Part shown: piece by piece, positions 1-64,000 of the stretch | How the letters are laid out: every line of letters starts with the position of its first letter | Numbering within the stretch: position 1 is the first letter of the stretch | NCBI GenBank assembly: GCA_040225955.1 | Contig: JBECUL010000003.1 | Coordinates: forward strand, 11,952-75,951 | Source: Candidatus Asgardarchaeum abyssi | GTDB taxonomy: Archaea > Asgardarchaeota > Asgardarchaeia > Asgardarchaeales > Asgardarchaeaceae | DNA: 64,000 nt | Direction: 5' to 3' | Made by a program: the position numbers and the translations under genes | The notes under the pieces: generated by a model | Told to the model about the DNA's origin: nothing | Seen by the model: only the letters and a program-made list of their open reading frames with translations | The model's database searches: none

Positions 1-913
1 CCTTGGCTTGTCTCTCTATTTTTTCAATGATCTCTTCTGGAGTACCAGTTAAAGAAAACCTATCGATCATCTCATCTGTGACCAACTCTTTTGCGGCATT
101 AATATCTCCTGAGCTAATTAATTCCCGAATCTTAATAATAGCTTTAATATCCTCGCATGTTCTTTCTAAGAATTCTATAGGGTGATAGTATAATACTTGT
201 GCGACGGTTTTCTTTATCAGCTCTTTTGCCTCATTCAGATCCTTTGAAATTGAACTATAGGTCCAATGAACTATACTAAAATTAGATAGGTCTTTATTTA
301 CCTTTTTCAATCCATCCATCAAATATTTTTTAGAAATCTCAATTATTTCCTCAGAGCAGGCACTTAAAATAACCCCATCTCCCAATCTCTCTGCAAGCCT
401 AAGCATGCCAGCTCTCCTAGCACCAATGAATATAGGAATAGAAACAGGTGGATTCTTAAATTGTAGATTGCATACACTAAATGTTATACTTTTATGGGTA
501 ACTTTTTCACCGTTTAGTAATCTCCTTATTACAATAATTGAATCTTCAACAACTCTAAGGGGCGATTTCCAACTTTTGTAACAAATTGATGAGAGCGGAA
601 GTAAACCTCCCGCACCAATACCAATAACAACTCTACCATTCGATAAATCATAGAGAGTTCTAAAAGCTCTTGCTATCATGGCTGGATGGCGTGTATATGG
701 ATTACAAATTGCTGTTCCAAGAGTTATTTGTTTTGTTGAAATAGCCAAGGCCGCTAGTGTAAGAAATGTATCATTGTAACTGCCAGCCGGATTTAAATCT
801 GGAAGCATTATGCCATCAAAACCTGCTTTCTCAACAATAATTGATAACTCTATAAGCTCATTAATAGGCATTTTAGTTGATGGTCCAAATATGATCTTAA
901 TTGGCCTTTTCAC
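1..913 (-). CDS. LLM-class (Mer-like) F420-dependent oxidoreductase, 3' end runs off the window
   Basis: Not in the ORF track. Manual translation from GTG at 913 (GGTG RBS upstream): MKRPIKIIFGPSTKMPINELIELSIIVEKAGFDGIMLPDLNPAGSYNDTFLTLAALA...CNPYTRHPAMIA...GRVVIGIGAGG. Clear paralogue of 14242..15249. Confidence 0.85.
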   Translation of the reverse strand, partial: MKRPIKIIFGPSTKMPINELIELSIIVEKAGFDGIMLPDLNPAGSYNDTFLTLAALAISTKQITLGTAICNPYTRHPAMIARAFRTLYDLSNGRVVIGIGAGGLLPLSSICYKSWKSPLRVVEDSIIVIRRLLNGEKVTHKSITFSVCNLQFKNPPVSIPIFIGARRAGMLRLAERLGDGVILSACSEEIIEISKKYLMDGLKKVNKDLSNFSIVHWTYSSISKDLNEAKELIKKTVAQVLYYHPIEFLERTCEDIKAIIKIRELISSGDINAAKELVTDEMIDRFSLTGTPEEIIEKIERQAK

Positions 914-999
914 ATTATCACACCATTATAATTTTACATTTATTTCCTTACGCAAGACTTTTAATTTTTTGTCCACCACCATTTTGGGGAGAAAGTCTG

Positions 1000-1241
1000 C
1001 CTTCCGAAACAGTTAAATGTTTTATGAGCATTTGTGAGTATTGAGGTAGTGTCTGAATGTGGTGGGAGTAAAGCACCGAAAGGACACCGCAATGTGAAAG
1101 GACGCCGCGATGTGGGCTTGTGGGGTTACCCTGAACGGGGTCGAGACCGATGACTTGCTCCCTATGAACCCAGAGGGAGCTGAGGCTGATGTGGCCCAGG
1201 GTGGATGTTCGCTCACCAATGCGGACATTCACTGAACCCCC
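1000..1241 (+). mobile_element. Non-autonomous mini-element, probably IS607/IS200-IS605 (TnpB)-derived, copy 1
   Basis: ~242 bp, GC-richer than flanks, ~91% identical to 33222-33463 with unrelated flanks. Both copies follow TGCC and end GAACCCCC. Retains TnpB-like remnants (C-x-CGGSKAPKGHRNVK; RDVGLWGYPERG). Confidence 0.7.
1109..1241 (+). ncRNA. Putative omega-RNA-like structured RNA scaffold (copy 1); 5' boundary uncertain
   Basis: Hairpins 1157-1163/1174-1180 and 1201-1212/1221-1232 (with G-U pairs) are preserved in copy 2. Position at the element right end matches TnpB omega-RNAs. Confidence 0.45.
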
Positions 1242-1445
1242 AAAACACTCCTTGCATTAATAAATCAAATTATAAGTTCACTGCTCCATAATTTCCTTAT
1301 GATCCATAATAATAGTGAATATATGAAAAAAGAGCATTAGGACATAAATAATCGCAAAATTACTAAAAAGCAGATTAATAAGAGAGATAAAAAAAAGAAA
1401 AATAATTTCATTTTAGGAATTAAAGAATTAAGGAAACACAGATTG

Positions 1446-1922
1446 TTACTTATCTACTTTCTTTTCCTCTTCCTTCTCTGGTATGTTTTTTGGCTTAGTG
1501 CTACTAGACAATTTATCTAATGCTTTTATTACTCCATCGATGATAGCTTGTGGTCTAGGTGGGCAACCTGGAATATAAATGTCTACTGGGATTATTTTGT
1601 CTAGAGGTCCTGCAAATCCATAATCTTCTCCAAATATACCACCAGAGACTGCACAAGAACCAACCGCAATAACGCAAACAGGCTTAGGTGTCATCTCATA
1701 AATTCGTTTTAGTCGTTCCTTTATCGCAGTAGTTACTGGCCCAGTTACTATTAATATATCAGCATGCCTTGGGCTACCTTTCTGAATAATGCCAAAACGT
1801 TCAACATCAAATCTAGGTGTCAATGCAGCTACGACCTCTATGTCGCACGCATTACAACCTCCAGCAGGTACGTGCATTATCCATGGTGACTTTTTTCTTG
1901 CCCATGAAATAATCTTACTCAT
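1446..1922 (-). CDS. Group 4 [NiFe]-hydrogenase small subunit (NuoB/HycG/HyfI-like)
   Basis: GGCNACDIE, SPRHAD, GSC, PGCPPRP motifs. Confidence 0.9.
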   Translation of the reverse strand: MSKIISWARKKSPWIMHVPAGGCNACDIEVVAALTPRFDVERFGIIQKGSPRHADILIVTGPVTTAIKERLKRIYEMTPKPVCVIAVGSCAVSGGIFGEDYGFAGPLDKIIPVDIYIPGCPPRPQAIIDGVIKALDKLSSSTKPKNIPEKEEEKKVDK

Positions 1923-1931
1923 ATTATCACC

Positions 1932-3386
1932 TCAAAATGAATTTAATCCTGAAACCGCTTCAACGACAATAGATAGAAATATTTCTGGAAAAGCACTCGC
2001 TACAGCAATAAGTAATAGTAAAATGGCGATAGGAATAGTCATCTCTTTGGGCAACTTCTTTATGTCATCCCCATTTGCCATCACTTTTGGTTCACCGAAG
2101 AATATCATATGTGCTGCTCTTACAAAATATCCAACCGCAATCAAGCTTGCCACTATTGCCAAAATGGTTACCCAAATATAACCTGCTTTAAATGAAGCGT
2201 CGTATATTAAAAACTTACTATAGAATCCATTCAAAGGTGGTACACCGCCCATTGAAAGACCAGCTACTAGGAATGTAGTTGCTAGCAGTGGCATTTTTTT
2301 AACCAAGCCACCCATTTTTTTCATGTCTCTAGTCCCGGTTGCAAAGAATAGGGCGCCACTGATGAGAAAGAGTGTGCTTTTAAGAAGACCATGATTGAAG
2401 ATATCAAAAACGGAACCATATAATCCAATTTGTGTAGCAATACTAATTCCAAGTATAATATACCCTATCTCATCTATGCATGAATATGAAAGAAGCCTTT
2501 TTATATCTGTCTGTACCAGAGCGAATAAGGCTCCGAGAATCATAGTTGCTGTGCCAATTACAATAACAATTAGATAAAGATCTTGTGTCAAAATAGGGCT
2601 GAATGCATCAAATGTTCTTATTAGCGCAATAGCAGCGGTTTCTGTCATGATACCACCAAGAATTGCACTAATTGGAGCTGGGGCCTCAGAATATGCGTCA
2701 GGGAGCCATGTATAGAAGGGTATAATACCCGCTTTAGCTCCAAATCCGAAGAATACAGAGAGAAAGATTATTTTTATTGCCATGACATTTGTAATTGTAT
2801 TCTTATTGGCTTGCAGAAAAGAGTAGATATCATTATATGAGAATGAAGTTATGTTTAAAGTTACCATATAGGTAAGAGCTATAATTATCATTGCAGTTCC
2901 AAAACTGCAAATTATAAGGTACTTTAAACTCGCTTCAAAAGCCTCACTTGTATTCTCATGAGCTACTAGGAGTACGGAAAATATGGTTGCACCTTCTATG
3001 TATAAGTAAGTACTCAGAATATCTGCGGACATTACAGTACCTATCATTGCAAAAATGAACAAAGAATACCAGAAGTAGTATTTTTGTACCCTTTGGAGTT
3101 CTCCTTTTATAACTGGAATCGAGAAGTATGCAGCTGTTGTGGACAAAATTAAAATCAATACTGTAATAAAACTACCTAATGTATCAATGTACAAATTAAA
3201 CCAATATGTGGGATGAACTATCTTACTGTTTAACTGATATAATAGAATCAAAGAGAACACTAAAGCCCCAAGGTTCAGCAATGTTATGACTTTCCCTATA
3301 TATTCCGCCTTTTTTATGAATATTGAAGCGGCACACCCCATTAGCAGTAGTATAAAAATTGCTATAATAAATAACTCTGTCACCAC
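1932..3386 (-). CDS. Antiporter-like membrane subunit (HyfF/NuoN/MrpD-like)
   Basis: Multi-TM; KAGIIPFYTWLPDAYSEAP, DIKRLLSYS, GVPPLNGFYSK. Confidence 0.9.
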   Translation of the reverse strand: MVTELFIIAIFILLLMGCAASIFIKKAEYIGKVITLLNLGALVFSLILLYQLNSKIVHPTYWFNLYIDTLGSFITVLILILSTTAAYFSIPVIKGELQRVQKYYFWYSLFIFAMIGTVMSADILSTYLYIEGATIFSVLLVAHENTSEAFEASLKYLIICSFGTAMIIIALTYMVTLNITSFSYNDIYSFLQANKNTITNVMAIKIIFLSVFFGFGAKAGIIPFYTWLPDAYSEAPAPISAILGGIMTETAAIALIRTFDAFSPILTQDLYLIVIVIGTATMILGALFALVQTDIKRLLSYSCIDEIGYIILGISIATQIGLYGSVFDIFNHGLLKSTLFLISGALFFATGTRDMKKMGGLVKKMPLLATTFLVAGLSMGGVPPLNGFYSKFLIYDASFKAGYIWVTILAIVASLIAVGYFVRAAHMIFFGEPKVMANGDDIKKLPKEMTIPIAILLLLIAVASAFPEIFLSIVVEAVSGLNSF

Positions 3387-4003
3387 CTCAACCTCCTTAA
3401 GCTCCAGCTATCTATCGTACCAGTTTTTTGATACGTGTTTATCGCTAGGTAAAGTATAGTAACAACGATTCCAAGAAGTAAGCCATCTATGACCGTTAGT
3501 GCTAAAATCATCAAAAGTTCTGGCGCCTCATACTGGAGAGCATATAGAGAGAAAAACACATGTAGTGCACTATCGTATATTGTATATCCAATGGCCATTT
3601 TAATTAAATTGCCTTTAAGTATGAGTGCATAAGTTCCAACACCAGCCAATGCCAATGCTATTGAAAGTTTCCAATCAACTACTGGAACTGCGAATAGCAA
3701 AACTGTTACTAAACCAACGGCGAATACTAGAGCTATCACTACTGTAGCAGTACTGAAATACTTTTCTTTCTCTTTAAAATCGATCTTTTGCGCTACCTTA
3801 ATTATAAGCAAAGGTATTACAATGCCAACAACGATAAGATTTAATATACTTCCTATAATCTCACCCTCTAGTATTGTTAACAATGTTGTTAAAATACCGT
3901 AAAGAGTAAGCGTAATTGCGACTCTTTTAAAGTGAGTAAGTTCCACAGTGACAGCTGCCACAACAACAGTTATATAAATTAGAGCAAGAGTTATCTCACT
4001 CAT
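3380..4003 (-). CDS. Small membrane subunit of the hydrogenase complex (HyfE-like position)
   Basis: About 6-7 hydrophobic segments; overlaps both neighbours in the operon. Confidence 0.6.
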   Translation of the reverse strand: MSEITLALIYITVVVAAVTVELTHFKRVAITLTLYGILTTLLTILEGEIIGSILNLIVVGIVIPLLIIKVAQKIDFKEKEKYFSTATVVIALVFAVGLVTVLLFAVPVVDWKLSIALALAGVGTYALILKGNLIKMAIGYTIYDSALHVFFSLYALQYEAPELLMILALTVIDGLLLGIVVTILYLAINTYQKTGTIDSWSLRRLRW

Positions 4004-4547
4004 TGAGCATCATCCTCACTAAAATTTTTCGTCCAAGTGAAATATTCTCAACCTTTCCTCTGCAATCTGGGCACAACTCTAATTGCTTTCGTATTTCGTC
4101 TTCACTAATTTTGTGTTCTTTTAGAAGTTGTTGCATCCTTTCAAGTCCGCGATTGAACTGGGCAACAGTCATGAATGGCCTTCCGCAATTTCTGCATTTT
4201 AAAAGATCAAACTTAATTTCTATTACTTCTTCTTGAGTTGTAGAAGATGCAAGTTCGTACTCCTGAGTTAGGTGTATTCCATCTTCAGGACAAATTTCTT
4301 CACATCTTGCACAGAAAGTGCATTTCCCATAGAATAATGAAATTATTCTAACATCATCCTTATCTTCTAAACTCAATGCTCCAGATGGACATAATTGCAC
4401 ACATGCACCGCATCCGATACACTTTGATGGATCAAACTCTGGTTTCCCTCTGAATTTCTCTGGTGGTGGTGTTTTCTCAAAAGGATATTTCACCGTTGCA
4501 GGAGCTTTAAGAGCCTTAAAAACTTCAGTAATTATTTTCTTCTTCAT
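3996..4547 (-). CDS. Fe-S subunit (NuoI/HycF/HyfH-like)
   Basis: TVKYPFE, two CxxCxxCxxxCP motifs plus extra CxxC..CxxC. Confidence 0.9.
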   Translation of the reverse strand: MKKKIITEVFKALKAPATVKYPFEKTPPPEKFRGKPEFDPSKCIGCGACVQLCPSGALSLEDKDDVRIISLFYGKCTFCARCEEICPEDGIHLTQEYELASSTTQEEVIEIKFDLLKCRNCGRPFMTVAQFNRGLERMQQLLKEHKISEDEIRKQLELCPDCRGKVENISLGRKILVRMMLNE

Positions 4548-5548
4548 TATATCACCCCTAATGCAAAAAGTGTCTCACCAACAAATCCAATAATTGCTAA
4601 GGGCAATATGTATTTGAAGTAAAACTTGTATCCCTGGTCTATACGGTAGCGTGGATTAATTGTTTCAAGAAGTGTAAGTAGAAAAACAACTAGAGCACAT
4701 TTAATTAGGAATGTTATGATTGTTAGGTCTCCACCAAAGAACAATATAACTGTAAGTGCTGGAATGATAAACCACTTAAAAACATTGGCTAGTTCAAAGA
4801 TACCAAGAAGGCAACCTGAATACTCTGTTAATGGACCTGCAACTATTTCACACTCCGCCTCTGGCATATCAAAAGGTTTAATTCGCAATTTGGGAAGGAC
4901 GCATATTATAAAGACTGCAAATGTAATGAAGTGAAACACTGGAGCAAGAAAACCAAATGAGGAATTACTAGGAATCTCTAGAATGAAAGGACCATTAGAT
5001 ATTTGATATGTGAAAATGTCACTTAATCTTAAGCTCGAGACATGAAAAGCAACTGCTATCGAGGCTAAAGCAAAGGGTAATTCATAAGCTATGACAAGGT
5101 TAACTTTTCTGCTAGAGCCTATTGCAGCGTATGGTGATGGTGTACTAAAACCAGCTAGTATTTCTGCAGCCTCAATCATGGCCAGAAGGTATATTATAAG
5201 GATTAAGTCTCCATAAAATGATAATGTGAATATAGAAACCGATGGTAGGATAGATACTGGAATTGGTAACAGCCATAGAACAACTAATGCGCTGGATAGA
5301 GCCATTATAGGTGCAAATACAAAGATGAATTTATTTGCCATCGCTGGAATTATTGTTTCCTTTGCAAATAACTTAATTAGATCAGCAAATGTCTGGTACC
5401 AGGGGGGTCCTACACGTGATTGAAATCTAGCTCGTAGTTTTCTGAACTCCCACCAGAATAATGAGCCCACAATAAAAGCAAAAAGGATTCCTGGGTAGAT
5501 GAGAATACTTAATAAAAGTTCTAATGTTATTTGTATAACCATCTGCAT
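4547..5548 (-). CDS. Membrane subunit (NuoH/HycD/HyfC-like)
   Basis: ARFQSRVGPP, PFDMPEAECEIVAGPLTEYSG, PRYRIDQ. Confidence 0.92.
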   Translation of the reverse strand: MQMVIQITLELLLSILIYPGILFAFIVGSLFWWEFRKLRARFQSRVGPPWYQTFADLIKLFAKETIIPAMANKFIFVFAPIMALSSALVVLWLLPIPVSILPSVSIFTLSFYGDLILIIYLLAMIEAAEILAGFSTPSPYAAIGSSRKVNLVIAYELPFALASIAVAFHVSSLRLSDIFTYQISNGPFILEIPSNSSFGFLAPVFHFITFAVFIICVLPKLRIKPFDMPEAECEIVAGPLTEYSGCLLGIFELANVFKWFIIPALTVILFFGGDLTIITFLIKCALVVFLLTLLETINPRYRIDQGYKFYFKYILPLAIIGFVGETLFALGVI

Positions 5549-6735
5549 TATCTCCTCTTCCTCCTAAACATTTGTTCGAGTTTTTCAAATGTTACTACAT
5601 ACTCTTTGTTCTTTCTGCTATCAATAACTATAACCCTGTCTGTACATGAAAAACATGGGTCGACGCTCGCTAAGATTATAGGCACATCTGCTAATGTTTC
5701 GTCAATAAGCATCGGTTTTACAGAGGGTATATTCATATAGCTTGGTGTTCTTACTTTAACTCTTTCTGGTATATTTGTTCCGTTGGACTTTATGAAGTAG
5801 AAAAGCTCTCCTCTAGGGGCTTCACAGCGGCTCATAGCAATTCCTTCTGGAAATTCTTCAATCTCGACAGAAATAGGCCCCTCAGGAAGATCTTTAAGCG
5901 CTTGACGTATTATTTTCACAGACTCTACCATTTCATCATACCTAACTAGTACTCTTGCAAGAACATCACATGAGTCATAAACTGAGATTGACCATTCTAT
6001 TTTGTCGTAGGCGTCATATGGATCATCTTTTCTTACATCTATCGCAATGGACGAGGCTCTTGCTGTAGGACCTACCACACAGTATTTTTTCGCAGTATTT
6101 TTGTCAAGAATGCCTATTTCCTTCACACGCGCAAAAATCAATGGGTCACTCGTAAGTTCTTGTAATAATACTTTCAATGCTTTTTCTAAAGAGTCTAATT
6201 TCTCATTAATCCCTCTTGCTAAAGCAGGTGATAAGTCCCTTCGTACACCACCAAACTTGTTATATCCATAATTTACCCTATTTCCAGTTAGCATTTCGAG
6301 AATATCTTGTACAATTTCTCTATCACGCCATACATGCATGAACAATGTATCAAAGCCTATAATATGAAGCCCTACACCAAACCATAGCAAGTGGCTATGG
6401 AGTCTCTCAAGCTCAAGCATGATTGTTCTTAGATATTTCGCACGCTCAGGTATCTCAATTCCAACAAGTTCCTCGACAGTTTGACAAAATGTATTTGTGT
6501 GCACACCACTACATATACCGCACACACGTTCAAATAAGAATATATCTCTCCAATAAGTTCTACTCATTGCTATTTTTTCAATTCCTCTATGAGTATATCC
6601 TACTTTTATATCAGCATCTATGATTCTTTCACCTTCTACTTCGAGCTTAAAGTACTCTGCTTCTTTCAGTGCTGGGTGATAAGGACCAATTGGTACAATA
6701 AAAGAATGATTTTTACTCACTTTTACTACCCCCAA
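5548..6735 (-). CDS. Group 4 [NiFe]-hydrogenase large subunit
   Basis: GPYHP, GYTHRGIEK, L1 ERVCGIC and L2 DPCFSCTDR both intact, followed by a short C-terminal extension. Confidence 0.92.
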   Translation of the reverse strand: MGVVKVSKNHSFIVPIGPYHPALKEAEYFKLEVEGERIIDADIKVGYTHRGIEKIAMSRTYWRDIFLFERVCGICSGVHTNTFCQTVEELVGIEIPERAKYLRTIMLELERLHSHLLWFGVGLHIIGFDTLFMHVWRDREIVQDILEMLTGNRVNYGYNKFGGVRRDLSPALARGINEKLDSLEKALKVLLQELTSDPLIFARVKEIGILDKNTAKKYCVVGPTARASSIAIDVRKDDPYDAYDKIEWSISVYDSCDVLARVLVRYDEMVESVKIIRQALKDLPEGPISVEIEEFPEGIAMSRCEAPRGELFYFIKSNGTNIPERVKVRTPSYMNIPSVKPMLIDETLADVPIILASVDPCFSCTDRVIVIDSRKNKEYVVTFEKLEQMFRRKRR

Positions 6736-7603
6736 TAATTTCTAAAAGAGCATCCGCTTTTACTCTATGCATTTTTAACAATTCACCAACATTGGGAAAA
6801 TCAAAGGCCATTGCAAGAAGTTCCATTAGATGTATTACCGGAATACCAAACTCCTCGCCAAACATTTTTTCTATCGTTTTTTGTTCGAAGTCTAATTGGT
6901 AATAACATGCAGGGCAGGTTACTACTATACAATCCGCTCCGCTCTCCTTGATCATTTTGAATTTTTGATAAGTCAAATTCTTTAATGCAAAATTATAATC
7001 ATATTGTGATAGCGGATAGCCGCAACACATTCTTTCAGAACCATATGTTACTATTGTTGCGCCAGTGGCTTTCACCACCTCATCAAAATATCCTGGCAAT
7101 TTCCATATGTTATCAGGATCCCCAGATGTAAACAAGTGGCATCCATAGTGCATTGCAACTTTTAGGTTATTCAATGGCTTTTTAACATGCTTTTTTATTT
7201 CTTCGATGCCTATATCATTTACAAGTACCTCTAAAAAGTTTAAGACATGCGTCGTTCCTTGATATTCACGCCCAATGCTTTTTAGTCTTTCATTAATTTT
7301 CTGTTTAAGCTCAGGAGAATGCTCTAATTCAAGTTCTGTATCATGTAGGGTTTCATAACATCCATTACATATAGCCATCAAATTTTGCTTTTTCTCTTCT
7401 GCTATAGATAAGTTTCGTGCGGCTAGTGTTAGCCAGAGATCCCAATCTGCAACTTTAGATATAACTGGCTCTGGACAGCAAGAGAATCCCTCCGCATCAT
7501 TAATTTTGACTCCTAATTCCTCAAAGACTTTTCGAGATGCAACTTCAATGTTTAAAAACCTAGTAGATATCAGACATCCCCAGAAAACTATATACTCCGT
7601 CAT
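6713..7603 (-). CDS. hdrB: Heterodisulfide reductase subunit B-like CCG-domain protein
   Basis: WGC, FSCCP, LAARNL, CNGC, HYGCH, CCG, CPAC: two CCG domains. Confidence 0.88.
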   Translation of the reverse strand: MTEYIVFWGCLISTRFLNIEVASRKVFEELGVKINDAEGFSCCPEPVISKVADWDLWLTLAARNLSIAEEKKQNLMAICNGCYETLHDTELELEHSPELKQKINERLKSIGREYQGTTHVLNFLEVLVNDIGIEEIKKHVKKPLNNLKVAMHYGCHLFTSGDPDNIWKLPGYFDEVVKATGATIVTYGSERMCCGYPLSQYDYNFALKNLTYQKFKMIKESGADCIVVTCPACYYQLDFEQKTIEKMFGEEFGIPVIHLMELLAMAFDFPNVGELLKMHRVKADALLEIIGGSKSE

Positions 7604-8265
7604 TTGTACCTAAGCCCTCCTTTCTTCCAATCAAATCCAACTTTTTTATCGTACCCAACTTTTTTGATCAATTCATGAATCTCTTTTACAGATTCCTCCT
7701 TTAATGAGGCCACTGGCAGTTCTGGTGGAAGATTCATGCGTTCTCTTCTTCTTATAGTTGAGCTCGTAAATGGTATTGGCTGTCCTGTCATAATTAGTTC
7801 ACTTACTACCTTTCGATGGGGCTTTGGAACGATTCCTTCCATAGGCTTTCTAAGTGGATATTTCCCTTCAGGCCACTCATAAGGTAGAATGATTCTTCTA
7901 AAGTCTGGATGTCCATTAAATTTCAACCCGAAAAGATCATGAATCTCACGTTCGATCCAGTTTGCACCAGGTAAAATCGATGCTAATGAATCGATTTCAT
8001 TAACGTCTTTTGGGACACGCGTTCTTAAACTTATAATACTTTTATTAGCCTCAAAGTGATACAGTAATTCAAAATCTAGCCCATCGTCCACACAAGATAT
8101 TGTTATTAACCGGATGTCCTTTTCCACTAGCAATTTTGCTGCCTTTATAATCGCTGATCTTTCTATGTCAATAATATATTTTTGTTCTTTAATTTTCTGT
8201 AAGCCTGAGATATAATCGCCAAGCTCTTGTTTAAGAATCTCTATCACATCATCAGCCAACAACAT
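7600..8265 (-). CDS. NuoC/MbhK-like (30-kDa) subunit with C-terminal extension
   Basis: ANWIEREIHDLFGLKFNGHPD...WP...PLRK. Confidence 0.88.
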   Translation of the reverse strand: MLLADDVIEILKQELGDYISGLQKIKEQKYIIDIERSAIIKAAKLLVEKDIRLITISCVDDGLDFELLYHFEANKSIISLRTRVPKDVNEIDSLASILPGANWIEREIHDLFGLKFNGHPDFRRIILPYEWPEGKYPLRKPMEGIVPKPHRKVVSELIMTGQPIPFTSSTIRRRERMNLPPELPVASLKEESVKEIHELIKKVGYDKKVGFDWKKGGLRYK

Positions 8266-8272
8266 TCACCTC

Positions 8273-10222
8273 CTAAATCATCAGTAAGTATATTAATATC
8301 ATAACAATCGCTGCGATGGCAATGTACACGTTTAGATATCCTATTTGTATTCTTCTAAGCTTGTTACTGAACCAAATAAGCGCTCTACCTATACCAAACC
8401 ATAATCTATCAAGGCCTCCTTTTTCCATGACCTTATATAAGCGACCAAAGAGAATCTTCGGAGAGAAGAAGAAAGCACTAGGATCAGGGCGTGTTTTTTC
8501 CATGGATAAGTAAGGTTCATCTACTTCTCCACCAGTAAAGATACCGAATTTTCCTTCTGTCTCAGTGAAATGTCTAATGGTACCAAGTCTATAAGCAATA
8601 AATCCTAATAGCAAGGAGAATGTCAAGAGTATAACTATTAACGCTGCATAGTATCCACCAACCGCACTAGCGACATATCCCAATGTAGATACAGTAAGAG
8701 TACCCCCAGCTAATGTTATTGCAGCTGGAATGATCAAGTAATTCAATGGGATATATGGTGCAATACCAAAAATGATACAAATGAGTGCTAAGACTACCAT
8801 TGTTACTTGCATAGGTATGGGCACTTCTTTTACATTTTCCAACTTCGTAGGTCTTGATCCAAAGAATGCAGAAAATATAAACTTCATGACTCCTGCAAAG
8901 GTCATAGCACTGGCAAATATTGCAAAGATGCCATAGAATAAGTAAAGCCCTCCAATAGCTCCACCCATTGCTAAGCCAACACTTATTGCGGCCTCGTATA
9001 TCATGAATTTACTAACAAAACCATTTAATGGAGGTATTCCTGATATAGCTAAGGCTCCTATAATACATGAAGCTGCCGTTACGGGCATATTTCTAGCCAA
9101 TCCACCCATTTTTCGCAGATCTTTAGTCTTAGTTGCATATATTAGGCAACCTGCTCCTAGGAATAATAGGCCTTTTATGAATACGTGATTAAAGAGATGG
9201 AAAAGCCCAGCAGCAATACCAAGAGTAGTTCCTATCCCGATAGCAAAAAACATATAGCCAATTTGAGTGATCGTTGAGTATGCTAGGAGCCTTTTTACAT
9301 CATTCTGAGCAATCATTGCAAATGAAGCAACAGCCATTGTTATGATACCAACAGTTGAAACAATAATGTTCCATTGTATCGTTATTGGGTATAGTAAATA
9401 TACTCGCGCAATTAAATAAACACCAGCTTTTACCATTGCCGCTGCGTCCAATAGAGCTGTTAGTGGAGAGGGTGCCACTGTGGCATCTGGCAGCCAAGTG
9501 TGTATTGGAAACTGAACAGATTTAGCCATAGCTGCAACTAAATATAAGGCCAATATTATATTTAATGCAACTTGAGCGTCTTCTGGAAGTTGCGAAATTG
9601 CTGTAGGTATCTCTGAGTAAACTGTAGTTCCGGTGAGAAAGAAAGTCCATATAGCACCAATAAGTAATCCAACACCTCCAGCATGTGTCAACATAATTGC
9701 CTTAAAGGAACCATGTAAGCTTTCAGGCTTTTTATAATAAAATCCAATTAGGCTGTAGGAGCATATTCCAACGATTTCCCAGAAAATGAACAGTAGTATT
9801 AGATCACCTGCAAATGCAAGTCCTATCATAGAACCGATAAATGTCAACATTAGGAAATAAAACCTAGGAATTCCCTCTTCATGAGCCATATCTGCTGTTG
9901 AATAAAGTAAATCAAAGGCTCCAAAGAATGAAGCTGCGATGCCTATAATTAAACTCAAAGCATCTACATAGAATGTGAAGCTGGTTCCTATCAATTTAGG
10001 AGCTACTAGAGGGATTATACTTGTTGACAATGTAGCTATAATTACTCTATTGTTGAGTATAACCTCTGGTATTAAGAGAAAAACAATTCCTGCACTTATA
10101 AATACAAGTATAGTAGAATACCAACCAACTAACTTCTTTGAAAATTTCCCAATCAATGGCGTGAGAAATGCACCCAACATAGGTATTCCAACAGCCAAGT
10201 ATACTAGTAATCCATAATCCAC
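8273..10222 (-). CDS. Large antiporter-like subunit (NuoL/HyfB/MrpA-like)
   Basis: FIFWEIVGICSYSLIGF, AKSVQFPIHTWLPDA, GIPPLNGFVSK. Confidence 0.92.
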   Translation of the reverse strand: MDYGLLVYLAVGIPMLGAFLTPLIGKFSKKLVGWYSTILVFISAGIVFLLIPEVILNNRVIIATLSTSIIPLVAPKLIGTSFTFYVDALSLIIGIAASFFGAFDLLYSTADMAHEEGIPRFYFLMLTFIGSMIGLAFAGDLILLFIFWEIVGICSYSLIGFYYKKPESLHGSFKAIMLTHAGGVGLLIGAIWTFFLTGTTVYSEIPTAISQLPEDAQVALNIILALYLVAAMAKSVQFPIHTWLPDATVAPSPLTALLDAAAMVKAGVYLIARVYLLYPITIQWNIIVSTVGIITMAVASFAMIAQNDVKRLLAYSTITQIGYMFFAIGIGTTLGIAAGLFHLFNHVFIKGLLFLGAGCLIYATKTKDLRKMGGLARNMPVTAASCIIGALAISGIPPLNGFVSKFMIYEAAISVGLAMGGAIGGLYLFYGIFAIFASAMTFAGVMKFIFSAFFGSRPTKLENVKEVPIPMQVTMVVLALICIIFGIAPYIPLNYLIIPAAITLAGGTLTVSTLGYVASAVGGYYAALIVILLTFSLLLGFIAYRLGTIRHFTETEGKFGIFTGGEVDEPYLSMEKTRPDPSAFFFSPKILFGRLYKVMEKGGLDRLWFGIGRALIWFSNKLRRIQIGYLNVYIAIAAIVMILIYLLMI

Positions 10223-10224
10223 AT

Positions 10225-10707
10225 TTATCCCTCCGCCACAACCTTATATGCGATTGCTAATTGTTTCTTTGCTTGTTCTCTCGGTACCAACTGTAATGCA
10301 TAAGTCGGGCAAAACTTTACACATTCTGGGTCGCCATCGCAAAGATTACACTTTTCCGATATTCTAGCATTAACGTCAAACCATGGTACAGAAAGTGGAC
10401 ACATCATGTTGCAGAGGCGACATCCTATACACTTAGCAGGTTGAATTCTCACGATCCCAGTATTTTCATCCTTCACTATAGCATCTACTGGACATACTGC
10501 CATACAAATTGGGTCGTCACAGTGGTGACAATATATGGCTTCAAACCTTAGAGTTTTTAGATCAAAATATATACGAATATTCGACTTGGATAGATCTACA
10601 ACTCCAAAGTGCTTATGAGAGCAAGCTATCATGCAGAAACGGCAACTTACACATCTATCCGAATCATGAACAAGAACCATTTGCTCTGTTTCATTCGTCA
10701 TTTGCAA
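10225..10707 (-). CDS. 4x[4Fe-4S] electron-transfer subunit (HyfA/HycB/AOR-associated ferredoxin-like)
   Basis: CVSCRFCMIAC, CHHCDDPICMAVCP, CIGCRLCNMMCP, KCNLCDGDPECVKFCP. Confidence 0.9.
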   Translation of the reverse strand: MQMTNETEQMVLVHDSDRCVSCRFCMIACSHKHFGVVDLSKSNIRIYFDLKTLRFEAIYCHHCDDPICMAVCPVDAIVKDENTGIVRIQPAKCIGCRLCNMMCPLSVPWFDVNARISEKCNLCDGDPECVKFCPTYALQLVPREQAKKQLAIAYKVVAEG

Positions 10708-11008
10708 TCTCGCTCGCTATTATTTTTTGACAAGGTTTGATTATTTTTCGTTGATAGAGATTATATAACTTTTTATTAAAAAGTCTAAAAAGAGTCGATG
10801 AATATTTTTCTAATTATTGGCACTTTCCAAAAAAAATAAATTGTTTTAACATCTTCTACAATATTTTTTATTTATTTTCTACAGATTTAGTTTAAAACAA
10901 GTTTCATTATTATTGCCATTACTAAAAGATAAATATGGATATTATTGTAAATATCCTCAATAATACTGTCGTTAAACATAAAAAAAGCATAAAAAAATTG
11001 TTAATTTA

Positions 11009-12373
11009 TCACTTAAACTGAAGTCCTAGCTCTTCTAGTTCTTTTTTTACCTCCAAATAGAGCTTATAGTGTTCTTCCTTCGGTTCTAAGGTATCTAAGT
11101 TATAAAGCTCCTCAAACGGTTTTCCAACGGGAGCTACTTCAAAATCTAACTTATCTTTGTACTTGTTATAAAGTTCTAAAACTATTTCATTGGCATCTTC
11201 TCTTTTGAGTTTAGCTGCAGCATGGGCTATTTCTCCAAACAGTCTTGCCATCAGTGGACTGTTATGATTATCATATTTTAGATCGGCAGGTCTTGGTCCC
11301 GCAACATGACTTCCGCTTGGAACAACGGCTATTTCCAGAGCAGCAAATTCATAAGCATACTGTTTTGATCCAGGTCTCCCAGAAGTTGTATGACTCGTAA
11401 GGTTAATTAATTTAGTATTTCTAGCTATAGCTTGTTTCACTCGACTGGCCATCCAGAGCGAGTGAATATTCGTCTGCGATTTATACTTTATATGTTGAGG
11501 CCCCATATGGAGTATTTCTGCGCCTAACATGAGCTCAGCAATATGTGTAGCCACACCAACTATAGCTGTACCTTCAGGGCCTCCTCCATAACCTCCTACT
11601 AATGGGGTTGCTGCAATGTAAATTGGATTCCCTCGATATTTATAGAAAGCTATTCTTCCAAGTCCAATATCATCAATTTGTAATTCCGAGATAATCATTA
11701 TTACAACTGGATCTGTTTTTCTTAAAAATCCCTCAAGAGCCATTGCAATATCATGCATAGCCATTTCTGCAAATGCAACTATTGGCATTCCAGGTCTTCC
11801 AGCTCTAGAAGTTGCTTCTCTTGCCCATTTTATGTATAGTAAAGCCTTGTATATTGCAAGCGCTGACTCGGGTCTTACATCTATTCCGTAGAGCGAACGA
11901 ATATATCCCGGCAGTTCTAGTAGATCGATTATTTCCTCTCTTGCATAAGCCTCGTTCATGAGAACAAATACTTTTTCAGATACATCACAGTTAAATGGGC
12001 CTCCAAAAATTATTGGTGGCTTCGTATCTTCAACACCACGAGGATATAGAACTCTTCTATTTTTTCCTTCACCTACTTCTAGTTTGTCTTTTGCATTTTT
12101 CAATGCATGCTTAACTTCACTCTCGTCAAAGATTATTCTTCTTCTCGTGTTTATACAATATATTCCTGTCTCCAAAAATAATCTGTATCCAAGTTCCCAG
12201 AGTTCATCAGCAACGCTATTATCAGTATTGACAGGTTCTTCTGGATTAAATTTGATGTCTGTTTCTTTTAATAATTCTCTTACTTTTGCAGCTAAAAGCC
12301 TGAGACTAAAATCTTCTGCACTCATCATAGGACCTGTTTCAGCTCTTTTAGCAATCTCAACAAAATTTACCAT
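11009..12373 (-). CDS. mtmB: Monomethylamine:corrinoid methyltransferase (MtmB) family protein, non-pyrrolysine, paralogue 1
   Basis: RAETGP, YCINTRRRI, AGRPGMP, GGYGGGPEG, GKPFEELY. No in-frame TAG. Confidence 0.85.
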   Translation of the reverse strand: MVNFVEIAKRAETGPMMSAEDFSLRLLAAKVRELLKETDIKFNPEEPVNTDNSVADELWELGYRLFLETGIYCINTRRRIIFDESEVKHALKNAKDKLEVGEGKNRRVLYPRGVEDTKPPIIFGGPFNCDVSEKVFVLMNEAYAREEIIDLLELPGYIRSLYGIDVRPESALAIYKALLYIKWAREATSRAGRPGMPIVAFAEMAMHDIAMALEGFLRKTDPVVIMIISELQIDDIGLGRIAFYKYRGNPIYIAATPLVGGYGGGPEGTAIVGVATHIAELMLGAEILHMGPQHIKYKSQTNIHSLWMASRVKQAIARNTKLINLTSHTTSGRPGSKQYAYEFAALEIAVVPSGSHVAGPRPADLKYDNHNSPLMARLFGEIAHAAAKLKREDANEIVLELYNKYKDKLDFEVAPVGKPFEELYNLDTLEPKEEHYKLYLEVKKELEELGLQFK

Positions 12374-12399
12374 CTTATCACCAACCTTACATTAATAAC

Positions 12400-14211
12400 T
12401 TATTCTTTATAACTCCAACCTCTAAGCTTGTAATATTCTCTAACAAACTCCTCAACATCTATAGTTTTCGGAATATCACACACATATCTTGGAACAACTT
12501 TAAATCTTAGAGGCAGTAATTCGTCCTCCTTAGAAATTCCAATCTTCTCATTAAATTCTCGTTTCAAACTAACAATCTTCTCTCCTATCTTTAACATATC
12601 TTCTAAAGATATTTCTATTCCAGTTACGGCCTCATAAAATTCTGGCACTAACGATGGTGGTGTTTGACCTGCCCATGATTCAAAGGCAAATAAACAGAAA
12701 ATCATAGACTCAACAACCTCTGTGAAGTCTTCAGTAATGACAACAGCCCTTGCAACATCATACGGTGTTGGATCTTCGATTTGCTCTATTCCAAGGTCGG
12801 GATTTCCATATATTAGAAATCCTGCGTCGGCACGGCTATGATCTGGGCCGTAGGGGCTAATTGCATATTTTAATCCCATCCCTATATACGTTCTTGGATC
12901 ATGCATTGGAATAGCATCATTCTTAACAACAATAAAGCTATCTTTTGATTCTGGACCTAAAGTTTCAATTATTTTTCTGGGTCCCTCTGCAATTATATTG
13001 CCGAAACCAATTCTTTTAGCAATCTTATCAATAACATCCAAAATTGCATCTCCGCATCCCCACTTTAAAGATATATCCTCTTTTTCTAAAAGGCCTTTTT
13101 CTTGCAGCTCTGTTAAAGCTGCTATTATCGATCCAGTAATAATGGTGTCCATACCATATCGGTTACATAGCTCATTAGCCTTTATGAGAGGCTCTACCTC
13201 GTTAATGAGGTTTAAACTGCCCAATGCAGCTAAACTTTCGTACTCAGGGCCTTTTTGTTTCTCAGCTTTAAACTTTCCTTCTTTAATTTCTACTATGACC
13301 TTGCATGCAACTGGGCAATTAAAACACGCCTTATGCTGAACAAAATAACCCTTATTCTTCATTGTAATAACACTAATATTTTGTGCATTTTTCACATCCC
13401 AATCATCTAAGAGCCAGTTCTTAAGAGGCAAATCCTTTTTTCTAAGTAGAAATGATAAATCTCCTCCAGTCCCACCTTCAGAGATGAATTTTATCCCTGG
13501 TTTCTCTTTTATAATTTTAAGTAATTGCTTATTGAGCTCTTTGACTTTATCTGGGTCATAAACTCTAACTTTATTAGTTCCGCGAACTACAATTGCCTTT
13601 AACTTTTTGGCACCCATAACAGCACCAAGACCTCGTCTACCAGCAGCGCATCCCATATCGTTTAGTATAGATGCGAATCTTACTAAATTTTCACCAGCTT
13701 GGCCGATAGTTAAAACTTTACTCTTCTCTCCATGAATCTTCTTTAGGTAAATCTCTGTTTCATAAGTATCTAGTCCCCATATTTCGCTCGCATCATTTAA
13801 TTCAATTTTATCATCAAATATAGATATATAAACTGGTTTTTCACTAGCCCCCTCAACGATTATTGCGTCGTAACCAGCAAATTTTAACTCTGCCCCCCAA
13901 AATCCTCCAGCGTCAGATTGTCCCCAAAATCCCGTCAGCGGGGATTTTGCAGAAATAATATGTCTTCCAGTCATAAATACCGACGTTCCAGTAAGAGGCC
14001 CTACTGCGAATACTAACTTGTTATTTGGAGATAGTGGATCTACCTTTGGATCAACTTCTGAGGTGATTATCTTTGTTGCAAAGCCAACTCCACCAAGAAA
14101 CTCTTTGATTATACCATTTTTCAAATCTTCAACTTTAATATCACCCGATGATAGATTTATCCTTAAGATTCTTCCGCAGTACCCATAATATTCAATCATT
14201 ATTAACACCAC
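12400..14211 (-). CDS. aor: Tungsten aldehyde:ferredoxin oxidoreductase family protein
   Basis: GRILRINLS, SAKSPLTG, AGRRGLGAVMGAKKLKAI, CFNCPVAC, GPEYE, DPR. Confidence 0.92.
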   Translation of the reverse strand: MVLIMIEYYGYCGRILRINLSSGDIKVEDLKNGIIKEFLGGVGFATKIITSEVDPKVDPLSPNNKLVFAVGPLTGTSVFMTGRHIISAKSPLTGFWGQSDAGGFWGAELKFAGYDAIIVEGASEKPVYISIFDDKIELNDASEIWGLDTYETEIYLKKIHGEKSKVLTIGQAGENLVRFASILNDMGCAAGRRGLGAVMGAKKLKAIVVRGTNKVRVYDPDKVKELNKQLLKIIKEKPGIKFISEGGTGGDLSFLLRKKDLPLKNWLLDDWDVKNAQNISVITMKNKGYFVQHKACFNCPVACKVIVEIKEGKFKAEKQKGPEYESLAALGSLNLINEVEPLIKANELCNRYGMDTIITGSIIAALTELQEKGLLEKEDISLKWGCGDAILDVIDKIAKRIGFGNIIAEGPRKIIETLGPESKDSFIVVKNDAIPMHDPRTYIGMGLKYAISPYGPDHSRADAGFLIYGNPDLGIEQIEDPTPYDVARAVVITEDFTEVVESMIFCLFAFESWAGQTPPSLVPEFYEAVTGIEISLEDMLKIGEKIVSLKREFNEKIGISKEDELLPLRFKVVPRYVCDIPKTIDVEEFVREYYKLRGWSYKE

Positions 14212-14241
14212 CGAGATTTATGCATAGATTTAAATGAATAT

Positions 14242-15249
14242 TCATTTCTTAAAAACAGGAATTACTTCATTGCCTATTAATTTCAAAGCCTTCTCTATAT
14301 CTTTGCCCAGAGGATATCCAAAGACTATATGCGTAACCCCTAAATCTACCATTCTCCTTATCTTCTTAATAATCTCCTCTGGTGTTCCAGTCAATGAAAA
14401 ATCGTTTATTATATCGTCTGTTATAAGGTTAGTTGCTTGCTCGCTTTTTCCCTCGTCCATGAGTTTGTATATTTTAATAATTACATCTGTCTCATGTCCT
14501 GCTTCCTTTAAAATTTCCATGGGCTCTCTGTAAATAACTGCAGGCATGTGCGGCTTAACAAATTCTTTTGCCTCATCAGAATCTTCAGATATTGAGCTAT
14601 ACATCCAATTTGCAATAGAAAAGTTCGAAGGATCACGTCCCGCTTTTTTAAGTCCTCTCATCACATACTTTTTTGAGCAATCAATCATTTTCTCAGAACA
14701 GGATCCAAAGATCACACCATCGGCAATTTTCCCACTAAGTGTTAACATCTGAGGCCTTCTTGCACCAATAAATATAGGCACGTTAACTGGCTCATCTTTG
14801 AATTGCAGATTGCAAACTCTAAAATTATAACTCTCCATACTTAGTTTTTCTCCACGTAAAAGTTTTCTAATCGCAATTACTGCATCTCTAACAGTAGCTA
14901 TTGGCTTATTCCACATCTCATAACACAACGGAGGAAGAGCGGATCCACCACCAGCTCCTATACCAAGTATAACGCGACCGTTAGAAATAGAATATAATGT
15001 TCTAATAGTTCTTGCTATCATAGCGGGATGTCTTGTATAGGGGTTGCAGATTGATGGCCCAACAATAACTTTTTTTGTTGCAAGAGCTATTGCTGCAAGT
15101 GTAATGAAGGTATCATTACAATCATAACTAGGATTCAAATCAGGAAGCCATACATAGTCAAAACCTAATTTTTCAGCCTCAACAGACCACTTAACTATAT
15201 CCTCTATAGGGAAATGTGTATATGGACTGAATACAAATTTCACGCTCAT
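14242..15249 (-). CDS. LLM-class (Mer-like) F420-dependent oxidoreductase
   Basis: GFDYVWLPD, CNPYTRHPA, GRVILGIGAG, PIFIGA, ADGVI, LTGTPEE. Confidence 0.85.
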   Translation of the reverse strand: MSVKFVFSPYTHFPIEDIVKWSVEAEKLGFDYVWLPDLNPSYDCNDTFITLAAIALATKKVIVGPSICNPYTRHPAMIARTIRTLYSISNGRVILGIGAGGGSALPPLCYEMWNKPIATVRDAVIAIRKLLRGEKLSMESYNFRVCNLQFKDEPVNVPIFIGARRPQMLTLSGKIADGVIFGSCSEKMIDCSKKYVMRGLKKAGRDPSNFSIANWMYSSISEDSDEAKEFVKPHMPAVIYREPMEILKEAGHETDVIIKIYKLMDEGKSEQATNLITDDIINDFSLTGTPEEIIKKIRRMVDLGVTHIVFGYPLGKDIEKALKLIGNEVIPVFKK

Positions 15250-15306
15250 GTTAAATTCCTCGAATATATTTTTATATATTTTATATACATTATAACTTAT
15301 TTATTT

Positions 15307-15323
15307 TCCAATTTAAAATTGGA
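15307..15323. promoter_or_regulatory. Perfect inverted repeat TCCAATTT-A-AAATTGGA upstream of the LLM gene; candidate TF operator
   Basis: 8-bp arms with a 1-nt spacer, ~60 bp upstream of the start at 15249. Confidence 0.35.
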
Positions 15324-15436
15324 CTTATCTCAACGTTCTTATCTTCTTATGAACGTTATCTTTTTGATCTTTCAAAAATTGATGTAATAAAAGCCACAAA
15401 GTTTACTGTAATATAAAAGAAAAAAGAAAATGATAG

Positions 15437-16801
15437 CTAAAGCTCTAGTCCTAATTCCTCTAATTCTCTTTTCACTTCTTCATATTCTTTCAAATGTTCT
15501 GGCTTTGGTTGTAAGGTGTCTAAATCGTAAAGTTCTTCAAATGGTTTCCCAACTGGAGACACTTGAAAATCTAACTTATCTTTATACTTCTTATAAAGCT
15601 CTAAAACAATTTCATTAGCGGTTTCAAGTTTTATTTTTGCTGCTGCGTGAGCTATTTCACCAAATAACCTTGCCATTAATGGGCTATTGTGGTTATCATA
15701 TTTTAAGTCAGCAGGTCGTGGTCCGGAAACATGACTTCCAGCAGTGACTACAGCTATTTCTAGGGCAGCAAACTCGTAAGCGAATTGCTTTGATCCTGGT
15801 CGCCCAGCAGTAGTATGACTAGTAGTATGAATCATTTTTGAATTTTTACTAACTGCTTGTTTTGCTCTACTTGCGACCCATAATGAGTGAATGTTCGTTT
15901 GCGACTTATATTTTATATGTTGCGGCCCCAAATGTATAATATCCCCATTAAGCATTACAGCTGCTATATGTTCTGCAACAGATACTATTGCTACGGTAAC
16001 TGGATCTCCAGCGAATCCACCCACTAATGGTGTAAACGCTATGTATATGGGTGGTCCAGTAGCGATATAGTATCCCAACCTAACTAGGGAAACATCGTCT
16101 ATTTTTAACTCAGGTAACATAACTATCGCTCTTGGATCAGTCTTTCTTAATCCCCACTCCTCATTGCTTGCCCCAATTTCATGCATTCCCATTAGGGCAT
16201 GGGCAACTACTGGCATCCCCGGTCTTCCAGCTCTCGAAAGAGCTTCACGTGTCCACTTAGCATAAAGTATTACTGTCTGTGGGGATAATCCTGAATTGGG
16301 CCTTATTTCTAGGCCATACATTTTCTTTAAATAGCCAGGAAGAAAGAGGACGTCAATTATTTCTTCTCTTGCATATGCTTCGTTCATAGGAACAAACACT
16401 TCTTCTGTGACATCGCAGTTAAATGGTCCTCCAAAAATTATTGGTGGTGTACTATCTTCTATACCACGAGGGTAGAGAACTCTTCTATCTTTTCCTTCAC
16501 CAATTTCAAGTCTATCTCTTACATTTTTTAGTGCATGCTTGACTTCACTTTCTTCAAAAAGGATTAATCTACGAGTGTTAACACAATAGATACCTGTCTC
16601 TAAAAAGAATTTGAAACCTGCTTCCCATAAATCATCAGCAAGTGTTAAATCCGTATTGACTGGCTCATTTGGATCAAACGTAACATCCAATTCTTTTTTT
16701 ATTTCTCTTAGTTTCATTGCTATTTTTTTCATATCAAAATCTTCTTCTGCTATCATGGGGCCTGTTTCAGCGCGTCGAGCCACTTCAATAAAATTGACCA
16801 A
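15437..16801 (-). CDS. mtmB: MtmB-family methyltransferase, non-pyrrolysine, paralogue 2
   Basis: Same motifs and length (454 aa) as 11009..12373; AGRPGMPVVAH; no in-frame TAG. Confidence 0.85.
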   Translation of the reverse strand: MVNFIEVARRAETGPMIAEEDFDMKKIAMKLREIKKELDVTFDPNEPVNTDLTLADDLWEAGFKFFLETGIYCVNTRRLILFEESEVKHALKNVRDRLEIGEGKDRRVLYPRGIEDSTPPIIFGGPFNCDVTEEVFVPMNEAYAREEIIDVLFLPGYLKKMYGLEIRPNSGLSPQTVILYAKWTREALSRAGRPGMPVVAHALMGMHEIGASNEEWGLRKTDPRAIVMLPELKIDDVSLVRLGYYIATGPPIYIAFTPLVGGFAGDPVTVAIVSVAEHIAAVMLNGDIIHLGPQHIKYKSQTNIHSLWVASRAKQAVSKNSKMIHTTSHTTAGRPGSKQFAYEFAALEIAVVTAGSHVSGPRPADLKYDNHNSPLMARLFGEIAHAAAKIKLETANEIVLELYKKYKDKLDFQVSPVGKPFEELYDLDTLQPKPEHLKEYEEVKRELEELGLEL

Positions 16802-16804
16802 GTT

Positions 16805-17476
16805 TCAGCCCCCCTTCTTTTTCTTTTGTTCCATCAATCTTTCACAAAGTTTCACGGCCTCGATAGCATCTCTAGCATACCCATCTGCGCCTATTTCATC
16901 TGCCCACTTCTGAGAACATGGAGCACCTCCAACTATAACAAGATATTTATCTCTTTTTCCTTGACTTTTGAGATACTCTATGAGGTCTCTCTGTTTCATC
17001 ATTGTTGTGGTAAGCAGTGCTGATGTTGCAATTATATCCGCGTTTACTTCTTCAGCGGCTTGTAAAAATCTTGGTATTGGAACATCTTTTCCAAGGTCAT
17101 AAACATCGAATCCAGCTGATTGAAGCATAGCAATGACTATAGTTTTACCGATATCATGAATGTCGCCCTCAACAGTTCCTATTACAACTACGCCTTTCTT
17201 TTCTACTTTTTGTCCACGTCTTACTATCTCTTCTTTAAGAACATCGACAGCTGCTTTCATAGCATCAGCGCCCATTATTAACTCTGGCAGAAAAATTTCC
17301 ATTCTGTCAAATTTTTCGCCCAATTCTCTAATTGCAACCGCAAATCCTTTTTCAATAGCCTCAAGAGGGTCTATTCCAGCCTCAATAGCCTCCTTTGCTA
17401 GTTTTACTGCTAAATCCTTATCATAGTTATAAATTGCCTCTTGCATCTTCTTAAATAACTCTTCTTTATCCACCAT
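16805..17476 (-). CDS. Methyltransferase cognate corrinoid protein (MtmC/MttC-like)
   Basis: B12-binding motif GTVEGDIHDIGK, SALLTTTM, VGGAP. Confidence 0.95.
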   Translation of the reverse strand: MVDKEELFKKMQEAIYNYDKDLAVKLAKEAIEAGIDPLEAIEKGFAVAIRELGEKFDRMEIFLPELIMGADAMKAAVDVLKEEIVRRGQKVEKKGVVVIGTVEGDIHDIGKTIVIAMLQSAGFDVYDLGKDVPIPRFLQAAEEVNADIIATSALLTTTMMKQRDLIEYLKSQGKRDKYLVIVGGAPCSQKWADEIGADGYARDAIEAVKLCERLMEQKKKKGG

Positions 17477-17488
17477 AACTTTTTCCTC

Positions 17489-18499
17489 CTACCTACCAAA
17501 AAGTTTGAGAGTAACACCCAGTTTCTTTTCCTTTGCATTCTTATAAATAATATAACCAACTGCTACATCTTCACTACCCATTCCAATTGGAGCAAAAAAT
17601 ATACGCTCTTTTGGATTTTCTCTCCCTGGCTTTTTACCTATGACAATATCTCCAAGATTCGCGTATATATCCTCATCTTTTATTAGCCCCTCTTTATACA
17701 TTTTTGCTAATACCGGTGTACCTCTATGAAGCACGTGTTCCCATTCGTCAACTACTATTTTATCAGAGTGAAGAACCACCTCATACTCCTCTTCCTGATA
17801 TGAACCAACATGAGAAAAGAAGCTTCCTTCTTTTACCCACTTATCCTTCACTATTGGTTCATCAGCGACCGTTACTGTAATTATAATATCGGCTCCTACA
17901 ACTGCATCTTTAGGTGTATCCACTGGTATTATTTTTAATCCAGTTTTTTCGCTCATCTCTTCGCTGTACTTAATGGAAGCCTCTTTTCGAATATCGTAAA
18001 CTCTGACCTCTTTAAGATTTTTGAGAACCTCTAATAAAGCTAATAGTTGGGTTCTCGCTTGAACACCTGCTCCAATCATAGCAACTATTTCTGAATCGGG
18101 TCTTGCTAAATATTTTGCTCCAACCCCCGTTACTGCTCCGGTTCTCATAGCACTGATTAAAGTACAGTCCATAATCGCTAATGGAAAACCAGTTTCGGAA
18201 TCGTTAAGTATCAAAAGACCGGTTGCTCTGGGCATCCCATATTTTATTGGGTTCTTTGGAAAACCTGCAATCCATTTTATTCCACAAACATTGAATTTGC
18301 CACCAACGTATGCTGGCATTGCATTTATCCTGCCTCTCCTTTTCTCGTCTAGATCTAAGACTACTTTAGATGGCACTATTACTTTATTCTCCGCGTGGAG
18401 TCTAAAGACTTCTTCAACTGTTTCTACAACAAGTTTCATAGTTAACCCTGATTCTTCAACTTCTTTTTGGGTCAAATAAATAAATTCGATATCTTTCAT
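17489..18499 (-). CDS. Ornithine cyclodeaminase/mu-crystallin family (imine reductase/alanine dehydrogenase-like)
   Basis: AMPAY, GIKWI, SAMRTGA, IGAGVQA, GMGSEDVA. Confidence 0.9.
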   Translation of the reverse strand: MKDIEFIYLTQKEVEESGLTMKLVVETVEEVFRLHAENKVIVPSKVVLDLDEKRRGRINAMPAYVGGKFNVCGIKWIAGFPKNPIKYGMPRATGLLILNDSETGFPLAIMDCTLISAMRTGAVTGVGAKYLARPDSEIVAMIGAGVQARTQLLALLEVLKNLKEVRVYDIRKEASIKYSEEMSEKTGLKIIPVDTPKDAVVGADIIITVTVADEPIVKDKWVKEGSFFSHVGSYQEEEYEVVLHSDKIVVDEWEHVLHRGTPVLAKMYKEGLIKDEDIYANLGDIVIGKKPGRENPKERIFFAPIGMGSEDVAVGYIIYKNAKEKKLGVTLKLFGR

Positions 18500-19947
18500 G
18501 AATATCCCCTTCTTTTGACCTCTTTAATATAATTTTCTAACTCTTTTTCAACATCTTTTTCTAATGGCACTTCTGGTTCGTGCTCACTTATTATCTTTTT
18601 TACAACCTCATGGGCACGTTCTACAATATCTTTAGAGCCCATTTGCTCCCATCTTTCCCGTCTCAATCTATCTCCAAGCTTAGGTATGAAATGATCCTTT
18701 CTAACATGTTCAAGGGTGTGTCTTTGTGCCAGAAAATGACCTCCTGGTCCAACGTTTCTTATTATATCAAGCGCTAAAGTTTCTTCGTTAACTTCAATTC
18801 CTTTCATAGCATGATATATCATACCAATGATTTCGTTGTCTATTACTAAGCTTTCCAAGCTTATTGTAAGTGCCAATTCCATTGTTCCTGGGTAGAAAAT
18901 CATATTAATTCCGCCCATGGCAGCCATAAGGCATGTTAAAGCTTTTTCATAGCCTGCTTGCATATCTAATATCTTTGAATCCGTCGCACAAGCAGTTCCT
19001 CTACTTGGTAAACCGTAAAATCTTGCAAGTTGTGCTGATGCTACATTTACGATCCCTATTTCAATAGCTCCTATTGAGATGTAACCAGTTCTCATGTCCA
19101 TTACTGTTCCCACAGTTCCATAAAATACAGGAGTTCCTGGACTAACTAATTGAGCTATAGTTATTGCTGCTAGTACTTCCGCATTTTGGATAACCAGCAA
19201 TCCGGCTAATGTTGCTGGGGCAGTAGCTCCAGCCTGGGGCTCTGAAGCTATATCAACAGGTTGTCTCATTTTTGCAAATTCTATGAGTCCTTCTAATTGA
19301 TCTGCATGCAATTGTAGTGGAGATATTGTGTTACTTGTTGTAAAAATCATAGGCTTCTTTCTAAGTTCCTCCTCCCCACCAGCAATTATAGAAGCCATTT
19401 TCAACATATCCTTAGCTCTTAATCGACCTCGGCATGTACCTTTAATTACCTTATCAGAATTCTTTACACTTTGGAGATATCCATAAACATGAGCAAGGTA
19501 GTCTGGAACTCCCTCTATATGAGGCATAATTGCTCCACTGTGAAGCATATGATAATTTTCCATTGCATCAGCAACCTTAATTAGATTTCCAACATCCTCT
19601 AAATTTGTTCTTCTAACGGTTTTTTTCTCATAATCATAAATGTTTAATCGACCGATCATGGGTTCATATACGACCTTTTTATCTTCTATCGTAACATTAT
19701 GCTTCTTATTCCTCGCGTAGACAGTAAACCTACTAGGAGCTCTTTTTACTTGTTCTTTAATTAGGTATTCTGGGAATTTTACAATTTTTGACTTATCATC
19801 AACATCCGCACCAGCTTTTTTCAGAATTTCTCTAGCTTCATCTAATTGCACAAAGATTCCTATTGTTGATAAAACTTCAAGTGTTGCATAGTGAATTTGA
19901 TAAATATCGTCCTTGGAGAGAATTTTGAGCTGCCCACCTCTAATCAT
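18496..19947 (-). CDS. mttB: Trimethylamine methyltransferase (MttB) superfamily protein, non-pyrrolysine
   Basis: IHYATLEVL, SPLQ, GATAPATLAG, NAEVLA, YGLPSRGTACATDSK, QAGYEK, GPGGHFL. Confidence 0.9.
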   Translation of the reverse strand: MIRGGQLKILSKDDIYQIHYATLEVLSTIGIFVQLDEAREILKKAGADVDDKSKIVKFPEYLIKEQVKRAPSRFTVYARNKKHNVTIEDKKVVYEPMIGRLNIYDYEKKTVRRTNLEDVGNLIKVADAMENYHMLHSGAIMPHIEGVPDYLAHVYGYLQSVKNSDKVIKGTCRGRLRAKDMLKMASIIAGGEEELRKKPMIFTTSNTISPLQLHADQLEGLIEFAKMRQPVDIASEPQAGATAPATLAGLLVIQNAEVLAAITIAQLVSPGTPVFYGTVGTVMDMRTGYISIGAIEIGIVNVASAQLARFYGLPSRGTACATDSKILDMQAGYEKALTCLMAAMGGINMIFYPGTMELALTISLESLVIDNEIIGMIYHAMKGIEVNEETLALDIIRNVGPGGHFLAQRHTLEHVRKDHFIPKLGDRLRRERWEQMGSKDIVERAHEVVKKIISEHEPEVPLEKDVEKELENYIKEVKRRGYS

Positions 19948-20338
19948 AATATTACCACCTTGTTCTTCATATAATTAATTCTCGGTATTGGTTATTAAAA
20001 TTCTTAAGGAAATTAATTGTTTTTTCTGCTTTTATGACATAGTTGCTTTAAAAGTGTTTAATAATATTTAGAAAAAATGCTAAAGAATAAAAAAGTATTT
20101 AAAAAATAAAAATTTTTCACACATAAGTATTATAAATTCAATACAAAAGCAATCGCCCGTTGATATGATATCTTAGCAAATATAAAAAATTATAAAAGAA
20201 AAAGGATTGCTAAAACTAAGAGCTTCAAAAAATAAATCAAATATAAACAATAATTGCCGAGTGTTGTCTATTATACCAAAAGTATTAAAAAAATGAAATA
20301 AAAGTATTAAAGCATAAAGTAAAAACAATAATAAGGCT

Positions 20339-21949
20339 GTGGAAATTGAATTAATAATGTATGTGCAGGTGTGTTTTTTGCATTCTAAAAAATCAAAGAT
20401 CTCTCATGCAGCTACATATAATATTTTTGAAATGAAAATGAAAAAGCCAATAATAGCATCTAAGAAAGTTACTATAAAAATAGAGAAAAGTATTAAACCC
20501 AGTTCCCTCTTCGAAATACTAAGAAGATCGATCGCTCTTTCGACTTCAGAGCTTAGCTACAAGGCACTTAAAAAGATACATTCGCTTTTTGGAAAGAAGT
20601 CGTTTGATGTAATAGCGATAACTAGTTATAACGGAATACTTCTTGATCTCCTATCAGAAAATGGGCTTCCTGGAAAAAATATATATGTCTCTATTATATG
20701 GCTTGATTACTTTTCAATCCATGGTGCACTTATAAATATCCGTACAGGCGAATTGGTCTCAATTGTCGAGAGAGAGAATTTAATTTCCTCAGAAGCTCCA
20801 GATGTTTTTTCTCTTACAGCTCAGATCATAAAGGATAGAAGCAAAGCGGAAGTCTTCAATTCAACCCTAAAATCTTCAGTTAATAAATTAGTTAAAGAAC
20901 TATGTAAGGTATCAAACATAAGTAAGGATGCGATTTATGGAATTTTTGTCATTGGGAATACTATTATGCATCATTTATTCTTGGGTCTCGATGTAACAAA
21001 ACTCGGCGAACCACCATTCTTACCAATCATCCGAGATAGTCTAACAATTAAAGCTAAAGATCTAAATATAAACATCAACAAAAGTGGCCTAATTTTTATG
21101 CCTCCCCTTCTAATAGGACATATAGGGTCAGATACACTCTCATGCCTAGCTTTATTAATTAACAAATATAAGAACAAAACAGTACTCCTTTTAGATCTCC
21201 GAAGCACAGGTAGTGCAATACTGTATAAGAATGATCAGATCTTCATAATGACTTTTCCAATAGGCGAAACCTTGGGCAGCTTTACATGGGAACAAGATGT
21301 AAGTGAAAGAGCCGAGGAGTATGGATTTGAGGAAGATATTGAACAAAAACCGATTTCCATGAAAATACTGCAACTGATTCCAATCATAAATTACCTACTT
21401 AAAGAAAAAATGGTCCTTGCAAATGGGCGAATTAATAGACTGGCTATTTATGAAAGTAGCAAAAGTTCCTCTATCCAGCTTATTGAAACAAAGAATAATA
21501 TCTACCTAAAAATAAAAAAAGATGGGGATGTCCAATATATTTCCCAGCGCGATATCAGAAACTTTCAAGTCATAAAATCTCTAATCTACATATATACAAT
21601 GAATTTATTGAAGAGAACAAACACAGCACCCGATGAAATAGACATCCTTTGTGTACTTGGGTATAATGTTCCAAAAAATGCCGATACTATTTTCTCGGGA
21701 GAAGTTCTTAAAAACTTGGGAATTCTTCCAATACGTAACCCAGAAAATATAAAGATAATAGTTTCCTCTAAAATGCCTCTATTTGGAGGTGCTTTATGCG
21801 TTCTTGACGCTGATCTCTTAAAATTTGTTAATAAAGTAATCAAGAAAATAAATTACATTAGTATAGAAGAAGATCAAGAATTCTTTTCTGAATTTATTAA
21901 TGCTCTTTATTTCCCAAATAGAAAAAGTATTATGAATGATAATCTATAA
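20339..21949 (+). CDS. RACo/RamA-like (ASKHA) corrinoid-activation-family protein, degenerate; start uncertain
   Basis: GNTIMHHLFLGLD..LGEPPF.P, GHIGSD, ISQRDIRNFQ..K, F.SEFINALYFP. DIGTT/DIGTNGE motifs are lost and there is no Fe-S domain. Confidence 0.7.
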   Translation: MEIELIMYVQVCFLHSKKSKISHAATYNIFEMKMKKPIIASKKVTIKIEKSIKPSSLFEILRRSIALSTSELSYKALKKIHSLFGKKSFDVIAITSYNGILLDLLSENGLPGKNIYVSIIWLDYFSIHGALINIRTGELVSIVERENLISSEAPDVFSLTAQIIKDRSKAEVFNSTLKSSVNKLVKELCKVSNISKDAIYGIFVIGNTIMHHLFLGLDVTKLGEPPFLPIIRDSLTIKAKDLNININKSGLIFMPPLLIGHIGSDTLSCLALLINKYKNKTVLLLDLRSTGSAILYKNDQIFIMTFPIGETLGSFTWEQDVSERAEEYGFEEDIEQKPISMKILQLIPIINYLLKEKMVLANGRINRLAIYESSKSSSIQLIETKNNIYLKIKKDGDVQYISQRDIRNFQVIKSLIYIYTMNLLKRTNTAPDEIDILCVLGYNVPKNADTIFSGEVLKNLGILPIRNPENIKIIVSSKMPLFGGALCVLDADLLKFVNKVIKKINYISIEEDQEFFSEFINALYFPNRKSIMNDNL

Positions 21950-22030
21950 TAAATAATTAATAATATCTACATCAGCAAGCAGATTAAACTTAAATATCAA
22001 GAATAATAAGATGAAAAATAATGCCTACTG

Positions 22031-23899
22031 GTGTTTAAAATGTATAAGAGCTATTATGGTAAAATTTTAAGGATAAATTTAACTGACCAAAAGATTTCCA
22101 CTGAGAGCTTATCGAATGAACTTATAGAGAACTACGTTGGCGGGATGGGGTTCGGTATTAAAATCCTATTTGATGAAGTCGACCCTAGAATAGACCCACT
22201 AGGTGTCGAAAATAAAGTAATATTCTCCGTGGGTCCTATAACGGCTACAAAGGCTCCTATGTTTGCACAAACATGTGTTGTAACAAAATCACCTCTTACG
22301 AATACTATTTTGAATAGCTATGCTGGTGGTACCCTAGGTTATTATTTCCGAAAATCTGGATATGATGCTGTAATAATCGAAGGTAAGTCCGAAAAACCAG
22401 TTTTTATTAGCATATTCGATGATGAGGTTGATATTCGAGCAGCAGAGGATATCTGGGGTAAAGGTTCTCAAGAAAGCCAAAAGATCATAAAAAAGAAGTT
22501 AGAAGGTTTAAAGGTTCAAACAGCTGTTATTGGGCAAGCTGGTGAAAATCTCGTGAGACTTGCTAGTATAGTTACTGAATCAAGAACATTTGGAAGAGGT
22601 GGTGCTGGTGCAGTTCTTGGAAGTAAATTATTAAAAGGAATTGCAATTGGTGGGACTCAAAGTATTGAACTTTACGATGAGGAAAGCTTCAATAAATATT
22701 GTAATGAAGCATTTGAGTTAATCAAAAAAGAAATCTCAAATCCGCAAACTCTTTTAGCTGGTTTTTCTAATATAGGAACTATGGCGGGAATCGACTTGCT
22801 CAACCAGATGGGGGCTATGGCAAGTAGAAACCACCAAACAGGTGTTTGGCATGGTATAAATGAGGTAAATTCAACGACGTTTAAAGAAAAATATCATGTT
22901 TCACATACGGCATGTTTTGGATGTCCTGTGCATTGTGGAAAAAAGAATCGGGTTAAGACAGGAAAATACGCTGGTTTGATTCAGGAGGGACCAGAGTACG
23001 AATCGATATACGCCTTAGGAACAGAATGTGATATTAGAGATCCAGAAGCACTAATAGTAGCTGACTTTTTATGTGATGATTTTGGATTGGACACACTAAC
23101 CACCGGAGTATTAATAGCCTATACTATGGAAGCCTATGAGAGAGGATTTATTACGAAAGATCAACTAGATGGTCTTGATTTGCGCTTTGGCAATCATGAA
23201 GCCGAGTTAGAAATGATTAGAAAAATAGCATTTCGCGATGGTATTGGAAATATTTTAGCGGATGGAATATTAAACGCAATTAAGCATTTCGGTGAGGAAA
23301 CAAGGTCTTTTGCTATGCATGTTAAGGGACTAACTTTTGCAGCTTGGATGCCTAGAGTCCTAAAAGGTATGGCTCTAGCATTCGCAACGGCTAACAGGGG
23401 TGCTTGTCATAAGAGAGCTATAATCGGTATGGAAGTTATGGGGATTGTAGAACCACAAGCAACAAAAGGAAAAGGAAAACTAATTAAAGAGATTCAGGAT
23501 AAGGTTAATGCTATATTTACATTAATAGGTTGTCGTTTCAGCGAATTCGTGTATCCTGTGGATCTCTATGTTAATCTTCTGAACTCTGCAACTGGTCTGA
23601 ATTATACTAATGAGAAATTTATGAAACTTGGTGAACGAATATGGAACCTTGAAAGAGTATTTAACGTTATTAATGGATTCACAAGAAAGGATGATACTCT
23701 CCCAGAGCGGTGCTTTGAGCCATTGCCAGAAGGACCAAGTAAGGGATATAAACTTACAAGAGAAGAATTTAACGAAATGCTGGACGAATATTATGCCGAG
23801 CGAGGATGGAGCAAGGAAGGGATTCCTACAAGGGAGAGACTTAAAGAATTAGGAATAACTTATGCATATGATAAAATGAAGAAATTCGCATCTGGATAA
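22031..23899 (+). CDS. aor: Tungsten aldehyde:ferredoxin oxidoreductase family protein (second copy)
   Basis: GKILRINLT, TKSPLT, GRGGAGAVLGSK, CFGCPVHC, GPEYE, NRGACH, DDTLPER. Confidence 0.92.
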   Translation: MFKMYKSYYGKILRINLTDQKISTESLSNELIENYVGGMGFGIKILFDEVDPRIDPLGVENKVIFSVGPITATKAPMFAQTCVVTKSPLTNTILNSYAGGTLGYYFRKSGYDAVIIEGKSEKPVFISIFDDEVDIRAAEDIWGKGSQESQKIIKKKLEGLKVQTAVIGQAGENLVRLASIVTESRTFGRGGAGAVLGSKLLKGIAIGGTQSIELYDEESFNKYCNEAFELIKKEISNPQTLLAGFSNIGTMAGIDLLNQMGAMASRNHQTGVWHGINEVNSTTFKEKYHVSHTACFGCPVHCGKKNRVKTGKYAGLIQEGPEYESIYALGTECDIRDPEALIVADFLCDDFGLDTLTTGVLIAYTMEAYERGFITKDQLDGLDLRFGNHEAELEMIRKIAFRDGIGNILADGILNAIKHFGEETRSFAMHVKGLTFAAWMPRVLKGMALAFATANRGACHKRAIIGMEVMGIVEPQATKGKGKLIKEIQDKVNAIFTLIGCRFSEFVYPVDLYVNLLNSATGLNYTNEKFMKLGERIWNLERVFNVINGFTRKDDTLPERCFEPLPEGPSKGYKLTREEFNEMLDEYYAERGWSKEGIPTRERLKELGITYAYDKMKKFASG

Positions 23900-23902
23900 A
23901 CA

Positions 23903-25060
23903 TTATGAGATCACAATGGCATCATAGACTTCTATTATTTTCTTAATAATAACTTTCCAATCATATTTTTTCTTTGCATCTTGCAGACCGTTCTTTCCAA
24001 GTTGTTTTCTAAGTTTGTCATCTATTGCTAAGTGATACATAGCAGTTGCTAATGAATAAGGATTTGATGGATCTACTAAGATACCGTTTCTTCCATGTTC
24101 TATAATCTCGGATAGTCCACCAACCCTAGTACCTATAACTGGGGTTGCTGTTGCAAAGCCTTCCAATGTAACTATTCCAAAAGCCTCGGCATCTATAGAA
24201 GGTACAACTAAAACGTCAGATGCGACTAAATATTTCTTTTTCTCATCATCATTTAACTTCCCTAAATAATTAACTTTGTTTTTAAGACCATTTTGTGATA
24301 TTATCTGCAATAACCAATATTTTAGATATCCATCACCGATTATAAATAAGCGTACATTTGGTAGTTCCTTTAAAAGAATTTTAAAGCCCTCAATCAATAT
24401 ATGCAATCCCTTTCTGAGAACAAGTCTTCCTACGAAGAGAAAATTTATTTCATCGTGGTTGAGATTTAACTCTTCCCTAAATAACTCCTTTCTTTTAATA
24501 AATGGATAATATTCCTTTGTATCTATACCGTTAGGAATAACAGTAATTTTTTCTTCTTCATCATAAAGAAGTAACATAAAATCCTTGACTGCATTGCTGA
24601 CTGCAATAATCTTATTTACGTGGGTATAATATTCCTTTATCGGTTTCATAAATTTTGATGCGATGCTCCATAATTTTTTGTTTGTGTAACCATAAGATAG
24701 CGAATGAGCTGTTAGTACCGAAGGTATTTTCAATTTGCTTGCTATCTCAATTGAAAAAAGAGAAGTTGGAGTAAATGCATGATGTGCATGAATTAAATCA
24801 AAAGAGTTAATTCTAAGAATGTCATTCAAAAGGGAGTAATATCTCCTTAGTGCCATTATATTTATAGTTGGAATATGTATACATCCCAATCTAATTACTT
24901 TAAAGTTAAATTGATTATCGTTAAAATCTTCCCTTTCTCTAGAGGTAATTATTGTGACATCGAAACCAACATTAGAAAGCGTTTTAGCAAATCCCTCTAT
25001 GTGTTTCTCAATCCCTCCTATGCTGGGATAAAAGAAGTCACTTGTTATAGCGATTTTAAT
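23903..25060 (-). CDS. GT4 glycosyltransferase, PIG-A-like (archaeal GlcNAc-phosphoinositide transferase-like)
   Basis: The frame stays open 57 codons upstream of the listed start, giving (M)KIAITSDFFYPSIGGIEKHI. Also HAHH, VIPNGID, FVGRLVLRKG, EAFGIVTLE. Start is ATT at 25060, or a frameshifted GTG. Confidence 0.82.
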   Translation of the reverse strand: MKIAITSDFFYPSIGGIEKHIEGFAKTLSNVGFDVTIITSREREDFNDNQFNFKVIRLGCIHIPTINIMALRRYYSLLNDILRINSFDLIHAHHAFTPTSLFSIEIASKLKIPSVLTAHSLSYGYTNKKLWSIASKFMKPIKEYYTHVNKIIAVSNAVKDFMLLLYDEEEKITVIPNGIDTKEYYPFIKRKELFREELNLNHDEINFLFVGRLVLRKGLHILIEGFKILLKELPNVRLFIIGDGYLKYWLLQIISQNGLKNKVNYLGKLNDDEKKKYLVASDVLVVPSIDAEAFGIVTLEGFATATPVIGTRVGGLSEIIEHGRNGILVDPSNPYSLATAMYHLAIDDKLRKQLGKNGLQDAKKKYDWKVIIKKIIEVYDAIVIS

Positions 25061-25187
25061 CTCACTATCCCTCCTGTAACACTTTAACTACATTGTAAAT
25101 TGATAAAAATTAATTTTAATGTTACTATTCTCGAGGTATTACTTAATAGTTATAATTTTATTGTATTAGCGGTTAAATCCCTTTATA

Positions 25188-26801
25188 TCACGGTGTTATA
25201 TCATTTTCAATTTTAACATCATTTAAATAAATTATCGGCTTTTGAGAAAAATTACCTATAAATAAAGTGAAGCTTTCGCTTTTAATTGCTAGAAACTCAC
25301 TAAATTTTATATTTTTAACATCATTATTAAGAATCTCTATGTCTTTCATGAATGGATTAAGCCCTAAGATAAATTCCTCATAATCAGAAATTCCATCTTT
25401 ATCAGTATCATTTGAAAATGGGTCTGTACCTATTTCTAACTCCCAGACATCAGTCAGACCATCTTTGTCTTTATCAGTAAAGTTTCCGGTATTCTGTAAA
25501 TCAAAGCGATAGCCTATTGAATTCCAGATGAAGTTATTGCTTATGACTCTATGAACAGAGAGACAGTAAACATATCCCTCCCAATCCGCAATTATAATGT
25601 TAGTCGTGTTATTGTCTTTATCCAAGTTTGTAACAATTGGTGAAGAAACCAATGCTGCAAAATGTTTGCTTCCTATAAGATCTACTAATGTGCGGTTCAT
25701 CTTAAGGAGATAAATAAATCCATCACATGAAGGGATTATAATATCTATAAGGCCATCACCATCAATATCGGAAACTGCTGGTGTTGAAACGATCATATGT
25801 CTTGTCTTATAGCTCCATAAGATTTCCCCATTCCTATTTAAAACATAAAATATTCCATCTAGCGATGCTGTAAGAATCTCTGGTAATCCATCATTTTGTA
25901 TGTCTATTACAATAGGAGATGCACTTATTTTCTCACCCGTCTCAAATTTCCATAATAAACTTCCATTCCCAGAAAGTACATATAGAAACTTATCCCACGA
26001 GCCGAAAATTATGTCTTTTAACCCATCATTGTCTATATCGTATATAAATGGGGATGATATAATACCACCACCAGTTTTATACTTCCAAATAAGACTCCCA
26101 TTGGCAGCTAAAACATAAAGGTAACCAATTCTCGAGCCGAAAATTATTTCATAATCACTATCATTATTCAAATCTGCTATTACCACAGGTGCGAAATTGT
26201 CTCCTCCAGTTTCAAATTTCCACTCTTGGCTACCATTTGAATTTATGGCATAAACATAACCGTCATTAGCCCCAAAAATTATCTCGTACTTTCCATCATG
26301 ATCTACGTCTCCAATAGAAGGAGTAGATTGTATAGCCTCAGACACTTCAAAATTTGTTATTAGACTACCATTGTTCGATAAAATGTAAAGAGTACCCTTC
26401 TCTGAACCCACTACAATTTCTACCTTTTCATCGCCGTTAATATCATATATAACTGGGGATGCCACAATACTTTCATTTGTCTTGTAACTCCATATGATAG
26501 TTCCGTTCCAAGAAATACAAGCTATGGTTCCATTGTCAGTCCCCAAAATTATTTCCCTAAGTGAATCATTGTTTAAATCGTAAATGGCTGGCGAAGTCCT
26601 AATTCGTGCTGATAAAGAAATAGTCCAATCAATTTTTAGTAGATTCCTTGGTTCGGTAGGGTATATATTTGTCCATATAGGAAGTGGCATCATAAAAGGG
26701 AGTATCGTGAATAGAATGCACCAGAGGATTAATGTTTTGTAAAGAACATTCTCTATTTTTTCCTTCAAGGTGAGCACCGTCTTAAGAATATTATGTTGCA
26801 A
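25188..26801 (-). CDS. Secreted/membrane-anchored beta-propeller (PQQ-like/FG-GAP repeats) with Ca-binding DxDxDG tail
   Basis: N-terminal TM; repeated SP.I.D(I/L)(N/D).DG..EI.FGS..G.LY.L..NGS..W; DKDKDGLTD..E...GTDP...DTDKDG. Confidence 0.8.
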   Translation of the reverse strand: MQHNILKTVLTLKEKIENVLYKTLILWCILFTILPFMMPLPIWTNIYPTEPRNLLKIDWTISLSARIRTSPAIYDLNNDSLREIILGTDNGTIACISWNGTIIWSYKTNESIVASPVIYDINGDEKVEIVVGSEKGTLYILSNNGSLITNFEVSEAIQSTPSIGDVDHDGKYEIIFGANDGYVYAINSNGSQEWKFETGGDNFAPVVIADLNNDSDYEIIFGSRIGYLYVLAANGSLIWKYKTGGGIISSPFIYDIDNDGLKDIIFGSWDKFLYVLSGNGSLLWKFETGEKISASPIVIDIQNDGLPEILTASLDGIFYVLNRNGEILWSYKTRHMIVSTPAVSDIDGDGLIDIIIPSCDGFIYLLKMNRTLVDLIGSKHFAALVSSPIVTNLDKDNNTTNIIIADWEGYVYCLSVHRVISNNFIWNSIGYRFDLQNTGNFTDKDKDGLTDVWELEIGTDPFSNDTDKDGISDYEEFILGLNPFMKDIEILNNDVKNIKFSEFLAIKSESFTLFIGNFSQKPIIYLNDVKIENDITP

Positions 26802-27021
26802 TTAATTTTTATATTTGTTTCATAACTATAATAATTAACTTTTCATTTCAAAAAATAATAAATCGTTTATTAATGACATAAAATATATTAATATATATAT
26901 TATAAAATCAGTAGGTATTATTAGCTATATCTGTAGCTAGTGATACTTCTTTTAATTAAGATAACTAGGTATTTAAGGAGGCTAACTTGTTATTAGTAGT
27001 AATATTAAAATTATTATTGTA

Positions 27022-30000
27022 ATGGTATTTGTATTGCTCCTATCACTTTCTTTTGCCATTTACAATGTTTCAGAAGAACACCAAATTTCATTAAATGAGG
27101 AACATAATAATACTTTCGTAAAATATCCCGAAACTATTGGCTTCACACAAACATCGTCACAATGGTGGAACACATCCTATCTCTATAGGATCCCCATTAC
27201 TATTTCAGGAAGCAATGGGATTGAAAGAAAAAACGAGCCTATAAGTGTGCATATAACATTTCCACTAAGTCATGCAAGAATTAACAGTATTCGTATTATA
27301 AACCCCAACCTAAAGCAGGTTCCATATCAGATAACCCAACAAGTTCTAGATGGGGACTACTATACAGAAGTAACCTTAGTATTTCCCGTTAATATTACAA
27401 GTGACAGCACTACCTATTATATTTATTACACATCACAGCAAGTTGAACCACCTTCCTTTTCTGACCAATTACAAGTTTCTTTTGATGGTACATCCCTACT
27501 AATTGATAATAGGCTATACTCAGCTGGTATTAGTGTTGGCACTGGGTTTGATAATTTGATTATCAACAATCATAACTTCGCTGAGGTTAACAATTTTGCT
27601 CCAATTGCTCAAAATGGTTATTCATTTATAGCCGAATATGTTTCTATAAAGAGTAGCGATGAAATACACATTATATCTTGGTATGATAATACGTTTTTCA
27701 GAGTTGTTGATCCAACAGATGGTACAATAATCATACAAGGAATATTGAATGAAGGAGAGCAATATGTATATTCTTCCCCAGCCGATGCTCTGTTAAAGAT
27801 AGAGTCAAACAATACAATTACATTCCAAATATATAAATACCCACCAGATAGGCTTCCGACCGATCTATCAAATGATGACACTTGGTGCTATACTGGTGCT
27901 ATGTTATATGCTTGGGTGAGATACCATCTATATATAGCTACCTTTGACAAATCTGCAAAAATAGAAATATGGGATTTGCAAAACGATGATAGCGTGGACG
28001 ACACTGATAATTTCTACGGATCCAATGCAATATTATTATCACCTGGTGAGGTTTGGAGCTATACCTCCTTTGATGGAGACGTAATCCGTATAAAGTCAAA
28101 TACAACAATTTATGTGCTAGGTGATTCAGTTGAAGCATCAACTGGTAGGCCAGATGGGCCAGAAACATTTTCAACTGCTTATGGAATTAATCAAACATAC
28201 TATACTGTTTTTGGAGCCCCTCTTGACGGAGGAGGAGGCTATATTGGTATCATGGCCCTTCAGGATAATACCTATGTAGAAGTTGTGGATAAAGCAGCAG
28301 CAACAAGCATCTCTAATGTTCTTAATTCTTTGGAAGTTGTGGTTCACAATGTAGCCGATGGTTGGTTTGACATAAAATCCGATAAACCAATCGTAGTTTA
28401 TACCAGTATGCATCAAGAAGCTGGGAAAAATCCTAATATCTACGGCCTTGAAATACTTGGTAATAGTAAAGACTATTATATCATAAATCCAAATGATCCA
28501 AATAGCGGCACCACATATAAGTTAAGAATAACTTATACGGCACTTGATGACAATACTGCCGTATATATTTTGCAGCAAGACAACTTAAATCCCTCTCCAG
28601 ATATATTACTAAAATATCAAAGTAATACCTTTGATGTATCTCCTGGCCAAGGTGTAGTTATTTATTCAAATAAACCACTTGCTGTTAGACTGTCTTTTGT
28701 GGATGCCGATGGTCTCCCCCTTGCTGGCCTTCAAGGTGAATCCCTTTTAGTTATGGAACGAAGGCCCTCAATTACAAAAATCCAGGAGATTGAAAAAGGG
28801 GCCGTTTTTGCAAAGTATAAATTGTATTGGAATTCTACCGATAACATGTTAAATGCGACAGATATTGTGACCTTTTACTATAAGTATCCCCTTATAAAAT
28901 TTAATAGAACTATCTGGTGGGGAACATCTAATACAAGATATTCATTTGAGCCCATGATTTTTCACTATGACACAATTCAACAGTCATCAATGTATTTAAG
29001 TGATGTGATAGCTGATAGTAGTTTATATTCCTTAATGGATTTTGCTAGAGCTACAGCCTATGTAAGCGGATGGAGCTCATCAGACTACACTGGGATAGGC
29101 CTTATTATTGAGAGTGTTAATTCAATAGGTGCTGAAGGCCTTCCAGCTTTTGCATATTATGAATTGCCTTGTGGATTATCTATCACCAGCGGAAGATTTG
29201 ATATATCACTTAATGTTTATGAACTTAGTACCTTTTCAGGATCAGCGTACTCAATTAAGATAAATGGAGCCATAATTGCTGGTAATAATTTTGCCTTAAT
29301 ATCTGAGATTGATTCACTATATCAATCAGTATTGTATCCCTTGCTAGGAACTCTTGGCGATGAAGAAATGCTAATGAATTTACTTGTATCTATCTTTGAT
29401 CTCGATGGAAATCCAGTTGTTAACGCTAATACAACATTGTATTCCTCTGCTGGTGTAAAGCTTTTCAGTGAGTATACCAATTCAACTGGTGAAGTCTTCT
29501 TTGATAAAATACCTGAGTTGGGAAACTATACACTAAACGTGTTTTATTCTACTAAATATAATTTAGATGTAGAGGCAGTAGAGGTAGTTTCATTTACTGC
29601 TAGTGATATTGGTACTGTTAAAAAAGTAAATGTTACTCTAGCATTAGCAAATTTCACGATAAAAGTTGTTGATCTTTTAGGTGATGCTATTTCTGGTGAT
29701 GCAAGAGTAAGGTTAAAGAATGCTTCTAATTCGGCGCAGATAATTGCTGAATCTGTAACGAATTCAAGTGGTTTTGCTTATTTTGACTATCTGCCCGGAA
29801 CTAATTACATAATAGAATCTCACTATATACCCGGAGCTACTGTATCAATAGACGCATACAACTTTACTCATCATACCTCATTTAATTTAAATTTAACAAA
29901 AGTTATCACAGTAGTAGAATTGTTAAATACAATTTCTGTGAGAGTCCTGAATTATGATGGAAACCCTGTAACAGATGCCTTTGTTATTAGGACGAACCTT

Positions 30001-33000
30001 GATGTCTCTCAGGATACATATCAAACATCAGCAACTACAAATGCCACTGGCTGGGTCACTTTTGAAAGAATACGTGTAGGTAATACAAGATTTTTTGTAA
30101 GTTACGCAAATGATTATGATCAAGATATAATAAATGCAACAATAACTTACCTTTATGACAATACGAGTGCGGCTGTTGATGTTATCCTTCCCATGGCGTC
30201 TCTCATTGTAAGGGCTTATGATGTTTCACATTCAAATTATATTCAAGGCGCACTTATGTACGTTAATAACACAGATGGGTCCTCGGTAACTTATTCGTCA
30301 ACAAATCAATCTGGTTATGTTGTATTCGAAAATATTGCATGCGGCATTAAGTATAATGTTAGTGTTGTAAAGAATAATAATTGGAATTGGACATTATTAA
30401 CCCTAAATGATACAACCTTCATTCAGCTTAATATATCAATATCTTGGACTCCCACGGATACTATATTAATGCTGTATAATTCAACAATTATAGATGCCGT
30501 CTGGGATGACAATGTAACTATTGTAGTAGGCTTTATTAATCGAACAGATTTCCAAACAGGGTTAATAGACATACCCCTACAAGAAAATGAAGTTGATTCG
30601 CTAACGTATAAAATTATACTTGGAGATACAGTTATTGCCACAGGTAATTTTACGTATGATACAACAACTGGAAATTGGACAGCAAAACTCGATATTGGTC
30701 AATTAAAATTAAATGCTAGTAATTCCTTCTTAATAGTAATAGAAGGAGATGCTCGTGCAAATTCAACTACGCTTGTGCAGTTTAATGACCCTACTCCAAC
30801 AACCTTGAAACTTATAGTAGATTTTGCAGATACTACTGCCCTGTATACATATAACGATATTTATGTTGAATGGGGATTTAACGTATCTCTTAGTTTTACC
30901 TTTGTTGATGGGCATGGTATCTACTTGAAATCAGCAATAACTCGAGCATCCGTCTTACAAGATACTGAGACGTATCATCTATATGGTTCCCTTATAAATC
31001 TTGGCAATGGAACTTATGCATTTCAAGGAAACACTGGTGATGTTAATGGCTTGAATCTACCAGTAGGTAATTATACATTAGTTATTTTTATGGGTGAATT
31101 TAATTACAATAACCAGACCATATATCTTCCATTACATGTAACTTCAAGGCAGACATCAATTGATTCATCAATATCAAGCATATCTGTTAATTGGAGTAAT
31201 CCATTTACATTTTATGTGAACTATTCTTCTTATGGCGTATCTTTGAATGATGCAAATGTCTGGTTGCAATGGGATACGGGGTTAAAGCTCAATTACTCAT
31301 CATATTCAAATGGTTTATACACCTTTGTTGCGAATACATCTTCTATTGATGTTGGAGTACACACATTAACAGTTTATGCAAGCCTATCGAACTATACTGA
31401 AAAATCAATATTGATTACAGTTGAGGTACTTCCTTTACCGACTGAAATAGACCCTATCTCTCAAATTCAATTCTCCATAAATTGGTCAGTGCCAGTCACA
31501 GTAGTCGTAGAGTATAGAGACCTAAATCATTCTGCCAAGATCCCTGATGCAACAGTTTCAATGACAAACTGGAATAGCTCCGCTTTTTCATATGAATATT
31601 CTGATGGAAAATATTATATTACGTTCCTTAGCCAGTATGTACCACCAGGAAATTATAGTATTACTATAAAGATTTCAAAGCCAAACTATCAACAGGCACA
31701 ACTACTTGTAAAAATTAATGTCCTTATTCCCCTAAAAATACAACTTTTGACAGAACAGATTGAGTTCGTCTATTGGCTTGAAAAATTTTCCATAAACGCT
31801 ACAGTCATCAACCAATATAACGGAAGCGTTGTAGAAAATATAACACTAGTCTACTCTCAAGAAAACTTAGGGATTGACAATTTAGAAATACCATACGATC
31901 TCGATTTGGGGCATTTCTATATAGTGGTTAACACGACAATGTTTGATTCTGAAGGAACATATTTATTTAGATTGAATATAATGAATAGCGGTGTAATTGT
32001 CGCTCCAGTAGATGTATTTATTGTAATACAAAAGAGACCAATCAATATGGTCTACCCTACCCCATTAGTAATACCTGCCTACTATGCTGATATTATTAAT
32101 CTGACAATATCTTTGAGAGACGCATACAACGAATTTCCAGTAACATCTCCAGATTCTGTTGTTGCTAGTTTAAGCGTAGGAGAGATGTTTATTTGCAATA
32201 ATATATCAACAATATACGAAGTATCTCCTGGCGATTATAGATTCACTATAAATACAGATGGTCTGAACTTAATGGCAGGTCAGACATATATTTTGACTAT
32301 CTCATTCCAAAAAGTAGGATTTCAAATAGATACCATAATAACATACACTATATTTATCCAAGAAACTCCTGCTAGCGTAGATGTTTATGTTGAAAGCATT
32401 GTGTATTGGGGCGAAAATGTAACATTTGTTGCATCCTACCAAGATACAGTACATAATACTTCAATTAATGCTAGTAATGTAACTTTAAATATCGCGGGTA
32501 ATGTATATTCAATGATGCCTTCAGAAAATGTGTTTGTCCTAACATTAAATACCTCACAATTTACAACCGGTACCTACTTAGTCAAGGTATCTGCTGTTGC
32601 TAATAATTATGAATTAGCTGACCATTCCTTCCAGCTCCAAATACTCAATAGAACAACACAAATCCGAGTTGAATTTTACCCAGAAGAAAGAATAATAATT
32701 CAAGGTTCTGTCGAAAAAATGAAAATATTCGTAGAGTATATTGATTCGTTCAGCAATAGACCCATTCATAACGCAACTGTTACTTTTTCAACTGGCGGTA
32801 GCATTATGTACACACTACAAGAATACCCAAATGGAACTTATATTCTAATTTTAGATATGACAAATTTCACAACAGTGGGAAATTATACATTCATTATCTC
32901 GGCCAAAAAGGCGAACTATGAGTTTAAGAGTCAGCTGTTTCAGATAACTATAGAGGAGCCATATATCGCAATTGGTGGTGTAAAAATACCTGTTCGGTCG

Positions 33001-33249
33001 GTTGTTAATATTGGTGGTAGTGTATCGGTAGCAGTAGCACTTATGGGTGTTGCATTGTACGGATACAGAAATTACAAAATCCCTTGGATAATCCGTATTA
33101 CCGATAAAGCCATAAGAGCTCTCATTAAAGGAAAACCGGTTGACTTCTCTAAGTTCCCAGACTTCAGTGACTTATTAGAAGATGCAATAGCTCCTATGTT
33201 CGCTAGCATAAAGATACAATGCCCTCCGAAACAGTTAAATATTTTATGA
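27022..33249 (+). CDS. Giant cell-surface glycoprotein (signal peptide, Ig-like repeats, C-terminal TM anchor); last codons come from the inserted element
   Basis: 2075 aa, many NxS/T sequons, WWN..YRIPITI N-terminus, I.SDKPI.V repeats, D.DG.PV.NA repeats, TM near residue 2000 then a basic tail. Confidence 0.8.
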   Translation: MVFVLLLSLSFAIYNVSEEHQISLNEEHNNTFVKYPETIGFTQTSSQWWNTSYLYRIPITISGSNGIERKNEPISVHITFPLSHARINSIRIINPNLKQVPYQITQQVLDGDYYTEVTLVFPVNITSDSTTYYIYYTSQQVEPPSFSDQLQVSFDGTSLLIDNRLYSAGISVGTGFDNLIINNHNFAEVNNFAPIAQNGYSFIAEYVSIKSSDEIHIISWYDNTFFRVVDPTDGTIIIQGILNEGEQYVYSSPADALLKIESNNTITFQIYKYPPDRLPTDLSNDDTWCYTGAMLYAWVRYHLYIATFDKSAKIEIWDLQNDDSVDDTDNFYGSNAILLSPGEVWSYTSFDGDVIRIKSNTTIYVLGDSVEASTGRPDGPETFSTAYGINQTYYTVFGAPLDGGGGYIGIMALQDNTYVEVVDKAAATSISNVLNSLEVVVHNVADGWFDIKSDKPIVVYTSMHQEAGKNPNIYGLEILGNSKDYYIINPNDPNSGTTYKLRITYTALDDNTAVYILQQDNLNPSPDILLKYQSNTFDVSPGQGVVIYSNKPLAVRLSFVDADGLPLAGLQGESLLVMERRPSITKIQEIEKGAVFAKYKLYWNSTDNMLNATDIVTFYYKYPLIKFNRTIWWGTSNTRYSFEPMIFHYDTIQQSSMYLSDVIADSSLYSLMDFARATAYVSGWSSSDYTGIGLIIESVNSIGAEGLPAFAYYELPCGLSITSGRFDISLNVYELSTFSGSAYSIKINGAIIAGNNFALISEIDSLYQSVLYPLLGTLGDEEMLMNLLVSIFDLDGNPVVNANTTLYSSAGVKLFSEYTNSTGEVFFDKIPELGNYTLNVFYSTKYNLDVEAVEVVSFTASDIGTVKKVNVTLALANFTIKVVDLLGDAISGDARVRLKNASNSAQIIAESVTNSSGFAYFDYLPGTNYIIESHYIPGATVSIDAYNFTHHTSFNLNLTKVITVVELLNTISVRVLNYDGNPVTDAFVIRTNLDVSQDTYQTSATTNATGWVTFERIRVGNTRFFVSYANDYDQDIINATITYLYDNTSAAVDVILPMASLIVRAYDVSHSNYIQGALMYVNNTDGSSVTYSSTNQSGYVVFENIACGIKYNVSVVKNNNWNWTLLTLNDTTFIQLNISISWTPTDTILMLYNSTIIDAVWDDNVTIVVGFINRTDFQTGLIDIPLQENEVDSLTYKIILGDTVIATGNFTYDTTTGNWTAKLDIGQLKLNASNSFLIVIEGDARANSTTLVQFNDPTPTTLKLIVDFADTTALYTYNDIYVEWGFNVSLSFTFVDGHGIYLKSAITRASVLQDTETYHLYGSLINLGNGTYAFQGNTGDVNGLNLPVGNYTLVIFMGEFNYNNQTIYLPLHVTSRQTSIDSSISSISVNWSNPFTFYVNYSSYGVSLNDANVWLQWDTGLKLNYSSYSNGLYTFVANTSSIDVGVHTLTVYASLSNYTEKSILITVEVLPLPTEIDPISQIQFSINWSVPVTVVVEYRDLNHSAKIPDATVSMTNWNSSAFSYEYSDGKYYITFLSQYVPPGNYSITIKISKPNYQQAQLLVKINVLIPLKIQLLTEQIEFVYWLEKFSINATVINQYNGSVVENITLVYSQENLGIDNLEIPYDLDLGHFYIVVNTTMFDSEGTYLFRLNIMNSGVIVAPVDVFIVIQKRPINMVYPTPLVIPAYYADIINLTISLRDAYNEFPVTSPDSVVASLSVGEMFICNNISTIYEVSPGDYRFTINTDGLNLMAGQTYILTISFQKVGFQIDTIITYTIFIQETPASVDVYVESIVYWGENVTFVASYQDTVHNTSINASNVTLNIAGNVYSMMPSENVFVLTLNTSQFTTGTYLVKVSAVANNYELADHSFQLQILNRTTQIRVEFYPEERIIIQGSVEKMKIFVEYIDSFSNRPIHNATVTFSTGGSIMYTLQEYPNGTYILILDMTNFTTVGNYTFIISAKKANYEFKSQLFQITIEEPYIAIGGVKIPVRSVVNIGGSVSVAVALMGVALYGYRNYKIPWIIRITDKAIRALIKGKPVDFSKFPDFSDLLEDAIAPMFASIKIQCPPKQLNIL

Positions 33250-33463
33250 GCATTTATGAGTACTGAGGCAGTGTCCGAATGTGGCGGGAGTAAAGCACCG
33301 AAAGGACACCGCAATGTGAAAGGACGCTGTGATGTGGGGCTTGTGGGGTTACCCTGAACGGGTCAAGACCAATGACTTGCCCCCCATGAACCCAGAGGGG
33401 GCTGAGGCTGATGAGGCCCAAGGTGGATGTTTGCTCATCAATGCGGACATCCACCGAACCCCC
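33222..33463 (+). mobile_element. Non-autonomous IS607/TnpB-derived mini-element, copy 2, inserted in the 3' end of the surface-protein gene
   Basis: ~91% identical to 1000-1241 and supplies the stop codon of ORF 27022..33249. Removing it restores CAA TGC CCT GTA AGG GTT GCA GAG TAA (or CAA TGC CTG TAA). Confidence 0.72.
33331..33463 (+). ncRNA. Putative omega-RNA-like structured RNA scaffold (copy 2)
   Basis: GCCCCC/GGGGGC and GTGGATGTTTGC/GCGGACATCCAC stems conserved relative to copy 1. Confidence 0.45.
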
Positions 33464-33736
33464 TGTAAGGGTTGCAGAGTAATTTCTCTCTTCTTTTTAT
33501 TCTTCTTCGGTTTAACATAGTATCACATCTATGAGTGTATTTAAGAGATTTTAGTGTATATGATGCTCATTATTCTATAAAACAAGATAAAAAATAATCC
33601 CAAAAGCTAGAGTTCTAACTAAATTATTAAATAGAGTGGTCTAGGCTTAAATAAGTTTGAATATTAAGGTAACTCTTCCATTAAGAGAGAAAAATATATA
33701 GCAAACTTTAAACCTTTTAGAAAAACTTAAGATTAA

Positions 33737-34555
33737 TTGATGCAACTAGCTGGGATGAGTATGAAATTCGAAGTTTTTGGAATACATACCCCATTAATTA
33801 CTGAAAATGATAACCTTGTGGATGTTCTTTTGACTTCCTTACAAGATATGGGACTGACAATAGAAGATAATGATATCGTTGTTGTTGCTTCTTCCGTTGT
33901 TTCGCTTGTTGAAAAGCGAAAGGTGAAGGTATCTGAAATAAAACCATCCCAAGAGGCAATTGAACTTGGCGAAAAATACAAAATAGACCCAAAATTTATG
34001 CAACTTATAATCGATGAGTCCAGCGAAATAATAGGTAAGCCAAAGGGATTAAAGGGATTTCTACTAACAATTAGGAAAGGGATACCATGCGTAAATGCGT
34101 GCATTGATATGTCAAATGTACCTCAAGGCTACTATCTATTACCCCCTAAGGACCCAATGATATCAGCGAAGAGAATTAGAGAGGAAATAAAAAAGCGAAC
34201 TGGGAAAAAAGTAGCTGTGATAATCGCAGATAGTGGAATTCTCCCAAGCAAAAAAGGAACTGTTGGTGTGGCCTTAGGTTTTTCTGGGATTAAACCTGTT
34301 AGAAATTATGTAGGTAAAAAGGATCTTTACGGACGAGTATTAAAAGTTTCAAGGCAATCCATGGTGGATTTGTTAGCATCTGTGGCCGAAATTGTAATGG
34401 GCGAGGCCGATGAGAGAATACCATTTGCCTTAATTCGTGGAGTACCTGCAGAATTTACTGATGAGGATATATCCCTTGAAGAGAGTATCATGCCACCAAA
34501 TGAATGCATGTTCATGAGTATCATGCTATCCAAGGTCAAAGAGGAAGAGCAGTAG
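33737..34555 (+). CDS. cofE: Coenzyme F420-0:L-glutamate ligase (CofE) family
   Basis: PLI..NDNL, DIVVVASSVVS, NACIDMSN, VIIADS, GTVGVALG, DLYGR.L, MGEADE.IP. Confidence 0.85.
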   Translation: MMQLAGMSMKFEVFGIHTPLITENDNLVDVLLTSLQDMGLTIEDNDIVVVASSVVSLVEKRKVKVSEIKPSQEAIELGEKYKIDPKFMQLIIDESSEIIGKPKGLKGFLLTIRKGIPCVNACIDMSNVPQGYYLLPPKDPMISAKRIREEIKKRTGKKVAVIIADSGILPSKKGTVGVALGFSGIKPVRNYVGKKDLYGRVLKVSRQSMVDLLASVAEIVMGEADERIPFALIRGVPAEFTDEDISLEESIMPPNECMFMSIMLSKVKEEEQ

Positions 34556-34569
34556 CCTCGCTGCAATTG

Positions 34570-35310
34570 TTAAAGTTTTTGTCTTAGCATCTTCTTAAGT
34601 ATCGGTATTTGCTCTATTTTTTCATGCGGCATCTCATCCCAATAAATTCCTTTCGGCTTTGGATATATTCTTTTCACTTCTAAAACTTTAGTTGGCGTGA
34701 CAATAATATCTATGGGCACATCGTGTTGAGTCATTGGTATATTATTATGAAACTGTACATCATGAACCGTTGTCACAACGGGTGTGTCTTCAGAAATCCA
34801 ACCAAATTCCCGTAATATGCCAAATTCAATATCTGAATAACCCCCTCCCTTACCAACACGACTCCCATCATTCCAAACAGCTACACTCCCAACTATTTTT
34901 AAATCTATATGATATCTTGAAATGTCTTCAGTTAACCTCCCCAATTTGAATGCGCCCTTTATGGTGCTCGCAAATTTAAGTAGCTTTCTTGGTATATTTG
35001 CAGGGTTAAGCACCAAAAATCCTTGCCGTAACCTTGGAGTGGCCATTATTACAACTTTATCATGCTCTAAAGCAATCCTGCGAATATGCTGCTGAGGAGA
35101 ATCTGGATTAGCGAAAATAACATTCGCTTTCTTAAATATGCTAAGCTCTGAAAGCTTTTTTGCGGCAATATCACTTCCAATAAAGTTTGGTATCCTCCCA
35201 AAAACAGGACGTGGAAATAACGCAATATTTCTCTCTTCCAAAATTCTCCAAATCTTCTCACGTATCTCCTGCTTTCTTTTATTTATCTCTTCTTGCTGTG
35301 AAGTATTAAT
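34570..35310 (-). CDS. 5-formyltetrahydrofolate cyclo-ligase family (archaeal/MTHFSD type)
   Basis: FPRPVFGRIPNF, NPDSPQ, TPRLR, GKGGGYSDIE, HDVPID. The conserved KQEIREKIW lies upstream of the listed TTG; probable ATT start at 35310, 7 nt after GGAGG. Confidence 0.88.
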   Translation of the reverse strand: MNTSQQEEINKRKQEIREKIWRILEERNIALFPRPVFGRIPNFIGSDIAAKKLSELSIFKKANVIFANPDSPQQHIRRIALEHDKVVIMATPRLRQGFLVLNPANIPRKLLKFASTIKGAFKLGRLTEDISRYHIDLKIVGSVAVWNDGSRVGKGGGYSDIEFGILREFGWISEDTPVVTTVHDVQFHNNIPMTQHDVPIDIIVTPTKVLEVKRIYPKPKGIYWDEMPHEKIEQIPILKKMLRQKL

Positions 35311-35334
35311 AGTAAGCCCTCCTTGACATACTTA

Positions 35335-37017
35335 TTATTTAGCTCTAATACTATTTTTAAAGTTCATTCTAAAGTATTTTCTAGTCATTTCTTTTGAAAT
35401 TTTTTCGTTTTCTAAGTCTTCTATAACAAGCTTATATTCTCTTTCGATAGGATTGCCATACCCTCCTCCTCCGGGTGTTCGGATAATAATTATATCTCCT
35501 TGTTGTAGCCAGATTGTTTCTTTACTTCTTAATGTTATCTTTTCGCCATTGTTCTTAATGACAAAGTATTCTCCACCAGCTCCAGGGAGACCACCTTTTA
35601 ACCCCCATGGTCTAAATTTATGTCTCTCCCCGAGAACACTTAATTTTGCTGCTGTGAGTAATTTATAAACCCTTTCTATTCCGAGTCCCCCTCTCCACTT
35701 TCCTAAACCTCCGCTATCCTTCCGTAGTTCATATTTTAAAATTAGAAGTGGGAAACGCTTTTCGATTTCCTCTATTGGCGTATTCATAGTGTTTGTCATA
35801 TGAGAGTGTATTCCATCAATTCCATCTAATCCCGGTCTAGCACCATAGCCTCCTCCAATGGTCTCATAAAATGTAAAGGGCTTATTATTCCGTGGGTTAA
35901 TTCCACCAATTAATATGTTATTCATTGTTCCTTGACATGCAGCAGGAATTCTATCTGGAATTATTTGAGAGAAGGCTTTAAGTAGAACATCAACTATTCT
36001 TTGTGATGTTTCAACATTACCACCCGAAACAGCACATGGGGGTTTAGCATCTATCACTGTACCTTTCTCTGTTTTCACCGTTAATGGTCTATAAGCTCCA
36101 TGATTTGCAGGTATTGTTGGGTCTGTTACCGCTCTTAGCACGTAATAGGATGCCGATAGAGTAACTGAATAGGGCGCATTTACTGGTCCTCTTACCTGCT
36201 TATCAGTTCCAGTGAAATCAAAAATCAATTCATTTTCTCTTATGATAACAGAAACTCTTATTCTTATAGGGTTGTCATCAACACCAGAATCGTCCAGATA
36301 ATCTTCCGCATCAACCTTTACCTTTGGGAACTTTTGTATCTCTTTTATCATTCGTCTCTCTGAATAATCAAGGATGGCCTCCACACATTCTTGAAAGGTA
36401 GTAAGACCGTATTTTTCAATTAGTTTGAGGACTTGTTTTCTCCCAATATTGTTTGCTGCGATTTGAGCCATTAAGTCTCCTTTTCTAATCTCTGGCGTTC
36501 TGGTATTTTTTAGGATAATCTCCAGAACATCTTTATTAATAATTCCTTTATCCATAAGTTTTACAGGCGGAATTACTAAACCTTCTTCAAATATTTCCTC
36601 AGCATCGCCCGGCATTGAGCCAGGAGTCTTTCCTCCTATATCACTATGATGTGCTCTATTTACAACAAATCCAACCAGCTTCTCATTATAAAAGATAGGA
36701 GCTATTAGAGTGAGATCTGGTAAATGAGTTCCTCCTCTAAATGGGTCATTTAACACAAACATGTCACCAGGGTATATTTCCTCGAAATCTTTCATGACTT
36801 GTTCTACAGCTATTGGCATTGCACCGAGGTGAACTGGAATATGCTCTGCTTGGACTAACATGCGAGCTTGTGAATCGAAAATTGCACAACTGTGATCCAT
36901 TCGCTCTTTAATATTTGCACTATATGCAGAATTTCTTAAGATTATTCCCATTTCTTCAGTTGTATATTCTAATGCACCTCTTATTACCTCAACAGTGATA
37001 ACATTAACCAATATCAT
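35335..37017 (-). CDS. hyuB: Hydantoinase B/5-oxoprolinase subunit
   Basis: SANIKERMDHSCAIFD, HIPVHLG, NDPFRGGTHLPD, HHSDIGG, GNVETSQR, NTPIE, TPGGGGYG. Confidence 0.92.
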   Translation of the reverse strand: MILVNVITVEVIRGALEYTTEEMGIILRNSAYSANIKERMDHSCAIFDSQARMLVQAEHIPVHLGAMPIAVEQVMKDFEEIYPGDMFVLNDPFRGGTHLPDLTLIAPIFYNEKLVGFVVNRAHHSDIGGKTPGSMPGDAEEIFEEGLVIPPVKLMDKGIINKDVLEIILKNTRTPEIRKGDLMAQIAANNIGRKQVLKLIEKYGLTTFQECVEAILDYSERRMIKEIQKFPKVKVDAEDYLDDSGVDDNPIRIRVSVIIRENELIFDFTGTDKQVRGPVNAPYSVTLSASYYVLRAVTDPTIPANHGAYRPLTVKTEKGTVIDAKPPCAVSGGNVETSQRIVDVLLKAFSQIIPDRIPAACQGTMNNILIGGINPRNNKPFTFYETIGGGYGARPGLDGIDGIHSHMTNTMNTPIEEIEKRFPLLILKYELRKDSGGLGKWRGGLGIERVYKLLTAAKLSVLGERHKFRPWGLKGGLPGAGGEYFVIKNNGEKITLRSKETIWLQQGDIIIIRTPGGGGYGNPIEREYKLVIEDLENEKISKEMTRKYFRMNFKNSIRAK

Positions 37018-39104
37018 CCTCTCCTTAAAATTAGATTTCCATAACTGTCAATTTTGCAGACCCATCCAGGATTAACGACAGTAGTTGAATCATATTGCTC
37101 AATGATTGCAGGACCTTGTATCTCTGCACCAACTGGAATCTTTTTTCTATCGTATACTGGTGTTTTAGTGAAGTCATCAATCGTCCCAAAATAGACATTT
37201 CTGTACTCTATAAGTGCTGAATCAATAGTTCTGTAATTGGTGCGTATTTTTTGTAGTACTGGCTTTTCTACTATTCCAATGGCTTCAACACGTAGATTGA
37301 CAATTTCAATATCCTCTTCGGGCATTGAGTAGCCATACCTTCTCTCATGAAACTCGTTAAACCTTTCTTTAAGAGTAGAGAAGGCAGAATCTCCCTCTAA
37401 TTTTCCAATTGGAATTAGTAATTCGAAACCTTGGCCCCAATATCTCATGTCTGCATATCTATTGAAAACTATTCTCTCCGAAGGAACCCCCTCTCTCCTC
37501 AGCAAATCAAATCCTTTTCTCTCTAGTTTTTGATATTCCTCTTCTATTTCAATTGGGTCCAGTTCATCAATGATTTTTCTTATAGATTTTGTGAAAACGT
37601 GTTTAAAATCGGTTGCTAAAAGTCCGAAAGCAGAAAACAGACCAGGAACTAATGGAATCACGATCTCATTCATTTCTAAATCTTCCGCTAAGTCACAAGC
37701 ATGCATAGGTCCAGCTCCGCCAAATGATATCAATGTTAAGTTGCGTGGGTCTATTCCTCGCTCTATCGAAACAATTCTCAAAATTTTGCTCATTATAGCA
37801 TTTGTTATTTTTATGCTTCCAATGGCTGCACTTTCTAAATCCAAATCCAATTTATTTGTTATCTTCTCATAAAATGCTTGTTTTGCCTTCTCTGGAAATA
37901 TTCTCATTTCTCCCCCAAGTAAATATTTTTGATTAAGCCTACCTAAAATTAGATTTGCATCTGTAATTGTTGGATTATCGCCACCTTTCCCATAACATGC
38001 AGGTCCTGGATCTGCTCCTGCACTAATAGGCCCAACTCTTAGTGCTCCACCCTCATCAACCCAGATTATACTTCCGCCGCCTGCTGATATCTCTGCTACA
38101 TCGATAAAGGGAAATCTTACAGGATAACCACTGCCTTTTATTATTCTCCCCGCGTGTATTTTCCCACATACCTCATACTCTGTCGTTATAATTGGAGTTC
38201 CATCAATAACAGTACCTGCTTTTGCTGTGGTTCCGCCCATGTCAAAACTTAAAACATTTTTCTTTCCCAGTAGTGATCCTAAGTTCATGGATGCTAAAAC
38301 TCCAGCTGCAGGCCCACTTTCTATTATACTCACAGGCAACCTGCTTATTTCATCAATTGATGCGACTCCTCCACTACTTTTCATGACCCTTATAGGGGCA
38401 TCGGTTATAGAAGAAATACCCTCCGACAAATTTTGTAGATATCTTGTTACAATAGGCATTAGTATTGCATTTACAACTGTGGTACTAGTTCGCTCGTATT
38501 CACGATGTTCGGGATCCACCTCACTGCTTAACGATATGAAAATGTTTGGGATTATTTTTTTCAAAATTTTCTGTATCTTTACTTCATGTATCGAATTTGC
38601 ATAAGAATGCAAAAGCGATATTGCAACGGTTTCTATCTTTTCAACAGACAATTTTCTAGCTATTTCACGTATCTCATCTTCATTTAAGGGTTTGATTACA
38701 TTTCCCTCATAATCAAGCCTCTCATCAGCTTCAAACCTATACTTTCTAGGAATCAAAACCCTTGGTCTTTGAACAAACAAGTTATATAAATCAGGGCGTC
38801 TCTGTCTTCCTATTTCAAGGATGTCACGAAAACCTTTTGTTGTTATCAAAGCTGCTTTTGGTAATTCTAACCCAACTTGCCCCAGTAAAGCATTAGTCGC
38901 AATGGTTGTAGCGTGAATTATTGTCTCTACTTCAGTCTTTTTAAAATTCATTTTTCTCAGAGTATCTATAACGGCGATCTCTGGTCTCCTTGGTGTAGAA
39001 CTTACTTTCAAAAAAGATACAATGGTATTATTTCTTCGGTCAAAGACTATTATATCTGTAAATGTACCACCTATGTCAACGCCTATTCTGTAATGCCTAT
39101 CCAA
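37014..39104 (-). CDS. hyuA: Hydantoinase A/5-oxoprolinase ATP-binding subunit
   Basis: GVDIGGTFTD, HATTIATNALL, ESGPAAG, DMGGTT, GAGGGS-like, GPACYG.GG, FGGAGPMH. Confidence 0.93.
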   Translation of the reverse strand: MDRHYRIGVDIGGTFTDIIVFDRRNNTIVSFLKVSSTPRRPEIAVIDTLRKMNFKKTEVETIIHATTIATNALLGQVGLELPKAALITTKGFRDILEIGRQRRPDLYNLFVQRPRVLIPRKYRFEADERLDYEGNVIKPLNEDEIREIARKLSVEKIETVAISLLHSYANSIHEVKIQKILKKIIPNIFISLSSEVDPEHREYERTSTTVVNAILMPIVTRYLQNLSEGISSITDAPIRVMKSSGGVASIDEISRLPVSIIESGPAAGVLASMNLGSLLGKKNVLSFDMGGTTAKAGTVIDGTPIITTEYEVCGKIHAGRIIKGSGYPVRFPFIDVAEISAGGGSIIWVDEGGALRVGPISAGADPGPACYGKGGDNPTITDANLILGRLNQKYLLGGEMRIFPEKAKQAFYEKITNKLDLDLESAAIGSIKITNAIMSKILRIVSIERGIDPRNLTLISFGGAGPMHACDLAEDLEMNEIVIPLVPGLFSAFGLLATDFKHVFTKSIRKIIDELDPIEIEEEYQKLERKGFDLLRREGVPSERIVFNRYADMRYWGQGFELLIPIGKLEGDSAFSTLKERFNEFHERRYGYSMPEEDIEIVNLRVEAIGIVEKPVLQKIRTNYRTIDSALIEYRNVYFGTIDDFTKTPVYDRKKIPVGAEIQGPAIIEQYDSTTVVNPGWVCKIDSYGNLILRRG

Positions 39105-39278
39105 TATGAGCCCCTCGATAATTATTCTAATATTTATTAGATTAATTTAGGTGATCTTACTTAAGCAAAAACGTCTATAAATATATTCAATTTACTTCCT
39201 TTTTCCCTCAAAGGATCGCAATAGTTTTTTATAGTTGCATTTCTACAAATTCATATATCATTAAAACATGGTGTTATT

Positions 39279-39926
39279 ATGCCAAGCAGAAATGAAAAGG
39301 GGGAACTATTTTTTAAAATACTCTATTGGGGTCCGACAAAAAGTGGTAAGACTCAAACTGTTGAGAAGCTTTATGAAATTCTGGAGGCAACTAAAGATAA
39401 GGGAATCCCAGTATCTGTCCTGACAAAGATATCAGTTCCTGGTGGCGATATGACTATATTTTTTGATAGAGGTGTCATACGTGTTGGCAGTGGTGTGTTT
39501 TTCCAGATTTACACAGTAGCTGGGCATAGAAGGTTTAAACCATTAAGGAAGGTAATATACTATGGTGCCGATGGTGTGGTATTCGTAATGAATTCGCTAA
39601 GGAGGTATTGGAATCTAACGGTTGAATCCCTCAGAGAACTCAAAGATATGGTAAGTAAATATAATCAAATTTTAGTAGAGCAGATACCTCTTATCATTCA
39701 GGTTAACAGCTTTGAGTCAGGTGATAGAGTTTCATCGGAAGAAATAGTTCAATTATTGAAAGATGAAGGTTTGTATCACTACACCGGCAGTCAAAGTAAG
39801 TGGAACCCTAGTATTCATGAAGTCTATGATTTTGAAAAGGAAAAGTTATTAGAACCGTTTGCCGATATAGCTAGTCGTATCTTATCCTATTGGTATTATG
39901 GACGAGGTAGGGTCCCTCCCGCATGA
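39279..39926 (+). CDS. MglA-like small GTPase with atypical G3/G4
   Basis: KILYWGPTKSGKT (P-loop), TIFFDR, QIYTVAGH, GADGVVFV, QVNSFE. Confidence 0.8.
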   Translation: MPSRNEKGELFFKILYWGPTKSGKTQTVEKLYEILEATKDKGIPVSVLTKISVPGGDMTIFFDRGVIRVGSGVFFQIYTVAGHRRFKPLRKVIYYGADGVVFVMNSLRRYWNLTVESLRELKDMVSKYNQILVEQIPLIIQVNSFESGDRVSSEEIVQLLKDEGLYHYTGSQSKWNPSIHEVYDFEKEKLLEPFADIASRILSYWYYGRGRVPPA

Positions 39927-40295
39927 GGAATGTGCTCCTAAAAACTAAGACCGGTAAAAAATATATCAGACGGCTGATAGGGAGCTAAAAAGTTTTTACA
40001 ACTTTTAATAAAATTGCATTACTTTATTTCTTCCATAATAGAATTTTCTATTTATCTTTATAATATTTTTATTTATGTTGCGATTTTAACATGTTTTTTT
40101 AAAGATTTTTATTAAAATTTTTATACTTTCATAGTGATATTTTCCTTCGATACGCTTTTGACATTTTTATATGATATCGTAATTTAGTATTATATTCTGC
40201 CTTTTCTCAGAGTTGCTAGAGGTTGGAAATATGGGTTTATTAGCTGGTTGCGATAAAAACATTATCCAAGAAAATAATGTTTTTGAGGGAGATAA

Positions 40296-41474
40296 ATGAC
40301 TCTTGATTTACGTATAAAGATCGGCGATGTAGAACTTGAGCATCCAGTGATAGCCCCTGCTGGTGAACTATTTAGAGATGGATACTTAATTAAAAAGTAT
40401 TCTAAGTTGGGAATGTCTGCTATCACAACAAAAACAATAACTACTCATCCTTTACCTGTTCCGCATCCATGTTTCGCTGATTTAAAGTATTGTTTTCTTA
40501 ATAATATTGCAGGATCGACACATACAGCGGACTTCTGGTTTGATAAACATCTTAAAATAGCTAAAGAAGGGCAGGTCAAAATAATTGCTAGTATAGCTGG
40601 CGTAGATCCAGACGATGCAGTATCTCTTGCTACTAGAGCCGAGAAAGCTGGTGCAGATATTATTGAAATTCCAACATATACTCCTAGTATTTCTGAAATA
40701 TTGGAAGCTATCGGTGCAACATTTTCACCTCCTGAATTTACCAATGTCGAGCCGTTTATTAAAATATTGAAGGCAGTAAAGGAAAGCGTTTCAGTGCCCG
40801 TTATTGTTAAATTGAGTGCCGTATTTAATCCTGAAACTAAATTGTGGGCAAAAAGCGTTGAGGATACTGGTGCCGATGGAATCGTGATTTCAGACAGTTT
40901 TGGACCCGTATTAGCAATAGATATCAACACGGGTCAACCACTGTTAGGCGGACCTAGAGGATACGCAACTATGACAGGCAAGGCTCTGAAACCATTAGCC
41001 TTAAGAATGGTGTTTGAAGCAGCACAAGTTATCAAAATACCAATCATTGGTGTTGGTGGTATTACTAATTGGAAGGATGCTGTAGAGTATATATTAGCTG
41101 GTGCTAAAGGAGTTGGCGTCTACACAGAAGCACATCTAAGAGGATTGGGAATATATAGAAAAATACTGGATGGAATTAAAAAGTATATGGAGGAAAAAGG
41201 TTACAAAAGTATAGATGATTTTTCAGGGCTCACCCTTAAGAAAGTACAAGAAAGAAAAGAGAAAAATCAGCAAATTCTTGATATAATTCCTCCTATTGTT
41301 GATGAAGAGAAGTGTACTGGTTGCGGCATATGTGAACGCTCATGCATTTATTTCGCAATTAAAGTCGATCCTTCAACAAAGAAAGCTGTTGTTTACTCTG
41401 ACAAGTGTTCTGGTTGTGGCTTATGCTACACGGTATGCCCCGTTCACGCTATCTCTCTAAATTACTATAAGTAG
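40296..41474 (+). CDS. Dihydroorotate/dihydropyrimidine dehydrogenase (PreA-like) FMN protein with C-terminal 2x[4Fe-4S]
   Basis: ITTKT, VPVIVKLS, G.ALKPLALR, IPIIGVGGI..WKDAVEYILAGA; CTGCGICERSC, CSGCGLCYTVCP. Confidence 0.85.
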   Translation: MTLDLRIKIGDVELEHPVIAPAGELFRDGYLIKKYSKLGMSAITTKTITTHPLPVPHPCFADLKYCFLNNIAGSTHTADFWFDKHLKIAKEGQVKIIASIAGVDPDDAVSLATRAEKAGADIIEIPTYTPSISEILEAIGATFSPPEFTNVEPFIKILKAVKESVSVPVIVKLSAVFNPETKLWAKSVEDTGADGIVISDSFGPVLAIDINTGQPLLGGPRGYATMTGKALKPLALRMVFEAAQVIKIPIIGVGGITNWKDAVEYILAGAKGVGVYTEAHLRGLGIYRKILDGIKKYMEEKGYKSIDDFSGLTLKKVQERKEKNQQILDIIPPIVDEEKCTGCGICERSCIYFAIKVDPSTKKAVVYSDKCSGCGLCYTVCPVHAISLNYYK

Positions 41475-41543
41475 TTCCCATTAAACCTCATTATATTTTT
41501 ATATTTTATTCTGTTATCTCACCTAAAAAAAGAAAAGATAAGT

Positions 41544-41987
41544 TTATTCTTTTGGCCCAAATTTCATCCAGAAAAAGCCTAATAGGTAGCCATATACTAT
41601 GCTGAAAACTAGGTTAATCGCCACTGTTAATAAAGCGAAGGCTCCAAAAGATGAAGTAACTGTTGAAAGTATCCAGAATATGATGCCCATGATGATGCCT
41701 TTTATTATTGGGCTCTCAGTTGGTAGATAGTCGTATATGAATGCAAAAATTAATCCAGCAATAATACCCCATATGATTTCTCCAATCGGTGCGAAAAAGA
41801 CAACAGATGAATACATCAAGGCTCTAAAGAGCTCAGGATCTACCCCTGCTGGCACGTTTTTAAGAACATCAGCAAATATTATATCAAACATCGTAGCATA
41901 AATAATGGATTCCAGAATTCCAATTATAAGACCAGCAACAATTCCAGACTTAATACCTCTCCATAACTCCGCCATCATTATCACCAC
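41544..41987 (-). CDS. Hypothetical 4-TM membrane protein
   Basis: Gly-rich hydrophobic helices; GGTG RBS. Confidence 0.65.
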   Translation of the reverse strand: MVIMMAELWRGIKSGIVAGLIIGILESIIYATMFDIIFADVLKNVPAGVDPELFRALMYSSVVFFAPIGEIIWGIIAGLIFAFIYDYLPTESPIIKGIIMGIIFWILSTVTSSFGAFALLTVAINLVFSIVYGYLLGFFWMKFGPKE

Positions 41988-42315
41988 TACAATTTCACAA
42001 CGTTATATGCAATAATATGTGTAATTAGGTATTTATTATCACTTAATACTATTCAGTTTTATAATTTTTAATTTCATATTTAACCATTTTTGAAGAGCAA
42101 TTTCGACTTTGTTGTGAAAAAAAATAGACAAAAAGGAGTTAAGACTTTAATTAGTAATGATTCATAATAAAAGAGGGCTGAGTATTATATTATAACACTC
42201 AACTCTAGCGATTTACTGGAATTTCGTAAAATCTTTAAAGGTCTCAACATGATATCTTTCCTTTTTTTGATCTTAAAACTTTATTGTGCAATATTCTAAA
42301 ATATCTTAGAGCATG

Positions 42316-42717
42316 TCATCTTATGATCTCAATATCAAATTTCCTCCAATCATCATCATATGATAAAATCTTTTGAATCTTATTATCAACCATGAATAAA
42401 TAAATAATAGCGTCCCCTATATCGACATTTTTATTTTTCATAATTTCGTAACACATCAGAAGTCTCTCATTATCCAAATTAGTACATTTTATTTCTACGT
42501 CCAAATCCTTTAGAAGCTTTGGGAATCTCTCTTTGAGCATCTTATATAGTTTAGCTTTTTTATCATTGCTCTCTGATATCAACTCATCTAGGACTTTTAT
42601 GACCTCATATACTACTATATTATTTATCACGAGTGGATGTCCTTTCGAAATTATTTCCATAAATTTTTCTTTTCTCTTGAAAAATGCATTGGAATCTATG
42701 AAAATTCTCTCAACCAC
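42316..42717 (-). CDS. vapC: PIN-domain toxin (VapC)
   Basis: IFIDSNAF, VVYE, GDAI, ILSYDDDW. Confidence 0.85.
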   Translation of the reverse strand: MVERIFIDSNAFFKRKEKFMEIISKGHPLVINNIVVYEVIKVLDELISESNDKKAKLYKMLKERFPKLLKDLDVEIKCTNLDNERLLMCYEIMKNKNVDIGDAIIYLFMVDNKIQKILSYDDDWRKFDIEIIR

Positions 42718-43012
42718 TTTTCTCTACCTCTTTTTTTATGGATTTTATAATAATCTTGTTCAAATCATCCACAGACATTTTTTCTAATTCTGTCGCTTCT
42801 ACAATTGCAAACCAGTTTTTAATGGCCTTCTTTTTTTCTTCTATTTTTTTCTCATTTAAAATACTAACTATTCTATCAATTTCGCCTTTATCTTCACTAA
42901 TAATGTATGTTCTCCCTAATGAGCATACAAAAACCTCTTTTATTCCCCTCAATGGAAGAAGAATCCTACCACGATTATCCACTCGTCTTTTCTCAATGAG
43001 CATTTTCTTCAC
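42710..43012 (-). CDS. AbrB/MazE-type antitoxin (VapB-like)
   Basis: RRVDNRGRILLP; overlaps and precedes vapC. Confidence 0.7.
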   Translation of the reverse strand: MKKMLIEKRRVDNRGRILLPLRGIKEVFVCSLGRTYIISEDKGEIDRIVSILNEKKIEEKKKAIKNWFAIVEATELEKMSVDDLNKIIIKSIKKEVEKSG

Positions 43013-43015
43013 CTA

Positions 43016-43064
43016 CCACAATGTTGTGGGTATACTTATTTATATTTTTCCCACATTAATGTAG
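43016..43064 (-). promoter_or_regulatory. vapBC promoter: TATAAATA box flanked by two CCACA-N4-TGT(G/A)G inverted repeats (putative operators)
   Basis: CCACA ATGT TGTGG at 43016-43029 and CCACA TTAA TGTAG at 43051-43064; TATAAATA on the minus strand at ~43037-43044. Confidence 0.6.
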
Positions 43065-43163
43065 GATTTTTTTACATCGTTGTCTTGAAAAACTGGCCTA
43101 TCTATTAAAATATTTAAGAGTAGAGTTCTTTACTTTTAAATGATATGAGTATTTGCGATGTAG

Positions 43164-43472
43164 GTGCATTTTATGCTATTCAAAACAATAAATGTTTCAA
43201 CTAGGAGGTATAAAATTAAGAGAACATCCTATGAAGTCAACCTGGAATACTATAAGAAATGGTTCTTTAAGCCTCGCTATACCATTAATATATTTCGTGG
43301 AGCTGATCTTATTGGCAAGAAAAGTTTTAAAGAGCCAATTCTTGAACATTTTATGTCTGCAGTCCATGGTGCTACTTCCGTGCGGTTGGATGACTCTGCT
43401 GTTGCTGAAGCCATAAGTGCAGCACTTATAGACTTAAGAGATAGAATAGAAGAAGCGAAAAGGAAAAAGTAA
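43164..43472 (+). CDS. Hypothetical protein
   Basis: Open frame with coding-like composition; start probably the ATG at codon 4. Confidence 0.55.
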   Translation: MHFMLFKTINVSTRRYKIKRTSYEVNLEYYKKWFFKPRYTINIFRGADLIGKKSFKEPILEHFMSAVHGATSVRLDDSAVAEAISAALIDLRDRIEEAKRKK

Positions 43473-43487
43473 CTTGGGGGATATTTT

Positions 43488-43925
43488 TTGGAGATTAGAG
43501 TTGGTGGTATTCTATATCATAATCATAAAATTTTAATGATAGATAGGGATGGTACTCTAACCTTTTCTGATTTACCTACCAGTGAGCAAGAAACTTTAGA
43601 GGCGTGCATAAGAAAGTTTTTTATGGAGAATCTCGGCATTGAAGTAAGCGTGGAAAAGCTGATTTATATGATTCAATTTGTCAGAAAAGGAGAGAAAAAG
43701 CCCTATAAACTTACTTATTTTTTCCTAGTTAAACCTAATTCTAATATAAAAGAGGATTTTGTTGTTAATCTGAAAAAAGTGAACTTTAAGTGGGTCGGTG
43801 CTGAAGATTTGGAGAGATTTAAGGTAGTGCCAAAAGTTCTTAAGCACTTTCTATCCGAAGATTTGAAAAGTGATGAGTTTAAGATGAGAATTGGAGTAGA
43901 AATTGATAATAATTCTAAATCATGA
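43488..43925 (+). CDS. NUDIX-fold protein with degenerate Nudix box
   Basis: IRVGGILYHNHKILMI, ETLEACIRKFFMENLGIEV, KWV. Confidence 0.6.
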   Translation: MEIRVGGILYHNHKILMIDRDGTLTFSDLPTSEQETLEACIRKFFMENLGIEVSVEKLIYMIQFVRKGEKKPYKLTYFFLVKPNSNIKEDFVVNLKKVNFKWVGAEDLERFKVVPKVLKHFLSEDLKSDEFKMRIGVEIDNNSKS

Positions 43926-43956
43926 TAAATCTCTTTATATACCCGTAAATTAACTA

Positions 43957-44463
43957 TTGAATCAAGCAAGATATATAGGAGTATTGAAGATGGATATAGC
44001 TGAATTACCTCAAAAATATTTTAACTTAATGAATGATGGGGAAAGATATGCGAAAATGAGGCAGTTTAGGGAGGCTTTTAAATGTTTCTCCCAAGCAACA
44101 ACAGAGGCTTATAACATATCCAAATTTTTCTTGCTGAGAGCGTCAAAAAGATACGATGACAATAAATTAATTGATGATATCGCACTTATAATTGTCTGGC
44201 TCTTAAAGATAGTTAAGACCGAATTTTTTAAAGAGCTGTCCGAGTACAATATAAAGTTTAATTTGGGGCGGGATGCAAGAAATCATTTATTCATAGCTGA
44301 AGGAGTTCAACGAATCGGAAATCATCTAATATCATTACTTAAAGACTATATTGATGGGCATAAATTCAAGGTTCATTTTGCGATTCATGAAATGTATGAT
44401 GCATTAAAAGAGAACTTAGAGGGACGAGAAAAACTTCTTAAAAAGCTCATTGAAGAGTCTTAA
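43957..44463 (+). CDS. Hypothetical helical protein
   Basis: 168-aa ORF; start probably at MDIAEL. Confidence 0.55.
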   Translation: MNQARYIGVLKMDIAELPQKYFNLMNDGERYAKMRQFREAFKCFSQATTEAYNISKFFLLRASKRYDDNKLIDDIALIIVWLLKIVKTEFFKELSEYNIKFNLGRDARNHLFIAEGVQRIGNHLISLLKDYIDGHKFKVHFAIHEMYDALKENLEGREKLLKKLIEES

Positions 44464-44557
44464 ATATCTAATGAATTCCTCCTTAGTTAAATATTTAAGC
44501 CTAGAATAGAAAAAATATACATAATTATTTCCATGACTTTTTAGCAGGGGGATCTTA

Positions 44558-47434
44558 GTGCGAGTAGGTCCTAAAATTATTAAACTTCATCCGCAACTTA
44601 TATCATTTGTTATGATAACAATGGTTCTCTTTGGTGCACTTGCCGCAGTTGATGCTGTAGGCGTTAAAAAGTTCCCAGAATTTGTGACCGATGAAAAGAT
44701 AGATCTTATTATTAAAGTAACATCTTGGGAGTATTCATCTTACTTAATGTCAAGTAATAAGATACTACTTGATGTAGAAAAAGTACTCAATGGCACCTAT
44801 TATGTTATGGATTACGTAACATTTATGCAAGTTAGGACAGAGTTGTATTATTTTAAAAATGTTTCTGATGAACAGTTACAATATGTTTCTTTCTATGGAA
44901 ACATAATATGTCTGAACGATAAGCTTATCGACTGGCTTAATATTAACATCACTTCTGGTTCTCTGAGAAAAAATTCAATACTTATACGTTATGACTTATT
45001 AGTTATGCATGGTCTAGAGATAAATAAATCGAAAGTATCTTACTATATGGGCTATTCTACTTTTTATAATCTGACGGTCTCTGGAACGTTTACTATTAAC
45101 GAAACTAATTTTGGTTCAGATGTGATTGGAATAGCATCAGAAGAGACAATAATGCGCATAGCATCGTTAGGTGAGTTTTGGGAATTTAGTAAGGTATTTT
45201 TAGTAGACATTAATGCAAGTTTTATTGATAAAGTGAATCCGGAACGATCACTTAGTGAAATGAATACTCTTTCGCAGAAGATATGGAATGTTGAGCAGAA
45301 GTACTTTAGCGCTAACATATATATTCCAGTTGATTTTATCCTTGCTGAGAAAGTAAGTAGATTCGTGGAGTGGAAAGCGAACTATAGAAGTATGTTGCTC
45401 GTATCTTTACTACCACTTCTTATATCATTTTGGGTTTTGCAATATTTCTTTATTGAGACATTTTTTGCTAAATGGGAAAGAGAGATAAATATTATTATGG
45501 CAAGAGGATATCGAAAAGACGTAAAAATCGGTATGCTACTTAGCTTTGTGTTTTTCCAAACAATACTAGGTTTTCTCATAGGTTTACCAGCTGGAGCTAT
45601 CTTCAGTAGAGTCTATATTTTTCCAACAATTTCTGCTATAAACTTCTACGATCCGCCTATTGTTGTCTCTTTAGTTTCATATACTTATATTACTATATAT
45701 TACGCTGTGACAATTTTCATAGCTCTTTTGTTATATGGTATTGTTGCAGTTTTTAACTCTTATGTGAAAAAGGCCATCAAAAGGAAAAAGGGGATTCTAA
45801 GGAAAATATTTATTCTCTTCCAGGGGACATATCTCGATGCTGTATTTATAATATACTCAATCTTAATATTTTTACTATTTCATATCTCCTCCGAGACTAT
45901 CTTCACCATCGTAAGATATTCATTTTTCCCTCCAATTTTCGTGTTTCTTATAATTTTCTTATTTGCACCATTTGCTTTTGTCATAGGTATAACTAGAATT
46001 ATCCTTCGTTATTCGAAAACTTTATTGATTATGGTAACGCAAAAGATGAGAGATTATTCGTCGCTAAGATCATTAATTTTAGGTATAAGAAACGTTTTCA
46101 GAGAGGATACAAAAAACAAAATACTAGCCACGATATTCTCAATGGTAATATTGGTAAATGTATCGTCAACTATTATTAACTATTCATATGTTCCATATAT
46201 AGTATCTCATGAAAAATGGTTTACGGGAAGCGACTTAGGAATATACTTCAGATCCGAAGCCAATGTAACACGTATTAATGAGATAAGAGTGGCGATTCTA
46301 AAGAATATTACAGGTATAGAAAGCTCAACAATAATATTTGCTACGGAGTGGCATTCATATGCAGGTGGATGGTATTACTCATACTCATATTATATATTTG
46401 GTATATCCTCTGAAAGTTTCTTAAAGACCGTTTATGGAGAAGATGGAAAACTTTTAATCAACTCATCCATTGCGGAGAAAATATTTCAAATAAAAAATGG
46501 CTCTAGGGTTGCCTTGGTATCAAAATCTTTGAGTGAAGAACTTGATATATCCCCTGAAACTACTCTTCGCTTTACAAACTTTTATACAAATGAACTAATC
46601 AGTATCAAAGTCAAAGATGAGATATCTGAGAAAATATCTCCATTATTTATTGCGGGCATGTATATGCCATGCTATGAAATAGTCTCTGCTGAAGAAATCG
46701 AAAATCATATTGAATGGATTATTGAATGGATGGAACCCATATCAAATTATATGATTACAGACATCGAAACGTGTTCAAAAATAGACAACTCTGTATCTAC
46801 AAGCATTCTTATTAAAATAAACGATCACGTAAATAAAACAGCTGTCGCTGAGGCCATCGAAAAAAGAATTAATGAATTAAAGTACAACTATACAGAATTA
46901 ATTTGCAGCTATACACGTTTCTTCAAAGATAATCTTAACAAAATGCTTGGTGAAGAAAGGCAAATAAGTGTTATGAACGCACTGTATGTGTCATATGTTT
47001 TTTCGGCTTTTCTCGTGATAATCGCAATATTAGAGTTCATGACAATTTTGTATAAAAAGAGGCCTCGTGAGCTTGCAGTCTTATTAGCAATTGGTGAGGA
47101 TAGACGGAAAATAGCAGAGGTTGTTTTCATAGAATTGTTCGCATTGTTAATCTATGGTATAATAGTGGGGTATATTGTTGCGTACCCTTCATCAATAATC
47201 TTTTCCCTTATTGTTGGCTTAAGTCCAGAATTCATGACCCGTTATGTATATACGTTTGACATGTACTTGTATCCTATGTTTTCGATTTTGGTCTTCATAG
47301 CCTTTGCAATAGCATCGATTTTAATAATCCTCTGGAGTATTATGAAGATGGATGTAACAAAATATCTTAAAATTGAGTGGGTTCCAGAAAAGTTTCTAGC
47401 TGAGATAGAGGTTGAAAGGTATGAGAGGACTTAG
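44558..47434 (+). CDS. FtsX/MacB-type ABC permease
   Basis: Two 4-TM repeats with large extracellular loops; REINIIMARG, GSDL, RELAVLLAIG. Confidence 0.85.
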   Translation: MRVGPKIIKLHPQLISFVMITMVLFGALAAVDAVGVKKFPEFVTDEKIDLIIKVTSWEYSSYLMSSNKILLDVEKVLNGTYYVMDYVTFMQVRTELYYFKNVSDEQLQYVSFYGNIICLNDKLIDWLNINITSGSLRKNSILIRYDLLVMHGLEINKSKVSYYMGYSTFYNLTVSGTFTINETNFGSDVIGIASEETIMRIASLGEFWEFSKVFLVDINASFIDKVNPERSLSEMNTLSQKIWNVEQKYFSANIYIPVDFILAEKVSRFVEWKANYRSMLLVSLLPLLISFWVLQYFFIETFFAKWEREINIIMARGYRKDVKIGMLLSFVFFQTILGFLIGLPAGAIFSRVYIFPTISAINFYDPPIVVSLVSYTYITIYYAVTIFIALLLYGIVAVFNSYVKKAIKRKKGILRKIFILFQGTYLDAVFIIYSILIFLLFHISSETIFTIVRYSFFPPIFVFLIIFLFAPFAFVIGITRIILRYSKTLLIMVTQKMRDYSSLRSLILGIRNVFREDTKNKILATIFSMVILVNVSSTIINYSYVPYIVSHEKWFTGSDLGIYFRSEANVTRINEIRVAILKNITGIESSTIIFATEWHSYAGGWYYSYSYYIFGISSESFLKTVYGEDGKLLINSSIAEKIFQIKNGSRVALVSKSLSEELDISPETTLRFTNFYTNELISIKVKDEISEKISPLFIAGMYMPCYEIVSAEEIENHIEWIIEWMEPISNYMITDIETCSKIDNSVSTSILIKINDHVNKTAVAEAIEKRINELKYNYTELICSYTRFFKDNLNKMLGEERQISVMNALYVSYVFSAFLVIIAILEFMTILYKKRPRELAVLLAIGEDRRKIAEVVFIELFALLIYGIIVGYIVAYPSSIIFSLIVGLSPEFMTRYVYTFDMYLYPMFSILVFIAFAIASILIILWSIMKMDVTKYLKIEWVPEKFLAEIEVERYERT

Positions 47435-50246
47435 TTATATCTTAAGCAATATAATTGAAAGAAAGGCAAACACAGCAACATTCTTAATAATTTCTATACT
47501 CACAGTAAGCCTAATTACCTCCTCTTATTTTTATTCCGTTCATTCCAGATCTGCAATACTGGAAGAGGGGCTGTCAGACGTTTATGTTGACGGTCAGATT
47601 AAAGTATATCACAGATACGCTAAGCAATTTAATGTAAGTATACCTCCCGGTGACGTAATTTCTTATATTAAGGAGAACTTTACTATGGTTTCTGAGTATT
47701 GCACACTTTTTGATATGTTTTCTCTCTTAAACGTAACAATAAAAGAAGAACATGAATATTTGGAAGAACCAGTATACTACAAACCATCTGTAGCTATAAC
47801 ATTTATCGGAGAGAACTTTACTCGAACAACAATTAAAAATTCTATTGACTCATCTGTGGATCTCGTTGAGCTTAAAGAGAATGAGCTTCTATTGAACGAG
47901 CGATCATGGCTATTTGAATACCTAGCAAAATATGTTGGTCAGAGCATACAGATAATTGTTACATATTATAAATATAATAATTCCCAAGCGTATCCCTATA
48001 TCTATACAGCTAATTTTAGTATCGTTGGAACATTCATGCCAAATTCTGGAGTTGAAGCATTTGATGTTGACTGGGGTACTCTCTTAGGAAACTATGAAGG
48101 CCTTAAATATATTCTGTCTAACGGTTCAAGAATTTCACCAGCTTTGAACGAATCGGTTGATTATCGGATTGCTATTAAATTTGATAGAAAACAAATTTTT
48201 TCTAAGGACTTTCAACAAATATTTAATGAAATTAAACGATTTAGAAATAAAGTAGAAATCTATTTCTCTCCTTTCGTATCGGTATCTGTTTATATTTGGG
48301 AAATTACCGATAGCTATATGTTCTGGCAAATGCAAGAGCTCTTTACCTTAGTGGCTTTCTCGTTGCCCTCATTGATTCTTGCTTGGATAGTTCTGAGATT
48401 CAAGTTCGAAACAACAGCAATTCGGAGAAGGAGGGAAATTTCAGCTCTAAAGACAAGAGGATTCACAAACAGAATGATTATTCTGTTAATGGTTACCGAG
48501 ATTCTAATATATTCACTCATATCAACGTTGATCGCGATACCGTTAGGTAACCTAATTAGTATTATAATTTTAGAAATATCTAATGTCCATATAGGGTTTT
48601 CTCTTCCTTCCTTGCTTTTATCTTCATTTTCAGATATACGAGTGTTCATAATAGTATTCGCTATATCGTTCACTCTACTCTTTCTCTCATCGGTTGGCGT
48701 TATGCTATATGCGATATCTGTTGAAGCTGCTGAAGCAAGAAGATATTATGTTGCTGAACTAGAAGAGATCAAATTATCCCCCTTCGAGATGGTGCTCCTA
48801 GTATTTTCTATGTTATTTGCGTTACCAATAATTGGCTTTGCTGGTTCATTCTTCTTCAGTATTATTTTAGGCGGATTTGTTTATGGTTTATTATACGCTC
48901 CGCCGGAGTTTTATATACTCTTTGCCATACCAATTATGTTCTTCATAATAATGGTCCACATATTGCTGAAAGCTGGTGCAAAAATAGTAGTGTACATCAA
49001 AAGGAGCATAATTGGCCGGATCAAAGGTTATCAAGGCTCTCCCATTTTAAGAGTTATCTCCAGATATATACAACATAGAATGAAAACCGAAGGCTTTGCA
49101 ATATTGGCCTTGATGCTCGTTATAACCCTTGCATTCATATCAGTAAGTTTAGCGGTAATGGGTGATAATTACATCCATGATATTTCTTACTATTACACCG
49201 GATCAGATATATCATTCGGAATAAATAATAAATGGTTTAATGAAACCGAGTATATTCTAAACGAGACTTTGCATATAGATGGTGTCAGTAATGCCGCTGT
49301 CATATATGTTGGCCATGGTGATTACGCTATTCAGAGAGAATATTATGTAGAAAGCGGCTTCTGTCTCGTTATTGCAATTGATGAAAAATTCCTTGACGTT
49401 GCTTATACGGAGGGCTATTTCCTTAAGAGAGAATATATACAAGCTGTTATTAATAACCCAAAGTATGTTCTATTTCGAGAAGAATGGCCACGCCCCCTCG
49501 AGAAAAAGCCTACAAGTGTATATCTTAACATTTATAATGGAACACATGGTCGTATATCCGGCTACTACACAATTTTTGATATCATCGAATACTTCCCGAG
49601 AGTTGTCCCATCAGGCGCTGTTGCAGTTGTGAACAAAGCTATTATTGGCCACACTTTGAATTTTACCAAGGATGCATATATTCTGGTAAGGGTAGATGGT
49701 GATGCTGATGTGAATAATGTAGCAGAATTAATTAATAGCACGCTTGGAGGTAAAATCTCACATTTACGTGTCGCAGAGAATTACTACAACACAATTACCT
49801 CATATATCGAAAACAGGGCCTATTTCAGCTTCCTCTATTTGAACTTAACTGTTATGCTATTCTTCCTAACAGTTGGCCAAGCAACTATTTATATTGACAA
49901 ATTTGAGAAGATGAAAAAAGAAATGGTAGTATTGAGAACACTTGGCTTAGAACCAGCTCAGATTTCAAAATACGTATACCTAGATACATTGCTTAATACC
50001 TTTGTTGCATCAATTTTTGGTATCCTCTTAGCACTCCTACAAAGTTATAATTTATCACGAGCGGTTCTATTTAATATGGGCCCCCTAAGAGATGTTATCT
50101 TTCCTGTTGAGTATATAGTGCCGATTGAACTCTGGGGGCTTATTTTGTTAGTTCTGGTCGCATCTACCTTAATAGGTAATTTACCAGTTGTATATAATCT
50201 GAAATCATTAAATATAGCTAGGGAGATGAGGTATGAGTTTGGATAA
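47412..50246 (+). CDS. FtsX/MacB-type ABC permease (second)
   Basis: RRREISALKTRG, YTGSDI, KEMVVLRTLG. Confidence 0.87.
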   Translation: MKGMRGLSYILSNIIERKANTATFLIISILTVSLITSSYFYSVHSRSAILEEGLSDVYVDGQIKVYHRYAKQFNVSIPPGDVISYIKENFTMVSEYCTLFDMFSLLNVTIKEEHEYLEEPVYYKPSVAITFIGENFTRTTIKNSIDSSVDLVELKENELLLNERSWLFEYLAKYVGQSIQIIVTYYKYNNSQAYPYIYTANFSIVGTFMPNSGVEAFDVDWGTLLGNYEGLKYILSNGSRISPALNESVDYRIAIKFDRKQIFSKDFQQIFNEIKRFRNKVEIYFSPFVSVSVYIWEITDSYMFWQMQELFTLVAFSLPSLILAWIVLRFKFETTAIRRRREISALKTRGFTNRMIILLMVTEILIYSLISTLIAIPLGNLISIIILEISNVHIGFSLPSLLLSSFSDIRVFIIVFAISFTLLFLSSVGVMLYAISVEAAEARRYYVAELEEIKLSPFEMVLLVFSMLFALPIIGFAGSFFFSIILGGFVYGLLYAPPEFYILFAIPIMFFIIMVHILLKAGAKIVVYIKRSIIGRIKGYQGSPILRVISRYIQHRMKTEGFAILALMLVITLAFISVSLAVMGDNYIHDISYYYTGSDISFGINNKWFNETEYILNETLHIDGVSNAAVIYVGHGDYAIQREYYVESGFCLVIAIDEKFLDVAYTEGYFLKREYIQAVINNPKYVLFREEWPRPLEKKPTSVYLNIYNGTHGRISGYYTIFDIIEYFPRVVPSGAVAVVNKAIIGHTLNFTKDAYILVRVDGDADVNNVAELINSTLGGKISHLRVAENYYNTITSYIENRAYFSFLYLNLTVMLFFLTVGQATIYIDKFEKMKKEMVVLRTLGLEPAQISKYVYLDTLLNTFVASIFGILLALLQSYNLSRAVLFNMGPLRDVIFPVEYIVPIELWGLILLVLVASTLIGNLPVVYNLKSLNIAREMRYEFG

Positions 50247-51090
50247 ACTACCACCAGAAGTTGAGACACATCAAATTGTGATTAGAGATCTAATTAAGGT
50301 ATATAGACGGGGACTAGAGGAAGTTATTGCGCTCCGTGGAGTTAACTTTGAAGTAAAAGAAGGTGAGTTTCTAAGCATTGTAGGTCCGTCTGGATCTGGA
50401 AAAACAACACTCGTTAGATTAATCGGAGCATTGGATAAACCAACAGCAGGACGTATTTTCGTAAATAAAAGAGATATAACCCGACTGACAGAAGCTCAAG
50501 CTATCGCATATAGAAGAAGTGTTGTTGGTTTTGTGTGGCAATTCGGAAATCTTATCGAAACTTTAACTGCTCTGCAAAATGTATTACTGCCCATGCAAGC
50601 CTATGGGAAAATAACAAAAGAGAAAAAAGAATGGGCTATTACACTTCTTACAAACCTAGGACTAGAAAAAAGAATGAACCATAAACCAACAGAACTCAGT
50701 GGAGGAGAGGCTCAACGCGTTGCTATTGCAGTAGCTCTTGCAAATAAACCAAAAATTTTGCTAGGTGATGAAATAACAGGAGAACTTGATTCTGAGACTG
50801 GTGCTGAAGTGATGAGTTATCTAAAACAATTGCAAAGAGACTTAAAAATAACAGTAATAGCAGTAACCCATAACCTAGAGGTCGCAAAATATGGAGACCG
50901 CATATTAAGACTTAGAGATGGTGTTATAGAGGGGTATGCACATAAAATCCTTGGCGAAATTGCAGAAGTAGACGAATTCGGCAGATTAGTTATTCCCGAG
51001 CATATAAGAAAGCTTGTCGGAATAAAAAAAGTGGTGCAACTATTGGTTAAAGAAGGTACACTTATTGTTAAGCCTATAGAGAGCGAATAA
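50233..51090 (+). CDS. LolD/MacB-type ABC ATPase with C-terminal AbrB-like domain
   Basis: GPSGSGKTT, LSGGEAQRV, LLGDEITGELD, VTH; tail VDEFGRLVIPEHIRK. Confidence 0.92.
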   Translation: MSLDKLPPEVETHQIVIRDLIKVYRRGLEEVIALRGVNFEVKEGEFLSIVGPSGSGKTTLVRLIGALDKPTAGRIFVNKRDITRLTEAQAIAYRRSVVGFVWQFGNLIETLTALQNVLLPMQAYGKITKEKKEWAITLLTNLGLEKRMNHKPTELSGGEAQRVAIAVALANKPKILLGDEITGELDSETGAEVMSYLKQLQRDLKITVIAVTHNLEVAKYGDRILRLRDGVIEGYAHKILGEIAEVDEFGRLVIPEHIRKLVGIKKVVQLLVKEGTLIVKPIESE

Positions 51091-51105
51091 ACTTTATAGA
51101 GTTTG

Positions 51106-51993
51106 CTAAATATTAACTATTTTTTCTATTTTGACATTATTTAGTAGGTTCTCAACATTATATTCTATTTCCACAAGTTCTCCATTCTTTACCTCAGTGA
51201 TATCAAAAATAAGTTTTTCAAAATCGTTTTTTATATAATGAAGAACAGATGAGGACATAATCCCAATAGCTACTGAATCGTTATATCTCATTTTTACAAC
51301 ATAAAGAGCATAATATCTTAACTTTCTTTCAGATTCTTGAGTGTTAGTATATCTGTAAGTGTTAATTAATGACTGAGCATATAATTTTGCATTCTTGTTC
51401 TTAACCTCTGCTATAATAAGTTGAACTGCAGAGAACGCCTTTATGTCTCCACTCTTTACTCTTTCTAATAATCTATTATCAAAATCACGAAGTACATATT
51501 TCAAATCCTTTCCATTACGTACCTCTCTACCTATGATTTTTAGCATTATCTGGGTATCAGAAAGCTCGTTATAAGTAACATTAAATTCTTCTGTCAGAAA
51601 ACGTCTCGATGTAACACCATTATGTACTAAATAAAGTGTCATATTTTCATCGATAATCTCTTCAAACGGATGGACATATGTTAGTTTTAGTGGTGAATTT
51701 GGTGGGGCTTTTCTTACATGCGCAACTGCGAAAAAGTTGTCATTAAAGACCGACGATTGAACAATGAAATCTGCAATCTTATCCTCATAAATTGGTGTTC
51801 TACTCCTATATATAAGGCTATGAGCATCCTCAGAGAGATTATAAGCTACTATTCCCCAGCCATGAGGATGCGTACGCGGGATATTTTTAAGATAAGGATC
51901 ATCTTCCGCAGCTTTTTTAAGAGATAAAATAGCTGCTTTTAAAATATTTTGAGAGCTTTTCCCTTGTGAAAACATAGCAAACATTCTGCACAT
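51106..51993 (-). CDS. Class II glutamine amidotransferase (YafJ/EgtC-like Ntn hydrolase)
   Basis: MCRMFA (N-terminal Cys nucleophile implies the start at 51993), HPHGWG, AHVRKA, HPF, VHNG, SDT. Confidence 0.85.
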   Translation of the reverse strand: MCRMFAMFSQGKSSQNILKAAILSLKKAAEDDPYLKNIPRTHPHGWGIVAYNLSEDAHSLIYRSRTPIYEDKIADFIVQSSVFNDNFFAVAHVRKAPPNSPLKLTYVHPFEEIIDENMTLYLVHNGVTSRRFLTEEFNVTYNELSDTQIMLKIIGREVRNGKDLKYVLRDFDNRLLERVKSGDIKAFSAVQLIIAEVKNKNAKLYAQSLINTYRYTNTQESERKLRYYALYVVKMRYNDSVAIGIMSSSVLHYIKNDFEKLIFDITEVKNGELVEIEYNVENLLNNVKIEKIVNI

Positions 51994-52192
51994 GATGCTC
52001 ACCTAAAGTCCAACGTATAAATTGCTAAACTATACAAAGCTTAATATACCTTCTGCAGTAACACACATTTGTAATGAAGTTAAGCAAATTTAGAATATAT
52101 ATTATTTATTATTAATGTTTTTTATAATAATAGATTATAGATAGTGTTGGTAGTTAAAATTAAATATAAGCTGGTTAGGGCAAGGTGATAAA

Positions 52193-52840
52193 ATGCCATA
52201 CTATACAGATGAGGAAGGTATATTTCTAGTAAAGCTTGCACGGTGGGCTATCGAGACTTATTTGCGTGAAGGAAAGAAAATAAAACCACCTAAAGAATTA
52301 CCATCGGAAAAGTTGTCACAGCAAAATGGTGTATTTGTTACTCTCAATAAACTTGTGGGAGAGAGAAAAAAGAGAAAACATGAACTAAGAGGATGTATCG
52401 GATATCCATACCCGATCAAGCCATTAGTTGAAGCAACAATTGATGTAGCAATTCAAGCAGCTGTTAGCGATCCTCGTTTCGAGCCAGTAAGCTTAGATGA
52501 GATGAATGAAATTGTGGTAGAAGTTAGTATTCTGACTCCACCAAAATTGCTGTCTGTATCTGATCCAATGGAATATCCTAAGAAAATAAAAATAGGACGT
52601 GATGGCTTAATTGTAGAAAAAGGCTTCTTTAAAGGGCTTCTGTTACCTCAAGTTCCCGTCGAGCAAAAATGGGATGAAATGATGTTTCTAACATGGACCT
52701 GCTATAAAGCGGGTCTGCCTGGAGATTGTTGGATGAGCGAGGATGTTAAGATTTATACATTTCAAGCAGAAATATTTGAAGAACTTGAGCCGAGGGGAAA
52801 AATTGTAAGGAAGGAAATTTCTGGAGAGTCCCACGATTAG
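52193..52840 (+). CDS. AMMECR1-domain protein (AmmeMemoRadiSam protein A)
   Basis: GVFVTL, LRGCIG, AAVSDPRF, EVSILT, GRDGL, GLLLPQV, CYKAGL. Confidence 0.93.
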   Translation: MPYYTDEEGIFLVKLARWAIETYLREGKKIKPPKELPSEKLSQQNGVFVTLNKLVGERKKRKHELRGCIGYPYPIKPLVEATIDVAIQAAVSDPRFEPVSLDEMNEIVVEVSILTPPKLLSVSDPMEYPKKIKIGRDGLIVEKGFFKGLLLPQVPVEQKWDEMMFLTWTCYKAGLPGDCWMSEDVKIYTFQAEIFEELEPRGKIVRKEISGESHD

Positions 52841-53330
52841 TCAAAAAAGTATTTCCAAATAGTATCAACTGATGTATGAACTAGGATCGCTGGCAATAAT
52901 CTCTTTTCTTTTAAATAAGATAAACCATAGAAGATTCCTGCGATTGTTGCCAAAAATACATATCTGAAATCTCCTGGTGCTGAATTATTGTAGTGTGAAA
53001 ACCCAAAAATTATTGATGAGATTACCAACGCTCCTTTCTCATCATCAAGGATCTTTGAAATTATGTTCAAAAGTATCCCTCTAAATGCTATTTCTTCCAC
53101 GGTCGCAATCGTTAGAAATATCCCAATAAAGTACAATATAAAGTAAATAGGATTCTCAAACGTTGTTTTGGGTCTAATAAAATCTATCGCGAGCCCCAAT
53201 GGAATTAGAACTACCGTGAGAATTGCTATGTTTTGAACCTATACCTTGAGATCGCTTTTTTCAAATTCATATGAGAAACCTATATTCGCTAGGTGTCGAA
53301 TTATGAAAAATACGAAACATATACATATTT
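52837..53330 (-). pseudogene. CPBP/CAAX (Abi) intramembrane metalloprotease with decayed 5' end
   Basis: EEIAFRG, FGFSH, AILVH motifs. The in-frame upstream sequence (RHLANIGFSYEFEKSDLKV*VQNIAILTVVLIPLG) is interrupted by TAG and TAA. Confidence 0.65.
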
Positions 53331-53797
53331 ATGTGGCTATTAGGCTTGGAGAGGTGCCCGAGGTACTTAGTGGAATCAAGGAATTTACAAGTGTTGTGAC
53401 GCTATATACATTTAGGAGAATCATAAGATTCAAGTTAGAGGCGATTCAAGATGCACCTCCATGATTTTTCGTAACTTTCTAATTGGGCGCAACTAATACT
53501 TTATGTCTTCGTATAACAACGTTTTAGTGCGCTTCTAAAGGTCGCAACGTACTATACGTGACCCGCAAAAACAAACACCATAAAGAATCATCTCTAACCC
53601 ACAAATAGCATACCATACTATCCAATCCGTGAATACGCCAAAATCAGCCGTGATGCCTCATAGAAACCCACTTGCAACAAGATGTGAGCACACCCGCGAA
53701 ACTCTCGCCCCTTCAGTCCACTCATTCGCTTCGCATACCCAGTAAAATATATATATTAGTTATCAGAGAAATGAATATGTAATATATTCTTGGAGAA

Positions 53798-55072
53798 GTG
53801 GGAGAGGTGAGAATAAGGATAATCGTATATATTATTATAGTAGTATTATTATCTATTACTTTGCATACCAGTATTCCATACATTTCTTTAGGAACAGAAA
53901 AAAATGAAAAGGTCAGTATATCTATTGATCCATTATATACAGTAAACTCATATTCGGATTATCCAATTTTAAAATTTGGTGAGACTGTAGGTGGGTACCT
54001 CTCAGGAACAGGGGATCATGACTATTACAAGGTTTATGTTCCATATAATACAAAAACGTTAACGTTAAACTTTGATGTTTTAGATTATCCGCCAAGTCCT
54101 TGGTCTCTTAATAATTCAGAGTCAAATCCTACATGGTATTGGGGTAATTATTTTAAAATGTATGTAAAATATGGTTCTCCACCAACAACATCATCCTATG
54201 ATTATAGTAGTACTGGTGATATAGTAATATCAAATCCAGCAGCTGGGCCTTGGTATATTATGATATATTCACACTATGGCAGTGGTATATATACTCTTAA
54301 GGCAACAGCTACCTTTGAAACTGATGGTGTAACTACACGTTATGCAATAATCGTAGGAATCGCAGATTATGAAATTGTCTATGATTTGCAATATCCTGAC
54401 GATGATGCAAATGACTGGTATTATAGGATTACAACTGAAATTAGTAATCCATTCAATGACAATAATGTTTGGGTATATGGTGATAATCACCCAGGAAATT
54501 ATTTAAAATATAATGGTCTTGCAACAGAGAGCGCTATAACTCAAGCTATAGATTATGTCTTAAGTATGGCAGATGGTGATGATAAAGTTGTATTTGTTTT
54601 CTCTGGGCATGGATTTTACGATAGTGCAAATAAATATTCATATATTTGCGCATGGGATTGTGGATGGTCTCCATCTGGTTTAGAAGCCTTAGATGGCTTC
54701 ATTTCAGATATTGAATTAGCAAAAGCATTTTGTTATTCGGCAGCAAAGGTTTTTATTTTCCTAGACGCATGTCATAGTGGTGGTTTTTCTGAGCCTGCAA
54801 CTACTAACTCAAATAAAAAGAATATTTTAGTGGTTACAGCAACCACCGCTGAAGATACTACTAATGAACGTGATACAATACAAAATGGTGTATGGACTTA
54901 TGGATTCTTAGATACTTGGAGTGATATCTATAACAATGATGCGAGTGCCTACTTAGAAGACATTTATCAGAGTACCTTAACCAATCCTGATTATCAACAG
55001 TATCAAGGTGATGATGACCCCCAGATATTTGATGGTAATCCAAACCAAAAGCTTAACCTTAATGGATCGTAA
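53798..55072 (+). CDS. Secreted caspase-family (C14/metacaspase-like) protease with PPC domain
   Basis: Signal/TM N-terminus; PPC-like DHDYYKVYVP...PTTSSYDY...GPWYIMI; YAIIVGIADY, FSGHG, FLDACHSG (His-Cys dyad). Confidence 0.85.
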   Translation: MGEVRIRIIVYIIIVVLLSITLHTSIPYISLGTEKNEKVSISIDPLYTVNSYSDYPILKFGETVGGYLSGTGDHDYYKVYVPYNTKTLTLNFDVLDYPPSPWSLNNSESNPTWYWGNYFKMYVKYGSPPTTSSYDYSSTGDIVISNPAAGPWYIMIYSHYGSGIYTLKATATFETDGVTTRYAIIVGIADYEIVYDLQYPDDDANDWYYRITTEISNPFNDNNVWVYGDNHPGNYLKYNGLATESAITQAIDYVLSMADGDDKVVFVFSGHGFYDSANKYSYICAWDCGWSPSGLEALDGFISDIELAKAFCYSAAKVFIFLDACHSGGFSEPATTNSNKKNILVVTATTAEDTTNERDTIQNGVWTYGFLDTWSDIYNNDASAYLEDIYQSTLTNPDYQQYQGDDDPQIFDGNPNQKLNLNGS

Positions 55073-55171
55073 AGTTATTCTTTCTATTCTATTCTGCTAT
55101 TATTCATTATTTATTTTTTATATTTATAATAATAAATAAAATATTATTGTATAATTAAGAGGTGATAAATT

Positions 55172-56698
55172 GTGTTTAAGATTCTTAGATATGAAAAATA
55201 TAATAAAAAAGGAATCGTTAAGATTATTTGTATAGCTATATTGATAACTATTGCAGTAGCTTATCTTTTTACTATTCATGTTGCTGGTTTGCTTAAATCT
55301 AAAAGTTATCAGCAACTTTGGAGTATAAATCTTCCATATAAATCATTATTAAATTTTATAGGAGACATCAATGCTGATGGTTATAATGAAATTATAATAT
55401 CAACAGATAACGATATATTAATCTTAAATGCTACTAATGGTCGTGTCATTAAGGAACTAAACATTTTGAAATATAATAATAAAAGTAGTATGTGGTCAAT
55501 AATAGCTATTATAGATGTAAATATTGATAAGAAAGCAGATATGATTATTCTAAGTCGCTATATGATAGAGTATGAAGAAAAATCATATATAATCTACAAA
55601 ATTTTCTGCATTTCAAGTGATAACGGAGATCTTCTATGGATTTCTGAGTATAACGTAACAGACAATCTATATTTGCCAAAATATAATATAATCAATGTAA
55701 ATGACGATGAAGTTCCTGACTTAATATTTTATGTAAGTGGTTTCCTTTATGTTATAGATTGTAAGAATGGCTCTTTAATTTGGAAAAGGCAAATAGAAAA
55801 CGAAAATTACCTAATACTTACTGGAGATACTAATGGTGATGGTAATCTAGAAGTTATTCTTATGTCTGCACATAGTGTCTACTGTTTTTCCATTAAAAGC
55901 GGTAAACTTTATTGGAATATTAAGCTATCTTCAATAGACGACACATATGTTTACGTAAGAGCTTCAATTTATGATGTTGATAGCGATGGTAATGAGGAAA
56001 TAATATACGCAACATCTGATGGTCATGTAGGTTGCATTGATACGGAAAATAATAACCCAAATCATATTTGGAAGAACATTATAACCAATGGTTTATATAG
56101 ACTAAAAATTATTAACGTTAAAGATGGTATGATCGGATTGCTTGTTTTTACAAATAAAGGAATGTACTTTCTTGATAGTAGTAATGGAAGTCTTCTATGG
56201 ACATGTAGTTTTCATATAGTTTTTGATGAAACTGATGATATTAATAATGATGGTATAGTAGAAATTCTTGGCGGAGATAATACAACATTTTATTATATAT
56301 CAGCAATAGATGGAAATGTAATTTATACATATAATCCTAATGTAGAATCACTTTTATCTAAAGTTTACAATAGTGATATAAGTTCATTAAAGGTAACTAT
56401 TCATACCTCTATTATATGGCTGTTACCTAAAGTATATGATATTAATAATGATAACAATAAAGAAATTATCGTTGTAGCGAAGGTCACGAAATATAATAAA
56501 AATGGAAACTTTGTGATAATTCTTAACAATAGAGGACAAGAATTAGGTGTAACGTATATTGATAGTAATACCTTGGTGCAGGACACGCAGTATATTGATA
56601 TTGATGGTGATGGTGTAGTTGAGGTTGTGTTACTAAATAGAGATATAAATCCATATCCATTTTCAGAATCCCATCTCTATGTATTTAAATATACTTAA
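55172..56698 (+). CDS. Membrane-anchored PQQ-like/FG-GAP beta-propeller
   Basis: N-terminal TM; repeated D(I/V)N.DG..E(I/V)I and D..NG.LLW motifs; very AT-rich. Confidence 0.75.
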   Translation: MFKILRYEKYNKKGIVKIICIAILITIAVAYLFTIHVAGLLKSKSYQQLWSINLPYKSLLNFIGDINADGYNEIIISTDNDILILNATNGRVIKELNILKYNNKSSMWSIIAIIDVNIDKKADMIILSRYMIEYEEKSYIIYKIFCISSDNGDLLWISEYNVTDNLYLPKYNIINVNDDEVPDLIFYVSGFLYVIDCKNGSLIWKRQIENENYLILTGDTNGDGNLEVILMSAHSVYCFSIKSGKLYWNIKLSSIDDTYVYVRASIYDVDSDGNEEIIYATSDGHVGCIDTENNNPNHIWKNIITNGLYRLKIINVKDGMIGLLVFTNKGMYFLDSSNGSLLWTCSFHIVFDETDDINNDGIVEILGGDNTTFYYISAIDGNVIYTYNPNVESLLSKVYNSDISSLKVTIHTSIIWLLPKVYDINNDNNKEIIVVAKVTKYNKNGNFVIILNNRGQELGVTYIDSNTLVQDTQYIDIDGDGVVEVVLLNRDINPYPFSESHLYVFKYT

Positions 56699-57210
56699 TA
56701 GCTATAATAGAGATTTTGCTGCAAGAGATACAAGGAAATGGGTTGAAACAAATTTTAGTCTGCTTGTAAATATTCTTACTGATGAAAAAATCAAACTCAA
56801 GAATAACTCGAAGACTCGACAGTATTAGATTATGTTTTCTTTATATATTTAGGCTTCAAAATTGATGGTATGCCTACTCTGAAGTGATAACAATGAAAGT
56901 ATTTACTGAGTCACATATAAGGCATAAAAAAGTGATAAGGTGTGGCACTAAAACTATATTAAAATCTCTGACTTAAAGTAATAAGATAAACTAAGATTAT
57001 ACATATTCCATTTATGGAGTAACGTTAATTCATACTAACTAATAAATTCTTAAATATAACGAGGGCTATGAGAAAGTTAAATTATTTATCTCGAAATTTA
57101 AAGGTTAATAAGTATGAAATAATGTTCATCCTATTTATTATATTTTGTGCTCACTATTAAGGAGTAATACTAGTGCCCTAGGTACATATACTTCTTAATG
57201 TTTTATTAAA

Positions 57211-58452
57211 ATGGTGCTAGCAATGGTAAATATCATGGTTAAAGATGGAGAAACCGTAACATTATCCGTTGTTGAAGGGAATCTGATTGTAGGAAGAAAT
57301 GCGATTATAAATAGCGAGTCAGGAGAAATCAAAGTAAAAGGGGTAATCATCTGCCATGGCAGCTGTACCTTTGAAGGAGATGTTGTTGCAAAAAGGTTAG
57401 AATGCGATAATTGTCGTAGAGGGGCTGTCGAGATAAACGGTAACCTTGAGGTTGATAGAATAGATATATCAAATGGCTCTTTACTTGTTAAGGGTGACTT
57501 GGTTGCAGAAAAAATAGATATCGACAATAAGCTCCAAGTTTTCGGAAATTTACAAGCAGAAATAATCTCTGTTGGCGGCAAGGTAAATGTCATGGGAACA
57601 GTAGTTGCAGAAGATATTGATGTTGGTGGCGGCTTTAAAGCAGAGATGGATGTCTCGGCAACTAAGATTAGTGTTGGAGGTACGATTGAAATAAAGGGCA
57701 CAGTTATCTCTGAATATATAGATGCTGGTGGCGTAGCCAAAATTGGTGGAGGGGAAGTAACTAAAATTAGTGTTGGTGGCAAGTTTAAATGTGAAGGCGA
57801 TCTAGAATTTAACACTATGAGCGTTGGTGGTTTTGTAGAAATAACTGGAAATATCAAAGGTGAACTGATTTCTGTAGGCGGTACTGTTTCAATACTGGGT
57901 GATTTCGAAATAGGAACTATAGATGTTGGTGGAAAATTAATCGTCAGAGGAACTGGCGTTGGAGAGAAAATAAACGTAGGTGGAAAAGTAGAAGTCGATA
58001 GAAGCTTAGAAGTAAAAGATATAATTTCTGTAGGAGGCTCAGTTAAAGTTAGCGAGGGGCTAATCGCAAATAAAATAAGCATAGGTGGAAAAGTGGAAGC
58101 AAAGATAATAAGAGCCAATGAAGTAAAAGTAGGCGGTGCAATAAAGACAACCCTCGGATTAAAAGCCTCAGTTGTTGAGATAGGGAAAGGAGGAACAATA
58201 GAAGGTTTTGTCGTTGCTGAAAAAGTGAAAATCAGAGCAAAAGCAAAAGCAGATACCATATACGCTGGCGAAATAATGGTGGAAAAAGGTGCTAAGGTGA
58301 AATCACTCTTCGGGAAAAGAATACACCTCAAAAGTTGTAAGATCGAAGGCAATGTCTTCTATACGGAAATCCTAGAAATTGAAGGAAACGTGAAATTCGC
58401 AAAAGAACCACAAAAAGTTGATAAGCTCCCAGAACCAATAGAATTTAATTGA
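57211..58452 (+). CDS. Long beta-helix protein, polymer-forming cytoskeletal (bactofilin-like) family
   Basis: About a dozen ~17-aa repeats [I/M]xVGGxxxxxGxxxx, plus flanking V.G.L repeats. Confidence 0.7.
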   Translation: MVLAMVNIMVKDGETVTLSVVEGNLIVGRNAIINSESGEIKVKGVIICHGSCTFEGDVVAKRLECDNCRRGAVEINGNLEVDRIDISNGSLLVKGDLVAEKIDIDNKLQVFGNLQAEIISVGGKVNVMGTVVAEDIDVGGGFKAEMDVSATKISVGGTIEIKGTVISEYIDAGGVAKIGGGEVTKISVGGKFKCEGDLEFNTMSVGGFVEITGNIKGELISVGGTVSILGDFEIGTIDVGGKLIVRGTGVGEKINVGGKVEVDRSLEVKDIISVGGSVKVSEGLIANKISIGGKVEAKIIRANEVKVGGAIKTTLGLKASVVEIGKGGTIEGFVVAEKVKIRAKAKADTIYAGEIMVEKGAKVKSLFGKRIHLKSCKIEGNVFYTEILEIEGNVKFAKEPQKVDKLPEPIEFN

Positions 58453-58455
58453 TAG

Positions 58456-58722
58456 GTGGATAATTTGAGAAGAACTAAACTTGACATTTACGCGGATATC
58501 CTTGAAGTTGTAAAAAGACATAAAGACGGCTGCGGCATCACTAGAATCTCATATGGAGCCGGAATGCCTAACGATAGAACAAGAAAATTTCTTAACGAGT
58601 TAATTTCATTCGGGCTGATAAAACCTCATGTAGAAGATCCTAAAAAATATGTAATTACAACCAGAGGCCTGGAGTTCCTGGATGCTTACTATAAACTCAA
58701 AAGCATCCTAGAATGCCAATAA
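58456..58722 (+). CDS. Winged-helix transcriptional regulator (archaeal HTH_45-like)
   Basis: RRTKLDIYADILE...TRISY...GLI...YVITTRGLEFL. Confidence 0.85.
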   Translation: MDNLRRTKLDIYADILEVVKRHKDGCGITRISYGAGMPNDRTRKFLNELISFGLIKPHVEDPKKYVITTRGLEFLDAYYKLKSILECQ

Positions 58723-58885
58723 TGCATACTCTCTTTTAACTTTCATTCTAAAATCATCATTACCAATTTTCATTTTGATGTGATATTTAAAGCCTCTAAA
58801 AATTTATTTATACCACTCACAAACTATAACCTTGGTAGCATTTTAACTCTAAAAGTGATTTATACATTACAGGGGATGGCTTTTC

Positions 58886-59989
58886 TTGAATTCTGAGACC
58901 ATTCTAGTGGGCCTACTGGTACTAATTTCTGGTATTCTATCCTATGAACTCGGAGTATCCACTGCTATCATCTTGATAGTATTAGGTGTGATTAGTGCCA
59001 ATTTTCTAGAATTTCACATAATCCCTGGTTGGTTAAATTTCATTTCATCCCTAGGTTTATTAGGAATTATGTTTTTCGCAGGCACTGAGGTTAACATAGA
59101 TATCCTAAAAAGAAGCTTTTGGAGAAGCGTTATAATTAGTACTCTTTCATTTTTCCTACCGTTTGGGGTCGTGTACACAATAGCTGTTGGCATATTGAGA
59201 ATATCTACTTTTCCAGCATTAGTCACGGCTCTCTCTTTCTCTACAACATCAATTTCTCTAATCTACTGTGCAATTCATTACGAAAACAAGGATGCCTCTT
59301 TTTATAATTCCATAATAGGTAGTGCCGTGCTCGTTGATATTTATGGAACACTTTTCCTGTTGTGGCTTTTTGTAGGATTCGACATCCTTTTATTCTCTTT
59401 TTTTGGCTTGCTTATGCTGGTGCTCATTTTCGCACCTACTATCTGGAAATTAATTGAACGTCGGTACCTTAACAAAGAGGCGGAGATGGAAATACGATTC
59501 ATAATTATTCTTTTAGTGTTGCTGGCATATATTTCCTCCAATGTTGGTGCTGGTGATGCCACACTGGCGTTCATAACAGGTGCTATCTTCTCAAGAACCC
59601 TCGGCAAAAAAGAACTGGTTAGCGAAAAATTGAGAGGCCTTATATTTGGATTCTTAGCTCCTCTCTTCTTCTTTAGAGCTGGTCTACTGATCAAATTTAA
59701 CGTAGTAACACTTGAAGCGGTTATCATTCTTCTAATCCTAGGTAGTGCTGCCTATGTTTCTAAGTATCTTGGTGTGTATCTGCCTTCGTCAAGATTCTTT
59801 GGAAAGGAAAATGCAAAAAAATTCAGCATGTACTTCAATTATAGACTCAGTTTTGCAATCATTCCAGCATTTTTGGGCCTCACAAAAGGACTTATATCCG
59901 AAGACATATACACCGCAATCATTCTCTTTGTCATCTTAACTGCCATCGTCACGTCTCTTTTACTAAGAATTCTGCCAAGAGAGGTTTAA
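58886..59989 (+). CDS. Cation:proton antiporter (CPA2/KefB-like)
   Basis: LGLLGIMFFAGTE, STTS, VLVD, AFITG, PLFFFRAG, SKYLG. Confidence 0.88.
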   Translation: MNSETILVGLLVLISGILSYELGVSTAIILIVLGVISANFLEFHIIPGWLNFISSLGLLGIMFFAGTEVNIDILKRSFWRSVIISTLSFFLPFGVVYTIAVGILRISTFPALVTALSFSTTSISLIYCAIHYENKDASFYNSIIGSAVLVDIYGTLFLLWLFVGFDILLFSFFGLLMLVLIFAPTIWKLIERRYLNKEAEMEIRFIIILLVLLAYISSNVGAGDATLAFITGAIFSRTLGKKELVSEKLRGLIFGFLAPLFFFRAGLLIKFNVVTLEAVIILLILGSAAYVSKYLGVYLPSSRFFGKENAKKFSMYFNYRLSFAIIPAFLGLTKGLISEDIYTAIILFVILTAIVTSLLLRILPREV

Positions 59990-60267
59990 CAACAATATCT
60001 ATTCCTTCATTTCTCAAAACCAGTCTACTAGAAAGCAATTTACACATGTAAAAATGCCAAACTAATGCTCTTCCTAGAAATAACTCCTACTTATATACGC
60101 TTTCCTTCTAATTGTAATACCGATGACAGAAAAGCTAATAAGCGCCCCACTCTCTTGCCAATCTAATCAATAAATAAAACAAAGAATAATAACTTTATCG
60201 AAACCACAGAGAAGTCATCCGAATTTATAACCACCCCAACAATAAAAGTAAAAATATTGAGCCATTT

Positions 60268-60480
60268 TATAAGGAGGCGATTAGGTATTACAGGGAGGCG
60301 ATTAAGGCGGATCCTAATTTCGTTATCACTTATTTTGACTTTGCTTATCTGTACAAGGTGTTAGGCAGATATGACAAGGCGCTGGAGTATTATCGCGAAG
60401 CGTACAAGCACGCACGTAGTGATTATTGGCGGAGTAAAGCTGAGAAATACATTAAGGAAATAAAAAGATGCTTGAGTTAA
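60268..60480 (+). pseudogene. TPR-repeat gene fragment lacking a start codon
   Basis: YKEAIRYYREAIKADPNFVITYFDFAYLYKVLGRYDKALEYYREAYK...CLS*; no in-frame ATG/GTG/TTG upstream of the TPR before the stop at ~60190. Confidence 0.65.
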
Positions 60481-60612
60481 AATTTTATTTTCGTTTCCCT
60501 TTCTGCTAGTGTTTTATCGAAAATTAGCATTTTTGGAAAATTTTAAATTTCTTTTTTCTTTAATGGTTATTTGTTGCGTTTTATTTTTATATGGCAGGCC
60601 GGGGCGATTTTC

Positions 60613-63600
60613 GTGAAGATGAGAACGTTGATGGTTTTTATTGTATTTAGTTTCTTAATAATTTCGTCATTCATGATGATAGTTTCGTTTCCATTAGATG
60701 AGGTGCAAAGTCGCATAGAAGATGGTGGGATCATTGAGCCACAGGTTAGCAGTACCTACAATGATATTCTCAGCAACATAGTATCAAGATTTAACGAACT
60801 AAGTGAAACAGCTAAGTCTTTGTCTCCGCATGAAAAAATGGATAAGCTCTTGATAAGCTATATAGAGACTGGTGAGATACCGGAAAATGTAAAGACCTAC
60901 CCATCCAGAGAAGTACATGAACTCTCTTCTGTCTTTAGAAAGTTATCTGCTGCTGGTAAAAATAAAGAGATAGGCATTATTATTTTGGCGGATTATGATG
61001 TTAGTTTGGATCAAGTATCAAAATATGTTACGGTTAGGCGGGTATATCCTTTAGGTTTTGGATTTATTATAATAGCCTCGGCTGGGTCGCCTGGAAGCAT
61101 TGAGAGAATTGCGGAAATGGAATCAGTAATTGGGGTATTGAGTGATATAAGAATAGGGTATCCCAGAGAAAAACCCTTAACCGAAGAATTAAAGATTATT
61201 GATACGAATCAAATGTTTGCAACTTACATACAGGGTTCTGCGAATGCGACATCGGTATATAATGTTAATGGTTCAGGTGTGGTAATTGCTATTGTAGACA
61301 CTGGTGTTGATTTTGGGAATCCTGATTTGAGACAGGCCAGAGCGCCTGACGGAAGACCGGTTTCAATAGATATTGATGGTCTTGGAATAGGGTTGGCAAC
61401 ATTATTGGTGCAGGCTGTTGATGTTGGATCGGAGACGGCTACGCTACCTACAAATGGGCAAGAAGTGATTGTTTACTCGATGGGCGAATACTATGAGTAT
61501 ACATTTAGTTACGATATTACTATCTCAAGGGCTCAGTATGACATGTCGAAAAGTAAGTATTTCCGAGTTGGTGTGTTTTCGTATACTGATAGTTCGCTTT
61601 ATTATACTTATTATATGCCTTTTGTGATGATTGATAGCACCACCAGTGGTGTTTATGATACTGTATATTTTGATTTATCAACCTTGTATGGAGAGGCCCT
61701 ATTGGATAGTGGAGATCCTTTAGGGCTTTTTGATATAGATTATATAGATTATAGTGTAGCCGATGAATCGCCGCATCGCTGGGGAGATGGAACTGAAGTA
61801 ATTGCAAGAGATTTCACTGGTGATGGGATTCCTGATATTTCGATGGGTTCTCTAGCATGGTCTTATGACACTTATCGCTATGGTGGATTGGGTTTAATTC
61901 CTGGAATAGGTGCTGTTGACAATCAGACATCGCTCGATTTGACGGGCGTATATGATGAATGGCCAGTAATAGCAATTCAGTGGGCTAGGGATGATAGTCA
62001 CGGCACTTGTGCAGCTGGTTCTGCAGCAAGTATGGGGCTGCATGATTGGTTTCTTTATAATGAATCTAATCCTAGTGGTAGTACATCGATAAAAATACCT
62101 GGTATGGCTCCTGGTGCATCGATAATGGCTATTAATCCGTGGTATTTTGGTGATATGATTTCTGCATGGTTTTGGGCGGCTGGTCTCGATTATAATGAAA
62201 ATACAGGCGGATATGACTATAATGAGTGGCATCATGCTGACATATGTAGTAATAGCTGGGGCATTTCTGAATATACGTATGGAGGGATGGCATCTGGTTC
62301 ATTTGTATTAGAACTTTTAGCCGATCTACTTACAATTCCTGGTTACTTTAATAGTTCCTATCCAGGAATGGTATTTACTGTTGCTGCTGGAAATGGTGGT
62401 TTTGGATATGGAACTTTAACTACACCAGCATCAGCGTCACTAGTTATTTCAGTAGGGGCATCAACTGAATGGCTATATTGGACATACTATGGAAATTATT
62501 CAAGACCACAAGGAGTTGATGAGGTTATACCTTGGTCGAATAGAGGCCCAACAACAATGGGAGAACCCAAGCCAGATGTTGTTGCCATAGGCGCATTTGC
62601 AGCAGATATTAACGCGATAAACTACATGGGCGCAATGGGATATGAAATAGGACTGTATGTTTTTGCTGGTGATGGTTATTACACCACTGAACTATTTGGT
62701 GGAACTAGCCAAGCTACACCAATGACTGCTGGCGCAGTAGCAGTGATAATTGAAGCATTGGAGAAGAATGGTATTTCTTGGGATCCTCTGTTAGTGAAGA
62801 ATATTTTAATGTCAACAGCTGATGATCTTGGTTATGACCCATATGTGCAGGGCGCTGGTAGAATTAATATTCTGAGAGCAGTTAACTATGTATTTGAGAT
62901 GAAAGGAAAGTCAAATTCAACAGTAACAGATAGTGTCTTAGCATATACCTACGACAGCTGGAGGAATATTCTTACTTTTAAGAAAGATCTCTATGTTAAC
63001 TTAACTGGGGTTTCGCCAACAGATAAAATAGGAATGGCCAGTCTTTATGGTGGTATATTATTGCCTGGCGAATCAAAAACGTATCATGTAGCGGTAGATA
63101 CGTATATTCACAACGTTAACAATCTAACGCTGAAGCCTATGTTCTTTAATAGAACAGCTTATGCCGAGATACCCTATTATGCTAGAGCTGGTGAAGATGC
63201 TTATGCCATTAATTTGACAGAAACCCTTGCCAGCTATGGCATATCAAAGGATGCGTTCTTTAGTAGTGATTTAGTCTTAATATATGTTACAATTGACGGA
63301 TGTGCATTCTCTGAGGGATACATTAGTAGCCCATATATCTACTTGGTTGACTGGCTTGATGAAAATGGTGATGGTAAATATGATCATAGCGTTGAGATGC
63401 ATAGAATTAATGTAGACTTTAGAGATGCTCCGGTTATGATGGTCTCTGTAGGTCAACCAGCCAAAAAATTCAGTGGAACTCCAACATTGGTTATTCGTCA
63501 AGTTTCTCAACCAGGATTAGCTATGACAATCTATGTTATGCTGTTTAAACGAGTTACTTGGAGCGTGTTTACAGTAGGTGGTTATACTAATACCTCACTT

Positions 63601-64000
63601 GGTGATGACTTATTTGAATATAATTTCTCAGTTACCCTAAATGTGCCATCTAATTCAATGCCGGGAGTGTATGAAGGTATCTTTTACATACACGTTTCAA
63701 ACGCTACGAATTCAAGTGAATACTATATGCCAGTGTCTTATGCCGTAATGCATAAGTTAGATACGGTTGGAAAAGTGTACATATTTAGATATGAAAATCG
63801 TACCGAGTATACTCCATATGTAAACTTCAGAGTATTTGGTGGCCAGTTCTGGGGATGGAGATGGGAATCTGGAGACTTTAGGTTTTATCCTCTACTTGTA
63901 CAAGATTCTAACTCTGAAGGACTATTAGTAGACATAACTTGGAATGGAGATTATTCGCAGGTTGACGTTATTGTGGTATTCAACAACTCATATATAGTTG
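60613..64000 (+). CDS. Large secreted S8 subtilisin-like serine protease (pyrolysin/STABLE-like), runs off the window
   Basis: Not in the ORF track. Signal peptide MKMRTLMVFIVFSFLIISS; in-frame triad IAIVDTGVD (~61290), DDSHGTCAAG (~62000), GGTSQATPMTAG (~62705); AAGNGG oxyanion motif. Confidence 0.92.
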   Translation, partial: MKMRTLMVFIVFSFLIISSFMMIVSFPLDEVQSRIEDGGIIEPQVSSTYNDILSNIVSRFNELSETAKSLSPHEKMDKLLISYIETGEIPENVKTYPSREVHELSSVFRKLSAAGKNKEIGIIILADYDVSLDQVSKYVTVRRVYPLGFGFIIIASAGSPGSIERIAEMESVIGVLSDIRIGYPREKPLTEELKIIDTNQMFATYIQGSANATSVYNVNGSGVVIAIVDTGVDFGNPDLRQARAPDGRPVSIDIDGLGIGLATLLVQAVDVGSETATLPTNGQEVIVYSMGEYYEYTFSYDITISRAQYDMSKSKYFRVGVFSYTDSSLYYTYYMPFVMIDSTTSGVYDTVYFDLSTLYGEALLDSGDPLGLFDIDYIDYSVADESPHRWGDGTEVIARDFTGDGIPDISMGSLAWSYDTYRYGGLGLIPGIGAVDNQTSLDLTGVYDEWPVIAIQWARDDSHGTCAAGSAASMGLHDWFLYNESNPSGSTSIKIPGMAPGASIMAINPWYFGDMISAWFWAAGLDYNENTGGYDYNEWHHADICSNSWGISEYTYGGMASGSFVLELLADLLTIPGYFNSSYPGMVFTVAAGNGGFGYGTLTTPASASLVISVGASTEWLYWTYYGNYSRPQGVDEVIPWSNRGPTTMGEPKPDVVAIGAFAADINAINYMGAMGYEIGLYVFAGDGYYTTELFGGTSQATPMTAGAVAVIIEALEKNGISWDPLLVKNILMSTADDLGYDPYVQGAGRINILRAVNYVFEMKGKSNSTVTDSVLAYTYDSWRNILTFKKDLYVNLTGVSPTDKIGMASLYGGILLPGESKTYHVAVDTYIHNVNNLTLKPMFFNRTAYAEIPYYARAGEDAYAINLTETLASYGISKDAFFSSDLVLIYVTIDGCAFSEGYISSPYIYLVDWLDENGDGKYDHSVEMHRINVDFRDAPVMMVSVGQPAKKFSGTPTLVIRQVSQPGLAMTIYVMLFKRVTWSVFTVGGYTNTSLGDDLFEYNFSVTLNVPSNSMPGVYEGIFYIHVSNATNSSEYYMPVSYAVMHKLDTVGKVYIFRYENRTEYTPYVNFRVFGGQFWGWRWESGDFRFYPLLVQDSNSEGLLVDITWNGDYSQVDVIVVFNNSYIV

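What the first reader, a model, noticed from the sequence alone, without database searches (positions are those of the whole stretch)
1000..1241. Protein-free mini-transposon that appears to carry its own promoter and an omega-RNA-like guide scaffold (two copies 32 kb apart)
Seen: 1000-1241 and 33222-33463 are both ~242 bp and align with 20 substitutions (19 transitions) and 2 compensating 1-nt indels, while their flanks are unrelated. Both follow TGCC and end GAACCCCC. The left end has a BRE/TATA-like GAAACAG-TTAAAT(A/G) and ~10-bp tandem motifs (TTTATGAGCA/TTT(G/A)TGAGTA), with an inverted relative near the right end. The middle reads as fused TnpB remnants: a frameshifted Zn-ribbon C-x-CGGSKAPKGHRNVK, then RDVGLWGYPERG. 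Established: IS607 serine recombinases recombine at a GG/CC core and bind repeated end motifs, and TnpB omega-RNA overlaps the tnpB 3' end and right end with the guide taken from the 3' flank. Inference: this is an internally deleted IS607-family element mobilised in trans that can still make a guide RNA for a TnpB elsewhere, so each insertion would create a new guide (AAAACACTCCTTGCAT..., TGTAAGGGTTGCAGAG...). TGCC may be the target/TAM motif.
Basis: partly seen in the sequence, partly recalled or inferred. Interest (0 to 1): 0.8.

Follow-up and report, generated by a model that had tools for sequence, protein, structure and literature searches.

The report
Gene-less IS607 mini-transposon with guide-RNA scaffold
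The two 242-base repeats belong to a family of about 18-20 protein-free jumping elements in an Asgard archaeon; each keeps the two ends, the promoter-like box and the folded guide-RNA scaffold of an IS607-type transposon, a well-documented example of a kind of selfish DNA that is already known.

Summary
Window 999-1240 and 33221-33462 differ by 19 transitions, 1 transversion and 2 one-base indels, and their flanks are unrelated. They are two of at least 18 copies in this 2.6-Mb Asgard MAG.

- **Ends:** there are no inverted repeats and no target duplication. One allelic empty site and two paralogous sites show insertion at a single CC in a G-CC target. CC is then present at both junctions, as expected of an IS607 serine transposase.
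- **Right half:** the right 119 nt is a strongly covarying RNA module. In other Asgard genomes it overlaps the 3' end of full-length tnpB genes and ends exactly at the transposon boundary, so it is an omega-RNA scaffold.
- **Middle:** it holds remnants of tnpB codons, including the first half of the zinc ribbon.
- **Left end:** it matches the tnpA promoter region of autonomous serine-tnpA/tnpB elements, one in genome G075 and a more distant one in this genome.

Transcription, TnpB loading and the mobilising transposase are inferred, not shown. Stand-alone mobilised omega-RNAs and omega-RNA-bearing mini-elements are already published. This scan had also reached the same reading on other copies of this family in this genome.

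The parts
999..1001 (+). Copy A left junction: target G (999) plus CC crossover core (1000-1001)
   Evidence: G-CC is present at 17 of 18 left junctions (one reads GCT). The empty site holds one CC and the occupied site holds CC at both junctions.
1002..1049 (+). Copy A left end: BRE/TATA-like CGAAACAG-TTAAATGT (1005-1020) and two direct TTKRTGAGYA motifs (1020-1030, 1031-1040)
   Evidence: It is homologous to the left ends that lie directly upstream of serine tnpA in G075:C56 and in IS-A (C44). In both, the tnpA ATG sits 31-34 nt after the start of the TATA-like box. Promoter activity and TnpA binding are inferred.
1050..1088 (+). 5' hairpin GUGUCU...GGACAC enclosing UGGUG...CACCG; this is the remnant of the first CxxC half of the tnpB zinc ribbon
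   Evidence: Single-sequence fold. It aligns at 86% to the CPRCGGRMKRRKG codons of G075 tnpB. Independent mini-elements in G075 keep sequence from this same point onward.
1089..1121 (+). Linker with an 18-nt direct duplication (absent from the 223-225-nt subfamily) and the MWG-linker codons
   Evidence: The family alignment shows two length classes that differ by 18 nt.
1122..1240 (+). Omega-RNA scaffold core: closing helix 1122-1127/1235-1240, P2 1129-1131/1137-1139, K-turn-like module 1145-1153/1182-1187, hairpin 1157-1162/1175-1180, terminal hairpin 1200-1212/1221-1233 with the inverted end motif in its loop (1211-1220)
   Evidence: Covariance model R1. On 55 distinct sequences from 16 genomes, 28 of 32 pairs show compensatory changes and 92.6% of cells are paired. 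The module overlaps the 3' end of full TnpB ORFs in relatives.
1241..1260 (+). Predicted guide of copy A (CAAAACACTCCTTGCATTAA), read from the flank
   Evidence: Assigned by position only. The scaffold ends at the transposon boundary, as in characterised TnpB systems. The genome holds no other match with 2 or fewer mismatches.
33221..33462 (+). Copy B (G 33221; CC cores 33222-33223 and 33461-33462; omega core 33345-33462), inserted six codons before the original stop of a 2075-aa Ig-repeat protein gene
   Evidence: Alignment and a model score of 136 bits. The flanks joined through a single CC are colinear with a paralogue on contig C133 down to its stop codon. The ORF now ends inside the element at 33247-33249.
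33463..33482 (+). Predicted guide of copy B (CTGTAAGGGTTGCAGAGTAA)
   Evidence: Assigned by position only.

Best explanation
The repeat is a non-autonomous deletion derivative of an IS607-family insertion sequence (serine-recombinase tnpA + tnpB + omega-RNA). About 50 nt of the left end are fused to the last ~190 nt of the parent. The left end carries the tnpA TATA/BRE box and two direct repeat motifs. The retained 3' part holds tnpB codons from the zinc ribbon onward with a further internal deletion, plus the right end; this is the omega-RNA gene. Shown here: the family structure, the ends, the insertion chemistry footprint, homology to tnpB 3' ends and to serine-tnpA left ends, and RNA covariation. 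Inferred: a serine TnpA supplied in trans excises the element as a double-stranded circle and recombines its CC core with a genomic G-CC site. The left-end promoter would start transcription around 1043-1048. The RNA folds into the scaffold, ends in ...GAACCCC and runs 16-20 nt into the flank, which becomes the guide. A compatible TnpB made elsewhere would load it and cut the vacated donor joint (GCC + flank), so that homologous repair restores the element. The resident copy would be spared because its own pre-guide sequence CCC differs from GCC at position -3.
For: - Copy number and boundaries.
- No TIR or TSD. The allelic empty site in a 99.5%-identical strain (L076) reads ...TTTTTGCCAAAATG..., against the occupied ...TTTTTGCC[TTCCG...GAACC]CCAAAATG.... 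Two paralogous uninterrupted sites are colinear with flanks joined through one GCC.
- In this genome the right half is 82% identical to the tnpB 3' end plus right end of IS-A (C97, C135). The IS-A left part on C44 encodes a 208-aa MerR-HTH + Resolvase TnpA followed by the tnpB start.
- G075:C56 carries serine tnpA, a 366-aa tnpB with C-terminus GVTPNGGETDDLLPMNPEGAEVDVPQGG (mini-element remnant: GVTLNGVETDDLLPMNPEGAEADVAQGG), a right end ...GCTGAACCCC and a left end GCT|TCGCGAAACTGTAAATATTTGGT.
- RNA: the + strand folds with z = -2.9 and the - strand with z = -0.9. Covariation is strong. Many G-U pairs would be C-A mismatches on the other strand.
- Published mechanism for IS607 TnpA(S)/TnpB: strict GG core, TAM TGGG against right-end TCGG, discrimination at -3 (10.1101/2023.11.20.567912).
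Against: - No expression data exist, and the promoter rests on sequence and geometry alone.
- No autonomous element with the same left end is in this MAG, so neither the mobilising TnpA nor the matching TnpB is identified. The IS-A end motifs and terminal hairpin differ from those of the mini-element.
- The empty-site footprint alone would also fit an IS605-type insertion 3' of NGCC. The serine assignment rests on the relatives.
- Some TnpBs of the closest clade carry N instead of D in the RuvC-III motif (INRQ), so the partner nuclease may be rearranged or inactive.
- Alignment A5 was fitted to the model, which inflates pairing counts. Independent MAFFT alignments A3 and A4 gave the same trend.
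Confidence: 0.85

Rival explanations
1. It is a mobile but RNA-silent relic. The element is an IS607 deletion derivative that still transposes, and the omega-RNA structure is only inherited from the parent. It is neither transcribed nor used by any TnpB.
For: No expression evidence exists. No closely matching tnpB is in the MAG. Within the mini-family itself variation is low, so most covariation comes from comparison with tnpB-linked relatives. The hairpin loop carries a putative TnpA-binding motif, which alone could keep the right end conserved.
Against: Independent mini-families keep the whole scaffold from the zinc-ribbon hairpin to the end, fused right behind the TATA box. This holds here, for two mini-families in G075 and for the 108-nt version L075, which keeps only about the last 84 nt. 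Within-family changes in the terminal hairpin are mostly G-U/G-C or doubly compensated, e.g. CGC/GCG to CAC/GUG in the C14 copy. Stand-alone omega-RNAs work in trans in other systems (PMC10691335).
Confidence: 0.3
2. It is an IS200/IS605-type PATE, moved as single-stranded DNA by a Y1 tyrosine TnpA that inserts 3' of an NGCC target. The right-end hairpin would then be a DNA hairpin.
For: The footprint would be the same: no TSD, a left flank ending GCC, a right end ending CCCC. The genome has Y1_Tnp fragments. The right end forms a hairpin.
Against: Elements with homologous left and right ends encode MerR-HTH + resolvase TnpA directly behind that left end. The left end has no subterminal hairpin but has direct repeats, with an inverted copy at the right end, as in IS607. 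The best Y1 hit is interrupted by a stop and the others are fragments, none near these ends. G-U wobble pairs are strand-specific, which favours RNA.
Confidence: 0.05
3. It is a host-domesticated or trans-targeting guide RNA family: the guides direct a TnpB or TldR-like protein to other genomic or foreign targets.
For: Eighteen different guides would exist. Domesticated TnpB regulators are known (10.1101/2023.11.30.569447, listed).
Against: Each 16-nt flank matches only its own locus. There is no second perfect site, and the near matches show no enrichment for a preceding GCC. Copies are polymorphic between near-identical strains. One insertion alters the end of a gene (where flanks joined through a single CC run colinear with the C133 paralogue to its stop codon). 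Earlier scan notes report other copies inside genes; I did not check them.
Confidence: 0.05

Closest known systems
IS607-family elements with TnpA(S), TnpB and omega-RNA, e.g. the Clostridium botulinum CboIStron and its laboratory mini-IS (10.1101/2023.11.20.567912)
   Same: Serine-recombinase relatives and asymmetric ends. A 2-bp core is present at both junctions and once in the empty site. The omega-RNA overlaps the tnpB 3' end and stops at the right boundary. The target/TAM (here G-CC, there TGGG) differs from the right-end terminus (here CCCC, there TCGG) at position -3.
   Different: The element is natural and protein-free. The core reads CC on the RNA strand. The host is archaeal (Asgard). 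There is no group I intron. The omega-RNA sequence family is different and has no Rfam match.
Stand-alone mobilised omega-RNAs of OMEGA systems (Altae-Tran et al. 2021, as summarised in PMC10691335) and omega-RNA-bearing PATE-like elements of IS605 in Geobacillus (PMC10055086)
   Same: These are transposon ends plus an omega-RNA gene, with no effector or transposase, in multiple copies in genomes that also hold effector-bearing loci. They are expected to depend on TnpA and TnpB in trans.
   Different: Those described in detail belong to IS200/IS605 (Y1 TnpA, ssDNA hairpin ends). This one derives from IS607, and the deletion has placed the tnpA promoter box directly in front of the scaffold.
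SMN1, the 320-bp non-autonomous element of Sulfolobus islandicus mobilised by ISC1733 (Berkner and Lipps 2007, cited in PMC3718332)
   Same: An archaeal, ORF-less, ~0.3-kb element dependent on the transposase of a tnpA/tnpB-type IS, with observed mobility.
   Different: I could not read the primary paper because it is not held. No sequence comparison was made, and an omega-RNA role for SMN1 is not stated in the text I read.

Membership tests
IS607 family (non-autonomous derivative) | Autonomous relatives with the same ends encode a serine-recombinase TnpA with an N-terminal MerR-type HTH | tested here: met
   C44 TnpA, 208 aa: MerR/HTH_17 + Resolvase. G075:C56 has Resolvase plus an HTH N-terminus and is frameshifted. 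No such element with an identical left end is in this MAG.
IS607 family (non-autonomous derivative) | No terminal inverted repeats and no target-site duplication; the same 2-bp core at both junctions and once in the empty site | tested here: met
   Allelic empty site L076 against C61, paralogous sites on C5 and C133, and 18 junction pairs.
IS607 family (non-autonomous derivative) | Subterminal repeated motifs in the left end, with inverted copies in the right end, that bind TnpA | tested here: inconclusive
   The motifs TTKRTGAGYA x2 (1020-1040) and inverted ATTGGTGAGC (1211-1220) are present, and they are conserved in G075 left ends and in related right-end loops. Binding cannot be tested here.
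IS607 family (non-autonomous derivative) | Mobilisation by the serine TnpA | not testable with these tools
   There is only indirect evidence: insertion polymorphism between strains 99.5% identical in the flanks.
TnpB omega-RNA (OMEGA guide RNA) | The scaffold is encoded at the tnpB 3' end and right end and terminates at the transposon boundary | tested here: met
   The same module overlaps the last ~105-140 nt of 366-470-aa TnpB ORFs in G075, G058, G041, G047, G005, G022, G037 and G104 and ends at the boundary.
TnpB omega-RNA (OMEGA guide RNA) | Conserved secondary structure supported by covariation | tested here: met
   28 of 32 pairs show compensatory changes. 92.6% of cells are paired, against 75% in shuffles and at most 60.5% when slid. 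MAFFT-based checks agree.
TnpB omega-RNA (OMEGA guide RNA) | Transcribed, bound by TnpB, and guiding TAM-dependent cleavage | not testable with these tools
   No RNA-seq or biochemistry is available. An intact 416-aa TnpB of the more distant IS-A exists in the protein database.
MITE (classical) | Terminal inverted repeats and a fixed-length target-site duplication | tested here: not met
   The ends GCCTTCCG... and ...CTGAACCCC are not inverted repeats. No duplication beyond the CC core is present.
IS200/IS605 PATE | Subterminal hairpins at both ends and relatives carrying a Y1 TnpA | tested here: not met
   There is no left-end hairpin. Relatives with these ends carry serine TnpA. The Y1 hits in the genome are broken and unlinked to these ends.

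The most novel reading that the evidence does not exclude
The Asgard omega-RNA family carried by these elements contains a conserved K-turn-like module (CC-RAU-GA opposite GA-GG). If so, the archaeal K-turn protein L7Ae would be a built-in cofactor of the TnpB ribonucleoprotein. The mini-elements would then be expressed guide-only hyperparasites that compete with tnpB-bearing elements for the nuclease. I found no paper that links TnpB omega-RNAs with K-turns or L7Ae.
Probability: 0.2. Interest if true: 0.6.

Novelty: new member of a known kind. Interest (0 to 1): 0.35.

Why it matters
The element is a clean natural example of the minimum an IS607 element needs: about 50 nt of left end and about 190 nt of right end, or 25 + 84 nt in the 108-nt version.

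It shows that the guide-RNA gene is what survives when both proteins are lost. It also extends guide-only mini-elements, documented so far mainly for IS605 in bacteria, to serine-recombinase elements of Asgard archaea.

The G-CC target against the CCCC terminus gives a testable TAM and self-avoidance prediction for an uncharacterised TnpB clade. The covariance model can be used to annotate this RNA, which Rfam lacks.

For genome annotation it explains GC-rich islands in this AT-rich genome, contig breaks, and at least one altered gene end.

Tried and rejected
- **Rfam:** the gathering and E-value scans gave no family for the element.
- **Left-end pattern in 185,579 species genomes:** only three 21-nt matches in unrelated bacteria, about the number I estimate by chance, with no further similarity.
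- **Family and class scopes of the genome search:** they returned only the genome itself, which is the sole representative of its class in the collection.
- **Left end against 400 Asgard genomes:** only G075 is truly related. The G023 and G205 matches were chance.
- **Protein search with the 40-aa C-terminal remnant:** no hits, because the query is too short.
- **RNAalifold helices:** GUCG/UGAC (1140-1143/1151-1154) and GGCU/GGCC (1184-1187/1193-1196) were not supported by more distant sequences. A K-turn-type C-stem (1145-1148/1184-1187) fits better.
- **RNAalifold pairing of the left terminus with 1115-1120:** the pairing is invariant, so it is uninformative.
- **L076 as a second empty site:** its left part joins copy A's flank to a different locus, so it is a chimeric or recombinant contig. 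Only its internal junction was used.
- **Guides as trans-targeting RNAs:** no second perfect target exists.

Full report
**Observation.** Window 999-1240 and 33221-33462 are homologous over 242 nt. They differ by 19 transitions, 1 transversion and 2 single-base indels, and similarity stops sharply on both sides. The element is about 58% G+C. The window averages 30-39% per 2-kb block and the genome 34%.

**Copy number.** This is not a two-copy repeat.
- BLAST against the window's own assembly (2.64 Mb, 189 contigs, 93% complete) finds 25 matches. Sixteen are full-length; the rest are truncated or cut by contig ends.
- There are two length classes, 242-243 nt and 223-225 nt. They differ by one unit of an 18-nt direct duplication.
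- Family-wide, variant alleles are 84 transitions against 17 transversions.

**Boundaries and insertion footprint.** All copies begin G-CC|TTCCGAAAC and end CTGAACC-CC. The base before G is A, C or T but never G. The fifth C seen in both window copies is flank. There are no terminal inverted repeats and no target duplication.

A metagenome contig from a strain 99.5% identical in the flanks (L076) lacks the copy present on contig C61.
- Empty site: ...TTTTTGCCAAAATG...
- Occupied site...TTTTTGCC-TTCCG...GAACC-CC-AAAATG...

One CC in the target therefore becomes CC at both junctions. Two further copies, including copy B, have paralogous uninterrupted sequences elsewhere in the genome. These are colinear, without gaps, with the flanks joined through a single GCC.

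This is the footprint of a serine recombinase exchanging strands at a 2-bp core. It was shown experimentally for an IS607-family TnpA (strict GG core; 10.1101/2023.11.20.567912). On its own the footprint would also fit an IS605-type insertion 3' of NGCC, so the relatives decide between the two.

**Relatives in this genome.** The right 120 nt is 82% identical to the 3' end of a tnpB gene plus its downstream end on contigs C97 and C135. I call this element IS-A; it ends ...GACAGACCCC.
- The left part of IS-A lies on contig C44. A TTTAAATG box is followed 31 nt later by a 208-aa TnpA with MerR-type HTH and Resolvase domains, then by the start of tnpB.
- The full IS-A TnpB (416 aa, D/E/D residues present) is in the protein database. 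It is 77-81% identical to Thermococcus TnpBs.
- The IS-A end motifs and terminal hairpin differ from those of the mini-element, so IS-A is a cousin and not the parent.
- No element with the mini-element's left end and a gene is present in this MAG.

**Relatives elsewhere.** I built a covariance model of the right 119 nt (R1).
- It finds 18 full or near-full copies here.
- It finds matches in 16 of 151 sampled genomes of the same phylum, several of them multi-copy.
- In many of these genomes the module overlaps the last ~105-140 nt of a 366-470-aa TnpB ORF and ends exactly where homology to other copies ends.

The closest autonomous relative is G075:C56. It has:
- a left end GCT|TCGCGAAACTGTAAATATTTGGT;
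- a serine tnpA, frameshifted in that copy;
- a 366-aa tnpB ending ...GVTPNGGETDDLLPMNPEGAEVDVPQGG...;
- a right end ...GCTGAACCCC.

The mini-element reads GVTLNGVETDDLLPMNPEGAEADVAQGG in the same frame. Its stop codon lies just before the terminal ACCCC. Its 1057-1083 segment aligns to the CPRCGGRMKRRKG zinc-ribbon codons of that tnpB.

G075 also holds its own mini-elements with the same left end, GCC|TTGCGAAACAGTTAAAT. Among 400 genomes of the phylum only G075 shares this left end. A scan of 185,579 species genomes gave only chance 21-mers.

**RNA.** The + strand folds better than shuffles (z = -2.9) and the - strand does not (z = -0.9). The supported architecture is:
- a closing helix between GGGGUY and the terminal RACCCC;
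- a short hairpin, P2;
- a C-stem plus RAU bulge plus tandem GA/GA, which fits the K-turn consensus (my reading; positions are conserved in 41-51 of 55 sequences);
- a covarying hairpin with the loop AUGAACCCAGA;
- a terminal hairpin of variable length and sequence.

Counts by alignment:

| Alignment | Result |
|---|---|
| MAFFT A3 | 7 of 19 pairs with double changes |
| MAFFT A4 | 11 of 32 pairs with double changes, 96% of cells paired |
| Model-fitted A5 (55 distinct sequences) | 28 of 32 pairs with double changes; 92.6% paired, against 75% in shuffles and at most 60.5% when slid |

The model-fitted alignment leans towards the structure, but all three agree. Frequent G-U pairs would be C-A mismatches on the other strand. 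The element has no Rfam match.

**Left end as promoter.** In IS-A and in G075:C56 the tnpA ATG lies 31-34 nt after the start of the TATA-like box. That geometry fits a leaderless archaeal mRNA (the promoter rule is my own knowledge). In the mini-element the same distance from TTAAATGT (1013-1020) falls at about 1043-1048, just before the 5' hairpin at 1050. The deletion has thus put the tnpA promoter box in front of the scaffold. This is inference; no expression data exist.

**Mechanism.** A serine TnpA acting in trans moves the element through a CC/G-CC exchange. The transcript would carry scaffold plus a flank-derived guide. A compatible TnpB would cut the vacated GCC+flank joint and spare the resident CCCC+flank, which parallels TGGG against TCGG in the CboIStron. 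Each 16-nt flank matches only its own locus. This fits homing and retention rather than trans-targeting.

**Known or new.**
- Stand-alone mobilised omega-RNAs that work in trans are described (PMC10691335).
- PATE-like elements that "often encode omega-RNAs" are described (PMC10055086).
- A 320-bp archaeal non-autonomous element dependent on ISC1733 is known (PMC3718332).
- This scan's earlier follow-ups on other copies of this family in this genome, and on analogous elements in other Asgard genomes, reached the same reading.

I therefore rate this a new member of a known kind. Its useful specifics are the allelic empty site, the G-CC/CCCC logic, the autonomous relative in G075, the covariance model and a possible K-turn.

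**Context in the window.**
- Copy A lies between the 3' end of a NuoB-like gene (1446-1922, - strand) and the start of a luciferase-like monooxygenase gene (2-913, - strand), 85 nt upstream of the latter.
- Copy B sits at the end of a 2075-aa Ig-repeat protein gene. The reconstructed original end ...IQCPVRVAE* has become ...IQCPPKQLNIL*.

Noticed in passing
window 1145-1153 and 1182-1187 (same positions in all family members): There is a K-turn-like signature in the omega-RNA core: C-stem GACC/GGCU, a 3-nt bulge RAU, and tandem GA opposite GA. The GA and bulge positions are conserved in 41-51 of 55 distinct sequences from 16 genomes. I found no paper linking TnpB omega-RNAs with K-turns or L7Ae.
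   Followed up: partly
L075:165-270 (metagenome Ga0180301_10234937): This is a 108-nt micro-version of the element: 25 nt of left end joined directly to about the last 84 nt (from the P4 hairpin to the end), still flanked by GCC and ending GAACCCC. It suggests very small end requirements.
   Followed up: partly
G000 contig C135:1533-1836 (L025/L041): A different deletion derivative of IS-A: a 72-aa fragment of the serine tnpA is fused directly to the last 131 nt of the right end. Solo right-end fragments of IS-A also lie at C61:3620-3740, C63:1-77 and C73:3395-3438.
   Followed up: partly
L055:1588-2226 (- strand; genome G006 contig C96): A 212-aa ORF with an HTH and a weak LAGLIDADG_3 match (21.7 bits, cut-off 22.5) sits between a tnpB gene and its omega-RNA module. 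It resembles the WhiA/meganuclease-like cargo mentioned in PMC10691335.
   Followed up: partly
P0001 and P0013 (IS-A TnpB against Thermococcus kodakarensis TnpB): The IS-A TnpB of this Asgard MAG is 77-81% identical to TnpBs of Thermococcus species. This points to recent transfer of this IS607 lineage between phyla, or to contamination of the bin (7.8% estimated).
   Followed up: no
L107-L118 (genome G075): In G075 the same left end GCC|TTGCGAAACAGTTAAAT heads at least two mini-element types with different internal RNAs. One resembles the 3' end of the 396-aa TnpB on G000 contig C1. One serine transposase system may therefore serve several omega-RNA families.
   Followed up: partly
window 27022-33249 and 33221-33482: Copy B replaced the last five codons of a 2075-aa Ig-like repeat protein with seven element-encoded codons. 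A paralogue on contig C133 keeps the original type of end.
   Followed up: yes
L076:1-300 against window 946-1100 and C61:2654: The metagenome contig joins copy A's left flank and left end to a short-class right half and to a different locus. This is either an assembly chimera across the repeat or recombination between copies.
   Followed up: partly
window 18888-18987 (- strand): There is an Rfam PYLIS_3 (mttB pyrrolysine insertion element) match at 53.7 bits. Earlier notes on this window describe the mttB as pyrrolysine-free. The match may simply reflect conserved coding sequence.
   Followed up: no
TnpB C-termini in L081, L082 and L055: Several TnpBs of the clade closest to the mini-element read INRQLNA where relatives read IDRQLNA in the RuvC-III motif. 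The catalytic site may be rearranged or inactive in part of this clade.
   Followed up: no

Follow-up and report, generated by a model that had tools for sequence, protein, structure and literature searches.

The window analysed here, a 64,000-nucleotide stretch of Candidatus Asgardarchaeum abyssi DNA, contains a ten-gene operon that probably encodes one ion-translocating [NiFe]-hydrogenase complex of the Ehd-like or Asgard 'group 4l/4q' kind, with HdrB as a true peripheral subunit. Its NuoC-like subunit ends in an arm homologous to HdrC, and genes for NuoC-like proteins with this arm are strictly associated with hdrB in related loci. Complexes of this type have already been predicted in print for the Asgardarchaeia lineage and for other archaea, and the operon in the window appears, from its gene content, to be a further intact example.

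A ten-gene operon for a group 4 [NiFe]-hydrogenase and HdrB

Ten tightly packed genes, each overlapping or abutting its neighbours, run along the minus strand from position 10707 to 1446 (Table 1). All ten open reading frames of the original prediction were recovered on this strand, and Pfam and NCBIfam assignments agree with the subunit identities that it had given. The NuoL-like protein is full length, as residues 6-647 of its 649 align to positions 4-608 of the 615 in the NF005141 model. The overlap of hdrB with both neighbours was likewise confirmed, amounting to 4 nt with the NuoC-like gene and, depending on the start, 8-23 nt with the large-subunit gene. The true start of the four-cluster ferredoxin gene is probably the ATG at 10701. 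A TATA-like TTATATAA lies ~60 nt upstream of the operon start, and the 300-bp gap upstream is presumed from its sequence to be the operon promoter.

Table 1. Genes and other features of the operon (positions within the window)
Feature	Position	Strand	Assignment or remark
Four-cluster [4Fe-4S] ferredoxin subunit (HycB/HydN/AorA-like)	10225..10707	-	First gene of the operon; Pfam Fer4_11 and others
NuoL/MrpA-like antiporter subunit, full length	8273..10222	-	PF00361; NF005141 NuoL
NuoC-like (30 kDa) subunit with C-terminal extension	7600..8265	-	PF00329 over residues 33-142
HdrC-derived, cysteine-free arm (NuoC-like residues ~143-221)	7600..7839	-	TIGR03290 and PDB profile matches
HdrB-type subunit, two complete CCG motifs	6713..7603	-	PF02754 twice
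[NiFe]-hydrogenase large subunit, group 4 type	5548..6735	-	PF00346 and PF00374
NuoH-like membrane subunit	4547..5548	-	PF00146, E 2.3e-72
NuoI/HycF-like 2x[4Fe-4S] subunit	3996..4547	-	NF009053 (FHL Fe-S subunit), E 1.1e-42
HyfE/NuoK-like small membrane subunit	3380..4003	-	PF00420; NF008556 hydrogenase 4 membrane subunit
NuoN/MrpD/HyfB-like antiporter subunit	1932..3386	-	PF00361, E 4.1e-63; hydrogenase 4 subunit B and F matches
NuoB-like hydrogenase small subunit (proximal [4Fe-4S])	1446..1922	-	PF01058 and NF005012 above cut-off
AT-rich 300-bp intergenic region upstream of the operon, presumed promoter	10708..11008	-	

The large subunit carries both Ni-binding CxxC motifs, RVCGICSGVH towards the N-terminus and DPCFSCTDR towards the C-terminus, intact as originally claimed, and ends in a 28-residue C-terminal tail. 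Along with a NuoB-like small subunit that retains its four cluster cysteines and with NuoI-, NuoH- and antiporter-like subunits, these motifs identify a group 4 [NiFe]-hydrogenase, and the operon is predicted to encode an energy-converting enzyme that turns over H2 and translocates ions. The NuoI-like subunit has an additional C-terminal CxxC...CxxC besides its 2x[4Fe-4S] sites, and the translated ferredoxin subunit contains four CxxCxxC...CP motifs. HdrB has two complete CCG motifs with five cysteines each (ten in total), corresponding to two non-cubane [4Fe-4S] sites.

The NuoC-like subunit carries an arm derived from HdrC

The last ~80 residues of the NuoC-like protein are free of cysteine and homologous to the C-terminus of HdrC. 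This arm matches the TIGR03290 HdrC model at positions 78-143 (E 4.5e-6), and its profile matches residues 113-184 of 8RVU_c (E 1.6e-8) and residues 108-183 of 5ODC_C (E 4e-7). The claim that the window lacks hdrC and hdrA thus stands as far as a stand-alone hdrC is concerned, but overlooked the HdrC-derived portion of the NuoC-like subunit. The HdrC Fe-S domain is absent from the operon, the arm being the sole part of HdrC present there, and the arm does not include Y81, E94 and K98, residues of HdrC linked to CoM binding and described as completing the canonical active site (PMC13518236).

The arm sequence is conserved from Asgard to Bathyarchaeia copies, and the paralogous NuoC proteins on contigs C2 (142 aa) and C21 (184 aa) of the same genome do not have the extension. 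Among 1.84 billion representatives, arm-bearing NuoC proteins form a small distinct family of ~16 clusters at 50% identity, separated from arm-less NuoC by a clear score gap. When 400 Asgard genomes were searched with the arm only, mainly ordinary HdrC was matched; the NuoC-arm fusion occurs in only two of these genomes (G000 and G004), and stand-alone mini-arm ORFs of 91-129 aa occur in ~9. No explicit description of a NuoC-HdrC fusion was found in the literature searched.

The arm and hdrB are strictly associated. Of 13 arm-bearing NuoC loci from Asgard archaea and Bathyarchaeia, 11 have downstream DNA and each of these continues directly with hdrB, bearing out the conserved position proposed for it, whereas hdrB is found in none of ~60 loci with arm-less NuoC. 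In every related locus, the four-cluster ferredoxin gene lies ahead of the NuoC-arm gene. A Baldrarchaeum-like contig has the identical complete ten-gene order, and gene order also matches in a metagenome contig that is 76-89% identical; the closest named homologues come from 'Ca. Asgardarchaeia archaeon' (76%) and Baldrarchaeum yapensis (47-61%). Because the order recurs in both Asgard and Bathyarchaeia loci, it is not due to chance. In a large-subunit tree built without named Methanomethylicia, Culexarchaeia or Methanocella references, the 11 HdrB-linked sequences, Bathyarchaeia included, lie on one side of a branch with moderate support (SH-aLRT 86). HdrB linkage requires one change on this tree, and none of 500 shuffles gave a value as low.

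Together with its homology to HdrC, this association suggests that the arm is most likely a clamp that holds HdrB. We modelled the Baldrarchaeum pair (L001:10001-11566, with TGA read as W) in AlphaFold2 as a pseudo-fusion of NuoC, a five-residue linker and HdrB. In this monomer with an artificial linker and six paired rows, the NuoC and HdrB domains were confident and the arm had a pLDDT of 29-60, lower than the 52-76 obtained for it with NuoC alone.

Other Hdr and hydrogenase genes in the genome

hdrA and hdrC are encoded away from the window, on contigs C14 and C85, and the genome contains an HdrA-MvhD-HdrCB cluster and an MvhADG-HdrCB cluster. Because these canonical hdrC-hdrB pairs have HdrA/Mvh partners of their own, the HdrB of the operon is not simply a stray subunit of theirs. 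The genome has four group-4-type clusters, and only the operon in the window combines the arm with HdrB. Neither McrA nor ComA was found in the about 93.5%-complete MAG, in keeping with the suggestion of a likely non-methanogen, and the disulfide is therefore probably not CoM-S-S-CoB. No gene for a thiol/disulfide carrier adjoins the operon; of the possible disulfide carriers, GcvH is encoded on other contigs only and a search for DsrC found none.

A model for the complex and its alternatives

At the genomic level, given the perfect arm-HdrB association and the conserved position of HdrB, the best reading is the one first proposed, an ion-translocating complex that has a disulfide site in addition to its H2 site. 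From these features we infer how the subunits dock, the path and direction of the electrons, the substrate and ion pumping. The large and small subunits, NuoH and NuoI would form a complex-I-like membrane hydrogenase with a membrane arm of NuoL-, NuoN- and HyfE-like subunits, and the NuoC-like subunit would have gained its cysteine-free arm from the C-terminus of HdrC and would most likely clasp HdrB with it. An Fe-S wire consisting of the NuoB cluster, two NuoI clusters and the four clusters of the HycB-like ferredoxin could join the [NiFe] site, an entry point for external ferredoxin and the two non-cubane clusters of HdrB. The net reaction would most likely be reduction of a disulfide by H2 (or reduced ferredoxin), coupled to ion export. 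Several points count against this model. Oxidation of H2 where [NiFe] and NuoH couple may consume the gradient instead of powering ion export, the last electron step to HdrB would have to proceed without the HdrC Fe-S domain and active-site residues, the pseudo-fusion model gave the arm low confidence, HdrB falls under the TIGR03288 cut-off, and no carrier gene adjoins the operon.

The complex could instead be mainly a ferredoxin-oxidising, H2-evolving ion pump like Mbh or FHL, with HdrB as a side outlet or inlet that acts as a redox valve or regulator; we think this unlikely, although several observations point that way. The solved structures nearest to the large subunit are HycE (7Z0S_E, 296 bits) and then MbhL (6CFW_L, 263 bits), a HycB-like ferredoxin also heads many arm-less group 4 clusters, two AOR genes near the operon would yield reduced ferredoxin, and Kohtz et al. 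name this direction as an alternative. However, three other group-4-type clusters in the genome would already serve that job, and a conserved ten-cysteine HdrB with a dedicated docking arm would be a heavy investment for a side role.

It is improbable that the HdrB-type subunit acts on a non-disulfide, such as a quinone-like or other small acceptor, in the manner of SdhE/TfrB-type CCG proteins. HdrB scores 270 bits against TIGR03288, under the 345-bit equivalog cut-off for canonical CoB-CoM HdrB, and the family that scores next is the SdhE membrane-anchor CCG protein (148 bits); the failure to find MCR or ComA and the missing CoM-binding HdrC residues would also fit such a role. Nevertheless, its score against a solved HdrB (8RVU_b, 244 bits) is ~100 bits above those of SdhE-type models, and the second CCG motif retains the His beside its first Cys.

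The notion that the complex is fed by the adjacent AOR and methyl-oxidation genes lost ground, as the AOR, MtmB, MttB and luciferase-like neighbours in the window have no homologues beside the operon in any of the 12 related loci compared. By analogy with formate hydrogenlyase, the four-cluster ferredoxin might dock the adjacent tungsten AOR to make an aldehyde-driven hydrogenlyase/disulfide reductase. One AOR gene is 1.7 kb upstream of the operon, and the ferredoxin's best PDB matches are 8C0Z_C (an AOR Fe-S subunit) and 6X6U_B, also from an AOR complex, ahead of HycB3 (7QV7) and HycB (7Z0S_B). With an MtmB-like gene and the 300-bp promoter-like gap intervening, and with AOR flanking the operon in 0/12 related loci, we consider this arrangement highly improbable. 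Separately, a PYLIS Rfam match in the MttB gene was rejected as a pyrrolysine signal, as an in-frame TAG and PylD are both lacking.

That HdrB is merely co-transcribed and partners the soluble HdrA and HdrC encoded elsewhere is very hard to credit, for although the genome encodes both and the arm was not docked in the monomeric, artificially linked pseudo-fusion with its six paired rows, each of the two other hdrC genes adjoins its own hdrB, the reading frame of hdrB overlaps those of the core hydrogenase genes on either side of it, and the arm-hdrB association is strict across phyla.

Implications

If such complexes work as predicted, they would conserve energy from H2-dependent disulfide reduction without cytochromes or quinones and would link methanogen Hdr chemistry to complex I ancestry. 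The bioenergetics of Asgard archaea also matter for models of eukaryogenesis, since no other prokaryotes are as closely related to eukaryotes. The locus raises no new question, as its kind is already in print; it contributes a clean and intact set of ten genes from an Asgard class that has been sampled sparsely, and its HdrC-derived arm, strictly associated with hdrB, provides sequence-level evidence for how HdrB would be attached.

More speculatively, and with considerable doubt, we suggest that the HdrB-hydrogenase and the soluble MvhADG-HdrABC might jointly run a CoM/CoB-independent thiol/disulfide loop in this Asgard archaeon, which appears to lack MCR. In such a loop, the disulfide would serve flavin-based bifurcation by the soluble complex, and its reduction with H2 or ferredoxin at the membrane complex would build up an ion gradient. 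Such 'disulfide respiration' might be retained from, or ancestral to, methanogen energy metabolism, and it may have been through the NuoC-HdrC arm that complex-I-like enzymes gained a new peripheral module.

Comparison with known systems

The arrangement is less unusual than first taken, having been published for Methanomethylicia, Culexarchaeia, Methanocellales and Nezhaarchaeia (PMC9723716) and for Asgardarchaeia and Baldrarchaeia (bioRxiv 10.1101/2024.07.04.601786). Genomic and AF2-multimer predictions in these two reports give the same architecture. The latter, a preprint by Appler et al. (2024), describes [NiFe]-hydrogenases of Asgard groups 4l and 4q 'with a peripheral heterodisulfide reductase domain'. 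Their hosts are Asgardarchaeia, Baldr-, Hermod- or Odinarchaeia, the first two being the lineages of the operon's closest named homologues; its accessible text does not mention a NuoC-HdrC arm fusion as an attachment device. On host lineage and architecture, those enzymes and the one in the window are alike, both appearing to be Mbh/FHL-like membrane hydrogenases with an Hdr module.

Related complexes are Ehd in Methanomethylicia (Borrel et al. 2019) and 'Ehd-like', Ehe, Drh and Ehg (Kohtz et al. 2022, PMC9723716; Lyu & Lu 2015), and a cultured methanogen expresses a related Ehg complex (PMC12700198). Like these, the operon brings together a group 4 cluster, hdrB and a gene for an antiporter-like subunit, for which H2-driven disulfide reduction with ion translocation is proposed, and this grouping of hdrB with the hydrogenase cluster, typical of Ehd, is kept in relatives. 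The host here, by contrast, is an Asgard archaeon that is probably not a methanogen, and of the HdrBC pair of Ehd-type systems the HdrC part is represented only by the arm on the NuoC-like protein. The operon is also unlike Ehe (SdhA/CdhA/GcvH) and Ehg (FdhA/HdrA), as none of those genes is attached. Bathyarchaeia 'Ehd-like' loci share its core of ferredoxin, NuoC with arm, HdrB and large subunit, but have none of its two antiporter-like subunits and HyfE.

E. coli formate hydrogenlyase/Hyf (7Z0S) and P. furiosus MBH (6CFW) are the closest solved structures for the large subunit, the NuoC domain and the NuoI-like and HycB-like subunits, and follow the same modular plan without HdrB. HycE fuses the NuoC and NuoD parts, whereas in the Asgard operon hdrB is inserted between them.

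With no adjacent hdrA or full hdrC, and no McrA or ComA found in the about 93.5%-complete MAG, the locus differs from canonical HdrABC. In comparison with soluble MvhAGD-HdrABC (5ODC, 8RVU and relatives), it is without the HdrC Fe-S domain and without HdrA, and hence without flavin-based bifurcation; the Asgard hydrogenase belongs to membrane-bound group 4, whereas MvhAGD-HdrABC is a soluble group 3c enzyme. The two share the Hdr module itself, the Asgard HdrB scoring 214-244 bits against the HdrB chains of the soluble complexes and the last ~75 residues of their HdrC being homologous to the Asgard NuoC arm.

Operon content

The ORF map places ten ORFs on the minus strand from 10707 down to 1446, each overlapping or abutting its neighbour, and subunit identities assigned by Pfam and NCBIfam, together with the nickel motifs, confirmed the ten-gene [NiFe]-hydrogenase operon of the original prediction. 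Both nickel-binding motifs (RVCGICSGVH and DPCFSCTDR) are present in the large subunit, whose C-terminal tail of 28 residues is of the type cut off by a maturation protease; both CCG motifs of HdrB are complete, and four cysteines are retained in the NuoB-like small subunit. The solved structures nearest to the large subunit are HycE and MbhL. The ferredoxin is a four-cluster connector subunit of the HycB/AorA/WOR5-S family and is closer to the Fe-S subunits of tungsten AORs (PDB 8C0Z_C, 6X6U_B) than to HycB. The 300 bp upstream of gene 1 are an AT-rich intergenic stretch that contains a TATA-like box. Just 3' of the operon, a 94-aa ORF with no Pfam match and an unusual amino-acid composition may not be a real gene.

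Features of the window, of other contigs of the source genome (C), and of related loci (L)
Feature	Location	Strand	Description
Ferredoxin	gene 1 in transcription order, window 10225-10707	-	160 aa, four [4Fe-4S] motifs
NuoL/MrpA-like	gene 2	-	649 aa, full-length
NuoC-like	gene 3	-	221 aa
HdrB-type	gene 4	-	296 aa
[NiFe]-hydrogenase large subunit	gene 5	-	395 aa
NuoH-like, NuoI/HycF-like, HyfE-like, NuoN/HyfB-like, NuoB-like	genes 6-10, in this order	-	Pfam/NCBIfam
ORF 3' of operon	window 948-1232	-	
Neighbouring island	window 11009-23899		
Rfam PYLIS_3 match	window 18888-18987	-	pyrrolysine insertion sequence of mttB
Large ORF	window 27022-33249	+	2075 aa
Weak Arf-family match	window 39279-39926	+	215 aa
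Complex-I-like group-4-type cluster	C1:77297-89212		fused NuoC-D large subunit, several antiporter-like genes
Complex-I-like group-4-type cluster	C2:89718-99307		large subunit without N-terminal CxxC motif
Complex-I-like group-4-type cluster	C21:11110-20214		three NuoL-like genes
Metagenomic cluster	L017:2629-6883		
Separate arm gene, Hodarchaeota	L005:1426-1716		96 aa

An HdrC-derived arm on NuoC

The operon's NuoC-like protein is ~80 residues longer than a usual NuoC. This extension (residues ~143-221), the arm, is cysteine-free and corresponds to the C-terminal portion of the HdrC model TIGR03290; against solved Hdr complexes, its profile aligned with the final ~75 HdrC residues in both 8RVU_c (113-184, E 1.6e-8) and 5ODC_C (108-183, E 4e-7). 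The arm sequence is kept across Asgard and Bathyarchaeia copies. The Fe-S domain of HdrC is missing from the operon, and the HdrC tail is fused to NuoC instead. Therefore, the earlier statement that the window has no hdrC stands for the Fe-S domain, but is only nearly true. Our literature search found no paper describing a NuoC-HdrC arm.

The arm and hdrB occur together

Genome and metagenome scans, for which aligned arm-bearing NuoC proteins served as the query, gave 85 usable loci, 13 of which encode an arm-bearing NuoC. Wherever such loci include downstream DNA (11/11), hdrB and then the large subunit follow directly, and hdrB is absent from all of the ~60 loci in this set with an arm-less NuoC. 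The placement of hdrB within the hydrogenase cluster is thus conserved in related loci. A Baldrarchaeum-like contig (L011) carries all ten operon genes in identical order, and a relative at 76-89% identity (L010) shares the gene order. Bathyarchaeia loci have a core of ferredoxin, NuoC-arm, HdrB, large subunit, NuoH, NuoI, and NuoB, without antiporter-like subunits, and the metagenomic cluster in L017 (ferredoxin, NuoC-arm, HdrB, large subunit, NuoI, and NuoB, with neither NuoH nor antiporter genes) is possibly a membrane-less form. In the Hodarchaeota locus L005, the arm is a separate gene directly before hdrB, and the large subunit of the cluster is a NuoC-D fusion. Stand-alone HdrC-type arms of 91-129 aa were found in this locus and in about nine of 400 Asgard species genomes (G006, G107, G108, G297, G298, G300, G301, G303, and G397); the NuoC-arm fusion occurs among 400 such genomes only in the source genome and one other.

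When 1.84 billion representative proteins were searched with a profile, only ~16 clusters covered the arm, and between their scores and those of the thousands of arm-less NuoC proteins lay a clear gap. A quick IQ-TREE tree was built from 63 large subunits; a branch with an SH-aLRT of 86 sets off the 11 that are HdrB-linked, and HdrB linkage takes one change (0/500 label shuffles as low), in a sample that was picked by NuoC similarity and whose kin are not independent.

Host genome and disulfide substrate

For NuoC, the nearest named homologue (76%) comes from 'Candidatus Asgardarchaeia archaeon', and for HdrB (74%) from 'Odinarchaeota archaeon'; Baldrarchaeum yapensis is another source of close named homologues. 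The source genome has four group-4-type large subunits, on contigs C1, C2, C3, and C21, and among their clusters only that on C3, the window's contig, combines the NuoC arm with HdrB. Other Hdr genes lie on C14 (an HdrA-MvhD fusion, HdrC, and HdrB, then FrhB and glutamate-synthase-like genes) and C85 (MvhD-MvhG-MvhA, a HycI-like protease, HdrC, and HdrB); the GcvH genes are on contigs other than C3. Searches of this MAG (2.64 Mb, 93.5% complete, 7.8% contaminated) for McrA, ComA, and DsrC found none of them.

The HdrC residues reported as completing the canonical active site (PMC13518236) lie upstream of the part retained in the arm, and the operon HdrB scores under the equivalog cut-off, which leaves the substrate uncertain. 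CoM-S-S-CoB is an unlikely substrate, since the genome searches found neither MCR nor ComA.

Neighbouring genes

Next to the operon, this non-methanogen has an island for methyl transfer and aldehyde oxidation, comprising two MtmB-like and one MttB-like methyltransferase genes, none with an in-frame TAG, as well as genes for a corrinoid protein, an ornithine cyclodeaminase-like protein, RACo, two luciferase/Mer-like proteins, and two tungsten-type AORs. These neighbours had been proposed to feed the operon. We found their homologues beside the operon in none of 12 related loci; therefore, a dedicated functional link is not supported. AOR-derived reduced ferredoxin could feed any ferredoxin-dependent complex.

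The PYLIS_3 match (53.7 bits) falls within the MttB-like gene. We rejected it as a recoding signal: since the ORF is uninterrupted by an in-frame TAG and a search of the source genome found no PylD, the match appears to reflect coding-sequence conservation in a non-Pyl MttB. Elsewhere, the window holds a very long ORF and a protein with a weak match to Arf-family small GTPases (E 9.4e-6), which are common in Asgard genomes.

Proposed complex and its published relatives

The best reading is that the operon encodes a single membrane complex in which HdrB would be held by the HdrC-derived arm as a peripheral subunit. We infer, by analogy with formate hydrogenlyase, that the Fe-S wire would be lengthened by the ferredoxin, seated on the NuoI-like subunit, and that HdrB, tethered via NuoC, would draw electrons from this wire. 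A disulfide would thus be reduced by H2 or reduced ferredoxin, and this reduction would be coupled to ion translocation by the NuoH, NuoL, NuoN, and HyfE arm. AlphaFold2 modelling of a pseudo-fusion, in which translation of the Baldrarchaeum NuoC gene continued past the TGA into hdrB in the same frame, gave both domains confidently, but the arm pLDDT (29-60) was lower than in NuoC alone (52-76).

HdrB-hydrogenase complexes are known so far as predictions. Kohtz et al. 2022 (PMC9723716) reviewed 'modular HdrB-interacting [NiFe] hydrogenases', namely Ehd of Methanomethylicia (named by Borrel et al. 2019), Ehe of Culexarchaeia, Drh of Methanocellales (Lyu & Lu 2015), Ehg of Nezhaarchaeia, and 'Ehd-like' clusters of Bathyarchaeia, and suggested that such complexes may be common among non-methanogens. 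A cultured Methanonezhaarchaeia strain expresses Ehg (PMC12700198). Appler et al. (2024 preprint, bioRxiv 10.1101/2024.07.04.601786) describe Asgard [NiFe]-hydrogenase groups 4l/4q 'with a peripheral heterodisulfide reductase domain' and name Asgardarchaeia and Baldrarchaeia as hosts, so that this kind of complex is already published for the host's very lineage. Therefore, the operon is a further example of these described complexes.

Follow-up and report, generated by a model that had tools for sequence, protein, structure and literature searches.

Analysis of a 64,000-nucleotide stretch of Candidatus Asgardarchaeum abyssi DNA (the window) suggests, with a probability of roughly one half, that positions 11009-19947 hold, in its archaeal version, a conserved and uncharacterised cassette for corrinoid-dependent N-demethylation, with the mechanism and origin set out below. 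The cassette probably demethylates a betaine-like compound anaerobically. It always encodes together an MttB-family and an MtmB-family methyltransferase, both free of pyrrolysine, one corrinoid protein and one OCD-family enzyme; an uncultured Asgard-type archaeon and several anaerobic bacterial phyla have in common a vitamin-B12-dependent cassette with two unrelated demethylating enzymes.

Gene organization and absence of pyrrolysine

The interval comprises seven genes, all on the minus strand, in the order mttB-ocd-corrinoid-mtmB-LLM (luciferase-like oxidoreductase)-aor-mtmB that a first-pass annotation had read from the DNA; the ORF limits coincide with its coordinates, and Pfam backs all seven identities (E 1e-28 to 1e-122). 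The ocd gene overlaps mttB by 4 nt, an AT-rich spacer of 187 nt lies ahead of the LLM gene, 301 nt lie ahead of the polyferredoxin gene, and gaps elsewhere are 0-30 nt; the two long gaps suggest three transcription units, not one. A metagenome contig (L070) that is 97-99% identical reproduces the whole ten-gene layout, and all genes are under purifying selection between it and the window (dN/dS 0.02-0.15).

All seven frames are uninterrupted (in-frame stop or amber codons in 0 of 7). Alignment to the Methanosarcina barkeri enzymes places A321 at the pyrrolysine position of MttB (RGTAC-A-TDSK; 7XCL) and V199 at that of both MtmBs (the X of AGRPGMGV-X in 1L2Q/1NTH; AGRPGMPV-V in MtmB1, AGRPGMPI-V in MtmB2), so the earlier description of these enzymes as lacking pyrrolysine holds. 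The check for missing pyl genes and mcr that had been proposed with it found no PylS, tRNA-Pyl or McrA in the MAG, which is 93% complete with 7.8% contamination and whose absences are provisional.

The methyltransferases

The MttB-superfamily methyltransferase (MT1; 18496-19947, minus strand; PF06253, E 3e-122) scores 508.7 against TIGR02369, below the cut-off of 525, and its best PDB match is Desulfitobacterium hafniense MtgB (351 bits, full length). Its R316 corresponds to MtgB R312, the acid-group binder conserved in every characterised acid-binding MttB member (PMC13080624), and is invariant in cassette orthologues (column conservation, n=40). MtgB Y97, H348 and F356 are replaced by I98, Y352 and A359, which are likewise invariant in the 40 orthologues; because three of the four glycine-betaine-binding residues differ, we reject assignment of this protein as an MtgB-type glycine-betaine enzyme.

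MtmB1 (15437-16801, minus strand; PF05369, E 4e-88) aligns to M. barkeri MtmB (1L2Q) over residues 9-452 (E 5e-60). The tree makes it orthologous to the one MtmB that bacterial cassettes carry, within a cassette clade of 100% support that contains archaeal and bacterial subclades. Column analysis finds a small residue (V, C or T) at the pyrrolysine position of cassette MtmBs; MtmB1 and 55 of 55 bacterial cassette members share H201 and R224 without exception. Glu229 and Glu259 of M. barkeri MtmB (1NTH), which we take to be pyrrolysine contacts, align to A225 and A255 of MtmB1.

MtmB2 (11009-12373, minus strand; PF05369, E 4e-85) is 70% identical to MtmB1, is distinguished by 27 columns, and arose by a duplication within the archaeal lineage that is older than the split between the window and an archaeal relative (L071). 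It is under purifying selection (dN/dS 0.07 against L070) and has a changed pocket (H201F, L203E, R224V, F153E, T176K). Loss of H201 and R224 points to a different ligand, not to the next homologue in a demethylation series, and the best explanation of the locus includes neofunctionalisation of MtmB2, as judged from these substitutions, in the archaeal lineage. The first-pass annotation had counted both MtmBs in the module and assigned the second and third methyl groups to them; the conserved core has one MtmB, and with a single cassette MtmB and a remodelled archaeal duplicate this division of labour finds no comparative support. Its statement that MtmB proteins without pyrrolysine have no demonstrated substrate has been overtaken by the function published for MtqB in 2026 (PMC13044021).

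Conservation and origin of the cassette

The core order mttB-ocd-corrinoid-mtmB is kept in about 60 loci of Chloroflexota, Spirochaetota, Coprothermobacterota, Caldisericota and two archaeal relatives. Every one of the 63 non-archaeal loci with upstream room, which fall in the four named phyla, has it except one (L031), and its repetition in about 60 independent loci argues that the arrangement is not due to chance. The survey of mtmB neighbourhoods called for earlier, when lack of this combination in other genomes was named as evidence against the pathway, finds the combination conserved. The archaeal relative L071 keeps AOR2, LLM, MtmB2, MttB, OCD, corrinoid protein and MtmB1 in a different order.

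The module had been described as archaeal; it is mainly a bacterial cassette, which a single small group of archaea also carries. Identity between the archaeal proteins and those of bacterial cassettes is 52-69% (59-69% for OCD), against at most 37% (MtmB1) and 45% (OCD) for homologues from 300 Asgard genomes; the difference suggests that the cassette entered, or left, the archaeal lineage by inter-domain transfer. The archaeal additions would be the Mer-like LLM, a further AOR and MtmB2 in neofunctionalised form.

Corrinoid protein and OCD-family enzyme

The methylamine-type corrinoid protein (16805-17476, minus strand) has B12-binding_2 and B12-binding domains, scores above the TIGR02370 cut-off (245.3 against 215.3) and carries DIHDIG (DxHxxG) at residue 105. 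It is encoded in a single genomic copy (tblastn), and with two MT1 families and only this corrinoid protein in the genome the earlier proposal of a shared corrinoid protein stands. A degenerate RACo/RamA-like protein encoded divergently (20339-21949, plus strand; weak Raco_middle and RACo_C_ter matches only; dN/dS 0.14 against L070) lacks the [2Fe-2S] domain and, in alignment with the intact RACo proteins of contig C5 and L071, the ASKHA phosphate motifs. The copy on C5 has Fer2, Raco_middle and RACo_C_ter; the local copy has decayed, and it is presumably this intact one that reactivates the corrinoid.

The OCD/mu-crystallin-family, NAD(P)-dependent amino/imino-acid dehydrogenase (17489-18499, minus strand; PF02423, E 1e-78; GxGxxA Rossmann motif at residue 143) is the only OCD of the genome and, as the earlier inclusion of such an enzyme anticipated, an obligatory cassette member across loci. 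It falls below every NCBIfam equivalog cut-off (top, the SbnB family, 283.7 against 326.9) and is about equally close, at some 220 bits each, to SbnB (4M54), Pyr2C reductase (6T3E) and AlaDH (1OMO). Its closest relatives, SbnB and TlLhpI, are oxidisers of N-substituted alpha-amino acids, TlLhpI acting on N-methyl-L-alanine, L-proline and L-pipecolate (PMC4141209).

Aldehyde oxidation and possible accessory genes

The usual downstream partner of the cassette is a polyferredoxin with an AOR, replaced by a NAD-type aldehyde dehydrogenase (ALDH) in four loci: the next gene after mtmB in 47 classed loci is polyferredoxin/AOR in 25, ALDH in 4, OTCase/Hyu in 2 and other or unknown in 11, and in 5 the contig is too short. 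The exchange of AOR for the non-homologous ALDH occurs in two phyla, and since it places equivalent chemistry at the identical position, it links aldehyde oxidation to the cassette.

The earlier inclusion of an AOR is thereby upheld in its chemistry; the gene is another. The tungsten-type aldehyde:ferredoxin oxidoreductase paralogue inside the interval, AOR1 (12400-14211, minus strand; AFOR_N and AFOR_C; CxxCxxxC motif; best PDB match 1AOR), shares only 31-37% identity with AOR2 and bacterial cassette AORs, and is an extra copy in the window and L070, absent from the covered part of L071. AOR2 (22031-23899, plus strand; AFOR_N and AFOR_C; best PDB match also 1AOR) lies outside the interval and, by sequence comparison, is the orthologue of the AOR downstream of bacterial cassettes (43-48% identity, against 45-50% among themselves) and of the single L071 AOR (70%). 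Because the genome has at least 11 AOR genes, proximity of an AOR in the archaeon is weak evidence by itself. The polyferredoxin (10225-10707, minus strand; 16 Cys; Fer4 families and Cys motifs) is 33-40% identical to those preceding AOR in bacterial cassettes, and its gene also heads a membrane-bound hydrogenase-like operon.

The bacterial AOR also adjoins an OTCase/DPD-like/amidohydrolase/Hyu set, to which it could belong instead of to the cassette; contig C38 of the archaeal genome encodes AOR, DPD-like and amidohydrolase homologues within about 4 kb (tblastn). Possible accessories with a weak link in the window are HyuB and HyuA (35335-39104, minus strand; Pfam ATP-dependent hydantoinase/oxoprolinase/lactamase family), the sole Hyu proteins of the genome and 34-37% identical to HyuA/B downstream of the cassettes of Chloroflexota and one spirochaete, and a PreA-like, dihydropyrimidine-dehydrogenase-like protein (40296-41474, plus strand; Pfam DHO_dh and two [4Fe-4S]), 44% identical to the DPD-like gene adjoining bacterial cassettes.

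Proposed pathway

An acidic quaternary amine, a betaine not bound in the manner of MtgB, would lose a methyl group to the MttB-type enzyme and the tertiary-amine product a second one to MtmB1, both loading one common Co(I) corrinoid protein. All characterised MT1 enzymes without pyrrolysine, including MtqB (PMC13044021), act on quaternary amines, and we infer the sequential order, since tertiary-amine demethylation without pyrrolysine is without precedent among characterised enzymes. This would leave an N-methyl amino acid or a cyclic secondary one, which the OCD-type enzyme would oxidise, using NAD(P)+, to an imine that hydrolyses. A pathway aldehyde would be oxidised by AOR2, yielding reduced ferredoxin, and electrons could pass through the polyferredoxin to the adjacent membrane-bound hydrogenase-like complex. 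OCD-family enzymes normally yield 2-oxo or imino acids rather than aldehydes, which leaves the origin of the aldehyde unexplained, except with a glycine or omega-amino-acid substrate or an aldehyde upstream of the betaine.

From the corrinoid protein, an MtrH homologue would most likely hand the methyl groups on to H4MPT for oxidation via the Mer-like LLM, a route proposed for the archaeon because no canonical Mer, MTHFR, pterin-binding domain (MT2), ACS, CdhC or McrA was found in the 93%-complete MAG. The LLM (14242-15249, minus strand), of the F420 type, scores below the cut-offs of NF002619 (256 against 276) and TIGR03555 (247 against 348.7) and is one of four paralogues in the genome, none of them a canonical Mer, which is present in 26 of 61 Asgard genomes; its orthologue adjoins MtmB2 in L071. 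The LLM had been placed in backbone oxidation, but where a canonical Mer is lacking and Mch and MtrH (truncated, on another contig) are present, a C1-carrier role is simpler, and the LLM most simply replaces the missing enzyme.

It is conceivable, though unlikely, that the MttB-type enzyme and the MtmB-type enzyme have separate substrates, each taking one methyl from its own quaternary amine by way of the common corrinoid protein, for example an acidic betaine and, as with MtqB, a choline- or tetramethylammonium-like cation, with OCD and AOR processing one product. Characterised MT1 enzymes without pyrrolysine do remove one methyl, from quaternary amines only (PMC13044021; PMC12155760; PMC13080624), and several Eubacterium limosum MttB members work with one corrinoid protein (PMC12155760), but no fixed cassette of those MT1 genes is described. 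That the two MT1 genes strictly co-occur in a constant order, with ocd between them, in four bacterial phyla and archaea would be unexpected if the substrates were independent, and the invariant R224 of the cassette MtmB would suit an acidic substrate, like that of its MttB partner. Somewhat less probable is an aldehyde step that comes first, in which AOR or ALDH converts a choline-like alcohol or aldehyde to a betaine; demethylation of the betaine would follow, with OCD acting last on the N-methyl amino acid, for instance from sarcosine to glyoxylate and methylamine. The replacement ALDH is indeed best matched by betaine-aldehyde dehydrogenase (510 bits) and aminoaldehyde dehydrogenases, MtgB is the closest characterised MttB homologue, and in one locus of Chloroflexota (L016) the gene immediately ahead of mttB encodes an Fe-type alcohol dehydrogenase, which recalls the Bacillus subtilis GbsB/GbsA pair. 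That alcohol dehydrogenase, however, is found in one locus only, every ALDH score is below its family cut-off (668.6 for betaine-aldehyde dehydrogenase), and the invariant replacement of three MtgB residues in cassette MttB argues against glycine betaine.

The first-pass annotation had a trimethyl betaine demethylated by MttB, MtmB1 and MtmB2, then deaminated and oxidised by AOR, with LLM acting on the backbone. Three MT1 genes with one corrinoid protein at a single locus, and an MtmB2 conserved under purifying selection, would fit, yet the full route is improbable: one MtmB suffices in every bacterial locus, MtmB2 lacks the H201 and R224 invariant in all other members, and the genome, without a canonical Mer, has in the LLM a Mer-like protein. 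What survives of it is the gene combination, the shared corrinoid protein, the OCD and the link to an aldehyde; the series of two MtmBs, AOR1, the role of LLM and the archaeal label do not. That these are ordinary trimethylamine or monomethylamine methyltransferases working without pyrrolysine is scarcely credible: Pfam family membership and the trace monomethylamine activity of MtqB (PMC13044021) are set against A or V at the pyrrolysine position, alanines for Glu229 and Glu259, the failure to find pyl genes in the MAG, and an obligatory OCD partner that has no role in methylamine use.

Comparison with known systems

Like the cassette MttB, MtgB of D. hafniense (2QNE/9YCE) lacks pyrrolysine, has the R312/R316 arginine and works with a methylamine-type cognate corrinoid protein (MtgC), but it removes one methyl only and has no MtmB-family partner, OCD or aldehyde oxidiser. 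MtpB, MtcB, MtyB and MthB of E. limosum, with MtqC/MtqA, serve proline betaine, carnitine, gamma-butyrobetaine and phosphocholine (PMC13080624; PMC12155760); they too are MttB members without pyrrolysine that transfer methyls from acidic quaternary amines to a corrinoid protein, whereas each removes one methyl, the cell excretes the tertiary amine, THF is the methyl acceptor via a pterin-binding MT2, and a second MT1 family and a dehydrogenase are missing. M. barkeri MtmB resembles MtmB1 in family, fold and AGRPGM motif, and differs in Pyl202 (valine in MtmB1), in its two glutamates and in the cassette-side invariants H201 and R224. The only MtmB-family enzyme without pyrrolysine with a demonstrated function, the tetramethylammonium/choline methyltransferase MtqB of Methanococcoides methylutens Q3c, likewise has its own corrinoid protein (MtqC), but it serves methanogenesis via MtbA and CoM, with no MttB-type partner or OCD reported (PMC13044021). 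SbnB, TlLhpI (Pyr2C reductase/N-methyl-L-alanine dehydrogenase) and AfAlaDH are NAD(P)-dependent oxidisers of N-substituted or cyclic amino acids at the C-alpha to N bond, an activity that the window OCD would share; the window enzyme, below all curated cut-offs, is alone among them in lying inside a corrinoid methyltransferase operon.

Organization of the gene cluster

The minus strand of the Candidatus Asgardarchaeum abyssi window carries, between positions 11009 and 19947, a real and conserved gene cassette of predicted methyl transfer and amine oxidation. The seven open reading frames proposed in the first-pass annotation lie exactly where it placed them, all on the minus strand and every frame open. 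They encode an MttB-superfamily protein (18496-19947), an OCD/mu-crystallin protein (OCD; 17489-18499), a methylamine-type corrinoid protein (16805-17476), the MtmB-family protein MtmB1 (15437-16801), a Mer-like luciferase-like oxidoreductase (LLM; 14242-15249), an aldehyde:ferredoxin oxidoreductase (AOR1; 12400-14211) and a second MtmB-family protein, MtmB2 (11009-12373). All seven are assigned with Pfam and NCBIfam; the corrinoid protein exceeds the TIGR02370 cut-off (245.3 bits versus 215.3), and its DxHxxG cobalamin motif reads DIHDIG at residue 105. Upstream of mttB and divergent from it are a RACo/RamA-like gene (20339-21949) and a second AOR, AOR2 (22031-23899). Gene spacing suggests three units at the locus: the four genes from mttB to mtmB1 overlap or are separated by 12 nt or less, a 187-nt AT-rich spacer divides mtmB1 from LLM-AOR1-mtmB2, and 301 nt separate mtmB2 from the polyferredoxin gene that heads a membrane-bound hydrogenase-like operon.

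That complex-I/Mbh-like operon (1446-10707) encodes the polyferredoxin, antiporter-like subunits and NuoC-, NuoD/NiFe-, NuoH-, NuoI- and NuoB-like proteins, and has an insertion, encoding an HdrB-like CCG-domain protein (6713-7603), between the genes of the NuoC-like and the large subunit. Elsewhere in the window, a 2075-residue open reading frame (27022-33249) is probably a large surface protein; its domain matches are to CarboxypepD_reg and SpaA-like domains only, and beta-propeller/FG-GAP proteins lie on either side.

MtmB paralogues without pyrrolysine

MtmB1 and MtmB2, which are 70% identical, match PF05369 (E = 3.8e-88 and 3.9e-85, respectively) over profile positions 3-450 of 450. Neither is a pyrrolysine (Pyl)-dependent monomethylamine methyltransferase: the position of Pyl202 in M. 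barkeri MtmB is occupied by V199 in both (AGRPGMPV-V in MtmB1, AGRPGMPI-V in MtmB2), and pylS and tRNA-Pyl were not found in the 93%-complete genome. MtmB proteins of the cassette generally have a small residue (V, C or T) at this position, and alanines where M. barkeri MtmB has Glu229 and Glu259, two residues in contact with Pyl. H201 and R224 are invariant in MtmB1 and in all 55 bacterial cassette MtmB proteins. MtmB2 has F201 and V224, together with E153, E203 and K176, each fixed in its four members; because its predicted pocket is different, the ligand of MtmB2 probably differs from that of MtmB1. A third MtmB of the genome, on another contig (C9), is 36% identical and has no methyltransferase genes as neighbours. 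The first-pass annotation held that MtmB proteins lacking Pyl have no demonstrated substrate, a statement since superseded by MtqB (ACT9XH_RS04775), a non-Pyl MtmB that acts as a tetramethylammonium/choline methyltransferase and has a conserved Met/Cys/aromatic pocket (PMC13044021).

The MttB-type enzyme and its partners

The MttB-type protein is a full-length family member (PF06253, E = 3.4e-122, profile positions 30-496 of 500) with an open frame in which A321 (RGTAC-A-TDSK) aligns to the Pyl residue of M. barkeri MttB (7XCL; Pyl334). It falls short of the equivalog for the trimethylamine methyltransferase MttB proper (TIGR02369, 508.7 bits versus a cut-off of 525), and its closest solved relative is the glycine betaine methyltransferase MtgB, which binds its substrate with Y97, R312, H348 and F356; the equivalent of R312 is kept in all characterised members, every substrate of which is an acidic quaternary amine (PMC13080624). 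Only one of these four residues is retained here (R312 as R316), the others being replaced by I98, Y352 and A359, so identity with MtgB is rejected; these three residues and a further R100 are invariant in 40 cassette MttB orthologues. Since R316 is kept and the other three MtgB residues are replaced, the enzyme should bind an acidic quaternary amine, but not in the manner of MtgB with glycine betaine.

The OCD homologue matches superfamily PF02423 (E = 1e-78) and scores below all NCBIfam equivalog cut-offs, whether for SbnB (283.7 versus 326.9), alanine dehydrogenase (258.4 versus 409) or OCD proper (131-243 versus 337-417). It carries a Rossmann motif and an Arg/Lys/Arg pattern that we take to be the carboxylate triad of the OCD family. 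It is about equally near SbnB, the Archaeoglobus alanine dehydrogenase and the Thermococcus Pyr2C reductase, the last of which additionally accepts N-methyl-L-alanine, L-proline and L-pipecolate as substrates of NAD+-dependent oxidation (PMC4141209).

The LLM is not a canonical Mer (TIGR03555, 247.4 bits versus 348.7; NF002619, 256 versus 276), canonical Asgard Mer proteins scoring 353-500 bits and occurring in 26 of 61 sampled Asgard genomes. Four Mer-like LLM paralogues are encoded in the genome; at 223-252 bits to TIGR03555 all fall short of the Mer cut-off, and a Mer-like function for the cluster LLM is our working idea. Its closest paralogue (54% identity) runs off the start of the window (2-913); the others are on contigs C18 and C50.

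Both AOR proteins contain AFOR_N and AFOR_C domains and a CxxCxxxC motif at residues 295-296, features that point to the tungsten AOR family. AOR1 is not the conserved AOR of the cassette, being 31-37% identical to the bacterial cassette AORs as against 43-48% for AOR2; because the latter range matches the identity of the bacterial AORs among themselves, AOR2 is taken as their orthologue. The local RACo/RamA-like protein can be dismissed as the corrinoid activase: it has no Fer2 ([2Fe-2S]) domain and has lost the ASKHA phosphate-binding motifs, its segments WLDYFS, DLRSTGS and LG-YNV standing in place of the DIGTTT, DIGTNGE and GGFGS of intact homologues. Its reading frame is nonetheless intact and under purifying selection (dN/dS 0.14 against L070, an archaeal relative on a metagenome contig). 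An intact RACo is encoded on contig C5 of the same genome.

Conservation of the cassette in Bacteria

Species-representative genomes, scanned by alignment, and metagenome contigs were searched for close relatives of MtmB1, and 63 non-archaeal loci were found to encode one (51-59% identity). MttB, OCD, corrinoid protein and MtmB follow in this order on one strand at every locus with room upstream except L031, so the conservation that the first-pass annotation expected of the gene combination holds for the core across the survey. The named phyla are Chloroflexota (mostly Anaerolineae), Spirochaetota, Coprothermobacterota and Caldisericota. Where the gene after mtmB could be classed (47 loci), it is a polyferredoxin gene with an AOR gene in 25 and an NAD-type aldehyde dehydrogenase (ALDH) gene in four, with no contig room in five. 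The four ALDH loci are from Coprothermobacterota, Caldisericota and an unclassified bacterium, and the best, sub-threshold matches of their enzymes are to betaine-aldehyde and aminoaldehyde dehydrogenases. That AOR gives way, at the same position, to a non-homologous enzyme with the same chemistry is the strongest indication of an aldehyde in the pathway.

In four Spirochaetota loci (L029, L031, L032 and L037) the cassette-clade mtmB is followed by genes for an ABC-transporter ATPase, a deoxyhypusine-synthase-like protein, a pterin-binding MT2 and an Fe-S flavoprotein. L032 and L037 carry the core, L031 lacks MttB, OCD and corrinoid protein genes upstream, and the L029 sequence breaks off about 300 bp ahead of mtmB; these loci may represent a different pathway around the same corrinoid-loading methyltransferase (MT1). 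In L032, from a metagenome-assembled genome (MAG), OCD and MtmB are each split into two adjacent pieces by frameshifts or assembly errors.

Neighbouring genes offer hints of substrate. Chloroflexota cassettes adjoin genes for a GntR regulator, a mannose-type PTS, an OTCase-like carbamoyltransferase, a PreA-like reductase, an SsnA-like amidohydrolase and the ATP-dependent hydantoinase/lactamase HyuA/B; spirochaete cassettes adjoin FTHFS, and in one spirochaete mtmB is followed by HyuA/B and OTCase. An NMT1-type ABC transporter occurs at one locus, and an Fe-ADH with an Ldh_2 protein at another. A HyuB label upstream in L021 (Coprothermobacterota), given by one blastp pass, was not reproduced in a stricter pass. 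The window holds the only HyuA/B genes of its genome (35335-39104) and a PreA-like gene (40296-41474), 15-20 kb from the cassette and at 34-44% identity. Such neighbours could connect the cassette with sarcosine derived from creatinine-type rings, with beta-alanine formed when pyrimidines are broken down reductively or with compounds of the proline family; because no single substrate fits all neighbour sets, we claim none.

Archaeal relatives and origin of the cassette

The nearest named homologue of MtmB1 is from 'Candidatus Asgardarchaeia archaeon' (an Asgard class). L070 has the same ten-gene layout as the window, with proteins 94-99% identical. In L071, the second archaeal relative, the proteins are 70-83% identical (LLM, 48%) and the order on one strand is AOR2-LLM-MtmB2-MttB-OCD-corrinoid protein-MtmB1, followed by an intact RACo gene at the matching place. 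Their presence in the window, L070 and L071 marks MtmB2, LLM and one AOR as conserved additions of the archaeal lineage; AOR1 is a further extra, present in the window and L070 and absent from the available part of L071. Comparison with L070 gives dN/dS values of 0.02-0.15, indicating purifying selection on all genes except the polyferredoxin gene, in which changes are too few to judge. Across window positions 10225-23899, aligned to L070:48-13710, dS is mosaic: 0.28-0.37 in mttB-ocd-corrinoid protein-mtmB1, 0.16 in LLM and AOR1, 0.085 in mtmB2, and 0.02-0.04 in AOR2, the RamA-like gene and the polyferredoxin gene. This looks like replacement of the core cassette allele through recombination between related populations.

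A vertical Asgard origin is not supported, other Asgard homologues being far less similar: among 300 further genomes of the phylum, identity to the window proteins reaches at most 37% for MtmB and 45% for OCD, as against 51-59% and 59-69%, respectively, for the bacterial cassette proteins. A tree of 83 MtmB homologues groups the cassette proteins in a clade with 100% support, outside which the other Asgard MtmB proteins fall; within the clade, archaeal (97%) and bacterial (99%) proteins form separate subclades. The archaeal subclade holds both MtmB1-type and MtmB2-type proteins, their duplication predating the split between the window and L071. The pattern is best read as transfer of the whole cassette between domains, in either direction because the two subclades are sisters; the transfer is not recent, since the GC content (0.36) is that of the host, compared with 0.43-0.67 in the bacteria.

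Genome content and the putative one-carbon route

The MAG (2.6 Mb in 189 contigs, 93% complete, 7.8% contamination) is the sole member of its class in the genome collection. As the first-pass annotation anticipated, Pyl machinery and mcr were not detected in it: the top PylS_Cterm match scores 23.9 bits against a cut-off of 178, not above noise; none of the 31 tRNAs found by ARAGORN has a CUA anticodon; and the 93%-complete MAG yields no MCR_alpha match for McrA, which argues against methylotrophic methanogenesis. CdhC/ACS, MTHFR and a pterin-binding MT2 were likewise not found in this 93%-complete assembly; Mch and a URO-D-family protein are present. There is one corrinoid protein, one OCD and one MttB, along with three MtmB proteins and at least 11 AOR paralogues. 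The sole MtrH homologue (contig C89, L105:1-2683) is truncated where the contig stops. Immediately upstream of it is a third AOR paralogue (40% identity to AOR2), and the contig also encodes a polyferredoxin homologue. On contig C38 (about 15250-19460), tblastn locates, in a stretch of about 4 kb, homologues of AOR (15254-17167), a PreA-like DHO_dh (17211-18104) and an SsnA-like amidohydrolase (18125-19462); these three also come after the cassette in Chloroflexota.

Proposed pathway and alternatives

The composition and conservation of the cassette are consistent with anaerobic betaine demethylation, to which we assign a probability of about 0.5. The MttB-type enzyme would remove the first methyl group from an acidic betaine and MtmB1 a methyl group from the product, both loading the single corrinoid protein; the OCD-type enzyme would oxidise the leftover N-methyl or cyclic amino acid; and AOR2 with polyferredoxin would oxidise a pathway aldehyde, the low-potential electrons possibly passing to the adjacent hydrogenase-like complex. 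In the archaeon, MtrH would move the methyl group to H4MPT and one Mer-like LLM would oxidise it, the cluster LLM being the obvious candidate because it is kept beside MtmB2 in L071.

The scheme has weak points. OCD-family enzymes usually give 2-oxo or imino acids rather than aldehydes. An order of reactions in which the aldehyde step comes first is a conceivable, if improbable, alternative. Further, MT1 enzymes lacking Pyl are not known to use non-quaternary amines (PMC13044021, PMC12155760); the two methyltransferases might instead work in parallel on two quaternary amines, one each, a reading that takes in the quaternary substrates of MtqB and must accommodate the fixed association of both enzymes with one corrinoid protein, and that we consider unlikely. 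The first-pass annotation had MttB, MtmB1 and MtmB2 strip three methyl groups stepwise before OCD and AOR acted. Its outline of joined demethylation and oxidation partly stands and several of its particulars do not; the three-step scheme would give MtmB2 a role, but bacterial cassettes retain the core with one MtmB, and we think it quite improbable. Plain methylamine use, which the family names would suggest, is scarcely credible for proteins with V199 and A321 at the Pyl positions.

Returning to betaine demethylation, a more far-reaching possibility, which we put forward tentatively, is that the cassette MtmB demethylates a tertiary or secondary amine without Pyl and, with the MttB-type enzyme, the OCD-type enzyme and AOR, forms the first complete oxygen-free route of betaine mineralisation, extended in the Asgard lineage by the remodelled MtmB2 and a Mer-like enzyme, perhaps to the last methyl group or to released methylamine. 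To our knowledge, demethylation of non-quaternary amines has so far been thought to need Pyl.

Comparison with known systems

The families of the individual parts are known, and the chemistry of MT1 and corrinoid proteins is established. The literature searched contained no counterpart of this fixed arrangement, in which MttB-type and MtmB-type enzymes share a single corrinoid protein and are joined by an OCD-type dehydrogenase and an aldehyde oxidiser, and a search for MttB with ornithine cyclodeaminase and corrinoid returned nothing. We know of substrates for only one non-Pyl MtmB and six members of the MttB superfamily. The cassette has a fixed composition, occurs in an Asgard lineage and in no fewer than four bacterial phyla, and joins two MT1 families with an amine dehydrogenase and an aldehyde oxidiser. 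It is therefore a candidate for the anaerobic steps still missing downstream of dimethylglycine- or N-methylproline-type intermediates, which matters for osmolyte turnover as well as for methylamine and methane precursors in sediments. It would also be a whole catabolic cassette moved between domains into Asgard archaea and then rewired in that lineage to an H4MPT/F420/ferredoxin economy. New here are the Asgard copy with its additions, the loss in MtmB2 of otherwise invariant residues and the displacement of AOR by ALDH; every system known to us takes one methyl group off a quaternary amine and leaves the tertiary amine.
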